A stretch of 64,000 bases of DNA from Laetmonice hystrix (lineage: Eukaryota), in assembly GCA_965235115.1 (NCBI GenBank), contig OZ249436.1, positions 16,308,001-16,372,000 on the forward strand, in the 5' to 3' direction. The position numbers and the translations under genes are program-made. Below are positions 1 to 64,000 of this stretch, piece by piece. How positions within the stretch are numbered: position 1 is the first letter of the stretch; the number at the start of each line of letters is the position of its first letter. The notes below the pieces were generated by a model that saw only the letters and a list, made by a program, of their open reading frames with translations, made no database searches and was not told the DNA's origin.

Positions 1-310
1 CCGAGATAGAGCCATTTCCTATGGTGGGGCGTGTCAGGGTCTCCACAGGCCTTCTGAGAGAGCCCCATTTTGTGCCGTTATCCATGAAAAATTTTGATTT
101 CCTTTGTTGTGAATCTATTTCCATGATAGGTGGGATCACATAAACGTCAACAAAATTAAAAATTAAAAAATTGAACTTTTTTCCACGAATAGCACCTTTA
201 AAATTAGATCTTGGTATTCCGCGTCTCTCTCGGCTGTTTCAGTGCTGCCGCGCTCCATACCTAGTATGGAGCGCATGCGAAATAACTAAGATCTAATTTT
301 AATTAGATTG

Positions 311-415
311 TTCATTCAGACAACGTATATAATTGTGTCATTTATTGCCCTGAGGTAAATGCTGGTGTTTCATTTGGTCTACGAAACCTATTTGCCGTGG
401 GTGTTTACCCTGCCT
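311..415. mobile_element. Right end of the same Kolobok-like MITE family as 61714-62154
   Basis: Near-identical to 62055-62154 and ends CCCTGCCT|TTAA. Confidence 0.7.
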
Positions 416-2464
416 TTAATAATGGTGCTGGAGACTTCATTTAAAATTTGTTGGCCTTAGAATGTTTTGTTCTATGCAGGAGTAAATTAAAAAAAAAGTA
501 TCTTTCATTTTTTTAAATGACCGAAACACCCTACCTACATTAATTAGGCCTAATGCAGGCTACATTTGGCCCTGCATTGTTTTGTATAGGCCTAGAGGTA
601 GCTAGGCCTCTATTTACAGGCCTTAGTGCTTAGATATCTGATATGAAAATATCTGTAAATTCTGAATCTGACTGAGTCATCCAACATTTCCGAAACCTCA
701 AGGGGAGTCCACACCCAGTCGGCCAGGTGGATGATCAAGATGGTCCGTCTGCACCCTGGAGTGCGTTTCAGCCTAAAGATAGGCCTATCTTTGACTTGGT
801 GCGAGGTTTTTATTGAAACACTCGCTCTCCCCCCATCCAGACTGCACTAGTCCAAAATCTATCTTTGCCAAAGATATCTTTGTCAAAGATATCTTTGGCA
901 GATATCTTTTGATCAATATTGAAACGCACTCCTGAATGACGTAGGTAACAATTAACGCCGGATGGGCCTGTGGGCCTATGCGCTTTTCTGCCAAAGTTCA
1001 TTAGGCCTATATCATGAAGGGCCTAGATCTGCGGTTTCCCCATTCGGGACTCCCTCGGGCATATGACGTCACTTCCTGCTATTCGAATATACCCTCGGGT
1101 GGAATAGCGGCCATGTTTGGCAACCAGATACATACTCTGGGCGAGGTTCCATAGGACCCCCGAACGGCCGCCCAGGCTACCAGATACACGGCCAAATGGA
1201 GGTGTGTAGCGAGGCACTGAGTGAACCGTCATATGCCATCGAGCCAGGAAGTAGTGCATTATTGACACCTGCTCCTTCGGCGTTGTATGTGCAAATATAA
1301 CTTTCTGGTAAGGGGAACGTTTGAAGAAGAAAAATGAATCACCCAATTTACCTAAATGGGCGTCAATACGGTAATTTATCAAATTCTGGGAAGCAATATG
1401 GCCGCGCCCATGTACGACACTGGCCCGACACATGGTAGGACTACTTGTAATCATGTTGTAGCCTAATTTAAGTTGTATCATGACATGATACTATTGTAAT
1501 ATGAAATGTCGGGGACATAGGGAGCGCGCAGCGTGTGGTAGGCCTACCACTAGTGCTGTGGAGTGTGGTTCGTAGGTGGACCGTGGATGTTAAACTCTAA
1601 CGACTACGTCTACGGCGAGATACTGCGGCCTAACGATCACAGGCAGACTAGTACATCTATGAATATCTATTCATCAGACAGAAATGATTGAGAGCTCTAT
1701 CTATACTATAGCCCAATCGAGCCCGACGATCATACTCGGAAACAAAGCGGCGGTGTGTCGTACTGGATGTTAACACCGGAAGTCCCAGTCGGCGGAAGTG
1801 GGCTTTCAGCGCTGGCGGCGCATAGCGGGATTTGAGGGAACTAGTTTTGAGAATCGCACAAGCCAAAGTAGTTTACAGACAGCGATCGGCTGGTGAAAGT
1901 ATAGATCCATATTTCTCCTTCAGTCATTGGAGTCATAATTTAATTAGGCTATAGCTGGAATATTTTTGCATTCTTTACGAGTTTCTCATTAATTGACATT
2001 TTTTCGACCAATCACAATCGAGAAAATCCCGCAACTCGGACATTCAAGATGGCGCCGTGCATGCACTGCGGTCCGGTTACCATCCGGTTTAAGTTGTTGG
2101 CTTGGTGGAGGGGGCAGAGGTTGAGAAGATCTACGTACGTTGCCATAACAGCGCTTCGCGGCGGCGCGCGCTGCGCGCTAATATTGCCCACTGACTTCGG
2201 GGAAAGCATTGTAGGCCTATTTTAGTTGCTTCCATGCCTGATGCAGACAAAATACTGCAAGCACTGCCATGCTGTCGAGAGTCCCGGCTAAATGTAGGCC
2301 TACCCGCGATGCAATGCTCAAAATGGCACCTATTTCACCCGAGGCTACTTTCGAAGATATTATGGCCGAGGATTCCCGAATGCGGTTTCCCGTCCCGGAA
2401 ATTCGCAGCTTTTCTGGCAGAGCGAAAAAAAAACGCGATAGTTAGGCCTTCACAATATAAATAA

Positions 2465-2705
2465 TGGTTCAGGGTTATAAATAGGGGCCTTGCCCATGGG
2501 TTCAGGGTTAGATCTATGGGCGTAGCCCATGGGTTCAGGGTTAGGGGTCTATCCCATGGCGGGTTCAGGGTTAGGCCCTATAGGGGCTTTGCCCATGGGT
2601 TCAGGGATAGAGAGCCTCGGGTCTAGCCCATGGGTTCAGGGTTATAGGGGCCTAGCCCATGGGTTCAGGGTTATAGACTCTATAGGGGCCTAGCCCATGG
2701 GTTCC
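2465..2705. repeat. Degenerate minisatellite (CCCATGGGTTCAGGGTTA core)
   Basis: About 7-8 imperfect copies. Confidence 0.8.
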
Positions 2706-3248
2706 AGCGCTTCTTTTGGCATTCAGATATAAGGCAGAGGCTATTTGACCAGCAGAAATTCGGTCATGTGACCAAGAATCATGAATTCTATTGGATGATA
2801 GCCTATCTGCTGTTCAAATAGGCCTACTAGTTAGTGAGGTTTTATAGGCCTAGGCCTAACATCTCTAATCCAAGAATAGATCTAGGCTAAGTACACAAGT
2901 AGAACCTTCAAGTTGTAATAGGTCACCTTGACAACTATTCATTGTTACTGAATAAATCGTGATTTGTAAATTATACAGGCTTAGTTAGAAAATGTGCCAA
3001 GTTGTGCAAAAACCGCGAAAATGGTGACCTGCTGCGAATGACGGGCGTTGCGTCATCAGCCATTCCCTGGTGCCTCCTAGCGATAGTCACGAGAATCATT
3101 AATTAATTGTTGGTAGTTTCCCTTCCCACCAGAAGAGCGCGCAGCGGTGCTGGTGCTCAACAAGTTGTGCAGGGGCGGGAACAGTTTCACTATATGGTTC
3201 GCTTTTTCTGGTGGTTCGGTTTACCTCAACGACACTGCGACGCGGCGT

Positions 3249-6161
3249 TCACAGTTTGGGCTTTAGGCCTAGGCCTATTTCGCGCAGCTCAAGACCGACT
3301 CTTGTTACTGGGTGCGTCACATGATACTCCACACCATCCATGACGACGGTTTCCTTGTCTCGAATCCACCACGTGGGGGCTCTATCGGATCCTGCATGAC
3401 CAACCCTGGACGGCAAAACACTAAAGTTTGCTTCTACCAACGAACGGACGTATTTGGCAATGGCAAGACAGGCCGAAAGACCTGTTGAACGAATTCCACC
3501 AACAGTTACCCAGTTCCTGAAGAAAAACAGAAAGTAGCTATAAAAATATTAAGCCTAACGCCCCCTGTCTATGCTCATAGATCTACGGTATATCCTCCGA
3601 TGCGGCCGGATGGTCACCCGGCCTGGCAAGCTCTGGCAGTTGGAACACTTCGCAGGGTTCTGACAGGTGGCGTTGTTGCCGAAACAAGCCTAGAAGATCT
3701 AGGCCTATGCCATGGCAGCATCGGAGGATATGCTGAAGAGGGTGCAAGTTAATTTTAACCAGATTTACGAAACTGGCCCCGGGTCACACAGGCCTGACAT
3801 CATGAAGCGTGAAACCTTCACCTACCAATATGTCTGGACGGATTTACTGAAAATAATGAAAGGTTCGTTTCTGGTTCATTTTCTGAGTATAGGGCCTATA
3901 GGTACATTTTTTGGGATATAAATCTACCCTGTATAATGATAACATATTAATATATAGGGGGCCTATCGCAGCATCATACGTAGGCCTAATAATTCCTACC
4001 GATTTGGCTGTGGGTAAATATGGTAATCTTTACTCTCTGTGGCTGGCCGTAACCCTGCATATGTTCCGATGATTCTCTCCTGTTTTAGTGCTGGCACTAC
4101 TTTCTCCGCATATGAGGTAAGTGATGATACCGTGGCTCTGTCCACCTCTGGCATACTTCGCTCATCGCAGTCTTTTGCGGTTGGGCCTATGACAACATTC
4201 TTGTAGACTGTGGTAAAATGAGAATGTCCCTTGAAACGTTTTTCCATTAACAACCCTCTTAATAAACTAGATACCCTATAATATTACATTTATTTCAGGT
4301 TATTGTTTTCCGAAAGAGGAAATTTCAACTTATTAGGCCTATAGGTCCCTATGTATAGGCCGACTAAATACCTCACTATAACTAGCCATTCAGTTACCTG
4401 TTGGAAAAATTAGTATTCCTCTCGACGTTTCTGTTGGTACTGGCATGATGATATGCTTGACATACCGACTTGCATCCTTGCCGTAGATAGCAAACTCTCC
4501 CTTTCGTGGACGGATCCTGTTTTAAATACAATTGGAGAGATTTTTATCAAGTGCTTTGGTGTCAATTTTGGTTCCTGGGTTTCCTTTTTTCATGAACTTC
4601 TTTTCACTAAAAGTAGAAATTCAATTTACTTAGACACTAATGTAAAGACATCAAAAATGCTTTGATTCAATGGGGGAGGGGAAAAGAAACATGTTATGAA
4701 TTAGTCAGGTATATTAACTCACTTAAAATTACTTTTCTGGTTAATTTTCTCAACCATGTCCCCGTAGAGACCCCCAGCATTTACAACAAGTCTAGCAGTC
4801 ACTGGTCCACGTGTAGTCGCCAGCTCCCAGGTGGAATCCGCAAATAATTTTCCTGATATGACTTCACAATCGGTGAAGACCTGTGGATTTATTGACAACA
4901 TTTGATCATGTAAAATACATGTGGAGATGCATGCCTTTGGAAGGAGGTAATGGTTGTATATATGGAGGTGTATATATGGAGCATATATTATATTCATTCT
5001 GGCTGACAGGAAACAAACTGACCTGCGCGCCGACTCGACAAGCTGCATGTACTAGGGTCGTCGGTAGGAACCACGGTTCAATAGCGACCTCTCCTGGCAC
5101 CCACACCCCTCCAAGAATATCCCCGGTCAGATGTGGCTCCATCTTGTGGATTTCAGAGGTAGTAAGCAGTCTACATCCTCTAACACTTTCTTCTGACTCT
5201 TTCACAATTCCAGGAAGTTTCTGCAGCTAGAAAATCAAATGTCACAATCTTGAACCAAGTGGGTGGGAGGTGGGGGATAGCCGAGTCCCGTATACGTTCA
5301 CACAAACATAAATAATGGGTATTCCTATATAAGTTGGAAAGTCTGCCCTAGTGATCGTTCTTTTAGCCAATATCTTGCAACCTCTCCACTGTTACTGCTG
5401 AATTAGGCCTACCTCTTGAGTCGTTAGGGCAATCATAATTGCTCCAGGCGTTCCACTTGGTATTCCATATTTGGTGCTGACTTGGCGGGTTAACCCTGCT
5501 GCTTGTGCTAGACACTGGCCTTCCAGGCTCTGACGATCAGTGTCAAACCCCGAGGCCAACAAGCCGCTGGAATAGGATCAGGCCGGCCTACATATCTCCG
5601 GGCCTTGTAAAACATAACATATAGCCTAACCTCACTAAAAGCTTATACCGGGTTAGGCCTACTTGTGTAGACATATTTTTTGTAACTGCTATAGAGTTGG
5701 AAATATAGGCCCCTATATATATAGCCTAATATTATAACCTTATCGAACGATAAAGTAGTCGTTTTTTATCAGCACGGTTGCAAAGCCGCGCACGTCAACG
5801 AATATCACCATAAACGGTGCATTATCACAACCACTTAATTGCCCATATATAATAAAGCGTTACCCTATATAGCGGGGCCTCATCAGTCAGGGCGAGATTC
5901 AGTTGCATATTAATTTAGGCCTAATGCACAACACTTGACGCATACTGCCCCGACTTGTTCGTATTAATATCACGTACCATCATACCCAGATTGACGGCAT
6001 GGAGCATATCATGCTCACCTGTTGCCTGAACTTGAACCCATCAGCAGGTGCGGATTCTTTTCCAGGAGGACAGAGCTGTAGCCTTGAAGAGTTAAGTCAT
6101 GAAGAATACCACATCCTACCACGCCTCCTCCGATCACTGCCACGTCATATTGAGGTGCCAT
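3249..6161 (-). CDS. FAD-dependent oxidoreductase, glycerol-3-phosphate dehydrogenase (GlpA)/L-2-hydroxyglutarate dehydrogenase-like, DAO family; 7 coding exons, 417 aa
   Basis: Exons (minus): 6161-6019, 5566-5413, 5226-5023, 4880-4723, 4516-4398, 4207-4000, 3516-3249. All introns are GT-AG, phases are consistent and the total is 1254 nt. Motifs: YDVAVIGGGVVG (Rossmann GxGxxG), SSGNSGLLASGFD, VVNAGGLYGD, IRPRKGEF, VIGPTA, YAGLRPA, GGIRSTGLSACLAIA. C-terminus KPKL. Confidence 0.9.
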
Positions 6162-6664
6162 ATTACAGACCTGCTGTTTGCATAGATCTGTTTCTAAAAG
6201 TGAAGGCATGCCCTACTTACCGGTAGGCCTACTTGTAATTCCACATTCACTGGCTACACACTGATATATATATGATCACCGTAACGCGCGTTAGATCTAC
6301 GCTGATCCAAGATGGAGGATCCCGATGCTCGCGCGCGTCACCTCAAAACCCACGCATCAAGTCTTTTTTTTCAAATCCGACTGCTTTATGGTGGGCAGTG
6401 TAGCGTAATTGTGACAGAACGTTGCAACGGTTCTTTGGCGTTGGCGTCTTATTGCTTTTTATGTGAGTTTTACACATTCTTTAATGAAAACATTGAACAT
6501 CACGCTCTAAAAACAGATTTTGGTTAATACCCAGCAGGCAAAATTCATGGATTCCCCGTGGAATACACGTGGATATAACCCGTGGAATACGCCTGTATGT
6601 GATTTAAAATAGTAATCCACGTGGATATGTCCATTTTATTTTAGCCATGATTTCGCCGCGAGGG

Positions 6665-6785
6665 TTAGGCTAAGTGGTTACTGACTCCGAGACCCGTATG
6701 CCTTCTTGGTGCTGCTGTTGGGATTCGAACCGTGCATGGATCTCCTGATCATAGGTCTGCGTCTCTGCCCATTCGGCCACGCTTG
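6665..6785 (-). mobile_element. tRNA-derived SINE head (or decayed tRNA)
   Basis: Minus strand GCGTGGCCGAATGG (A box)...GGTTCGAATCCC (B box)...CACCA. The acceptor and T stems do not pair properly, so this is not called a functional tRNA. Confidence 0.55.
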
Positions 6786-6792
6786 TAACTTG

Positions 6793-7087
6793 CAGGGCCG
6801 GATCCAGGATTCTGAGAAAGGGGGGGCGTAGCCCCTGGAGAAGATTGCGAGCGCCGAAGGCGCAAAGCCCCAGGGAGGGGGGAGGGGGGGGTCTGGTGGA
6901 TCTCCCCAAGAAAAAATAGAAAATTCTTGTTTGTCAGATGCATTTTCCCGGCATCTGAGAGGGACTTTCTTCCTATCTCTCTTCTTTCCCGGCAAGTGTA
7001 AAATTCCAGTCTCAAAAAATCATTACTCTGCCAAAAATAGGGGGGGCGTACGCCCCCCACGCCCCCCCCCCCCTGGATCCGGCCCTG
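6793..7087. mobile_element. GC-rich MITE (CAGGGCCGGATCCAGG TIR, hAT-like)
   Basis: 16-bp TIRs CAGGGCCGGATCCAGG / CCTGGATCCGGCCCTG. Related fragments occur at ~36027-37150 and ~56130-56237. Confidence 0.6.
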
Positions 7088-9316
7088 ACTTGTATCTTGT
7101 ACGGTTGAAATCCTGTGTCTCCTCGTGTTCCAAGGAGTTCTAGACACAAAATTAACTTCTTATGTAAATAAATTGTTGAAAGTAAACAAAGAATCTAGAG
7201 GGGTGTTCATAGCCTGGTCTCCTGCCTACCAGATATAGTACGTATAGCAGTCAATATAGACCTGGGGACTAGGCTAGGGTGTTCAGGAAACACGAGGCCC
7301 GTCGACTGGGTGTGCGAGATTGATCAGTGACCAAGTTTTATTGGTTGAAACTGAAACCAAACATATTGGTTAGCTGCCAATGCACTGTATTGGTCAGAAA
7401 GTATCAAGGTGTTTGGTTCAAACAACCAATATACGGCTAATCAACCATGTTGGTTATTTTGTTGACCAATCTGTTTTTAGAGTGCAGTGCATTTAGTCTT
7501 TTCTTCAAGATTTCTTCATGTACCCAACAGCAATTGCATTCGAAGAATCGGCCGTTGTCTATAGTTGCATCCAAAAAAAAATTAAGATGAAAAAAACCCG
7601 CATCACCGCACCAATTTTTTTATATGAAAGGACAAGAAACGAAACTATTTTTTTTGGCCTTAGGCCTACTCTAGAAGAAGTCATGAAGTTAATCGGGATA
7701 TTCAAAAAAAAGACCAAGGGCTGTGTGTGAACGGTGAACAGGATGGGGGTCACATCAATCACCTTTTCAACCGCAGATAGGTGGCACTACATGGCTCGCA
7801 TGCGACACTGTCGCATGCGACGAATCATATCATGTAGACACCATTGCGACATGACGCATGCGATTTTTTTTCTGTCGCATGGGATTGTTGCGTGCAGCAA
7901 TCCTTGCGACAATTCGCATGCGTCAGAATCGCATGCACCTGGAATCGTACCGTCTAGTAAACCGGAAATGGCTTGGTCGTTCCGATTGTGACAAACTATG
8001 CGAATTGTAGAAGCTATAGGCCTACTCAAGTAAAGAGTGTTTCAGACACAGCGGGAGCAACTCTGTCGAGGACGCCTGGTCCGGCATTGCAATTTTTGAC
8101 ATGCTGTTTTTAAAATGGCCCTAATTTTAGACGTTTTGACCTATTTATCTGATATTTGTACCACACGCCCCAATTAACCAGATGATATCATGTTCCAAAT
8201 ATTAAATCAGCTAGTGTTAGAGATGTTTTATGAAGTCAGCTAGGATCAGCTCTGCCTGGGAAAGTTAGCTATACTCTGCCCTCCAAAGGAAAACCGCAGT
8301 AACTTATGTAAGACCCAATTAAGCCAAGAAAAAAGCCATTTAAAGTTATAGTTAGTGCATTCCTCTGGGTTTTGGTGGGGCAACAGTTGGTATGTTTTAG
8401 TTTGTTTGCGTAGGCCCCTATAGATCTACCCTATTATCCCTTTTTGCAATGTAGATTCTAGGCCTAGACCTGAACATTGAAGTTATCCAGATGCAGAAGG
8501 TAGCAGACAATGTGTAGATACTGTGCCTTGTCTTTGTACCCATACTCATACAGTCGATATATACAAGTTGTCAACTTGTATAGGGTTAGTATGTAAACTT
8601 AGGGAACGTCCTTTACCCCCCCCCCCCCCCAGGAACATGTAATGATGTATGACAAGCCGGCGTTCACACAGGAAATTACGATCTGTATTTGGGTCTGAAT
8701 CTGAAGTCGGCCTAAAATAGCCACATCGGCCTATATTGGGAGATATTAGGCAATAAAGTGAGATTGGGAATCTCCAGAGCAGACAGTTGTTGAACCTATA
8801 CACCCCCAACATAGCCCCTACAATTAGCTTCTTTTTTCATTTATCTCGCACCTATAGCACAATTCCTTCGCCGTCGGTTCGTAACCGAATCTTGGCAGGG
8901 AATTTTCCACCATGACCTGGGATCCGTCAGCGGCCATGTCAGCCACATCCACCAATTGGCATCAGTCATGTCCGAACCCTCCTAATAGATTAATTCTCTT
9001 GTCTTACTGTAATACCGTTTTCACAGTATACATGTAGTCCCATAAAGGCGCATTGATGTGCAGTTTAGAACTCGTACAAATCAAACTAGAGTTCCAATGC
9101 CCATTGGACGTGATTCAATGCTGCTTCACAACCGATTTGTAGAATTCGCATATGGAGATGGAAACCGCTTCACTTCAGTTCGCTATTTGACGCAAGTGTG
9201 AGTGGAATTGAGGCGAGTCGGGTGCATAATGACGGTGAAACAATTGCGACACTCATTGCAAAAATGTAGTCATGTGTATCGTTTCGCTTTTTGAGTGCAT
9301 AGAATGAAAACTTTCC

Positions 9317-12300
9317 CTACAGATGTGTTAGTTCCACAGGCTCCATCACCCTCGAGACATTCTTCTTCCTTTGGATGCGATGGTAAACGACGATTGTGAT
9401 TGGGTGCACACATGTTAGTGCTACCAGGCACAACAGTAACAGGTTACTCTAAAGGAAGAGACACAACATCATTTTAGAGTGAAATACCTGGACTCAAAGC
9501 GGTAGTGACTCAAAACCTTCACCATTTCATATTCATATGTTCGAATTTATGACATATAACCTAATGAACTTGTCAGTAATATAAATGATTGTTTTTGTCC
9601 GGAATTATATTCTTTTCCCCCTTAATTCAGATTTTTGTAAAAGAAAGTAGTTCTCTTCAGGTGTATGTCCACACCATGCATGTTTATAAGTACTCAGGTG
9701 TGTAATGAGATGGTATGACCGACTAACCGGTCCCACATATAGGCAGGGCCTACTTACTGGGAAGAAGTCATCCACTGCTGCTGCCCATGAGAAGTATCCG
9801 TATTGCGTCAGGTTCAATAACCCTCCTGTTGCGTGACTCAAACCAAATAGTTTACCGAAGTGTGAAGCCGGAAATCTGCCATAAAGAGCCCTTTGTTACC
9901 AGAAGCACTGTTTTTCCCCTCTGACTTTTTTTTGGGTATAAAACCAAAGAAACATATATCGTGGTGTAAGATTTTGTAAAGGGGTGCATGGGGGCAATCT
10001 GGCAAGGGGAGACCAAACATGTTCGATCATGGTAACGCCATAAAAGTTACATAATTCCCTGATAAAAGTTGATTATAACAGGATAAATCACAGATAAAGC
10101 AAGGATGACCGGTTCAAAATTTTGCGTCATTCTTTTGAGTTACAGCAGTGCGCTAAGTGCGCACCCCTATAACTATTAGCCTACATAAGGGCATCCTGAG
10201 GTCAAATGACTCCTTACGCTATCTGAATATATGCCGCACAGGTGGCGTAGATGAAGCCCCTTCCTGATTGCACACAGGCGATGGACACGTACACAGCCCA
10301 CTCCTCCGGTACAAGGGCAAACGACGACAGCCCCAGTACGAGGCACACTCCCAAAGTAATGGGAATTATGGCTGCGATGGAGCGCTGCCGTCCAAAAACA
10401 GCTGCTTCTGTAGAGATGAGAAAGGCAGATAGGGCGAGAAACCCAGATAGGAGAGAAAGGCAGTCAGGGGAAAGACATGGACAGGGGGATTAACACGGAT
10501 AGGATGAAAAACACGGATATAGGGTGAAAAACAAGGAATTATATTCTACAACCTCACAGAATGCTTAGACTCCGAGACAATGGGTGGTGTGATACACTAT
10601 CTTGCAGTTTGATTGGTTACTTTTAAAGTAGAGTCTAACGAGCGCGTTCGATTACTTCCCCCGGGCTTACTCGCGCGACAGCGTTCTGTTTGTCAGTCAC
10701 GTGACTTTTTTCTGCTTACCCGCGCCTGGCCCAAGTGATCGCCCCCCCCCCTACGGGCCAGTTACTTGGGGAGGTATCTCAGAATGCAATGCGTACTGTT
10801 TGTACTGTTGGAGATCAGTGGTTTTAACCAGAGACATCGATGTCTATGGTTTTGATGTCTCTGGTTTCTTCTTTCGATGTCTATGGTTTTGATGCTCTCT
10901 AAGGATACCAGCAACATGTCTGAGCTTGTTGTAAGAGAAGTGGACGTCAGAAAGGGGTCCATGGAGGCGTGTTACCTGGCTGCAGCAGTAGACTGGGTCG
11001 AATCGAGTAAGTCCATGGTGGAGATGGTGTATAGGTCACACTTCCCCCAATGACCATCGATGACTGCCGATAATCCTACTCAATTATGCAATTGTGATCG
11101 GATGTAAACAAATGACACGTGCTTTCAGCGCCTTGGCACTTCCCCGAGCTGGCGTCAAGTCGTTCGTTTATTCTAATGCAGTGCGCATGTCTGGCTTGCG
11201 CGAGTAAGCCCGGGGGAAATAATCGAACGCCCTGAGTGTCACATACCTGTGAGATAGCGTCGGCGACTGTCCATAAAGATACCTACCAATGGCGCCACCA
11301 CAAGCGGCAACATGATTGAAAACCCATAAACATCGCTGAGGAAGCTTACTGTAATATCAGAAGTAATCCACCGAGGGGTAGTTTTTTTGGGTATGATTAG
11401 GACCATGTACAGATGTCGAGGCATCACATCGTTTACTGTACGATCAAGAGTAGATTTCTAATCCTCATAGGGAATCTTTCTGCACAAATTACGAGCAATC
11501 AACCGAGGAAGAGCGACCTTTTTCCTGAAAAGGGCTGTAATTAGTTAAGCAATATATGACTCGGGAACATTATGATCCAAAGTGGAACCTGCTCATGTTG
11601 TTACATTCGTACTTCAGGGATTTCGCACAACAAGCTTTGTAATCCTACCTTTATCAACGTCACCCCCAGTAATAGACGTCACCACGGCGTTAAAACTTCC
11701 AACGAAGTAATGGACACGGAGGTGACTCATCCCGAACCAATACAGATGAGTCAGGTACAACACTGACGTTAGCGATGACCAGAAGGACACTTCCTCAAAC
11801 CCATTACATTTGACTGAGGAGGTGCCCTCTGTTGTAGATCCAGCCACGACTACCTTTTCTACTTCTGCCGCCGACTTCGCCTTCAGGAAGTCGGCACGTG
11901 TGATGGGCAGTCCTGTTACAGCCGACACCTTGTAAGCCGGTAGAAGGACGAACGTGGACACAAGTGCCGCCCCCGACAACCCCATCATTATGAACATGAA
12001 GTAGGCTCGGGGAAAGCCCTTCTCGGCCGCAACCTGAAAGAAGACTTCGTTCTAACATTAGGCTTATTAAGGTGGGGGATATGGTTTCCACTGAAAGGTT
12101 GAAACTAAAAAATCTGGCAATGTCTAAAGACAAAATTAAGATATTTCTAATGCTGTCATTGGCTGGTCAGGCATCACACAGGATCTCAGAGAAGACTCTG
12201 GTAAAGAATCATTAAAAACAACTAGGCCTATATAGTTTTTTTGTCTTTCATGTGGCTTTCTCCATGTTGGCTGGCAGGTGTACTGTTATGGCAGAAACTA

Positions 12301-15300
12301 TTATTTTAAATTAGGAATTCTCTTTCTGCTTTGTGTCGTTTTGTTGAATATCACTTGGAATATTATTACTGTGGATCCGCACTTTTTCAACAAAAAACAC
12401 CATTCCAGATGCTGTGAATGCTCCGTTGTACAAAGCGACCCCAGTCGATGCTTTATTTCGAAGAAGGTTGTTTATCTGAAGAAAAAGAAACGTCATCAGG
12501 ACCATCCAACTTTTCTGTTAAGAAATTTAACCTTGGTGACAAGTGATTCAATTAGGCATACATATGAATAACGGCCAATCATGCTGACAAAGATATGACA
12601 AATATTTTGGTTCTGTCACAATTCAAATGCTAAAATTGAAGTAGCCTACCCTTACATACGCGAATCCAGGGGCGACACAGGGGGCACGTGCCCCCTTTAG
12701 CTTTCCTAATCCTAACTGTATACCGTACTGATTTAACTCTGCCAAGGACGCCTGGTCCGGCATTGCAATTTTTGACATGCAGTTTTTAAAATGGCCCTAT
12801 TTTTAGACATTTTGACCTATTTATCGGAAGTTTGTACCACATTCCCCAATTAACCGGATGATATCATGTTCCAAATATTATGACATATCATTGGGGTAAG
12901 AATTATAGAAGTTACAGTCAAGAAAAGACTGTTCCAAAATTTTTAAGCCCACCCGATATAGGCCTATTGGAACGTTCTCCTAGCTTTTCACATGAATTTG
13001 GAAGAAGAATCGTCATTAATTTGGAGATTCCAATCGATTCCGCCACTGAAGGGCTTAGGCCAACAAATTCCCGGTTTCTGTACGCGCGCGCGTCACTTCA
13101 GATGCCGTGCATCAGTGCTTTTTTTCTTGCCCGTACCTTGGATGACTGTGAATTGTGCTGCCACCTAGCGGTAAGGCTTGAAACTAACCATTGTTGTAAT
13201 TTGGATTTCATTAACCACTGCAACGGAAGTGTGTTGTATTCGTAGCCGATTCGTCAACTTGGGGCTCATTGGAGATTTATTAAACCAGAACATCGGGGGT
13301 GGGGGATGTCACACCCATTCGCTTATGATTATCTTTGACAGCATCGTCAAGCTTGGCACTTGAATCTGCTGAGGGTGAAACTATTCAAGATTGGCACCTT
13401 AATCTTACAACTGAGGGTGAAGGTAGGCCAAATATTCAAGCCATATTTTCTACGATAGAGTACGGTAGGCCTACACTGCTGAAAGCTATTATGAGATAAG
13501 TGACATTGGAGTGTGATGCAAAAATGCAGATGTATGCATAACTCACTTCTTCAGTATAAATAACGATATAATTTTGTTTTTAAAGCGTGGCAGTTTAATT
13601 TTACCACTGAGAATGAAGCCACCACAGCATCGTGATGTAATTTTTTTTTTACAAATTCCCTTAGTTCCCATGTTTGACGTTGGCCATTGTTTATTGTTAG
13701 TATTTGGAGTACCGTTGCTGTCGTTACCACCACAAATCTTAGACACTACAACTATTGTAATGGTAAGAACATCACTCTTTGATTTCGCCATTCACATACG
13801 TGATTTAAAGGTATCATCAGCGCGATATTTCCTATTGAGAGACACGAAATACCCGGATATATTAACCACGATAGTTCTGAAAAGACAGGTTATGCACTTG
13901 TTTATAATTTTTTATGGATGTCGATACCGAATTGTAATATATGTCTAGTGTGGATGAAAAGAGAAATTAACTCATTATTTCGAGTTAATCATGATCAATT
14001 ACAAAATAAATCGTCAGTAGTTCAAGATCGCGATCTCAAGTACATGTAGGCCTAGTTCCATTTGACACCATAAGTTACGTAATCCATTTCTGACCTTTTG
14101 AATAAACGCTATATTTGGAAGAGGTCAAAATGTCCCCTGAGGCAAGTCACGTCATTTCCTGCTCTGATAGTCATCATATGCAGCAGTGATACAATTCTGA
14201 TGATTATAAATAGTTTTTGGTAGGGTATTGTAAACTCTTCATGATTGAGGGCAGTGTCAACCCTAACCCTAACAGCTGTGGACTAACTGACGACATTTAC
14301 CTGATATCGACATAAATGAAAGCTACGCAACAGAGAAGTGAACTTGTTTCGGAGATCATTCTGACCTGTTCCAGATAAAATAGGGATGATTCAAAGACTT
14401 CATTGTGGATTGCGTAAGTTAAGGTGTTAAATGGGAGGTGACAGTGATCTTTCTAGCGAGTGGGAATTTATTTCATAATGGATCCTTTTCCATTATCCAC
14501 TCTATGGAGACATTTTGCGTTGGTGTAATTATTTCTTACAACCTATATATTCTAGCCAATGGGTTCAGTTGAAAATGCCTTTTCTTTATAAAAGTTGTCC
14601 AAATAAAGAGAATATTTCCCCACCTACCTCCCCCAGCATATCCAAGCATGAAGAAGCCCACTATTAGGAGAATTCTGAAGTAAATACCGGTAGAAACATG
14701 TTTTATATGGATACATTATCCTGTTAAACGACTGCCTATCCTCCAACTTAGGTACCCAATAAATGACACTAATATTCATTTTATTTTATTTGTCCCTCAT
14801 GCACTCACGTGCCCATTATGTGTGTGACTCGCAGCCCAAAGCGGTCAAAGAGCCAACCGGAAGGAAATGCAGATGATCCATTCAGAAACATCGCAATTGT
14901 GTATGCCAGCGACAGTTGCTTGTCCCTGGCGTCGCAATCAATGACCTCTCGGACAGTTGTCTCAGGTAAGTTTGAGGTGGCAAGCATGGTGCTGTTGTCC
15001 AGGTTACAGGCCGACTCGAAGACCCCGTCCTGTTTGAGTGTGTACACCAGCATGTTCCATCCCGTGAAACATCCACCTAGCAGGATTGCCTCCAGATAAC
15101 CGACCACCAACGTCACAACAGCCTTCCGGCCCAGGCCATGCTCCTCGCCTTTTTCCTGTAAATATTTATTTGGTGAAACACAGTTTCTCATATCGGTTTA
15201 TGTAAACCCTATGGCAGTGAAGTTTTGCAATATTATACACACTAAGAATATAAAGTAGATCTAGTCGTTATGTACAAAAGACAATCAGATATTGAAGAAA

Positions 15301-17535
15301 GATAAAGATCTATGGGGAATTTTCCATAAAATTGTCTTCTGGGTTAGGATTAATCCTAGCTTGCACTTGTCGAGCCTAGATTTACATGAAGATTTTTTCT
15401 ATGATCTACTTGTAAATAGTTCCAACGACAACAATTCTATTAAATAATTTGGAGATTTGTTGAAGAAATATGAAAATAATGAAAACACGTTAGTCAGCAT
15501 AATTATCGTGCATTTGTAATGCTGAACACGTGTTGTAAACATCCTGCCACGCTAATATAGCCCTAGCTCCGGGGGACCATTGCCGTCAGAATGGGGAGCC
15601 AGGCGAATCGCTCATCCTCAGTGGTCATGTACGGGGGACCATTGGCGTCAGAATGGGGAGCCAGGCGAATCGTTCCTACTCGGTGGTCATACATGTACGG
15701 GGGACCATTGCCGTCAGAATGGGGAGCCAGTCGAATCGCTCATACCCAGTGGTCATGTACGGGGGACCATTGCCGTCAGAATGGGGAGCCAGGCGAATCG
15801 TTCCTACTCGGTGGTCATACATGTACGGGGGACCATTGCCGTCAGAATGGGGAGCCAGTCGAATCGCTCATACCCAGTGGTCATGTACGGGGGACCATTG
15901 CCGTCAGAATGGGGAGCCAGGCGAATCGTTCCTACTCGGTGGTCATACATGTACGGGGGACCATTGCCGTCAGAATGGGGAGCCAGTCGAATCGCTCATA
16001 CTCAGTGGTCATGTACGGGGGACCATTGCCGTCAGAATGGGGAGCCAGTCGAATCGCTCATACTCAGTGGTCATGTACGGGGGACCATTGCCGTCAGAAT
16101 GGGGAGCCAGTCGAATCGCTCATACTCAGTGGTCATGTACGGGGGACCATTGCCGTCAGAATGGGAAGCCAGTCGAATCGCTCATACTCAGTGGTCATGT
16201 ACGGGGGACAATCAATTGCCGTCAGAATGGGGGGCCAGTCGAATCGCTTATACTCAGTGGTCATGTACGGGGGACCATTGCCGTCAGAATGGGAAGCCAG
16301 TCGAATCGCTCATACTCAGTGGTCATGTACGGGGGACCATTGCCGTCCGAATGGAGAGCCAGTCGAATCGCTCATACTCAGTGGTCATGTACGGGGGAAC
16401 ATTGCCGTCAGAATGGGGAGCCAGTCGAATCGCTCATACTCAGTGGTCATGTACGGGGGACCATTGCCGTCAGAATGGGGAGCCAGTCGAATCGCTCATA
16501 CTCAGTGGTCATGTACGGGGGACCATTGCCGTCAGAATGGGAAGCCAGTCCAATCGCTTATACTCAGTGGTCATGTACGGGGGACCATTGCCGTCAGAAT
16601 GGGGAGCCAGTCCAATCGCTTATACTCAGTGGTCATGTACGGGGGAACATTGCTGTCAGAATGGGGAGCCAGGCGAATCGCTCATACTCGGTGGTCAAGT
16701 ACGGGGGACCATTGCCGTCAGAACGGGGAGCCAGTCCAATCGCTTATACTCAGTGGTCATGTACGGGGGAACATTGCTGTCAGAATGGGGAGCCAGTCGA
16801 ATCGCTCATACCCAGTGGTCATGTGCGGGGGAACATTGCCGTCAGAATGGGGAGCCAGGCGAATCGCTCATTTTGCCTTTCTGAAAGCGCGCTGAGATTG
16901 AAATAATATAGAATAAGGTGGGGCAAGACGCCCCCTCTGAATGCCACGTGTTTCGTTCATGTTATAAAGTTATGGCAGTTCTGTTATGCAAAGGGGTGTT
17001 TATATGCATCAGTAGGGAGTGTAAAAAAAAAGGAATCAAAAACGGGGTAAAACGCCCCTTATTAGATATCCACCTTCTGTACATGGACTTTTGGTACCAC
17101 TAGTACCCTTGGTTAAATGAGCGATTTTCGGCTATTTTAATCCACCTGTCTCGATCAGATGCCCCGTAGGAGCGAATCGTGTCCTCGGGCGAATCTGATC
17201 CTAGACTTTGTAGGATAGCCTTATTAGGACTCGATTCCAAATCGTGTACCATGTACCAGATCCTAACTTCACACTGCTCGTCTTTTTATTTATTTACATC
17301 CGGTCGCTCCAGTGTATGCATTCATACATTTGTACATGTACGTAGGGGTGTCCATTCACATATAATGTTATCGCCTCACAATTGAGTCCTACACTATTGA
17401 CCCCAAGATGCCTGGTTGTAACCTACCTAACCCTTAAACCTATCTCTGGGTCTTATTACTGCAATAATTATAGAGAATTACCTGGATTAGATCCGCCCTA
17501 CTAGATGCGATAGAATTAGAGCCAGTCATCGTCAT
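9317..17535 (-). CDS. SLC43A3: Solute carrier family 43 (SLC43A3/LAT3-like) MFS transporter
   Basis: Exons (minus): 17535-17482 (putative first, MTMTGSN...LIQ|GT, phase 0), 15155-14809, 14674-14628, one unresolved exon (candidate 14365-14301), 12475-12383, 12033-11649, 11348-11247, 10407-10218, 9875-9758, 9448-9317. SLC43-like motifs: GWNMLVYTLKQDGVF, GWLFDRFG, LYNGAF, FPASHFGKLFG, VHP. Orthology within SLC43 is not established, so the symbol denotes the closest family member. Confidence 0.82.
10642..11231. mobile_element. MITE with ~35-40-bp TIRs in SLC43 intron
   Basis: GCGTTCGATTACTTCCCCCGGGCTTACTCGCGC ... GCGCGAGTAAGCCCGGGGGAAATAATCGAACGC. Confidence 0.6.
12735..12958. mobile_element. 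Dispersed Tc1/mariner-like end fragment (other copies at 8060-8203 and, inverted, 51363-51532)
   Basis: Three copies of CCTGGTCCGGCATTGCAATTT...GATATCATGTTCCAAATATTA. The terminus GCCCACCCGA|TA resembles mariner TIRs. Confidence 0.55.
15571..16870. repeat. 62-bp minisatellite (~21 copies, 66-bp variants) in SLC43 intron 1
   Basis: Unit GGGGACCATTGCCGTCAGAATGGGGAGCCAGTCGAATCGCTCATACTCAGTGGTCATGTACG. Confidence 0.97.
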
Positions 17536-17776
17536 GTAGCCGATCCAGTCGCTATATCGTGACTAGATACCCGAATACTCCATTGGTTAGGGTTGGCGTT
17601 GTGTCGTTACACAGCAAAATTTTCTGTGATAAGTGTGATAGCTCCCTCCCTGTAGAGCTCAAAGTGTAAGCATATCTGAACACTTCAACTGCTTGACACG
17701 AGAGTTCTTAATGTTCGTGCCAACAAAGGTTAACCTTTCACCACCAAGGACGGCTTATAAAATTGATCACATTAGC

Positions 17777-19247
17777 GTTTTGTAAATGTATCATCCCACG
17801 TCCAGGAATTGTTTTGTAAATGTATCATCCCACGTCCAGGAGTTGTTTTGTAAATCTACCATCCCATGTCCAGGAATTGTTTTGTAAATCTACCATCCCA
17901 TGTCCAGGAATTGTTTTGTAAATCTACCATCCCACGTCCAGGAATTGTTTTGTAAATCTACCATCCCACGTCCAGGAATTGTTTTGTAAATCTACCATCC
18001 CACGTCCAGAAATTGTTTTGTAAATCAACCATCCCACGTCCAGGAATTGTTTTGTAAATCTACTATCCCACGTCCAGGAATTGTTTTGTAAATCTATCAT
18101 CCCACGTCCAGGAGTTGTTTTGTAAATGTATCATCCCACGTCCAGGAATTGATGGCACATCTACCATCCCACGTCCAGGAATTGATGGCACATCTACCAT
18201 CCCACGTCCGGGAATTGTTTAGTAAATCTACCATCCCACGTCCAGGAATTGTTTTGTAAATCTACCATCCCACGTCCAGGAATTGATGGCACATCTATCA
18301 TCCCACGTCCAGGAATTGTTTAGTAAATCTACCATCCCACGTCCAGGAATTGATGGCACATCTATCATCCCACGTCCAGGAATTGTTTAGTAAATCTACC
18401 ATCCCACGTCCAGGAATTGTTTTGTAAATCTACCATCCCACGTCCAGGAGTTGTTTTGTAAATCTACCATCCCACGTCCAGGAATTGTTTAGTAAATCTA
18501 CCATCCCACGTCCAGGAATTGTTTTGTAAATCTACCATCCCACGTCCAGGAATTGTTTTGTAAATCTACCATCCCACGTCGAGGGGTTGTCTTGTAAATC
18601 TACCATCCCACGTCCAGGAATTGTTTTGTAAATCTACCATCCCACGTCGAGGGGTTGTCTTGTAAATCTACCATCCCACGTCCAGGAGTTGTTTTGTAAA
18701 TCTACCATCCCATGTCCAGGAATTGTTTTGTAAATCTACCATCCCATGTCCAGGAATTGTTTTGTAAATCTACCATCCCACGTCCAGGAATTGTTTTGTA
18801 AATCTACCATCCCACGTCCAGGAATTGTTTTGTAAATCTACCATCCCACGTCCAGGAATTGTTTTGTAAATCTACCATCCCACGTCGAGGGGTTGTCTTG
18901 TAAATCTACCATCCCACGTCCAGGAATTGTTTTGTAAATCTACCATCCCACGTCGAGGGGTTGTCTTGTAAATCTACCATCCCACGTCCAGGAATTGTTT
19001 AGTAAATCTACCATCCGACGTCCAGGAATCGATGACACATCTATCATCCCACGTCCAGGAATTGATGGCACATCTACCATCCCACGTCCAGGAATTGTTT
19101 TGTAAATCTACCATCCCACGTCCAGAAATTGTTTTGTAAATCAACCATCCCACGTCCAGGAATTGTTTTGTAAATCTACCATCCCACGTCCAGGAATTGT
19201 TTTGTAAATCTACCATCCCACGTCCAGGAATTGTTTGGTAAATCTAC
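17777..19247. repeat. 34-bp minisatellite (~43 copies)
   Basis: Unit CCATCCCACGTCCAGGAATTGTTTTGTAAATCTA. Confidence 0.97.
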
Positions 19248-19727
19248 CCCCCCGGTCTCCCTTGCCCCCCCCCCCCCACTATAGTGCCTCTGCCGAGGTC
19301 GGCCCAGATGTCTATAACCCAATTTCCGTGCTTGTAACTGTGCCGTGAACATAACTTATAATTCGGCCTACTTGACAAATCAAGAGAAATCTCACAGCTT
19401 GTACTTTATGTTTATATTAATTTTGTGATCGCTCACTTAAGGCGACACGTACGTGAGCGGAAGCAATGAAGGCGGGAAGAAACCGGAAATAGAAGTTTGC
19501 AACATGGCTGACAACAGTGTCACTTTAATCCGTGGCCAATAGGGATGTATCGCGTAATATATCCGACCAATCACAGTGGACCATATCCAGTTTAAAATTC
19601 TTTTTATCCTTTAATGATCTATTATTAACGGGTAGGCCATTCCACAATACTGATCCCATTATAAGAGTTACATTTCTTGAAAAGTTCACTTCTAGGCTGC
19701 GGAACGTTAAATAACATGGCATCGTCT

Positions 19728-20198
19728 TAATTAACTGGATAGAGCGGAATATTTCTGAAGGTCCTAATTAATCGCATGGAGCGGGATATTTTTAAAGAGC
19801 CTAATTAACCGCATGGAACGGGATATTCTTGAAGGTCCTAATAATCGCATGGACCAGAATATTTTTGAAGGTCCTAATTAATCGCATGGAACGGGATATT
19901 TTTGGAGGGTTGCATGGAGCGGGATATTTCTGAAGGGCCTAATTAATCGCATGGAGCGGGATATTTGTTAAGGTCCTAAATAACGGCATGGAGCGGGATA
20001 TTTTTTAAGGTCGATCCTAATTAACCAGATGGAGCGGGATATTTTTGAAGGTCCTTATTAACTAAATGGAGCGGAATATTTTTGCAGGTCCTAATTAGCC
20101 ACATGGAGCGGGGTATTTCTGCAGGTCCTAATAACTAAATGGAGCGGAATACTTTTGCAGGTCCTATATTAGCGACACGGATCGGAATATTTTTGAGG
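19728..20198. repeat. Degenerate ~38-bp minisatellite
   Basis: Unit ~ATGGAGCGGGATATTTTTGAAGGTCCTAATTAATCGC, about 12 copies. Confidence 0.85.
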
Positions 20199-20540
20199 CA
20201 TATGTCTCTAGATAATTACGGCAGGATGTCGTTTGGTCCAAATGGACTGGACAGTTGGCCTGGTTGCGGCCGTAAGGACAGGAATAAAGACGCATTTATA
20301 GCCGTTTGGAACCTTCAGCCTTGAGAGTGTATCCTGGCAATAACAGGAGCAGTGGCCATGGGGCGTTGCAATCACCTCTCACTAATGGCCGTTTGACACC
20401 GCCACGCCGTTCATTTCCTATGGATGTTAACATGGTTGCCATGTAGCCTACATTCTATCATCAAATTTTAACACTTGGACACATATACAGGGAGAGTATA
20501 AAAGTATTGGTTAACTTCGTTTGGCTATCTGTATTTTTTA

Positions 20541-20611
20541 CTCTCTCTCTGTCTGTCTCTCTCTCTGTCTCTCTCTCTCTCTGTCTCTCTCTCTGTCTCT
20601 CTCTCTCTCTC

Positions 20612-20642
<31 letters not shown>

Positions 20643-20680
20643 TTCTCTCTTTCTCTCTCTCTCTCTCTCTTTCTCTCCCT
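20541..20680. repeat. (CT)n microsatellite
   Basis: Seen directly. Confidence 0.95.
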
Positions 20681-21408
20681 CTGCCTTTTGCCTTTTGCCT
20701 GCCTGGCTGCCTGGCCGCCTCCCTCCCTACTATAACCTTTGGACAACCATTATGTATATCTACTACGAGAGTGTCAGGGAATCTGTGCTATTATGTAAAA
20801 TCGGAAGCCTTTAGATGTGACGCCTTGTCACTAATTGAAACTTTGGGCGACTGTCTTCCAAGGTCATCAACTTCTCCTGGCCAAAGTCAGTTGCCCAGCT
20901 ACAATACAGTACAATACAGCTTCTGTGTCCATTGACGTTGCCCTAGGAACTGTAAACCCATCATTAACCCCCCACAGTACTCATCAACAATCATTAGGGT
21001 CAAAGACACCAGCAAAAGGGCAGGGGGATTGCCTCTTAAGTGCGAGGATGGGATGGAGAGATGTTGCTGTTATTTCTTATATTATGGGATCAATGGAACC
21101 TTAGTGTGTTGCACCTTATGAAGGTAAAGGCTTTTAAAGGCTATACAGTCTATCACTCCAGCACCGTGTTATTGGAGATTACTAGATATAACGGCTGACC
21201 GTTACCAAAGACACAAACAATATGTATAGGCCGTCTGTTCTGTGAGGCGCAAGTTGCTGGCCAGGTGGCACTGCGGTAGGTGGTGGTCGTTCGTTAGTAT
21301 ATCCAGAGAACTGTTCCACGCCACAGGGGGAGGTTTCGAGTTTCAGAGACCGTAAGTCAGAGGCAGGAGACGCATAATATCTTTACCGGGCGGGAGCGAA
21401 GAGGATCG

Positions 21409-22215
21409 CCCCCCCCTCTCACGAAGTACGTGTTCCGGTATGTGGGTCTCCCCCTCCGTCACCAAGTACGTGTTCCGGTATGTGGGTCTCCCCCTCCGTC
21501 ACCAAGTACGTGTTCCGGTATGTGGGTTTCCCCCTCCGTCACCAAGTACGTGTTCCGGTATGTGGGTCTCCCCTCCGTCACCAAGTACGTGTTCCGGTAT
21601 GTGGGTCTCCCCTCCGTCACCAAGTACGTGTTCCGGTATGTGGGTCTCCCCCCTCCGTCACCAAGTACGTGTTCCGGTATGTGGGTCTCCCCTCCGTCAC
21701 CAAGTACGTGTTCCGGTATGTGGGTCTCCCCTCCGTCACCAAGTACGTGTTCCGGTATGTGGGTCTCCCCTCCGTCACCAAGTACGTGTTCCGGTATGTG
21801 GGTCTCCCCCCTCCGTCACCAAGTACGTGTTCCGGTATGTGGGTCTCCCCTCCGTCACCAAGTACGTGTTCCGGTATGTGGGTCTCCCCCTCTCTCACCA
21901 AGTACGTGTTCCGGTATGTGGGTTCCCCCTCTCTCACCAAGTACGTGTTCCGATATGTGGGGCTCCCCCCTCCGTCACCAAGTACGTGTTCCGGTATGTG
22001 GGTCTCCCCCTCTCTCACCAAGTACGTGTTCCGGTATGTGGGTTCCCCCTCTCTCACCAAGTACGTGTTCCGGTATGTGGGTCTCCCCCTCCCTCACCAA
22101 GTACGTGTTCCGGTATATGTGGGGCTCCCCCCTCCGTCACCAAGTACGTGTTCCGGTATGTGGGTCCCCCCCCCTCTGTCACCAAGTACGTGTTTCGGCC
22201 GTCCCCTCTCTCACC
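21409..22215. repeat. 39-41-bp minisatellite (~20 copies)
   Basis: Unit CCAAGTACGTGTTCCGGTATGTGGGTCTCCCCTCCGTCA. Confidence 0.97.
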
Positions 22216-23160
22216 AGGGGCCGCGCACGGCAATGATCTTAAAGAGGTTTAGGGTTAGAGTATGGTACAGGTGGGGGTTAGCGTGAAGTTATATATGAAG
22301 GTATACGGGGGATCGAAAGTCATTTCCCCTTCTATTAACTTTTAAAAAATACCTACTTTTCTTGACGTTTTATTATTATTTTCGTATTCTTAAGTTGTTA
22401 TGTGCATCCAAATTGCAATACAAGCAATAATCAATCGAGCATTACTCTTAGTGATTCTCATATATAGCAATTTGTCCGAATATGGTTTAAACATATTTTA
22501 GACTTTAAGAATTGGCTCCTTTTTTAAATGACAAGCGGGTCTTGGTGCTGATGCTCTCTTATTGTCTGAAATAAGGTGTGGATCATTAGATCCTGTCGGG
22601 GTTCTTCTTTTTCCTCCTCCTCCACTTCTGCTTCGCCTTCTTCATGTTTTTGTCAGTACGTGGTGCGAAAGGTTTGTTCATGCCACACAGGTAGGCCTAC
22701 AAGATATCCCCAAGTGAAATTTCTTGTTTGGATTTGGTTATACTAGAAAAGGTAGAGAAAGAAGATACCATACCCCCCCCCCCCCCCCCATATATATATA
22801 TATGTGCGACCTTTGCTCGCGTAAACACGAGGTTAGGGTTTGCTCTAACCCTATCATGCCCCTATCAAAATGTCCGACCTCGTAAACACGAGAACGTAAG
22901 ATGAATGTTTTACTGCATCGTTTTTCATTCTAGCTGGATAGCACAGTGTTGACCACCCGCCACACCTGGGAGTCTGCCATGGAGACCAGTTTCTGATTGC
23001 CGGCCAGGTAAGACATTGCTGCCTGCCTAGCTGCGTCATGTCTCACATAATGACGACAAGGAGGCAACAGCTGGGGACCCGGGAGAGCTACTCGTCGATA
23101 TCGATCTCTTTGTGATTCCTGTTTCTTCCGTGAATGACCACTCGCGTACATCTTAATATG

Positions 23161-23163
<3 letters not shown>

Positions 23164-23220
<57 letters not shown>

Positions 23221-23230
23221 AGGGAGAGAG
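23164..23230. repeat. (GA)n microsatellite ~270 bp upstream of the Amt-A ATG
   Basis: Seen directly. Confidence 0.95.
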
Positions 23231-23489
23231 TCGCGGACGTGGCGTCTATGAACAAAATCGCAGATGGTCGCAATGTCAGATAGCCACCCTGACGTTAGAA
23301 AGCCTCACATAAACATCAGGTAAAAGGCGTCGGACAACACCGATAGTGGTGAGCACACCGCGGGTATTACCTCTGTAAGGGACGCTCTCCGGCCTAGCGG
23401 TCACCACACAGGGGTAAGGGTGAGGGTAGTTAAAACGGTGAGGGTGTTCACGGCAGGAAGCAGTACCTAGAGAGAGGGCGGCTTTGAAG

Positions 23490-26400
23490 ATGGAGGTCTC
23501 GACGGCCGAGTACACGGCCGGCCTGCTGGATCCCGAAACCACGGGCGGTGGTATGTTGAACGTGACGGACGGCAACATGACGGGCGGCGGTCTGCTGAAC
23601 ATGACGGGCGGCAACATGACGCTGGCCTCCGGCCCCACCATCATCAAGGTCAGGGGTGACATCAGCTGGGATGATGCCACCTGGATTCTCACAAGTGCCT
23701 TCATTATCTTTACCATGCAATCGGGTAAGAATTACTGTGGACCCTTCTAGTCTTTCCTTCCTGTCAGTCATAGTCCTCCACCCTTTCCTTCCTGTCATTC
23801 ATAGTCCACCATTTCCTTCCTGTCATTCATAGTCCTCCACCCTTTCCTTCCTGTCATTCATAGTCCTCCACCATTTCCTTCCTGTCATTCATAGTCCTCC
23901 ACCCTTTCCTTCCTGTCATTCATAGTCCTCCACCCTTTCCTTCCTGTCATTCATCGTCCTCCACCATTTTCTTCCTGTCATTCATAGTCCTCCACCCTTT
24001 CTTTCCTGTCATTCATAGTCCTCCACCCTTTCCTTCCTGTCATTCATAGTCCTCCACCATTTTCTTCCTGTCATTCATAGTCCTCCACCATTTCCTTCCT
24101 GTCATTCATAGTCATCCACCCTTTCATAAATATATTTGCTGAAATAGGTGCTTTCAAGAACAGAAATCCGGGAATAAAGCGCCGATTACAACAACATTGA
24201 GAAAAAAGAAAACCAGTGTTAGTTAAAATTCCCGTCCTCTTCCCAATCATTGCAAAAAAATATGATTCCAGCCAATAATATTAAGGAAGTAAGAATATGC
24301 CTATAGGTCTACACCATTAAATCGCAAAAGAAAGCATGAAATGCCTGGATCAACCTCGCCACTGCACGGCCCTGCACAACACAACCATTTTTAGTTTTTT
24401 CTTAAGCATTTTAAAAATCAATTTGATCTGACTTGAATTTGAATAGTATGAGAATGTTTTAACACCAGTAATATCACACTTTTTGTATGAATGGAAAGAG
24501 AACAGATTTATGTACCAAATAGACTTGCTTTATACCTCAATATGTTTGAGCGTCTTTTCTAATAAGCACTTTACTCGCAGAATCGTTGCTGGCTGCACGT
24601 TGCATGGTTTTGGAATGCAAGTCGAATAAAACTTGTGTGTGTCTGAGTCAGATACACTAGTGACCGGAAATACCTGTTCTTAGTTTCATTTGAAAGAGAA
24701 CAGAAATATCTAACTATCACTGGTTGTCGTTTTCCTCAATGTCAAATATTTGTGTTGTAATCAGCACTTTATTCTCTGTTTCCTTTTTTAAAACACTCCG
24801 TATATGTAAATGTCACCCATGTATTATACAAATAGACATGATGCTTTGGTCATTTTTAATCTTTTCAAATATATTTTCAAATTTATATTAAAGTGGCACC
24901 AAAGATTCCTCAAATACTTACCTTTGAACCCCAGGGACATGCATGTTAAAATTTCAGGTTCGAGCGATAAGCGAAAGTATTTTAAAAGTGAAGTTATATT
25001 AGGGGCCCTAGTTATCGTTCGACCCGTCTGCTATTTTCTCAAGCCAGCGCGGGTTGGGAACTATCGGTCTATAGAATTACATAGAGTATGGTAGCGAAAT
25101 TGGCGTGGAAGCCAACGGAGACATATTTTTCATTTCGCTTGTCACATATTTTCGCTTCTCGCTCGACCCTGAAATTTTATCATAGTGTCACTGCGGGTCA
25201 AAGGTAAGTATAGCTGAGGATTATTTAAAATGTAACTTTAAGGTAGAGGATATGATTACTTTTAATTTTATTTCTTCCTCTTGAACTTACTATCATATAA
25301 TAATACATCGGGAGAAGAAATTTCTATTGCGCTATGGTTCTGAAATCGTCGGGGCCTAATAAAACCTTAACGCTCTACCATTCAAACCAGCGGAAAGGTA
25401 CATTTGACTAGAGTTAGCCTACTCTAGAGGCTGGAAGTGTGCGTGTCAAATTTTAGTTAGGGTTTACGGGTGAGGGTTACATCTGGACCCCTGATCCTAA
25501 CTTTAAGCAAACATTTTCCAGGATTCGGCCTACTAGAGGCTGGAAGTGTAAGTGTGAAGAACGAAGTGAATATTATGGTGAAGAACGCAGTAGATGTGAT
25601 ATTCGGGGGGCTCACCTACTGGGCCTTTGGGTACGGACTCAGTTTTGGCGAAGGCCCCTTGGCCAATCCATTTTGCGGAGCGGGTTACTTCATGGTGGAC
25701 ACGGACGACCCGGACGAGATGGGAGTCGTTTACTCGACGTTTATCTTCCAACTATCTTTCGCCACGACGGCCACGACCATCGTGTCGGGAGCAATGGCCG
25801 AACGGACCAAACTGACGGCCTATATACTCTTCTCGTTGACCAATACCATTGTTTACGTGATCCCAGCACACTGGGTCTGGTCAAAGCTGGGCTTCCTGGC
25901 GCAGCTCGGTGTCATCGACATTGCCGGGTCGGGGGCCGTGCACCTTGTTGGGGGAGTGTCCGGCTTGGTGGCCACCATGATGCTGGGGTGCCGGGCAGGT
26001 CGCTATGATAAGGGCATCGACCCTCTTCCACCGGGCAACGCAACCAACGCCATCGTCGGCATGTTCATGCTATGGTAAGTGGACCTTCACTCCGTTTGTT
26101 GGTTAGCCGCGTTTTTGTTGCTTTATACATATATATTAGACGTATATTTCAAATAATAATTTGATTCCAGGTGGGGATGGCTAGGATTTAACTGTGGCAG
26201 CACATTTGGGATATCTGGCGGCAAGTGGAAACTAGCAGCTAAGTAATTGAGACTCATTTCATGACGTACGCGTGTGTCCCGTATTAAGACTGTCTGAGAA
26301 CCACCATTTCATGCCGTGCGTGTGTGTGTCCCGTATTAAGACTGTCTGAGAACCACCATTTCATGCCGCAAGTGGGTGTGTCTCGTATTATGACTGTGTC

Positions 26401-29400
26401 TGAGAACCACCATTTCATGCCGTAAGTGTGTGTGTCCCGTATTATGACTGTGTCTGAGAACCACCATTTCATGCCGTAAGTGTGCATGTGTGTCCCGTTT
26501 TAAGACTGTGTCTGATATCCACCATTTCATGCCGCAAGTGTGTGTGTCCCGTATTATGACTGTGTCTGAGAACCACCATTTCATGCCGTAAGTGTGTGTG
26601 TCCCGTATTATGACTGTGTCTGAGCACCATTTCATGCCGTAAGTGTGTGTTTCCCATATTATGACTGTGTCTGAGAACCACCATTTCATGCCGTAAGTGT
26701 GTGTGTCCCGTATTATGACTGTGTCTGAGAACCACCATTTCATGCCGTAAGTGTGTGTGTCCCGTATTATGACTGTGTCTGAGAACCACCATTTCATGCC
26801 GTAAGTGTGTGTGTCTCGTATTATGACTGTGTCTGAGAACCACCATTTCATGCCGTAAGTGTGTGTGTCCCGTATTATGACTGTGTCTGAGAACCACCAT
26901 TTCATGCCGTAAGTGTGTGTGTCCCGTATTATGACTGTGTCTGAGAACCACCATTTCATGCCGTGCGTGTGTGTGTCCCGTATTATGACTGTGTCTGAGA
27001 ACCACCATTTCATGCCGTAAGTGTGTGTGTCCCGTATTATGACTGTGTCTGAGAACCACCATTTCATGCCGTAAGTGTGCATGTGTGTCCCGTTTTAAGA
27101 CTGTGTCTGATATCCACCATTTCATGCCGCAAGTGTGTGTGTCCCGTATTATGACTGTGTCTGAGAACCACCATTTCATGCCGTAAGTGTGTGTGTCCCG
27201 TATTACGACTGTCTCAGAACCACCATTTCATACCGTAAGTGGGTGTTTCCCGTATTATGACTGTCTGAGAACCACCATTTCATGCCGTAAGTGTGCATGT
27301 GTGTCCCGTTTTAAGACTGTGTCTGATATCCACCATTTCATGCCGCAAGTGGGTGTGTCTCGTATTAAGATGTGTCTGAGAACCACCATTTCATGCCGTA
27401 AGTGTGTGTGTCCCGTATTAAGACTGTGTCTGAGAACCACCATTTCATGCCGTAAGTGTGTGTGTCTCGTATTATGACTGTGTCTGAGAACCACTATTTC
27501 ATGCCGTAAGTGTGTGTGTCCCGTATTAAGACTGTGTCTGAGAACCACCATTTCATGCCGTAAGTGTGTGTGTCCCGTATTAAGACTGTGTCTGAGAACC
27601 ACCATTTCATGCCGTAAGTGTGTGTGTCCCGTATTATGACTGTGTCTGAGAACCACCATTTCATGCCATAAGTGTGTGTTTCCCGTATTAAGACTGTGTC
27701 TGAAGACCACCATTTTATGCCGTAAGTGTGTGTGTCCCGTATTAAGACTGTGTCTGAGAACCACCATTTTATGCCGTATTTTAGGTCTGCCGTCACAACC
27801 ATCAACGCCTCTATGGGGGGAGGCGCGGTGGGTATTATCTACAGGTTAGTGAATAAGGGTCCTCACACTGCGGCTGCAGCCAGCTCTATCTAATTTATGT
27901 ATGTTATGACTAAATTCAGATTGAGGCCTGTATCAAGGAGTATTTGTTAAAAATGTCCTTATTGCACAGGTCTATGATTAACATTAATAAATGGCAGTGG
28001 TTCGCCCCTTCTTAATTTTTCATTTCCCCCCTTTACTTCCAGCTATATTTTCCGAAACCGGAAATACAACGTGACAGACCTGGTAAATTCTGTGCTGGGG
28101 GGACTGGTAGCAGTGACAGGTAGGTTTCAGTGATAAATCCACGTGTAGTCAGTATCCTTTGTGTACGCTTATCTCTTTGTCATGCGTGGCTATACCTCTA
28201 GGGCGTCACCTATATTTCTTATATTGCAGCATTTTGCTGACGAAATTCCAATAAAATCCGAGACTGATTTAATTAAATATATCATTTAGCGATTAAAGCT
28301 AAGTTATAATATATGTTGCCGGTTTGCAATAACTGCGGATAATAAATGTATTATGTCCTGCCGTATGCTATTAATAATTGTGCCCATGTAATGCCTGAGT
28401 GAGCTGCATGAATTGTGTACACGTGCGATTACTTGGTGTCATCGAGGTGATTATTGTAACGTGTGTTGATTACATGATGGTCAGTGGTGCCGCTAGGGTA
28501 TACATCGCTGGAAACCCCCCAGAAATTCGATCTAATTCCCCTGCCCCTCCCCATAATGTTCCGAAAGTTTCCCAAAATGTGTATGTTATTTATTCTCCAC
28601 ACCTGCCGACCCACCTGCCATCTTTTCTGACACTCGGGTGGTTAGGGTTAGGTTTAACCGTACTCACCACGATTCAGACAGGGTTGAGAAGTGGGGAAAG
28701 CAATTCGCGCCCACAACTGAGGAAAACTTCTTTAGTTGTCATGGACACCCTCTTTCAAGCTAGAGAGCCGATTGGGCAGGCTGCCACGAACTGATCTATA
28801 GCTACAGATCATGGTCACGTGCGCTATCTTCATATTGGTTACGTCACCGTGCCGCCATGTCTCGTAAAAGTAATGACGTCACCGTGTCATAATATATTGT
28901 CAAGGTGATAACGTGACCGTCATCAAACTAATGACGTCACCAGACCGCAATATCTCACAAAAGTGATTACGTCACTATGCTGCCAGACTGATTTAAAGAG
29001 TATTCACGAAGTCCTGGTCTCAGTAATACACAATTACTTTCCAGTTACTTTTAATTGTTAATTGCATTTTCACGTTTTTTAAATATAACCACATTTTAAC
29101 ACGGTTCTTTCACATGTTTGTCTCGTCCCGTTACGTCCAGTGACGTACAACCAAGCGTGACCACAACTCAACGCCCCCTGGCGCAATATGCAGAAGTGAA
29201 TACTCGACTACCTCGCCCCAGTAGCATGAGTATAACAGGAGTTCTTCTGTTCCCTTCAACTTTGTTTCTAACTCTGGAAGTTATTTCAGTAACCAGGGAG
29301 TGGCATATTCCTCCTTTTTGGTGTGGTTTCTTTTGTGATTTTTTTTTAAGTTTTGGATTTCTAATTTGTTGAAACTCTGCACGTTTACGGCATGTTCCCA

Positions 29401-32400
29401 CCCGTCTGAGTCGATGCTCGGTGCCGTTTGCCTGTGGTGTCCCGCCAGTTGCGGTGCCCGATCGCCCGCGCGTCCCATTCACTGACGGTGGTTCCTTGGT
29501 CCTTGTTTCGCCAGCCAGTTGTGCCCTGGTCAGGCCGTGGGAGGCGGTCGTTATCGGCATGGTGGGCGGCGTGGTCGTCGTCACCGGCATCCCAATGTTC
29601 GACAGGCTCAGGATTGACGACCCTGTGGGGGCACTGTCCGTTCACGGCCTTGTCGGCCTCTGGGTGAGTGTTTGCCGTTCCTGTCTCCAGCAAATCGTTT
29701 TCTGCTGTCTGTTTTGCCAGCCGGCTGCGCCCTGGTGAGGACCTGGGAGGCGGTGGTCATTGGTGTAGGAGGCGGCATTGTCTCCGTGCTCGCAGTCCCC
29801 CTTTTCGACAAGTTAAAGATCGACGATCCCGTGGGTGCACTGTCCGTTCATGGCGTCGCCGGTGTGTGGGTGAGTGCATGGACCATTGGCGCTTGGCCTC
29901 ACTATATCACATTTAAAACAGACACTATAACAGGAAACCTTTATTCACCTACAGTTCCTACGGCCTCATTGGTTCTCATTTTGAATTTGGGGACCAAAGC
30001 AAGTTTAGCACACATAGAAATAGGCCTACCATATGTCTTTATTCATTGCAGTTGGGACGGGTTATTACCAACATCTTTCGTTTAAGCCCCAGTTCCACCA
30101 AAGCCGATTGTACGACGTTCTATGCCGTTCTATCAAGATCTGAAATTTAGTTTAAGTCGTGAGGAATCGTTATGAAATCATGAAAACCCGAAGACCTAGC
30201 TACGAATCTATCATGTTCTATCCCGACATCGGCCCGACCTTCCCGACAGCGCAACGACTAAAGCAACGTTCACTGCCGACCTATGCAGATTGAGCTTCGA
30301 CCTATCAAGATCCAGGCCCGATGTATGGCGACCTATACCAAGATTGACAAACGATGTAGCAACGTTCTATGCCGTGCCCCAGCCGAGCTACGACCTGTCC
30401 CGATGACATCAGGTCTAGATCAGGGCTAAAGCCCCAGTCCCACCAAAGCCGAATTAGCTACGACGTGCTACGATCTGATAAATCGTGTAGAATCGGGAAA
30501 GGTCCTAACTCGGTCGTACAGTAGTCTTGATAGATCCTCATAGGTCGGGATAGGCCACGATTGCACCCCGACAATTTTAAACTGTTCAAAACAATCGGCA
30601 TTGGTCGGGAAAAAGCTCAAATCGGGGATATACCGTAGGTCAAACGTTGCTCAGTCGGGAATAGTCGTGGGACAATCGGGATAGTTCGTTGTTCAGTCCT
30701 GGTTGATCGTAGGACAACCGCCAGACATTTCCTAGATCTAGCCCTGACGTCATCGGGACAGGTCGTAGCTCGGCTGGGGCTCAGACGGCATAGAACGTTG
30801 CTACATCGTTGGTCAAACATCGGGTCGGGTTCTTGATAGGACGTAGCTCAATCTGCATAGGTCGGCAGAGAACGTTGCTAAGTTGTTTCTCGGTCGGGAA
30901 GGTCGGGGGGATGTCGAGATAGAACATGATAGCACGCAGCGTGATCGTTGAGAGATCTTTGGAAAACCGTTGCCCAGTCGCCGTTGAACGTGACAATTCG
31001 TAGCTAGGTCTTCGGGTTGTCATTATTTCATCACGATTCATTACGACTTAAAATAAATTTTAGATCTTGATAGAACGGCATGGAACGTAGTACAATCGGC
31101 TTTGGTGGGACTGGGGCTGCAATTGTCCTACGATAAACCAGGACTGAACAACGAACTATCCCGATTGTTCCGCGACTATATTCCCGACTGAGCAACGTTT
31201 GACCTACGATATAGCCCCGATCTGAGCTTTTTCCCGACCAATGCCGATTGTTTTGAACAGTTCAAAATTGTCGCGACCTATGAGGATCTATCAAGACTAC
31301 TCTACGACCGAGTTAGGACCTTTCCCGATTCTACACGATTTATCAGATCGTGACACGTCGTAGCTAATTCGGCTTTGGTGGGACTGGGGCTTTAATCTGA
31401 GCCTTACCCCAGAATCTATACGTAAAATGGCAAATATCTCAAGTGAGATTGTTTCTCCCACGGCCGAGCAAGCCGACAGATATGGCAGAACGGTCCGAAT
31501 CCGGTGTCCGGCGGTGTCTGGGCCTCACTGAGGGAGGGAAGGGTTAGGGTTAACACTGGAGGGAAAGGTTAGGCTTAACACCGGGGGAGGGTTAGGGTTA
31601 ACACTGGGGGAAAGGTTAGAGTTAACACTGGAGGAAAGGTTAGGGTTAACACAGGGGGGGTTAGGGTTAACACTGGAGGGAATGGTTAGAGTTAACACAG
31701 GGGGAGGGTTAGGGTTAACACTGGGGGAAAGGTTAGAGTTAAAACTGGAGTGAAGGGTTAGAGTTAACACTGGAGGGAAGGGTTAGGGTTAACACTGGAG
31801 GGAAGGGTTAGGGTTAACACCGGAGGGAAGGGTTAGGGTTAACACTGGAGGGAAGGGTTAGGGTTAACACCGGAGGGAAGGGTTAGGGTTAACACAGGGG
31901 GAAAGGTTAGAGTTAACACTGGAGGGAAAGGTTAGAGTTAACACCGGGAGGAAGGGTTAGGATTAAACCTGGAGGGAAGGGTTAGGGTTAACACTGGGGG
32001 GAAGGGTTAGGGTTAACACTGGAGGGAAGGGTTGGGGGTAACACAGGGGGAAGGGTTAGGGTTAACACTGGAGGGAAAGGTTAGGGTTAACACGGGGGGG
32101 GGAAGGTTGGAGTTAACACTGGAGGGAAGGGTGAGGGTTAAAGTATATATAACGGAAATAGAAGGCTTTGTGGCAACGGGGAAGCCTATATCATTTTATA
32201 AGACACCTCTCTGTGTGTTTTTTAAAATATTAACTTACCAGCGTTAACATTTATTGCCTACCGAACCCAGAAATTCCAGGCCGTTCTGCCAATAATCGCT
32301 CGTGACGTCACGAAAGGGACGGCCCACGGGGCGTCAAGGCCTAAGCCCTCGCCCCGATGAAAGCATCCTAGTTTGACAGTCGTGGTACCAAAAAAACCCG

Positions 32401-35400
32401 AAATGGTCAGTACGTGTGTCGTCCAGTTGTTTTAGTGCACCCGGGGATGTAATTTCTGTTCATCGTTGCCAAGTCGAGCTAATACTGGAGGGAAGGGTTA
32501 GAGTTAACACTGGAGGGAAGGGTTAGAGTTAACACTGGAGGGAAGGGTTAGAGTTAACACTGGAGGGAAGGGTTAGAGTTAACACTGGGAGAGAAAGGTT
32601 AAAGTTAACACTAGCAGGGGAGGGTTAGGGGTATTGTTGGGAGCGAAGTACCAATGTGTGAAGTATTTGACATAAGGGTTAATACTGGATGGAAGGGTTG
32701 GAGGTAACACTGGGGGAAGGGTTAGAGTTCACACTGGGAGGGAAGGCTTGGAGTTAACACTAGAGGGATAGGGTAAGGTTAATACTGGAGAGAAAATTAT
32801 GTTATTTCGTTCCCACGAAACGAAATGATTGTATTTCCTCGCAAGCGGGACGATCTACGCATGCACAGGTTCGAATCTTACCTCAAGCTTGACCTGCAAG
32901 CCTTTTCAATAAACACGTACCAGTTGCCTTTTCCAATGTGCTTTCTATAAAACAAACAGTCTAAATCACCATAACTTTCGAATGTCGAATGAGCTTTATA
33001 TTAGATACTGAAATTTTTCTCTGTTGTTAGGCCCGTAATACTGTAACCAGCAGCCTTCCATTCACTCCTATGTTAACTTAACTGGTTATTAACCAGCCTT
33101 TAGTGAGACGGGCCCCAGTACTTGAATATTATTAGTTACGTGGGTCTGCATACCTAAACTGGAGCATTATAAATTGTCCTAGCCCACAATTATAGGCCTA
33201 CAACCTCTTACGATACCGGTACTGGAAAATATTCTCCAACCACTATTGGCGGGAGATATTGAATGGTAAACCAGCCATCACACCTGCTTTTACAACCAGG
33301 TAAGAATAATACGCAGAATAACTAACCCTATAACCACCCACCTTTTATCACCTATAATTTATCTACTCGATATTTAATGATATAAACATCACTAGGACAA
33401 ACAAGGACACAATTACTAGTTTAGTCAAATTTTCCAAACTGACTGCCACGATACATGTCTCTCATTGTCTTAGGGGATGGCATGATTTGTGTGGACCATT
33501 TGTTGGCCCCCAGCCCGTTCTGGTCGACCAAACCCTCGATCTAGGTTGATCCGACCCTGGGCCAGGGCTGACCCAAACCCTCGGCCCGGGTTGCCTTTGC
33601 CCTCGGCCTTGGTTGGCCTGGCCCTCGGCCTGGATTGGCAGGTCCGCTCAACACTCGTCCTGGGTTGACCAGAGTACGGCTTGTATGCTTACCTACAGGG
33701 GATGCTGGCCGTGGGCCTGTTCGTGGAGACGGACCCCATCGAGGACCTGACAGCCGGACGGGCCGGGCTTTTCAAGGGGGGCGGCCCGTACCTGCTTGGC
33801 GTGCAAACCCTGGCCTGTGTTTGCATTGTGGTCTGGAGTGGAACAGTCACCTACATCCTCCTGGCGGTGAGTCACACTCGCGCTTTCGTCATGTGGATGG
33901 TCTTACCAAATCCTAGGAAAGGATACGTTCTAGTTATACTCTGGGAAAGGATCGGTTCTAGTCATGGACATACTCGGGGAAAGGATCGGTTCTCTGGTTC
34001 TACTCTGGGGAAAGCATAAGGATCGGTTCTAGTTATAGGCCTACTCGGGGAAAGAATCGGTTCTAGTTAGACTCCGGGGAAAGGATCGGTTATAGTTAGA
34101 GTCCTACTCAAGGAAAGAATCGGTTCTAGTTATACTCCGGGGAAAATATCGGTTCTAGTTATAGACCTACTCGGGGAAAGGATCGGTTCTAGTTAGACTC
34201 CGGGGAAAGGATCGGTTCTAGTTAGAGTCCTACTCAAGGAAAGGATCGGTTCTAGTTAGACTCCGGGGAAAGGATCGGTTCTAGTCATAAGGCTGGATTC
34301 CACCAAAAGTGTGTTTCGTGGGCCGATGCATCGGCCCGAAAAGACATCTGGCCGAACTTGGAGGCGATGTTTGTACACGATGTCGGACGTCGGTTCATCT
34401 GATGAATAAACAAAATTGCTCTTCCACCAAGCCATCGGATGGCGAATCTGATCATCGGTCCGATGACAAAATATTACTAGATCTACAGTATAGGCCTATT
34501 TGTATTCCCGCCGATTTAATAACCTCGCGGCTCATGTACATTAATAAGGGCGTTCAAGATGAAGTGGAGTGACATTCAACTTGTCACACTCGGGGTCACA
34601 GCAACTTTTCTACTAGAAGATATGTTCATCTGCAACGGTATCGAGAGACGCCATCAGTAGGCCTACTGGATGGCGCCTTACCTGCGTGACAGAACGGACC
34701 CAACACAACGTAACACAATGCCCAAATTGGAGAGACACATGATAAAGGTGAGCACATGTAGTCGATAATAGGTGGAAACTCAGTTTCTATACATCTGACT
34801 GTGACGATAGACTGGGCCTAAGGTAATTTTCACGAAAAGAATGCAGATTCACTGCCCCCGTTCGAGCCCTCCTAAAAGGCAGGCTTGGCCTAACAGGGCC
34901 AATTGGCACCGATTGGTGCGGGGGAGGGAGTAAGGTATTGGTGCAGGGGGGTTACAGGGGACGGATCCAAGTGTTAGTTAGGACCTAACAAAAACTAAAA
35001 AAAATCTTTAGCACCCAGGGGGGTTACAGACCCCCGGGCACGGCCCTGCCTAAGGTGTTTATCAGTAACAGATGGAGAGTTACAATGAATTGTAAACATT
35101 TTCTACAAATGTGATGAAACAAAATATTGGAAAACCTTGGGTAGCGATGGCTTATAGGGCAGGTGGGAGAGATGGTGTTAGTTTTGGAGACGAGGAAATG
35201 CATCATCCGGTATGGCTATAAATAGTTTATAAATGATTTTTTTTTTTTGGTGTTGTAATATTTATATTTCTACCTTACCTTAACACACAGAGTCAAAACG
35301 CTAAAGCTTTATTAAATTTCTTTTTGTTAAGACAGATAATAAAACATTTTAAATACCCGGTACTCTTTTCAGCTTGGCTGTGATTACGCATTTATGGCAA

Positions 35401-38400
35401 CCATGAGAATGTCGCCAGACGTCTATGCTGAAATAAAGAGACTTGTATATCCCCACATCTATAGACAAAATACGAACTAAAGAGAGTCTATAACGCCTAC
35501 GGAACGTCTTTCGCTCACCCTCAGATACCTAGCTCACGGTGAGTACAGGAAAATATTTCTATGGAGGATATAAAAGATAGCCACTAAAGCTCATGGGTCA
35601 TTCCATGGTAAATGTAGCCAATGTGTTATATGACGGCTGACATGGGGGATTGGAAGACGTGAAGGACGTAACATCTGACACTTCCAAAGGCGTGAAAGAA
35701 AAGATAAATCAAGTCTTGGCCTTTCCACAGCACACATAATAATTTGAGCAGTGATCTCACAAGACTGGACCTCACAAAAATACAAAACACCCTTTAAAAC
35801 AAAAGAAATTATTGATGACATAAAATGTGTGATAAAAAATAGACTTCATTATCTGATTATAGAACAAATACAAAGAAGATGTGTATGTGGCCAATTGCTT
35901 TCCTCCTCGAGAATATTCTGGAAAAATTGTTCAGAAAAATGTTAGCCCTCTTAAAATCCACCTGGAAGAGTGTGGAGTTCATCACTGATAATGATCATCA
36001 GCGTACAGCGTACACGCTACACTACACAGGCCCGTAGCCAGGGGGTGCGCAGGGTGCGTACGCACACCCCCCCCCCCCCAACAGCCCAAGCTCCCCCTAA
36101 CTTCAAAAGGTTGCAAGCACTCGCTGGAGTAGGCCTACCCTGCACCCCTCACCTGCCCAACAGTCCAAGATCTTCCTAACTTCAGTTATTTTGTGCTCCA
36201 AATTGCACCAGATATCACCAAAATACACCTTAAATTTCAAAATTTTCTGGGGGGCCATGACCCTGGATCCGCCTAACTATAGGCTTCGCGCTCTCAGCAC
36301 TAAAAGTTTGCAGACTTTGCACCTTTGGCCTGTGGGGCTTGTGTGCTTCGTGCCTATAGCTATGAGCCTGGGGGACTGTAGCGGTGGGGGGGGGGGAGTT
36401 GGGGGTGTCCCCTGCATTCCTGTTCCTAAATATTGACAGCCAAGGCCGTAGCTAGCGGAGGGGGGCAGTTCCTCCCTGTAACACCCCCCCATACCCACCA
36501 GAAAATTGTCATATTAGGTCTAATCTGACTGCAAACTGGCTGGGATCGTCGGTGGTATCATCAAAAGTGGCCCAGCAGGCTTTTCATTTCTATCAGAAAA
36601 GTGATTTCCAGATGCCGGGAAATAGCGGGTTTCTTTTGCCTTCCATATTAATTTTTTCCCCAAGGGAGGGCCCCCGGACCCCAAGCGGCAGGAACGGCTC
36701 ACTCTGTCGGCGCTTGCTGAATTTTACCTTATAGCTTTATCTCTGCAGCCCCCTTTCGCAAATGCCTGGATCAGCCCCCCTATCTTGTCCATTACATTTT
36801 TTTGGTATAGTATTTCCATGCAGGGAGGGATCCAGGTTGGCGCCAAATGGGGGGGGGGGGGGTTGTGAGTGCCAAGAAGGGGTATATGCTTGGTTTGAAC
36901 CTTTCAAGCAGAAAAAAAATTAGCCACTGGTTCTCATATAAATAAATGCACACGCCCCTGTTCATTTTAAAAAAGTGTTTTCAGCTATAGGACCTCGGCC
37001 TAACTAATATAACACCTTGCATTTCCGTCCCAGATGCCAGGGAAACGCCTATTTGGCACTTTAATTTTCAATTATTTTTTTACCCCTCTCCCCCACTCAA
37101 GGCTTCGCGTCTTCGGCGGGCCTTCCCCAAATTCCTGAATCCGCCCCTGAATGCCCTACTCAGAAAGTTCGAAGCTGGGTAGGTTATATGGATTATGAAC
37201 ATCTTGCTCCCTCCCTTTCTCATTGTTTTTGGCGACGTTGGTAAGCACTTTTACGGCCCAAATTAGGCTACCTAGACAACAGAACACCGATGGCAAAAAT
37301 ACCCCTTCTTCCCCATAATACGCACCCCCCCCCCCCCCCAAAAAAAAGAAATCCTGGCTACGGGCCTGCTACATAAGTAAAAATACAACACAGTGCAGGG
37401 AAAATAAAATATTCCTATTGAAAAAAAAAGATATAATGACAGGGGGATTGGATGTAACATGGACAGTGACACCATAGTGCCTTCAGTTCTTTGTTACGTC
37501 TAGAACCGTAGGTGAATTTAGCTGGTATTTTCCCAATGAAAAGGGCAATAGATTATTGCCAATGGGCAGGAGTATTAGGAGAAATTAGTAAGAACTCCCC
37601 TTTTCAAGAGAGAATGATATCTTATTTACAGCTGTCCAGCAAAATATTTCACAAGTATAGAGTCTGTCATTGACCAGAGCACTCAGTAGAGCATCTCGGT
37701 GTAGCAAATATCTCATGTCATAAATATATTTGAATTCCCCTATAAATTCTCCTATAAATATTCACAGTATGGATTGGACGTAACAGGTTATGGAAGTAAC
37801 AGAACTCTACACATCAGAAACTAATGCCTGAAGTCCTCTCTCATTTTCCTCATGTAGGAGCAACAGTCTGAGCATGTGTAGGCAAATTGTAGGTGTTCTG
37901 ATGTTTTAAAAAGTTTGTAAATCAATGTCTTTTATATGTTTTTACAGGCGACAGTGTTCATACCCTGCACCATGCATATCTCATAGGATATAGCACTGTT
38001 CTTCCTCTTGCCAGGGATACTTGCCGTGCGAGATTTCGTGTCCTAAAAGATGAGCATATGAAGGTAATTTTATAAAGTTTAATTTTATGGGTAAATTATT
38101 GAATTAAATTTCATTACGTCTTAGCTTGTTATTATGATAGTCGACTTTATATTTGTGATTATTTTGTATTAATTTGTGTATGTGCGTGCGTACATGAATC
38201 TATTTTATTTCTATCAGATACCAAGCACCAGAGTGGGAGGCAATAGCAAGAGGCTTCCAACGTCGATGGGACTTCCCCAATACACTAGGAGCTGTTGACG
38301 GAAAGCATATCAGGATCAGATGCCCAACAGGGTCAGGATCCGTATACTACAACTATATATAAGAATAACTATTCTCTAGTCCTGCTCGCTGCAGTCGACA

Positions 38401-41400
38401 GTGATTACCGCTTTGTATACGTCGACGTAGGGTCGGAAGGAAGAGCATCGGATTCAACCATATGGAAAGAAAGCGATTTCTATAAAGATATCTGTTCAGA
38501 AACAAACGTTTTGACCCCCCCCCCCCCGCCAAAGAAATTGCCAGGCTGCAAGGATCGTCTGCCATACTATTTCGTGGGAGACGATGCTTTTGCATTAGGG
38601 GAACACATGATGAAACATTTCCCTTCCAAGAGTCCGATGTACGCTGAACGGGTCTACAACAACCGGCTTACCAGAGCCAGACGCGTTGTTGAAAACTCGT
38701 TTGGCATGCTCGCCAACAGGCTTCGGATCTTACATCGGCAACAGGACATGGAACCAGAAGGTGTAAAAGTCACTGTAATGACCATGGCAGTCCTCCACAA
38801 CTTCTTAAGAAGTAAGTCCAAGTCAGACTACATGGCCAAGGGTCAGGTGGATTGGGAAGACCGTAACCATGATGTCCTTCTTGGTGAATGGAGGGCAACT
38901 GGGCAGTTGGACAGCTTGGGACACATGAAGGTGAGACACCCAAGTCATTACGTGAAAGAAGTCAGGAACAGCATCCGGCGGTGGTGTATAAGTAAAGATG
39001 GAAAGGTCCCTTGGCAGGATGAGCAAGTTCGCAAGATGAGGGAAGATGAAGAGGCTGCAGAAACCGAGTAAGGTGGAAAGGGATGCTTAAGGACAGGTCG
39101 TGACTAGGTCCTTCTTATTCATGTAGCTAGAGGATATTGATATAAATGTTCTAGTGATTAAAGAATGGGTCCAGGCAAGATTAAAGCTAAGTTTGATAGA
39201 TAAAACAAAGCAAGGGATATTTTGGGCCCTCAACCGTTGAACGAATATTTATAAGCAGCAGAATTGGTCCAAAAATTGTACTTAGAGAATGTATGCATTC
39301 CTATTGATATCTGCCCTAAACCTAGCCTAAATCTTGCCCGGACTCATCCTTCAATATTCTGAAGTTAACTAATGGTATATTAGATACAAGGGTTAGGATC
39401 TTGTAGTACTTAACAATAACTCTTCTACTTGAACTGTTATCTTTCATTCGTGAAAAATTGTAAAAATTTTATGCAAAGCGTTGATTATCTTTATGGTCAT
39501 TCAGTATCAAAGCATAAGGGTCAGAACAAGCCGAGTAATCGATGTGATTTTATTTATAAAATCATATTATATGAATAAAGATTACGGTTTCCTTTAAAAT
39601 AACAGTTGTATTTTCCTTAATAAAAACGTCTTCTAGTAACTTTTCTAAGGACACAATTGTCTAAGGATAGAAATACAACTACCATGTTTAGAACGTTTAA
39701 AATGTTTTAAACCTTATCCAACGTTTAACAATTGTAATACGCTTAATCTATCTGAAATGACATATTTTTCCTCTTAATCGCCATTAATGTCCAATAACTA
39801 AAGGTTTAAAAATATTTCCTTTTATCTGAATTACATCGATATTCATAGGTGTGTACACTCTCCTATCTGGGGGCTATAATGAACCTAAAATGTAAAAAAA
39901 AGCAACGAACTAACTCTTCACATGTCAGTTTGTGATATTTACCAGTATTACGCTGGAGTGCCCAGAGTACACATGAAAAACCTAAACCAACCTACAACCC
40001 AGAATAAAATCCACATTTTTGGATAATTTTTTTTCTGAACAAACCTATAATCTCTGTATGTATAAAATAAGACGATAATCTCCTGATTCTGCAGTGTAAT
40101 CAATATCCAGGCATCCCTACCTATTAATTTTAGCCATGGGAAGAGGAATTTGTATAAAGTTATGTTTTCTCAAAACTCTGAATATGTAATCTGAGCAGTA
40201 CGCACTGTAATATGCAGAATATACATATAAAATCTGTCTTGGATCAAATAGATAATGACCTAATTGTACAAAAATAAGTCTATTTTCATTCCTTTCCTTA
40301 GGAAAAATCCGTCCTTTAATGTTTCTTTTACAAAGGATATGTACATAAATTTGGCATCAATGCACAGTATGCATCAAGTTAAACTATACATGTATTGCCC
40401 CGAATGGCCTCAAAGGCCAACTGGGAAACGCGAAGCATAAATATGTCCTTATCATCCTGGCTCATACGTCCCATCTGACATGACAATGATTTAGCCCACA
40501 AGAGATCAGCTTTCTCTAGGCCCTCAATGATTTTCTCTGTTGGGTGGCGATTGGCTATTGCTGAAATCGACTCGGTGAGGGAGGTCTTTAGCTTGGTGCG
40601 GTCAGCTATGACTTCAGCGATAGCATTGCCAATAAATATGAAAAGGGAAATAATTAACAAATGGCATTCATAGATAAATTTTATGACTCTAAGGGTAACT
40701 CAGATGACAAAAATTATAAGATCAATGTAAAAAATGACCTAAAATGGGGAAAAATTGTAAATGTATGTGGGGGTGGGTGTATATGTGTATCCGTATAATC
40801 AGTATTATCGTGACTTGTATAGATCTACATAATATACATTACATCTAGCCCACTTGGGTTTTCATAAGTCACACTTATTTAAAAATAAGATAAAAGCGCT
40901 TGCAACATGATTTAACCAACTACAGAGATTATGTTTTTTTCGAAAATCTTTCCAACAAATCTACTTGTCTCCATAATTATATCCATCGACATAATTGAAA
41001 AAACACTGGTCATGGGTGTAATCCAGAATTTTCAGTTGGTGGGGGGGGGATCCAGGTCGAGGCCAATGGGTTGTGTTTGGGACACAAAAGGCTTGTCAAC
41101 CAGAACTGCCCCCCGTCATACAAAAGGGTTATCCCAATAATTACCCCCCCCCCCCAAAAAAAAAAGACTGCGATTTTTATGGATGACTCAGGGTTCTCAC
41201 TAGAAATTTTCGACAGCGTAGTGGTCAAACCAAGGGCAGAGGGTCACAGTAGAGGCAATGTCCCCACCCCGGCCCCCACCCCCAAACTATAGTAATTTAG
41301 GCTGACGGGACTTGCTGCGTCCAAGTCCCGGTCAGTGATGGCTGCAAGCCGGTCAGGTGGCTGGGCGGAATGTACAGTACAGCGGAAGATACAGTACCCG

Positions 41401-43839
41401 TTCACGTGACCCGGTCTGGACCCAACCTTGAATTCGGGGATGAATACAAACGCACCTCTCCCCCACCCAAATCTATCAGATCCTTTTCCCAATCGTCCAG
41501 TTTATTTGCCGCACCTCTAACAGTTCTACGTGGTGGTCGCGGGGGCGGTCCACTTTCTTGCCCTGCAGGGTCAGGGACATCACATTTGGGGTTTTCTTTG
41601 GTCTTCTTCGCTGGAGCCTTTCTTTTCTTTCCTGCCATCTTTGCGCTTTGTAGGCGTACGATCACATGACCACTGAGTCACGTGACGCGAACAGATTGAA
41701 CCTATCCAGCTAGCCATAGGCCCTATCCTCGATATCGCTGAATAATGACGCACGTCGCCCAACACAGCCTGGGCGTGGGAAGGCCATGAAAAGTGGTGTG
41801 TGTGTGTGTGCGATGTGGGGTGGGGGTGGGGCAAATCAGTCCATCACGCGAGTGCCGAAGGTGTGAAGTCTGGGAGTGCTCCCCCAGAAAACTGTGAAAT
41901 TTCGGGGGAGGGGGTTGGTTGGTGACATCTGGTGCTTTTTAGAACACAAAATAAGGTAGGCCTATAGGGGCCTAGGCCTAGATCTATAATTTTATCTTAA
42001 GACTGAACTCTTGTTTCAAAACTTCTGATTGGTCCTTCAAATGAAGTCCCCCCCCCCCCCAATATAATCTATAACCATAGGCCTACATTGCTTTGGTGGA
42101 ATGGGCAGAGAATGTATAGGCTAATAGAATACAAATGAATTCAGCAGAGCTTATGAATGCATGCTCTCCTTGATTGAGACAGATCTTAAGCCTCCCCCTC
42201 CTCCCTGCCCAAAATCAGGAATCTGAACCACAGTAAATGGGATGGGCTGGGGGGTCATTTGACTCGCAGGCTCTGCTAATTGAGTCGGCCGCAACCAATG
42301 GCGCATCCAGGATTTGAGGAAAGGGGGGCACCATTTGGTGAATAGAAATCTAATCAGTGGCCTATTATCAGGGGCCTATTTTCGGGAATGTCGAAGACAT
42401 AATCAAATTTCCACTATTTTTTAACCGGCCCCTGAAGTTGTTTTTTTTTTGGGGGGGGGGGGGGCATCCGCCTTTGATATCGACGGGTCTATATAAGGCC
42501 TATATTATGAGGCTACTATTCGTCCGGCCAGATGTCCGGTCAGATGATCCGACAATATTCAACTTTCTGAATATTGTCGGATGACGTCGATTCGACCTCT
42601 CTCGATGACCCGACGGGTCACCCGACGTCCGACAGAGCTGTTCCACCAGGCCAGATGTTATAGACGATGCCCCCCGATGCATTCAGGGCATGATTTCTCG
42701 GACCGATGCCGTCCGATGCGTCCGATTTCTTCTGGTGGAATTCCAGATTTTGCCCGATGACGTCGGTCAGACTTCTCTCGATGACCCGACAGGTGGCCCG
42801 ACGTCCGATGAAGGTGTTCCACCAGGCCAGATTTTGTAGCCGATGCGGCCCGATGCCACTCTGGGCATCGTTTTCTCGGCCAGATGCCATCCGATGCGTC
42901 CGATTTTCCCGGTGGAATTCCAGCTTTAGACCTACTCGGGGAAAGAATCGGTTCTAGTTATAGGCCTACTCAGGGAAAGGGTCGGTTCTAGTTATACTCC
43001 GGGGGAAAGATCGGTTCTAGTCATAGACCTACTCGGGGAAAGGATCGGTTGCAGTTATATTATTATATACGTTGCAAAGCGTTCTTGCCAGTTTACCATC
43101 TATCGATCTGTTTGTGGTAACTTACAGGTGATTCGCGCGACCATTGGTATTCGTATGTCGGAGTACGAAGAAATAATGGGTGCTGATTTCTGTGAGCACG
43201 ACATCGTCGACAGTTTGAGTATGGACATGTTGAGCAACAAGGACTCCAGGAGAAGCAGTACTCGGCGCAGGAGCAGCTTCGGCATCATTCGTAATGACGG
43301 AATTGATGGCGAGTCCCTGCGCCGGCGACTTAATCAAGTTACACAAAACGGCGTAAACAAAGAAACCTTGAGCGCCGAACGTGCTGCCGACACCAATTCC
43401 ATAGCACCAACACAGATCGTTGTTTCGACAATCAGCGACAGCAACACAAAGGATAACATATTCGGTAGGAAATGCACAGTGAAACAGAGAAATAATACAC
43501 TTAATAGCACTTTTAACTTTCCTGTCGTTCACTTTGAAAACTTTTTTGTTCATTATATTTTTTAAAGTGAACAAGACAAAATGGTCCAATACGCAATGTT
43601 CCGGTACATAGGCCTAGCACCTGTATCAAGTTCTTAATGGAATTTATCATGCTGCTTTGAAACCCTCACTAATAGATCTACTCATTTCCTCACTAATAGA
43701 TCTACTCATTTCTGATTCAGCTTTGAGAACGCGGCGTTTACAAGGCAAGCGAGGTGCCCTGGGCTTCCTGAGGAAGACGCGCGTTCGTGGCGCGTTCAGC
43801 CCGAAACGGAGCAGTAACCGGGACCGTCTGGACGCCTGA
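23490..43839 (+). CDS. amt: Ammonium transporter Amt-A (Amt/Mep/Rh family)
   Basis: Exons: 23490-23724, 25522-26074, 26171-26242, 27785-27844, 28043-28119, 29515-29663 OR 29721-29869, 33699-33866, 43128-43464, 43721-43839. The last exon is tentative; read-through of exon 8 stops at 43565. All introns are GT-AG and phase-consistent. Motifs: WDDATW...[93 protein letters not shown]. Confidence 0.93.
23751..24125. repeat. 31-bp minisatellite (~12 copies) at the start of Amt-A intron 1
   Basis: Unit TCCTTCCTGTCATTCATAGTCCTCCACCCTT. Confidence 0.95.
24892..25237. mobile_element. Old Kolobok-like MITE in Amt-A intron 1
   Basis: TTAA flanks on both sides. Inverted arms ATACTTACCTTTGA...AAAATTTCAGGTTCGAGCGATAAGCGAAA versus TTTCGCTTCTCGCTCGACCCTGAAATTTT...TCAAAGGTAAGTAT. 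Confidence 0.55.
26255..27778. repeat. 54-bp minisatellite (~28 copies) filling Amt-A intron 3
   Basis: Unit TTCATGCCGTAAGTGTGTGTGTCCCGTATTATGACTGTGTCTGAGAACCACCAT. Confidence 0.97.
29515..29663 (+). CDS. amt: Amt-A alternative exon 6a (149 nt)
   Basis: ccag|CCAGTTGT...CTCTGG|gtgagt, with a CTGAC branch-point-like motif at 29482-29486. Encodes [50 protein letters not shown]; phase 1 to phase 0. Confidence 0.88.
29721..29869 (+). CDS. amt: Amt-A alternative exon 6b (149 nt)
   Basis: ccag|CCGGCTGC...GTGTGG|gtgagt. Encodes [50 protein letters not shown]; same length and phases as 6a. Confidence 0.88.
30085..31392. mobile_element. Harbinger-type MITE with a second copy of the same family nested in inverted orientation (30429-~31118)
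   Basis: Four TIR copies AGCCCCAGT(T/C)CCACCAAAGCCGA at 30085, 30430, ~31118 (reverse complement) and 31392 (reverse complement). TA flanks at 30083 and 31393. 30085-30420 is the inverted complement of ~30740-31118, and 30430-30720 of ~31122-31392. Confidence 0.8.
31525..32790. repeat. ~28-30-bp minisatellite containing telomere-like GGGTTAGGGTTA (blocks 31525-32142 and 32480-32790)
   Basis: Unit ~ACACTGGAGGGAAGGGTTAGGGTTA. Confidence 0.9.
33905..34289. repeat. ~31-37-bp minisatellite, left half (resumes at 42927-43060 after the Harbinger insertion)
   Basis: Unit GGAAAGGATCGGTTCTAGTTATA(GGCCTA)CTCGG. Confidence 0.92.
34559..39071 (+). pseudogene. Harbinger (HARBI1-like, DDE_Tnp_4) transposase pseudogene, 4 exons
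   Basis: Exons 34559-34747, 35373-35538, 37948-38063, 38218-39071. Motifs MRMSPD..., ERLSLTLRYLAHGDS, WDFPNTLGAVDGKHI, VGDDAF, RARRVVENSFGMLANR. In-frame stops at 34658 (TAG) and 35478 (TAA); frameshifts near 38230 and 38355. Confidence 0.88.
40379..41638 (-). pseudogene. Putative Harbinger accessory DNA-binding gene remnant (MADF/Myb-like N-terminal start, BESS-like C-terminus)
   Basis: Convergent with the transposase inside the element. N-terminus MAGKKRKAPAKK (NLS-like) then LDDWEKDLIDL...LY, resembling a MADF start. C-terminal segment DLLWAKSLSCQMGRMSQDDKDIFMLRVSQLAFEA is BESS-like. The middle could not be reconstructed. Family assignment is by eye only. Confidence 0.5.
42927..43060. repeat. 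Right half of the same minisatellite
   Basis: Same unit, in register with the left half. Confidence 0.9.
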
Positions 43840-44007
43840 CTGGCGTGCTGAACCGGGACCGTCTGGACGCCTGACTGGCCTGCTGAACCGGGACCGTCTG
43901 GACGCCTGACTGGCGTGCTGAACCGGGACCGTCTGGACGCCTGACTGGCGTGCTGAACCGGGACCGTCTGGACGCCTGACTGGCGTGCTGAACCGGGACC
44001 GTCTGGC
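43816..44007. repeat. 35-bp tandem repeat overlapping the tentative Amt-A stop codon
   Basis: Unit AACCGGGACCGTCTGGACGCCTGACTGGCGTGCTG, about 5.5 copies. Confidence 0.92.
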
Positions 44008-44089
44008 TCGAACACTGGCCTCACACATGGTCCTCACATCCGGCCTCACACATGATCCTGGCAGTCGGCCTCACATCTGGACAACTACC

Positions 44090-44910
44090 CCTCACACCTG
44101 GCCTCACACCTGTACCTCACCCCTTGACAAGCTGACCCTCACACCTGGACCTCACACCTTGACAAGCTGGCCCTTACACCTGGACTTTTACACCTTGACA
44201 AGCTGGCCCTCACACCTGGCCTCACACCTGAACTTTACACCTTGACAAGCTGGCCCTCACTCCTGGCCTCACACCTGAACTTTACACCTTGACAAGCTGG
44301 CCCTTACACCTGGACTTTTACACCTTGACAAGCTGGCCGTCACACCTGGCCTCACACCTGAACTTTACACCTTGACAAGCTGGCCCTCACTCCTGGCCTC
44401 ACACCTGAACTTTACACCTTGACAACCTGGCCTTCACACCTGGCCTCACACCTGAACTTTACACCTTGACAAGCTGGCCCTCACACCTGGCCTCACACCT
44501 GAACTTTACACCTTGACAAGCTGACCCTCACACCTGGCCTCACACCTGAACTTTACACCTTGACAAGCTGGCCCTCACACCTGGCCTCACACCTGAACTT
44601 TACACCTTGACAAGCTGGCCCTCACACCTGGCCTCACACCTGAACTTTACACCTTGACAAGCTGGCCCTCACACCTGGCCTCACACCTGAACTTTACACC
44701 TTGACAAGCTGGCCCTCACACCTGGCCTCACACCTGAACTTTACACCTTGACAAGCTGGCCCTTACACCTGGACTTTTACACCTTGACAAGCTGGCCCTC
44801 ACACCTGGCCTCACACCTGAACTTTACACCTTGACAAGCTGGCCCTCACACCTGGCCTCACACCTGGACGTTACACCTTGATAAGCTGGCCCTCACACCT
44901 GGATTTCACA
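44090..44910. repeat. 47/36-bp minisatellite
   Basis: Unit CCTTGACAAGCTGGCCCTCACACCTGGCCTCACACCTGAACTTTACA. Confidence 0.95.
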
Positions 44911-46950
44911 CCTCTCACTCCCGGCTCTCACACGCGGACACCCTGCTATCCCACTGGGCCTCACACCTGAAGCTATGACACATTGGAAACTGTCGCTCAT
45001 CCACATTATTACGGTATTGTGACAGAATTGCTGATGAGTAGAAAAACGTGTGTCATAGACAGGTAAAATACGTGCATGTCCCTCTGTTACGGATGCTCCA
45101 GCTCTAGCCTCCAGGGGGTTGGGAAGCTGCCAAATGCTACGAACCGAGTCCTCGTCAACGTTTTAGCAAATTATTCAAGTCACTAGTATATTTTTTCCTA
45201 TACTCGATCTAAAACTATCGGCAAGCAGCTAAACTGCACACGTAGAAATTAGTTACATAATACTAATAGGTTATCGAACGATACCGGGTTTAAAACACGA
45301 GTCGCTCCAGGAGGCAGTCTGGTCACTTCGCAAGGCAGGTGGTGTGATATGGACGAGTTACTTCATGGCTTGAAGCTGAAGGTGTGGGGTGAGCACTACT
45401 AATAATAGCCAAGGCTATGCAGATGGTCTGACCCTTACTGTACTAAGTGTGGCAGGTCTGAGGAATATGATTAAAACTTGTGACAACTTTAGCGAAGAAC
45501 TTCAGGGAGGGTAATGATTCGTGGGGTTCCAGATCCCGGTTTTTTGGTTGAGCTTGAGTCAAGTTTGAGACGAAAACCTCGTCTCAAGCTCACGGCCGTA
45601 TGAGTCGACAAAAAACCGGGCCCAGGTGATGTGGAACCGTTGTGTGAGGAGGGCCTTGTCACTGTCACTGTCAGACGTGACGCGCAGACGTTATCTCATA
45701 CACCTCATTGGTGCACCCAGTGGTTGTAACCAAATATTCAGCCCATCAAAATGCAGCAGAAAATGGAAACCAGTTTTAACCAACGTGTCAAATTCATATC
45801 AAAGATGTGTCGGGAGTCAGTGAAGAGCACCAGTGGGAATGACGTGAGACTTATTGCCAGGAGAATGGGTGCAGACATCAGTACAGCACAACGGTAGACA
45901 ATCGCTGAGATTTGCTAGCCTGAAGTGTTCAGAAGACGATTTTACTGCGGTATCACTTAAATGTGAACACTGGTCAGGTTTGAGGAAAGAGGAGGTGGTT
46001 GTGCCAACTTTTATTCCATTGTAATGTGAATGAATAAAAAATATTTATATTAATACTGGGGGTGCAAACATTTGAAATGGTTGTGTACATCTGCATAAGA
46101 TAGAAAACTGGTTGGCCAGCAAACGGGAGTCCTGTTCCTAAAGTCATGGTGGACCCAGAGGACCTAGGGTCCCGAGCCCTAACAGTATGTAAAGTCACGG
46201 TGGTCCAAGAAGAGTTGGGAACTAGGTCAAGAAAGGGGAGGGTTCGAAGCTGATCAATAGGGGATCAATATAATGTTATCAGTGGCGTATCGGTGATAGG
46301 TTTGTCCACCGTAACCCGCTCACACAATATTTGTGGGACGATGCCATGAGAAAACTCAAATCTCAAGGCAAACTGAATTGTCTGAAGGAGGAAGACTGGT
46401 CGTGAATGTCCGAACCTTTTATTTATCAAAAGGCCCTCATTGTATAGGCAACCTACTTTTGAGGACTCACAAGTTAAACCTTGACTTTAGGAACTGGACC
46501 CCTCAATGTAAACAAACTTATTTATATATCCTTATATACACTCGGATGATACTCGGTACCTATTGAGTCATTTACCGCACATATACAAACACCGGTATAT
46601 CCTGCCTCTGGTCATATTATATTCAGTCTAATGAGCAATTACACAGTAACCTCTGACACAGTCCTTTGAAGTTCCACTGGCATGTTTGGGAAATTGTTTA
46701 GTGGAAGGAATGACATGATAATAATTCTGCATACAGTGGACTAAAGGGGATTAAAAGAAAGAGGAGTATATCCCTGGTCATACGGTGCATATACGTTCAG
46801 GTTGAAATAAAAAATTGTAATAAGAAATATTCTGTCTTATTTTATGTCCTCCAATGAATTTATAGTCATATAATATAGTATATTCATATATTTAATAATG
46901 ACTTCCATTTGTCCATGCACTGGTCGAGGTCCGATTTCAGTGTGTGTGTT

Positions 46951-47397
46951 CCGTGTTAACACCATCTGTTGACAGATCTGTTACACTAACAGATCTCAGG
47001 CCTAAACACCGTGTAACACCATCTGTTGACAGATCTGTTACACTAATAAATCAGGCCTAAACACCGTGTAGCACCATCTGTTTACAGATCTGTTACACAA
47101 ACAGATCTCGGGCCTAAACACCGTGTTAACACCATCTGTTGACAGATCTGTCACACTAACAGATCTCAGGCCTAAATACCGTGTAACACCATCTGTTGAC
47201 AGATCTGTTACACTAACAGATCTTAGGCCTAAACACCGTGTAACACCATCTGTTGACAGATCTGTTACACTAACAGATCTTATGCCTAAACACCGTGTAA
47301 CACCATCTGTTGACAGATCTGTTACACTAACAGATCTTATGCCTAAACACCGTGTTAACACCATCTGTTTACAGATCTGTTACACTAACAGATCTTA
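46951..47397. repeat. 57-bp internally palindromic minisatellite (~8 copies)
   Basis: Unit AACACCATCTGTTGACAGATCTGTTACACTAACAGATCTCAGGCCTAAACACCGTGT. Confidence 0.95.
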
Positions 47398-47739
47398 GAT
47401 CTGATTTTGACTGTTAAGGCCTTTTGTTGTAAATTGAAGACGCCGTTTCGCGCCCTCCGTCGCCATTTGGAAAGGAAGCCGGTTCTATTTGCACATGCGC
47501 GGTACAGAAAAACAACAATGGCGGACAGGACCAAATCCTCGCTTCGGTTGATAAAAAGGGCCAAAACCGGCGGTAATATATTACAGAATGAGCGCATCAC
47601 TTCCTAAACTGAGCGCATCACCCCAACACGTATTAAGGGAAGTAATCATGTATTCGTAGAGATCGTTGCCGTTTCTTTATATGAAGGGATTTGAATATTT
47701 CTCTATGCGCTCGCCAACGACCCTAGAACGACAGTGTAT

Positions 47740-48120
47740 AGGGCAATCGGAACGACCGAGCCATTTCCAGTACTTTGCTATTTGGGAACTGGACTCGGAC
47801 AGTGAAAGTGTAGAAATTCTACGGACATTTAACGGGAATCCGCCGGAGGTGTGGTGTGATTGTTGTCATCATGTGGGCGCCGCCATTATGGTAAAAGTCG
47901 AACTGCCGAAATCGTATTGTTGCATCAAATTATGTGGACGTGTTACTTGTTTGCTCACTATCAACATGTACAGTTGGTGAAAAGTTGTTTATATGCACAC
48001 AATCCGAGACCACACCACACCTCCGGCGCATTCCCGTTGAATTTCTACACTTTTACTATCCGAGTCTATTTCCCGAGTAGCAAAGTAAATGGAAATGGCT
48101 CGGTTGTTCTGATTGGTTCG
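47740..48120. mobile_element. Degenerate MITE with ~80-bp inverted arms
   Basis: CCGAGCCATTTCCAGTACTTTGCTA...GTGTAGAAATT versus AATTTCTACAC...TAGCAAAGTAAATGGAAATGGCTCGG. Confidence 0.5.
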
Positions 48121-48554
48121 TGCGGTACCGCACGAAGAATTATTAGGGCGAAAGCAGATGGCGCTGCGATCTTTTCTCCGGTAACAAAAGCCTGGCTGTC
48201 ATGAGTGGGGAATCGCTCTAAGCGTCTCAACCCCAAGCGCGGGAGGATGAGACGATTTAGGAACCTGCGTAAAACAGTACCAGACCTGCCAACATAATCA
48301 AATTTTTGTGAGTAGCAACTTTCAGCCCCATGCCCTGAAGGGGCATAGCCAGGACACGTGCCTGTTCATGTTGGCCCTAACACTAACACTAAGACGAAAC
48401 TTTGATCGGAAACCTGACCTCACTCAGTTTCGGCTAGTTATGCTAGGGGTAGGCCTAAATGTGACATAAATTATGTTGGTTTAAAAGTATCATATTGTAT
48501 TTAAACGTATTACAGACTCGCGATTCAAGATTTCTCGGGTCGAGACTTTTCCAT

Positions 48555-48942
48555 TAGCCTGGTGCCCTGCCTACCAGACGCATCCGCTATGTTAGGCCAG
48601 GTGATGGCTGGCAGACAACCGCGAAACGGAAGTGATCAGACTCAAAGCACTTCCGCTTCCGTTCCGTTGGTCAGCGTTAACGGAGTGACCGACCTGTGTT
48701 TGGAGATTGGCCAACATGCCCATGCGTATGCAGACAGTAGCAGGTGTGGGGACCGAAAAGCGAGGACATTTAACACTTGTATTTTAAATGGATTGACGAA
48801 AATATCTGTATCTTGTTGGAGAAATAGGCCCATACGGAGGGTACGGAACTACCTCGTTTGTGGCCATGTTTTCGATGGGCCAATCACAATGCTCTCTTCG
48901 ATTAACCTTCTACGTAGTCAATATAGACCTGGGGACCAGGCT
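48555..48942. mobile_element. MITE with TAGCCTGGT...ACCAGGCTA ends (short copy at 7210-7276)
   Basis: Both loci share the ends TAGCCTGGT(G/C)(C/T)CCTGCCTACCAGA and GTCAATATAGACCTGGGGAC(C/T)AGGCTA. Confidence 0.5.
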
Positions 48943-50775
48943 ACTTTTCCATTGGGTAATAATAAAGAAGTTTTGACGCACGTGGTGTTGTCAGAAACCC
49001 GATTTCAACAACCATTCACTCTAGCTTCAGCAACGCAACGTGAAATCAAGAGCCCCAAGAGATAACGCCTCCAAGATGGGAAACAACATGAGAACAGAAA
49101 ACTTTGCCGTCTAATAACGGCATCTCTTCACAATTCTTGGATTATATTCAATTCGCAGATATGGGTTGAAGAACTCTAATATTGGGTGGAACCCCAAAAC
49201 GGCTCGGAAATCAAAGTACGCAGGAGTAGCTGATTCTAAGCATTGCAGGCCAACTCGTTTGGCCTTCGCCATTGTGTAATGGCCGGCGGATATTCTCGAC
49301 AAGAGGACATCCCGCCAGGGACAGACACAAACCGTCTTTCACAAGCATCCATAGAGCCAAACACACACCTGGGGGTCCCTGGCATCATCACCCACCAGCT
49401 AGACTTCTAAAGACGTGCACCTTTTGTTATCAGTCTTAAGGCTATGTAGATTTCAAAAGGCCGCATCTTGACAGCATGGCAATGGGCCGACTCTGCTTGC
49501 CAGCGTGTCCCGTCTGGTATTGTGATCGCGGCATAGCTAGGGTCCTCAGCTGGTCCTCCTGCTCCACGATCTTGCTGTTGCTTGGAATTTCCAACGCATT
49601 GAAGTCCTGTGACGTGCCAAATGTTGATTTCTGGAGGCTACACTTATTTCACGCTGCTTTTAACATCACAATTCTATTTAATCGCCTGATGTATCATCTG
49701 CGTATTGTTCTATATGTAGTCACTAGTCGAGACGTGCATGCCGCCCGCATTCAGGCAATGAGAACCCTTATACAGGTCTGATCGGGTGGGCAGGGCCTTG
49801 CCGGGCGAGAGGGTGGTTCGCCAAACCATTGACTCAGTCGACAAGCAATATTTTACTGAACCAATCATTTCCCCGTTGAAATGAATGAACTAGACACAGA
49901 CCGTGACGGTATAATGCATGATATGACAAAGCGGCTATTGATCCCTTTATTGTAATGTTAGAGCGATATAAATTCGCCACATAAAAAGTTAATCCAGTTG
50001 ACATAAATCCGCCATATGAGAAGTGAAAGTAGTTGAAGGCAGCCAGAAGGAGCTTTGCACCAGGTAGGCGTGCACGATTCATTAAACATTCTGTATCCGT
50101 TACAACTCTTGAACATTCGCAGAACTTTCAGGGCCTGGATCAATGAGATGTCATTGACTCCGCGATTATAATCTCTTAATCGTTTAATAATATAACGCTA
50201 TAGATGACAGGCCTCCGCAGTCCAACCATTATAAAGTGCTGTTGAAAAATTAAAATACATAAATCTATCTCGTATTCCCAGTATTCCCAGTATTCCCGAG
50301 ATTCCGCGAGATTACGTGGGTCGGTAGTCATTGCATCCTAGTTTGACCAATCCAGGAGTCAGTTCTCCGTTTCGCTGCTGACTCGGGTTTGAATTTCTTA
50401 CCATGTTAACCATGCACCGCGATGACCGAGGAGTGATAAGTGGGCCCGACTGTTTCTGGTTAATTTATCCATTTAAACGTGTGTTCTAAATCATTATGAA
50501 TGAAAATCTGAGTGTCTGACCTTTCCTTTACTATAACCTATTTTTTACGGTGGCTTTACTTGAAATCTACGTTTGCAACGGCTCCATTTTGTCTAGAACT
50601 TGTCAGCCACGGAGGACGAGATCTCGAACTAATTCTAGTCTGGTATAAAATAAAAAAATGGGGGGGGGGGGGGGGCCGGGTTGGTCAGTCTAACTAGTGT
50701 ATCTCCCGACCTATAGAAAGTAGCCAGAATTGACTGCATCATTAGGCCGGACCGTGTCGGGTGGGCGAGTGCCGG

Positions 50776-51331
50776 TGTGATGTGGTAAAGTGACCCCGTA
50801 GTAAAGTGACCCGGGGGTCAATTTACCACGTGGTAAATCGACCCCCGGGTCATTTTACCACAGTGGAAAAGTGACCTCCCCTGTGGAAAAATGACCCAGG
50901 TTGAATAACATAGATATTAGGCATAACGTCTTTACATTGGAATCTATCGTCATTTTCCTGCTTCTTGGTATTTTTCAACAGTTTTGGCACCTGTTCAGCA
51001 GTACTCACTTTCGCAACTTGCGCAAATTTAAAAGGGCAAACCAGCAGATACGGGTGCTACCTGTACGCCCCTCGGCTAGGGTTAAGGTAAGTTTAGGGTT
51101 AGGTCTATTTGAATTAACACTATTTGCAAATTGCGGAGATTGACAAATTGAGTACGACATGTGAACAAAAACATCCTTTTGTATCCTTTCCATAAATATA
51201 AAAAATAAACAGATCAAGAAATGTCTTAACTTCTCCTTGATGGTCAGATTACCACAGGGAGTGTCACTTTTCCACTGTGGAAAAGTGACCCGGGGGTCAA
51301 TTTACCACGGGGGTCAGTTTTCGATGTGACA
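50776..51331. mobile_element. Ginger-like MITE (TGT...ACA termini, CCGG TSD)
   Basis: CCGG|TGTGATGTGGTAAAGTGACCCC...GGGGGTCAGTTTTCGATGTGACA|CCGG. It is inserted in a copy of the 80-bp repeat unit whose empty site is GTG-CCGG-CTA. Confidence 0.65.
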
Positions 51332-51710
51332 CCGGCTATAGTGTATCCCGACCTATAGGCCTATCGGGTGGGCCAAACAATTTTGGAACACTTTTCTTGA
51401 CTGTAACTTCTATAATTTTTGCCCCAATGTCATAATATTTGGAACATGATATCATTTGGTTATTTGGGGTCTGTGGTACAAATTGCAGATAAATAGGTCA
51501 AAACGTCTACAAATTGCAATGCCGGACCAGGGTCATTAGCGTGAAGCCGCACGTCTTTTAAGCGGGAAACGGCCCTGCATTATTCCACGGACTGCAATAT
51601 TTCATAGTCTATAGCTATGGAAGAATGCCGCCTATGAAATAATGCAGTCATGCAATACTGCAATATTTCATAGGCAGCAATATTTCATAGTACATGTACA
51701 CCGGATCGTG

Positions 51711-52777
51711 CCGGCTATAGTGTATCCCGACCTATATAAATTAGCCAGAACTGACTGCATCATTAGGTCGTATCATGTCAGGTGGGCGAGTGCCGGCTAG
51801 TGTATCCCGACCTATATAAATTAGCCAGAACTGACTGTATCATTAGGTCGTATCGTGTCAGGTGAGCGAGTGCCGGCTAGTGTATCCCGACCTATATAAA
51901 TTAGCCAGAACTGACTGTATCATTAGGTCATATCATGTCAGGTGGGCGAGTGCCGGCTAGTGTATCCGGACCTATATAAATTAGCCAGAACTGACTGTAT
52001 CATTAGGTCGTATCGTGTCAGGTGGGCGAGTGCCGGCTAGTGTATCCGGACCTATATAAATTAGCCAGAACTGACTGTATCATTAGGTCGTATCGTGTCA
52101 GGTGGGCGAGTGCCGGCTAGTGTATCCGGACCTATATAAATTAGCTAGAACTGACTGCATCATTAGGTCGTATCATGTCAGGTGAGCGAGTGCCGGCTAG
52201 TGTATCCGGACCTATAAATTAGCCAGAACTGACTGTATCATTAGGTCGTATCATGTCAGGTGGGCGAGTGCCGGCTAGTGTATCCGGACCTATATAAATT
52301 AGCCAGAACTGACTGTATCATTAGGTCGTATCATGTCAGGTGGGCGAGTGCCGGCTAGTGTATCCCGACCTATATAAATTAGCCAGAACTGACTGCATCA
52401 TTAGGTCGTATCATGTCAGGTGGGCGAGTGCCGGCTAGTGTATCCCGACCTATATAAATTAGCCAGAACTGACTGCATCATTAGGTCGTATCATGTCAGG
52501 TGGGCGAGTGCCGGCTAGTGTATCCCGACCTATATAAATTAGCCAGAACTGACTGTATCATTAGGTCGTATCGTGTCAGGTGGGCGAGTGCCGGCTAGTG
52601 TATCCGGACCTATAAATTAGCCAGAACTGACTGTATCATTAGGTCGTATCATGTCAGGTGGGCGAGTGCCGGCTAGTGTATCCGGACCTATATAAATTAG
52701 CCAGAACTGACTGTATCATTAGGTCGTATCGTGTCAGGTGGGCGAGTGCCGGCTAGTGTATCCGGACCTATATAAAT
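51711..52777. repeat. 80-bp minisatellite (~13 copies)
   Basis: Unit CCGGCTAGTGTATCCCGACCTATATAAATTAGCCAGAACTGACTGTATCATTAGGTCGTATCGTGTCAGGTGGGCGAGTG. Confidence 0.97.
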
Positions 52778-53837
52778 CAACTAGCATTACCGGTATGACC
52801 ACGTTCTCAAAGTGCGTTCGTTTCCTAATGCGTAATGGCAAAAATGCGTGACCTACTGCAGTGACAAACTTCCCGAATACATCAGGAAGTAATGCACAAA
52901 GACTGCAATATAGCAGAGAGAGCCGGGGAGGATAGAAGTAGGAACTTAGTCCAGGTCATGAGATATCTTTGATGAATAATGTATTCTCTCAGAGGTGACA
53001 TAAATACGAGGGCGATAGACACGGCTTCTTGCGTGACACAAGCGGTCACAGCAACGCAAGCCCACATTATAGGCCTACCTGTCAACTCATGGGAAATGTC
53101 AGAGAGGGAGTTTTTTTTTTCGGAGGAGCGAAACATGAATGTGCAACCCATCCTCGAACCCTGTAGAGCGCGGTGCATTGTTTCTTTTTCTTTCGTTCTT
53201 ATTAATTAATTAATTTGTTTATTTGCTCCTGTGGGCCTGGTTATAGAGGTAGACCTAATTCTTTGCAGCTTTGAGTTCATATTAAATTGTAGGTTGGAAG
53301 TCACTGGCCGTGAAATCCGAGTTGCGTTTGCAGCTAGTCTGCAGCCATGCTGTCAGCCCACTCGTGAACTTTGATATCTGATATTTATCGGGAGAAGTAA
53401 GAATCGGGAGGTCGGGAAATAAAGCCGGTGTCACACGGCACGATATTCCTTTCCGATACTCCGACCGCACCCGATCGGGGATCGGACCAAATATCGGGTC
53501 AAGTGATCACAAGGTCGTGTAGTGTGATGATATTTACGATGCGATGGTCGCAGCAATATCGGAGGTGTCAGACTTTTCACCGATTCTGGTTTCCGGTCAG
53601 AACCCTGTTTTCCCTTGGAAAAAGAAGGTTATTTGGGAAAACATGGTTTTGCCACCCGAAACCTTGTTTTCCTCCATGGTTTCTCGAGGGAAAACACTGT
53701 TGTGGACTGGGAAACCTTTTTTCCCAAATTTACCCATTCGGCTTGCCATATGCCTGTGTTCCTGTGTTAACAGACGAGTGTTACTGAGCCATGTGATACA
53801 CTTTCCGAGAGCCGATGACAGTCAGGGCCTATAAATA

Positions 53838-54800
53838 CAGGGTGACCCCCAAAAAACCGGAACCCATACTAAGCCTTCTAAAATCTGTAACTTTCCATAG
53901 AATTTGTTCAGATTTGGTATGCCTTAACTATGATTTATATAATATTATATGCCAAATGTTCTTGCACAGTTTTAGTAAATTCCAATTCATGGTTCGGATT
54001 TTATGCCCCGTTGAAAATATGCTCCAAATACCCCCCCCCCCCCACTGCGTTGTAAATGGTTGTCTTCAACTGGTCAATTGTCTCAGAATTGTTCCCCCAC
54101 CAGATGAGGTCTTGCAAAGGCCATTGTATTCAGTTAAGTGCACAGCTTTGGTAGCCATCTCCAAACATGGGATAATCGGCCCATATTGGTTTGAAGACGA
54201 GAACGGTAACTCTGTCATGGTTAACACTGAACGTTATACATGGGGTGGGTTTGGAGAGCTTTGGGTCAGCGAAGAGGCATAACAAGGGATGAACAATGGC
54301 TCCAGCAAGATGGGGCAACTCCCCACACTGCCAACAAGACACTACAGTGCCCTGCGAGAGAGATTTGAGGACAGGTTCATAAGTAGGGGGTGTGACATTG
54401 AGTGGGCGGCACACTCACCTGACTTGAACCCCCCAGATTTTTCCCGTTTCTTGAAAGACAGTGTGTATGAGAACAATCCTGAGACAATTGACCAGCTGAA
54501 GACAACCATAACAAGGAGAATACCGAGTAACACCGCGTGAGTAATGTGTGCGTGTGATTGACAACTTCGCCCGCAGAATCCAAGTGTGTTTACAACGCTG
54601 TGGGGGACATTTGGAACATATTTTCAACAGGGCATAAAATCCGAACCAGGAATTGGAATTGACTAAAACTGTGTAAGGACATTTGACATAGGCCTATATC
54701 ATAGTTAAGGCATAGATCTCTACCAAATCTGAATAAATTCTATGGCGAGTTACAGACTTTAGAAGGTTAGTATGGGTTCCGTTTTTTGGGGGTCACCCTG
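53838..54800 (+). mobile_element. Tc1/mariner (DD41D, rosa-like) deletion derivative with long TIRs
   Basis: TA|CAGGGTGACCCCCAAAAAA...TTTTTTGGGGGTCACCCTG|TA. Internal transposase fragments IIGPYWFED, QQDGATPHTA, WAAHSPDLNPPDF. There are 41 residues between the last two Asp after correcting one frameshift. Confidence 0.85.
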
Positions 54801-55253
54801 TACGCACTCAATCATGGATATAGTCAATGGACAACTCTGGAGCCATATTTGTCTATACGTCAATAAACGAAGTGCTGCCAGCATCTTGATGCAGATCTGG
54901 ATTGAGGTGACGTGTTCAAGCGTCCGTGCTGACCCCAGGCTCAGAACGTTTCCGTGTGTCCGTCACGTCATGTCGTGCCGCCAACCTGCACGTCACAGCA
55001 CAGCGTCTGCCTCATTGTGGCACGCGCTCCGGAATCGGACGGCACGTTAAACGTAAGCGGCTTGCCACCACAGGGCGATTGTAGGGCCAGAATGCCAGAT
55101 GCAGCTGGCCACCCTTCTGTAGGCATTCCGCTACTCATTCCGTCCACAACCATCGCCATACTCAAGTTGATTCCGTCTTCGACTACGCTTTTCTCCGACG
55201 AGAGTGAATCGGCCGCTTCGCCCGCGGATTCTTTTCGTATAAATACTACGGCC

Positions 55254-58200
55254 ATGGCGCGCCTGTACGGGGAAGTTCCAAATAACGGCACGGCCACCGA
55301 CGTCGAGGCGCTCGGCCGGATCTCCTGGGACGATGCCACCTGGATTATGACCTGTTGTTTTATCATTTTTACAATGCAGTCAGGTGAGTCCGGCTTTCTT
55401 CGTATATTATTCCACAAGGATAACCCTAGTGTAGGGAAAGGGGCGTAAACAACGACGAAAATATCAAACAAAGCCCATAACCTATGCCTATTAAAATAAG
55501 AAACCAAATCTATAACCTATGTTTATACTAATTTAGAAACCAAATCTATAACCTATGTTTATACTAATTAAGAAAAAAAATCTATAATCTATGTTTATAT
55601 TAATAAAGAAACCAAATCTATAACTATGTTTATGATAAATAAGAAAGCAAGGCTATATAACCTATGTTTATGATAGAAAAGAAACCAAGTCTATAACCTA
55701 TGTTTATAATAATGATTAAAAACCAAGTCTTAACCTATGTTAATAATAAATAACAAACATGAGCCTAAAACCCACATCTATAAAATATGCGCGCTTTACC
55801 AACAAAAAAAGACACCCAAAAAGAGCTACTTCTAATTTTATGTAGACCTAGGCCTATATGTCATTTACGTGTTTCAGAAAAATAAAATCAAAGTGATGGA
55901 GAGCCTTGGAAAAATACAAGTTATACTGTAGACTAATGTACGCACCAAACGCAAATTAACCCCCTCCATGCCCGTTTTTTTTAAATTAAGAAACCAAATC
56001 TATAACCTATACGTTTATAGACCAGGCTCCCCTGGACCAAAAAAGCCTGCGAGTGTGGACTGAACTGACCAGTATCCTGGGCTGTCATAGGGGTCCCAAA
56101 AAGCCATAGGTTTCTGAGTGGCTATTTTTCATAATTTTCTGGGGGAGGATCCCCAGACCCCACCTTCGGCGCTCGTATATATGTTGTGCTTCGCCCGATG
56201 CCCCCCCCCCCCCTAAGATTTTCTGGATCGGCGCCTGCTGGAATAATCGGGCAAGTCGTGTGTTCAGACTTCTGGCCCATGTTATACGGATCATTAAATA
56301 AACAGCCACGTAACCAGAGGGTCGTGTAACTTTGCTCCCGGTTCTTTCCGTCTTTATTCGGCCGAGCTGAACTGTGGCAAGTTATAGCCTAAGTAAAATC
56401 AACAAATTAAAATAGCTTGAAATGATGAAGAGGAAACGCACTGATGGTTGAATGTTGTTATATTGTCTTCTCGTTGTGGAGTTACAAGTGTCTTCGAGGC
56501 TGGTGAATATTGTTGCTGAATGTTCTGCCGAGAGCCGCGTATATAAACTATAAATGTTTATAGGCGCACCGGTGTGTGTCTGATGAGGTGGTAACACGTC
56601 TGGTGGCTAGGGCGTTTCCCGGGGATCTCTCTAGAAATTAGGGGTGCGCGACCTTTTATAGGGATGCTCAAGTTGCGGACCAGTATTAAGGGGATGTGGC
56701 TTTCCTTTAGGGTTGTTAAGAGGTGCAAGAGGTGTCAGTGGACACGTAAAGGGCGGGACTGGCTAGTAATTGTGATCACATGCTACCCATGTAGTTGCTG
56801 AATCAGCCTGAGTGCAAGGGGTGGCAGCAGTCGGGATGTTTCGGGAGATAATGCCCGATTTCCACCGGAGACGAGCAAGCGATTTGTTTTGGTGTACGCA
56901 TGCGCTTCAAAAATGGAAATAGTTTATTACTGCAATCTAAACTATTTCTACTTTTGATGCGCACGCGTACACCAAAACAAATCGCTCGCTCGCGTCCGGC
57001 GGAAATAGCGTCCGGCGAAAATATGTAGCTGACATACATCTCCGTTACAGTCGTCTGGGGTCTGACGGGCCGAAAGGTTTTGTTAAAGGAAGAGGACCTT
57101 TTCTACGGAGGTTTCTCCGTAAAAGAACCCGCAAAAATCCCATCCTCTGACTGGATTCTACCATGATTTTTGCTTCTGCTTTAGAAAAAGGGATTTCCCT
57201 AGGCGTGCATGAACCCGTCTAATGTGAAGAAAACTTAGTGCTTTTCAGGCAAGACGCAGAGAGCTAGAATCGAAACTATCCAATCTATGATTTATTATAC
57301 TGTACCTCAACTCGGGTGTAGTCCTCCAGTGTATCAGTCCTCCAGCCGAGTAACATGAGCCTAACTTCTCACTTTACCGCTATTGATCCACAAACGATCC
57401 ACCGTCTGGTCGCGTATCTAGCCTGTACATACGCGAGATATATCTATATATAGATCCACCCCCAATCCAACAAACCACCGTCCGTCAGCGTATCTAGCCT
57501 CAAGACATACCCCCCAATCCAACAAACCCCCGTCCGACAGCGTATCTAGCCTAGACAGACCTCCCCCATCCCAATCCAACAAACCCCCGTCCGACAGCGT
57601 ATCTAGCCTAAAGACATACCCCCCCCCTCCAACAAACCACCGTCCGACAGGGTATCTAGCCTAGACAGACCCCTCGGGCCCACCCCACCCCAATCCAACA
57701 AACCACCGTCCGACAGCGTATCTAGCCTAAAGATCGACAGACCCCCCACCCCACCCCCACCCCAATCCCTCAAACCACCGTCCGACAGCGACGTATCTAT
57801 ATCCTAGACAAACCCCCCACCCCAATCCAACAAACCACCGTCCGACAGCGTATCTATAACCTAAAGACAGATCCCCCCCCCCCAATCCAACAAACCACCG
57901 TATCCATCCTCCTCCATCCATCCAACCACCCAGCGTATCTCGACTATAAACAAACTCCTCCATCCATCCAACCACCCAGCGTATCTCGACTATAAACAAA
58001 CTCCTCCATCCATCCAACCACCCAGCGTATCTCGACTATAAACAAACTCCTCCAGCCATCCAACCACCCAGCATATCTCGACTATAAACAAACTCCTCCA
58101 TCCATCCAACCACCCAGCGTATCTCGACTATAAACAAACTCCTCCATCCATCCAACCACCCAGCGTATCTCGACTATAAACAAACTCCTCCATCCATCCA

Positions 58201-61200
58201 ACCACCCAGCGTATCTCGACTATAAACAAACTCCTCCAGCCATCCAACCGCCCAGCGTATCTCGACTATAAACAAACTCCTCCATCCATCCAACCACCCA
58301 GCGTATCTCGACTATAAACAAACTCCTCCATCCATCCAACCACCCAGCGTATCTCGACTATAAACAAACTCCTCCATCCATCCAACCACCCAGCGTATCT
58401 CGACTATAAACAAACTCCTCCATCCATCCAACCACCCAGCGTATCTCGACTATAAACAAACTCCTCCAGCCATCCAACCACCCAGCGTATCTCGACTATA
58501 AACAAACTCCTCCAGCCATCCAACCACCCAGCGTATCTCGACTATAAACAAACTCCTCCATCCATCCAACCACCCAGCGTATCTCGACTATAAACAAACT
58601 CCTCCATCCATCCAACCACCCAGCGTATCTCGACTATAAACAAACTCCTCCATCCATCCAACCACCCAGCGTATCTCGACTATAAACAAACTCCTCCATC
58701 CATCCACCACCCAGCGTATCTCGACTATAAACAAACTCATCCATCCATCCAACCACCCAGCGTATCTCGACTATAAACAAACTCATCCATCCATCCAACC
58801 ACCCAGCGTATCTCGACTATAAACAAACTCCTCCAGCCATCCAACCACCCAGCGTATCTCGACTATAAACAAACTCCTCCATCCATCCAACCACCCAGCG
58901 TATCTCGACTATAAACAAACTCCTCCAGCCATCCAACCACCCAGCGTATCTCGACTATAAACAAACTCCTCCATCCATCCAACCACCCAGCGTATCTCGA
59001 CTATAAACAAACTCATCCATCCATCCAACCACCCAGCGTATCTCGACTATAAACAAACTCATCCATCCATCCAACCACCCAGCGAATCTCGACTATAAAC
59101 AAACTCCTCCATCCATCCAACCACCCAGCGTATCTCGACTATAAACAAACTCCTCCATCCATCCAACCACCCAGCGTATCTCGACTATAAACAAACTCCT
59201 CCATCCATCCAACCACCCAGCGTATCTCGACTATAAACAAACTCATCCATCCATCCAACCACCCAGCGTATCTCGACTATAAACAAACTCATCCATCCAT
59301 CCAACCACCCAGCGTATCTCGACTATAAACAAACTCATCCATCCATCCAACCACCCAGCGTATCTCGACTATAAACAAACTCCTCCACCCATCCAACCAC
59401 CCAGCGTATCTCGACTATAAACAAACTCCTCCATCCATCCACCACCCAGAGTATCTCGACTATAAACAAACTCCTCCATCCATCCAACCACCCAGCGTAT
59501 CTCGACTATAAACAAACTCCTCCATCCATCCAACCACCCAGCGTATCTCGACTATAAACAAACTCCTCCATCCATCCAACCACCCAGCGTATCTCGACTA
59601 TAAACAAACTCCTCCATCCATCTAACCACCGTCGATGATAAGAAAAGGCAAAAAATTGTTAATTGTTAACGTGTTCTGAGGCCACCAATTCCAGAAGTCC
59701 ATCCGGAAGTCCATCCAGAAGTCCATCCGCCTTTCTGCATCCCTGGGTAAAAGTTCATGAAGTATCTGCAGGCAATAAAGATGCCAATTCAAGTACTTTG
59801 CGGTGATGACGTTGAACGTTGACTTTGAGGCTACATTCGATTGGTAACACGCGGAGCGAGGGAGTAGGTAACGGAGCAGGTGCACTGACTAAAGGAATGG
59901 AACAGCTCGGGCTGGGGGAGGAGGTCACGGAGCATGTGTATTTTGCAAACTACCCCAACTTGGAAACGAGGACTCATGTCGCGAAAAAGCTGTGACGTCA
60001 TAAAATGACGTCACGACCACCCGACACGAGTAACCCTCGACGATCTGGGGAGTATACTCCTGACCTAGATACATGATCCGAGGGTCTCACACTGGATGTT
60101 CTATTGCTGGTCGAGTGGGGCCCGAGTCACTCGTGTTCCCGAATCGAATGTGCCCTGGGATTCGATGTTTGCTGCGGTTCTCCCTGTAGGCCTAACTGGG
60201 TGACCTGAATGGAAATGTTTCGATTACGGCTTGTGTCACGATCATTAAATTTTCGGTAATTCCTTAAAAAAAGTGCTTTATTGGGTGGATTTCTGTCTGG
60301 AAACCTCTACTGAAAACCAGCAAGAAGGCCTACCTTCTGAAAACTTCTTGTTCGGGCATATTCAAGAATCATAAAAGTTTGCTGTTCAACAGTGAACTAT
60401 TTGTCCCATGACGAACAATTGAACGGAATGACTGAACTGGGTACGACTTGGTAATAGTAGGCTGACTACTATATATCTCGCCTCGGCGGAATATAACGAT
60501 ATAAATACGAACAGTATTTGGACTCGTGTCATCAAGACAACAATACGACCGACCGTATCCAAGTCAATCTATGAATAACACCCTTATATATGTATTATTC
60601 GAACGTATTTCTTAAATGTTTCCAGGGTTTGGTCTGCTGGAGTCGGGATCAGTCAGTGCAAAAAACGAGGTAAACATTATGGTGAAAAACGCCATTGACA
60701 TTATCTTCGGCGGAATATCCTTCTGGATATTCGGCTTCGGCATTATATTTGGCCAACCCCAACATTCCAATCCCTTCATAGGCATTGGCAACTTTTTCGT
60801 CGACTCGCAAGAGCTTGAAAGCATGGGAGACTTGTACACGCTATTCATCTTCCAGCTGTCGTTCTGTACGACAGCCACAACGATCGTGTCGGGGGCGATG
60901 GCCGAGCGGACGCGGCTCTCGTCTTACGTCATTTATTCGTTCTTTAATACGTTTATCTACTGCTTCCCGGCCCACTGGGTGTGGGGCGAGTACGGCTTCC
61001 TCGGTGAGCTGGGCACCATCGACATCGCTGGCAGTGGAGTGGTGCACCTGGTGGGGGGCACCTCGGGACTGGTGGCCACCATGATGTTAGGGCCGCGCAG
61101 AAACCGCTTCAAAATCGCCAATAATAATCCCATGGGTTCACCGACCAACGCCATGCTCGGGATGTTCCTTCTGTGGTAAGTACTATACCGCTTGGTGACA

Positions 61201-63855
61201 CTCACATACTTTGAGTGATGAAAACCGTATAGGCTCCAACAGCAATATAAGAAACATGAAATGTGTTCAACTGAATATACCATGTAGGTGAAAGAAAGAG
61301 TAAAAAAACAGATTGCCTATTTAAAATAGGCCTAATATATTAATCCCGAAAATGTAGGCCTAAACATGTAATCTTACCAGATTTACCCCAAAAGCCATCC
61401 ATTTACTCGTGATTCTTGCGAGGAGTTGTGCAAACTTCATTACAAGCTAATTAATAGCCTACAATTAATGGTGTATAATTAGCGGATAGAGAGTCTGGGT
61501 CTTCATATGGGTTTCGGGATCTTTACTTAAATCCCGAGTTTTCAGGGGCTAAGGTGATTTTATGTTAAGATGTAGCCTACCTCCTCCATCCGCAGGTGGG
61601 GGTGGTTAGCCTTTAACTGTGGAAGCACGTATGGTATTTCGGGAGGAAGGTGGAAATTGGCTGCCAGGTAGGTGAATGTTAATACCAGCGCGAGGTTCGA
61701 GGGATTGTGTTAAAGGCAGGGTAAACACCCACGGCAAATAAGGTTTCGTAGACCAAATGAAACACCAGCATTTACCTCAGGGCAATAAATGACACAATTA
61801 CGTTGTCTGAATGAAGTAATTAACGTGTAACTGCCCGATGTGTGACGCCGCTGGTTCTGCTTGTGTGTTCAACACCTCGGACGTTTACAAACGTTGGGAC
61901 TCCAAACATCGTGTAGACAAGGTCTGTGAGCAGAGTAACACGTAATGTTACGCAATACGCCGCGGTGTGCAGCATTCGGCTCTCATGAACACACAAGAAG
62001 GTCAAGGTAAGAACCAGCGGCGTCATACATCGGGCGGTTACACGTTAATTACTTCATTCAGACAACGTATTTGTGGCATTTATTGCCCTGAGGTAAATGC
62101 TAGTGTTTCATTTAGTCTACGAAACCTTATTTGCCGTGGGTGTTTACCCTGCCTTTAAAGGGAAGTTAATGTTTGAGGCGATTCCCCATCTAATACCTGC
62201 ATTAGATGTATTTTGGAGTGGATTTAAAAAAAATGAAATAGCCTACATAACACAGAAACAAAAACAATAGCAGCACACTTATTGGTATGTCTGCAGAGCT
62301 TCCGTCACGACAGTTATGTCAGCCATGGGAGGTGGATTCATGGGGATCCTGACAAGGTAAGTTAATGCCCTAATACCATCAGTTACGCCCTAACAAGGTA
62401 TGTTGGTGTCCTAATACATGTACCATCAATAACGTCCTGACAAGGTAAGTTGATGTCCTAACACATGTACCATCAATAACGTCCTGACAAGGTAAGTTGA
62501 TGTCCTAATACATGTACCATCAATAACGTCCTGACAAGGTAAGTTAATATCCTAATAACATCAATAATGCCCTAACAAAGTAAGTTAATGTCCTAATACA
62601 TGTACCATCAATAACGCCCTAACAAGGTAAGTTGATGTCCTAACACATGTACCATCAATAACGTCCTGACAAGGTAAGTTTATGTCCTAATACCATCAAT
62701 AACGTCCTGACAAGGTAAGTTAATGTCCTCATACCACCAATAATGTTCTGACAAGATAAGTTGATGTCCCAATAGGCTACCATCAATAGCGTTCTCACAA
62801 GGTGACTTAATGTCATCATACTATCAACATTGTCCTGACAAGGTCAGTAAGTGTCTCTGCGAGGTTAGGTCAATTATAAAGCCCATATCCGGTAAGGGAC
62901 TGCCGGTCCAATGCGTGGCAAAGCCCCCATATATGTCGAATCCATTGCCCAGGGCAAGGTCTAGCCTAGACTCGACCACCAGTCCTCCTATCTGCAAGTT
63001 CGAGCGCCGAGCGACCTCTTGTGGGGAAAAAGGGTCTGGTGATCGAGACTAGGTCTATCCTGGCCTCGCTTCAATGCTTTGTAAAATAACCGTCCACCCT
63101 GTTGTCCTTTCGTTGTAGTTTCATATTCAGAAAACGGAAGTACGACATTCAGTTCCTGTTGAATAGCGTGCTGGGAGCCTTAGTCAGCGTGACAGGTAGG
63201 TGACATATAGATGTGCCACGTGAGGTGACACATAGATGTCGCTTTAATTTAACACGTAGGTGACAGATTTGGGAGGTATTTCTAATAATAGGCCTTGGAG
63301 GACCTACAATTAACCTGGACGTTTTTGATGCTCAGTGATGACACGACAATAACAGGCACCGGCTTCTTTTGGAGTGATATTATCCCCGGCTGATGCCTGG
63401 TGCCAGGAATTGTCCCCGGCTGATGCCTGGCAATTACCCTAGCTGGTGCCTGGTATTGTCCCCGGCCGAGGCCTGGTGCCTGGTATTGTCCCCGGCTGAT
63501 GCCTGGTGCTTGGTCCCCGTCTGATGCCTGGTGCTTGGTATTGTCCCCGTCTGATGCCTGGTGCGTGGTATTATCCCCGGCTGATGCCTGGTGTCAGGCA
63601 TTGTCCCCGGCTGATGCCTAGCAGTTACCCCAGCTGATGCCTGGTGCCTATTATTGTCCTTGGCCGATTACAGCGATCTGCGCCATCGCATACGCCTGGG
63701 AGGCGGTCGTGATTGGTATGGTGGGCGGCATCCTGGCCGTCGCGTCGCCGCCTCTTCTCGACTGGATGAAGATCGACGACCCGGTCGGGGTCATCCCAGT
63801 ACACGGCGTCTGCGCTGTGTGGGGGCTGCTTAGCGTAGGTCTGTTCGTGGACGAG
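55254..63855 (+). CDS. amt: Ammonium transporter Amt-B, tandem paralogue of Amt-A; 3' end lies beyond the window
   Basis: Exons: 55254-55383 (an in-frame upstream ATG at 55092 is also possible), 60626-61175, 61596-61667, 62297-62356, 63119-63195, 63674-63855. The first five intron positions match Amt-A. Motifs: WDDATW, MQSGFGLLESG, SGAMAER, DIAGSGVVH, WWGWLAFNCGS, DDPVGVIPVHG. Confidence 0.93.
55497..55750. repeat. AT-rich degenerate ~37-bp repeat in Amt-B intron 1
   Basis: Unit ~AAGAAACCAAATCTATAACCTATGTTTATACTAATT. Confidence 0.8.
56851..57011. mobile_element. Short palindromic MITE/hairpin
   Basis: GATTTCCACCGGAGACGAGCAAGCGATTTGTTTTGGTGTACGC...GCGTACACCAAAACAAATCGCTCGCTCGCGTCCGGCGGAAAT. 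Confidence 0.55.
57459..59629. repeat. Compound minisatellite: degenerate block 57459-57900, then a 46-bp unit (~37 copies) at 57909-59629
   Basis: Unit CTCCTCCATCCATCCAACCACCCAGCGTATCTCGACTATAAACAAA. Confidence 0.96.
61714..62154. mobile_element. Kolobok-like MITE (TTAA TSD, AGG...CCT termini, ~120-bp TIRs) in Amt-B intron 3
   Basis: TTAA|AGGCAGGGTAAACACCCACGGCAAATAAGG...CCTTATTTGCCGTGGGTGTTTACCCTGCCT|TTAA. Confidence 0.75.
62347..62848 (+). repeat. 41/47-bp tandem repeat built from the Amt-B exon 4 donor site
   Basis: Unit TCCTGACAAG|GTAAGTT(A/G)ATGTCCTAATA(CATGTA)CCATCAATAACG, about 12 copies. Confidence 0.93.
63384..63660. repeat. Degenerate ~30-bp repeat just upstream of the Amt-B exon 6 acceptor
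   Basis: Unit ~CCCCGGCTGATGCCTGGTGCCTGGTATTGT. Confidence 0.85.
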
Positions 63856-64000
63856 GTGAGTTCAAAATACATAGTGGGTAGTTTAAAGTAAAATATTTTC
63901 TGAATCTAGCGTATTTTTCCGTGGAGACATGAATACGACAAAGGGCCCTGTAATGACTCTCCTGTATTTGCGTGAAGGACAAAATCCTTAACCTCACTCG

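What the first reader, a model, noticed from the sequence alone, without database searches (positions are those of the whole stretch)
29515..29869. Tandem duplicated, apparently mutually exclusive pore exons in an ammonium transporter
Seen: Amt-A has two homologous exons of exactly 149 nt (6a 29515-29663, 6b 29721-29869). Each has a CAG acceptor and a GTGAGT donor, both run phase 1 to phase 0, and they are separated by only 57 nt. Either exon alone joins exon 5 to exon 7 in frame. Joining 6a to 6b, or retaining the 57-nt intron, reaches TGA at 29736, and skipping both shifts the frame. The peptides are 35/50 identical, with many synonymous differences and no indels or stops, as expected if both are under selection. 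Established: this segment (WEAVVIG...DDPVGxxxVHG) corresponds to the late transmembrane helices of AmtB and carries the second His of the twin-His pore motif. Very short spacer introns and NMD are known ways to enforce mutually exclusive splicing. Inference: one gene makes two channel isoforms that differ in helix-packing and near-pore residues (S/G, P/T, MV/VG, VTG/VLA, HGLVGL/HGVAGV), possibly differing in selectivity, gating or tissue use. I am not aware of this being described for Amt/Mep/Rh proteins, but I cannot search the literature.
Basis: partly seen in the sequence, partly recalled or inferred. Interest (0 to 1): 0.88.

Follow-up and report, generated by a model that had tools for sequence, protein, structure and literature searches.

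The report
Alternative pore-helix exons, ammonium transporter
An invertebrate ammonium-transporter gene carries two old, well-preserved tandem copies of one exon that cannot both be used in frame, so it most likely makes two versions of the channel core, though no RNA data were available to show this.

Summary
Exons 6a (29515-29663) and 6b (29721-29869) are both 149 nt, with CAG acceptors, GTGAGT donors, phase 1 to 0, and a 57-nt spacer. Either one alone joins exon 5 to exon 7 in frame. Both together, or the retained spacer, hit TGA at 29736; skipping both shifts the frame.

Both copies look selected. dN/dS is 0.19 with dS about 1.1. Each keeps 13 of 13 strongly conserved family columns, including the second twin-His histidine. 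Both match the same Pfam PF00909 positions.

A genomic reading frame from a related species (P0166) carries a 6a-type exon, a spacer of about 59 nt and a 6b-type exon, so the pair predates that species split. Read-derived contigs span both exons, so it is not an assembly artefact.

None of the other Amt genes in this genome has the pair, and none of 16 other animals' annotated isoform sets shows it.

No RNA run exists for this organism, so alternative use is inferred, not shown. Any functional difference between isoforms is untested, and the residues that differ lie only in variable columns.

Verdict: a probable mutually exclusive exon pair, a known mechanism in a family where my literature searches found no report.

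The parts
23490..23724 (+). Amt-A exon 1 (coding part from the first in-frame ATG; the true start was not verified)
   Evidence: tblastn to homologues at 23655-23726; frame and in-frame ATG positions; GTAAGA donor.
25522..26074 (+). Amt-A exon 2
   Evidence: PF00909 positions 17-200, E 3.6e-52; splice boundaries.
26171..26242 (+). Amt-A exon 3, preceded by a 96-nt intron
27785..27844 (+). Amt-A exon 4
28043..28119 (+). Amt-A exon 5 (ends in phase 1)
29482..29486 (+). CTGAC, candidate branch site for the 6a acceptor, 29 nt upstream of it
   Evidence: Motif scan. A consensus match only; the branch site was not mapped.
29515..29663 (+). Exon 6a, 149 nt, phase 1 to 0
29664..29720 (+). 57-nt spacer intron. 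It holds the 6a donor GTGAGT and the 6b pyrimidine tract and CAG. Adenines occur only at 29667, 29689, 29692-29694 and 29719.
29721..29869 (+). Exon 6b, 149 nt, phase 1 to 0
29736..29738 (+). TGA reached when 6a and 6b are joined or the spacer is retained
33699..33866 (+). Amt-A exon 7
43128..43565 (+). Amt-A exon 8, read to the first stop (later splicing in the tail is not excluded)
   Evidence: The CDS is 1752 nt = 583 aa with either exon 6.

Best explanation
Exons 6a and 6b are a tandem-duplicated, mutually exclusive exon pair of an Amt-type ammonium transporter gene. Each mRNA carries exactly one of them. This gives two 583-aa isoforms that differ at 15 of 50 residues in the segment equivalent to AmtB residues about 276-323. 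By recall, that segment is helix 9 and the start of helix 10, and it holds the second twin-His histidine.

Shown:
- the anatomy of the pair;
- the frame logic;
- purifying selection on the pair;
- conservation of both exon types in a related species.

Inferred:
- Exclusivity has two locks. First, the 6a donor and any branch point for 6b lie too close together, or in the wrong order, for the 57-nt spacer to be spliced out. Second, a transcript with both exons or neither is frameshifted, carries an early stop upstream of later junctions, and would be removed by nonsense-mediated decay.
- The isoforms tune helix packing around an unchanged pore rather than changing the pore-lining residues.
For: - Frames: 5-6a-7 and 5-6b-7 are open. 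Double inclusion or spacer retention stops at 29736. Double skipping shifts the frame.
- Selection between the copies: 42 of 147 nt differ, split 11/7/24 by codon position. Nei-Gojobori dN is 0.207, dS is 1.089, ratio 0.19, Fisher p 2e-5. A copy that had been neutral since a duplication this old would push the ratio towards 0.5 or more (inference).
- Family conservation: 115 of 120 animal homologues could be aligned without gaps. In these, 13 columns are at least 80% conserved, and 6a and 6b each keep 13 of 13. Mean identity to the homologues is 51.0% for 6a and 52.8% for 6b.
- Pfam: both match PF00909 positions 268-317, with 54.2 and 56.1 bits.
- Related species: P0166 is a 114-aa reading frame on a 110-kb unnamed ENA contig. 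Its residues 15-63 match 6a at 42/49. Twenty codons follow, starting with Val-Ser, as a GTGAGT donor would read. Residues 84-114 match the +1-shifted reading of 6b at 26/31, E 5e-17. By my own count from the translations, the same tail matches shifted 6a at only 11/31. This implies a spacer of about 59 nt.
- Back-inference of the relative's 6b: minimal-change reconstruction gives 7 nt changes in the first 93 nt. Four are synonymous and three are not in the true frame. The 6b-type residues are kept.
- Polymorphism: the one variant seen in the exons, 29797 C>T, is a synonymous Val codon change.
- Spacer: it has no YTNAY motif, and its internal adenines lie 26-31 nt from the donor. The nearest YTNAY motifs upstream of the 6b acceptor lie inside exon 6a.
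[quoted passage not shown] In C. elegans, 14 of 19 such clusters show NMD-dependent products (PMC4165533).
Against: - No transcript evidence of any kind. No RNA run is listed, and no protein from this species or a close relative that spans exons 5-6-7 turned up in three protein searches.
- The relative's 6b was read only through a shifted frame. Changes at true-frame second codon positions can therefore be hidden, and only its first 31 codons are seen.
- Only 1 of 132 fetched exon-6-like fragments shows a second copy.
- None of the other Amt genes of this genome has one within 1.5 kb.
- 0 of 16 other animals' isoform sets swap this exon. Conservation is therefore narrow.
- The smallest intron this organism can splice is unknown. 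In seven Amt genes I saw none shorter than 96 nt, but most boundaries were not refined.
- The branch point was not mapped.
Confidence: 0.72

Rival explanations
1. Only one of the two exons is used today. The other is a former alternative exon that has fallen silent recently and has not yet decayed.
For: No RNA evidence shows use of either exon. The pair is restricted to one gene and, as far as seen, one relative. 6b has two residues that are rare in the family, Gly16 at 0.01 and Thr7 at 0.05. 6a has Val46 at 0.02 and Thr23 at 0.04.
Against: Both copies keep intact acceptors, identical GTGAGT donors, the open frame and 13 of 13 conserved columns. dN/dS is 0.19 at dS about 1.1. Both exon types persist in the relative, and the changes there lean synonymous. 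The only exon polymorphism seen is synonymous.
Confidence: 0.14
2. One exon is the coding exon. The other acts mainly as a 'poison' exon: when it is included together with the first, the frame breaks and the mRNA is destroyed, which turns expression down.
For: Double inclusion gives an early TGA. Unproductive splicing coupled to decay is an established way of regulating genes (general knowledge).
Against: A poison exon needs no conserved reading frame, yet both copies are conserved as protein in the transporter's own frame. The 57-nt spacer, with its adenines 26-31 nt from the donor, makes 6a-to-6b splicing unlikely (criterion from PMC5740500).
Confidence: 0.05
3. The duplication is an assembly artefact or a collapsed or expanded haplotype.
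For: None found. The three runs come from one sample and may be the assembly's own source.
Against: Contigs built from reads of three runs (one sample, one study) run colinearly through 27900-30080, 29081-30080 and 28022-30080. They carry their own SNPs and indels and lack a 1310-nt repeat insertion present in the window. The two copies differ at 42 of 147 coding positions. An independent assembly of a related species has the same arrangement.
Confidence: 0.01

Closest known systems
Mutually exclusive exon pairs with an intervening intron too short to splice: C. elegans let-2 exons 9/10 (30 nt) and egl-15 exons 5B/5A (14 nt) (PMC4165533, passages read); mammalian alpha-tropomyosin exons 2/3 (recalled, not read)
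   Same: Two homologous tandem exons sit a few tens of bases apart. The upstream donor and the downstream branch site or acceptor cannot be used together, so one exon is chosen.
   Different: The spacer here is 57 nt, which is longer than the worm cases and close to the range some animals can splice, so steric exclusion is inferred, not shown. The exons are 3n+2 long, whereas all five worm short-intron clusters are 3n.
[quoted passage not shown]
   Same: 149-nt exons. Double inclusion or double skipping breaks the frame and gives an early stop.
   Different: NMD dependence was not tested here.
Prediction criteria for mutually exclusive exons of Pillmann et al. 2011 (WebScipio; PMC3228551, passages read)
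   Same: All three criteria are met: same length, same splice-site type and reading frame, and sequence homology without an in-frame stop.
   Different: Those authors note that such candidates still need transcript support. Here there is none.
Duplicated-exon alternative splicing of alternative oxidase in the oyster Crassostrea virginica (PMC5589949; title and start of abstract seen in the listing only)
   Same: A spiralian invertebrate uses a duplicated exon to make two forms of a membrane protein.
   Different: It is a different protein family. There, two mRNAs were found; here, none was available.
Other isoform variation in the Amt/Rh superfamily: alternative first exons of an Rh transporter (earlier scan note e1-7594734, unchecked); RefSeq-predicted insect Amt isoforms with a one-residue shift (sawflies) or an in-frame insertion just after the same His (Bacillus rossius, Osmia bicornis)
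   Same: One ammonium-transporter gene gives several predicted proteins. The insect variation falls at the end of the same segment.
   Different: None of these substitutes a homologous exon. They change the N-terminus or insert residues, and they are automated predictions.

Membership tests
Amt/Mep ammonium transporter family (Pfam PF00909) | Significant match to the family profile | tested here: met
   Exon 2: 177.9 bits. 6a: 54.2 bits. 6b: 56.1 bits. The cutoff is 23.2. Exon 7 scores 21.5 bits, just below the cutoff on its own. Homologues in the searches carry PF00909.
Amt/Mep ammonium transporter family (Pfam PF00909) | Second histidine of the twin-His pore pair present | tested here: met
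   His43 of both peptides aligns with a His in the three printed alignments to solved structures 6eu6, 5aex (Mep2) and 2b2f. That column is His in 115 of 115 aligned homologues. That this is the second twin-His residue is recalled.
Amt/Mep ammonium transporter family (Pfam PF00909) | First twin-His histidine present in the earlier part of the protein | tested here: met
   Exon 2 holds AGSGAVHLVGG, aligned to the same motif in the oyster homologue. Naming this His as the first of the pair is recalled.
Amt/Mep ammonium transporter family (Pfam PF00909) | Ammonium or methylammonium transport activity | not testable with these tools
   Needs expression in oocytes or mep-null yeast.
Mutually exclusive exon cluster derived from tandem exon duplication | Candidate exons of about the same length | tested here: met
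   149 nt and 149 nt.
Mutually exclusive exon cluster derived from tandem exon duplication | Same splice-site type and same reading-frame phase, with no in-frame stop | tested here: met
   Both have a CAG acceptor, a GTGAGT donor and phase 1 to 0, and both are open.
Mutually exclusive exon cluster derived from tandem exon duplication | Sequence homology between the exons | tested here: met
   34/49 aa identical; 74% nt identity over 167 nt.
Mutually exclusive exon cluster derived from tandem exon duplication | Splice-junction reads from each exon to the flanking exons that bridge the other exon (validation rule of PMC5740500) | not testable with these tools
   No RNA run is listed for this organism.
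Mutually exclusive exon cluster derived from tandem exon duplication | No exon-joining product, or joining causes a frame shift | tested here: met
   Joining 6a to 6b gives TGA at 29736. Whether joining occurs at all was not tested.
Steric-interference type of mutual exclusion | Donor-to-branch-point distance too short for spliceosome assembly (under 50 bp in the human survey) | tested here: inconclusive
   Any branch adenine inside the spacer is at most 31 nt from the donor, and there is no YTNAY motif in the spacer. The branch point is not mapped and this species' minimum intron size is unknown. The shortest other intron seen in seven Amt genes is 96 nt.

The most novel reading that the evidence does not exclude
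This would be the first case of mutually exclusive splicing inside the conducting core of an Amt/Mep/Rh transporter. In this reading, the pair has been kept since before a species split because the two helix 9-10 versions give channels with different properties. Examples would be a different transport rate or affinity, a different coupling of NH3 and H+ passage around the unchanged twin-His pair, or a different ability to join mixed trimers with the neighbouring Amt-B or the other paralogues. The exon choice would be tissue- or condition-specific.
Probability: 0.2. Interest if true: 0.7.

Novelty: new member of a known kind. Interest (0 to 1): 0.45.

Why it matters
Animals usually diversify ammonium transport by duplicating whole Amt and Rh genes. 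This genome itself has about seven Amt genes.

A conserved swap of just the helix 9-10 exon would be a natural, minimal pair of channel variants. They differ at 15 positions around an unchanged twin-His pore. That makes them a ready-made experiment on how the packing of these helices affects transport in a family whose mechanism is still debated.

It also matters for annotation. Gene predictors will report only one of the two exons, or a broken model.

Tried and rejected
- RNA evidence: no RNA holder is listed for an 8.6-kb stretch of the gene. The three holders are DNA-like runs of one sample.
- Transcript-derived proteins: exon 2 against longer proteins gave a best identity of about 74-75%. 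The exon-6 profile against longer and near-length proteins gave P0166 at 86% as the best hit, and nothing from this species.
- DNA of the relative: a metagenome scan with P0166 returned 80 loci, the best at 66%, and no close relative. The tool that would fetch the encoding contig is closed.
- Earlier scan notes: searches by sequence and by look-alike place found nothing.
- Same exon swap in other animals: I examined 16 same-species isoform sets (41 proteins) drawn from 20 clusters, and 0 show a substitution. Cluster members without a same-species partner were not compared. For the Drosophila cluster, only 15 of 31 members were listed.
- Second copy in paralogues: none within 1.5 kb of exon 6 in 9 other loci.
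- RNA structure: an inverted repeat (29695-29715 with 29915-29935, 10-bp perfect core) would loop out 6b, and it appears in the minimum-energy fold. The fold is no more stable than shuffles (z = +0.5; 141 of 200 shuffles fold as well). By my own estimate, a 10-bp match is about what chance gives in 2 kb. I rejected it as evidence.
- Literature: five searches found no paper on mutually exclusive or duplicated exons in an ammonium transporter. A sixth only collected the MXE survey papers.
  - The words ammonium/Amt/Rh are absent from the main texts of four MXE surveys.
  - They are also absent from the 10 supplementary files of the human survey that are held as text.
  - The Drosophila paper's held supplements are only 3,086 characters, so its gene lists were effectively not seen.
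  - One look-up failed on a too-short term and was not repeated.

Full report
**What is there**

On the + strand, 29515-29663 (6a) and 29721-29869 (6b) are two 149-nt homologous segments. Each is preceded by a pyrimidine-rich tract ending GCCAG and followed by GTGAGT, and 57 nt separate them. Read from their third base, they give two 49-residue peptides without stops or gaps, 34 of 49 identical. An independent repeat search returns the same unit: 167 nt, 74% identity, spacing 206.

Each peptide on its own matches positions 268-317 of the 399-position Pfam profile PF00909, with 54.2 bits for 6a and 56.1 bits for 6b against a cutoff of 23.2. Each aligns to solved Amt and Mep2 structures, at about residues 276-323 of the E. 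coli AmtB chains. Its histidine falls on a histidine in the three printed alignments. By recall, that histidine is the second of the twin-His pair.

**The gene**

tblastn with animal homologues, followed by reading of the splice sites, gives these exons:

| Exon | Coordinates |
|---|---|
| 1 | 23490-23724 |
| 2 | 25522-26074 |
| 3 | 26171-26242 |
| 4 | 27785-27844 |
| 5 | 28043-28119 |
| 6a / 6b | 29515-29663 / 29721-29869 |
| 7 | 33699-33866 |
| 8 | 43128-43565 |

The CDS is 1752 nt (583 aa) with either exon 6.

The best homologues are 70-75% identical over exon 2. They come from molluscs, annelids, nemerteans and brachiopods, so the animal is a spiralian-like invertebrate without a close relative among named proteins. 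A second Amt gene (Amt-B) starts at about 55194 and runs off the window. It has a single exon-6 equivalent.

**Frame logic**

- 5-6a-7 and 5-6b-7 stay open.
- 6a+6b, or retention of the spacer, stops at TGA 29736-29738.
- Skipping both shifts the frame and stops in exon 8.

Both exons start in phase 1 and end in phase 0, so they cannot be chained.

**Not an artefact**

Contigs built from the reads of three runs (one sample, one study, possibly the assembly's source) run straight through both exons: 27900-30080, 29081-30080 and 28022-30080. They carry their own SNPs and indels, and they lack a 1310-nt high-copy insertion at 30081-31390. The only difference inside the exons is 29797 C>T, a synonymous change in Val25 of 6b.

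**Both copies are under selection**

- 42 of 147 in-frame bases differ, split 11, 7 and 24 by codon position.
- Nei-Gojobori dN is 0.207, dS is 1.089 and the ratio is 0.19. The excess of synonymous change has Fisher p 2e-5.
- With dS this high the duplication is old and has not been recently homogenised. A copy that had drifted freely for that time would have raised the ratio far above 0.19 and would probably carry a stop or an indel (inference).
- 115 of 120 homologues could be aligned without gaps. In these, 13 columns are at least 80% conserved, and each exon keeps all 13. All 15 differences lie in variable columns.
- Mean identity to the homologues is 51.0% for 6a and 52.8% for 6b. Of the 115, 30 are closer to 6a, 65 closer to 6b and 20 are tied.

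**Conserved in a relative**

The top hit of a profile search with both peptides is P0166, a 114-residue reading frame on an unnamed 110-kb ENA contig (743 hits among 1325 candidates, best 120 listed).

- Residues 15-63 are a 6a-type exon, 42 of 49 identical.
- Twenty codons follow. They begin Val-Ser, as a GTGAGT donor would read.
- Residues 84-114 match the window's 6b read one base out of frame, 26 of 31, E 5e-17. By my own count from the translations, they match shifted 6a at only 11 of 31.

So that species has a 6a-type exon, a spacer of about 59 nt and a 6b-type exon. The frame offset differs from the window because the spacer length differs by 2.

I also picked, for each shifted codon, the codon nearest the window's. 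This gives 7 base changes in the first 93 nt of 6b. Four are synonymous and three are not in the true frame, and the residues that mark 6b against 6a are kept. There are two caveats. Changes at true-frame second positions can hide in the shifted reading, and only 31 codons are visible.

Among the 132 fragments and proteins fetched, P0166 is the only one with such a second copy.

**How wide is it?**

The genome (627 Mb) has about seven Amt genes plus three distant ones. Every other exon-6 copy has its own exon 2 nearby, so these are separate genes. None has a second copy within 1.5 kb.

6a and 6b are closer to each other (69-71%) than to any paralogue (60% or less), so the exon duplication followed the gene duplications.

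I compared 16 same-species isoform sets (41 proteins) from 20 protein clusters of other animals. None swaps this exon.

- Three sawfly sets differ by one residue after the His.
- Bacillus rossius and Osmia bicornis have an in-frame insertion there.
- Lineus isoforms differ in the first exon.

**How exclusivity probably works (inferred)**

The spacer has adenines only at 29667, 29689, 29692-29694 and 29719, and it has no YTNAY motif. The nearest such motifs upstream of the 6b acceptor lie inside exon 6a, at 29641 and 29614. Whichever is used, the 6b branch point is at most 31 nt downstream of the 6a donor, or it lies upstream of that donor. The 6a donor therefore cannot be paired with the 6b acceptor.

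The human survey uses under 50 bp as its steric criterion (PMC5740500). In C. elegans, introns under 40 nt between such exons are never removed (PMC4165533).

The frame shift gives a second lock through nonsense-mediated decay, as shown for 14 of 19 comparable worm clusters.

In seven Amt genes of this genome I saw no other intron shorter than 96 nt, but most boundaries were not refined and the sample is small.

**What differs between the isoforms**

The differences are Ser/Gly at position 1, Pro/Thr at 7, Met-Val/Val-Gly at 15-16, Val/Ile at 19, Val/Ser at 21, Thr-Gly-Ile/Leu-Ala-Val at 23-25, Met/Leu at 27, Arg/Lys at 30 and 32, Leu-Val/Val-Ala at 45-46, and Leu/Val at 48. The DDPVGALSVHG core is identical in the two. 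6b has the smaller side chains at several helix positions.

The likeliest effect is a change in helix packing around an unchanged pore. A change in trimer contacts is also possible; that helix 9 takes part in those contacts is recalled and was not tested.

**What could not be done**

No RNA run is listed. No transcript-derived protein of this species was found. The relative's DNA could not be fetched.

**Known or new**

Five searches found no paper on mutually exclusive or duplicated exons in an ammonium transporter. A sixth search only gathered the MXE survey papers used below.

Four surveys of such exons do not mention the family in their main text. The 10 supplementary files of the human survey that are held as text do not either. 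The Drosophila survey's gene lists were not available to me.

The pair meets all three published prediction criteria: length, splice site and frame, and homology (PMC3228551).

**Verdict**

This is a sound observation and a probable mutually exclusive exon pair, with confidence about 0.7. It is a new member of a well-known kind, in a family where my searches found no report. It awaits a simple RT-PCR.

Noticed in passing
window 55194-64000 (continues beyond the window; L101): A second Amt gene (Amt-B) lies in tandem on the same strand, with exons at about 55194-55385, 60616-61176, 61597-61668, 63117-63227 and 63664-63855. It has one exon-6 equivalent that runs on into the exon-7 region without the intron found in Amt-A.
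   Followed up: partly
window 30081-31390: A 1310-nt stretch in the intron after 6b is skipped by one contig in each of the three runs, and it has a word depth about a thousand times that of its flanks. It looks like a high-copy repeat insertion that is polymorphic or haplotype-specific.
   Followed up: no
window 29695-29715 and 29915-29935: An inverted repeat (21 nt, 76% complementary, 10-bp perfect core) pairs the 6b pyrimidine tract with a site 46 nt past the 6b donor, which would loop out 6b. It is in the minimum-energy fold, but the fold is no better than shuffles, and conservation could not be checked.
   Followed up: partly
window 38289-39068 (+): A 260-aa open frame in Amt-A intron 7 matches the DDE_Tnp_4 transposase domain (PF13359, E 1.9e-20). 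It is probably a Harbinger/PIF-type transposon.
   Followed up: no
window 57900-59600: Open frames recur every 46 nt on both strands, and GC skew is -0.555 in 58001-60000. This suggests a tandem repeat array with a 46-nt period, lying between Amt-B exon 1 and exon 2.
   Followed up: no
window 15539-16906, 21298-22286 and 26336-27845: In these stretches two or three reading frames stay open for 200-450 codons at once, with only weak sub-threshold Pfam hits. They are probably low-complexity or tandem-repeat DNA rather than genes.
   Followed up: no
window 23553-23640 (Amt-A exon 1): The predicted extracellular N-terminus holds four closely spaced N-x-T sequons (NVT, then NMT three times) in a short repeated Gly-rich motif.
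   Followed up: no
P0070/P0302, P0298/P0299, P0300/P0301 (sawflies); P0081/P0336 (Bacillus rossius); P0104/P0341 (Osmia bicornis): RefSeq-predicted insect Amt isoforms vary right after the second twin-His histidine. The sawflies have a one-residue shift. The stick insect and the bee have in-frame insertions of 28 and 24 residues, which look like retained introns.
   Followed up: partly
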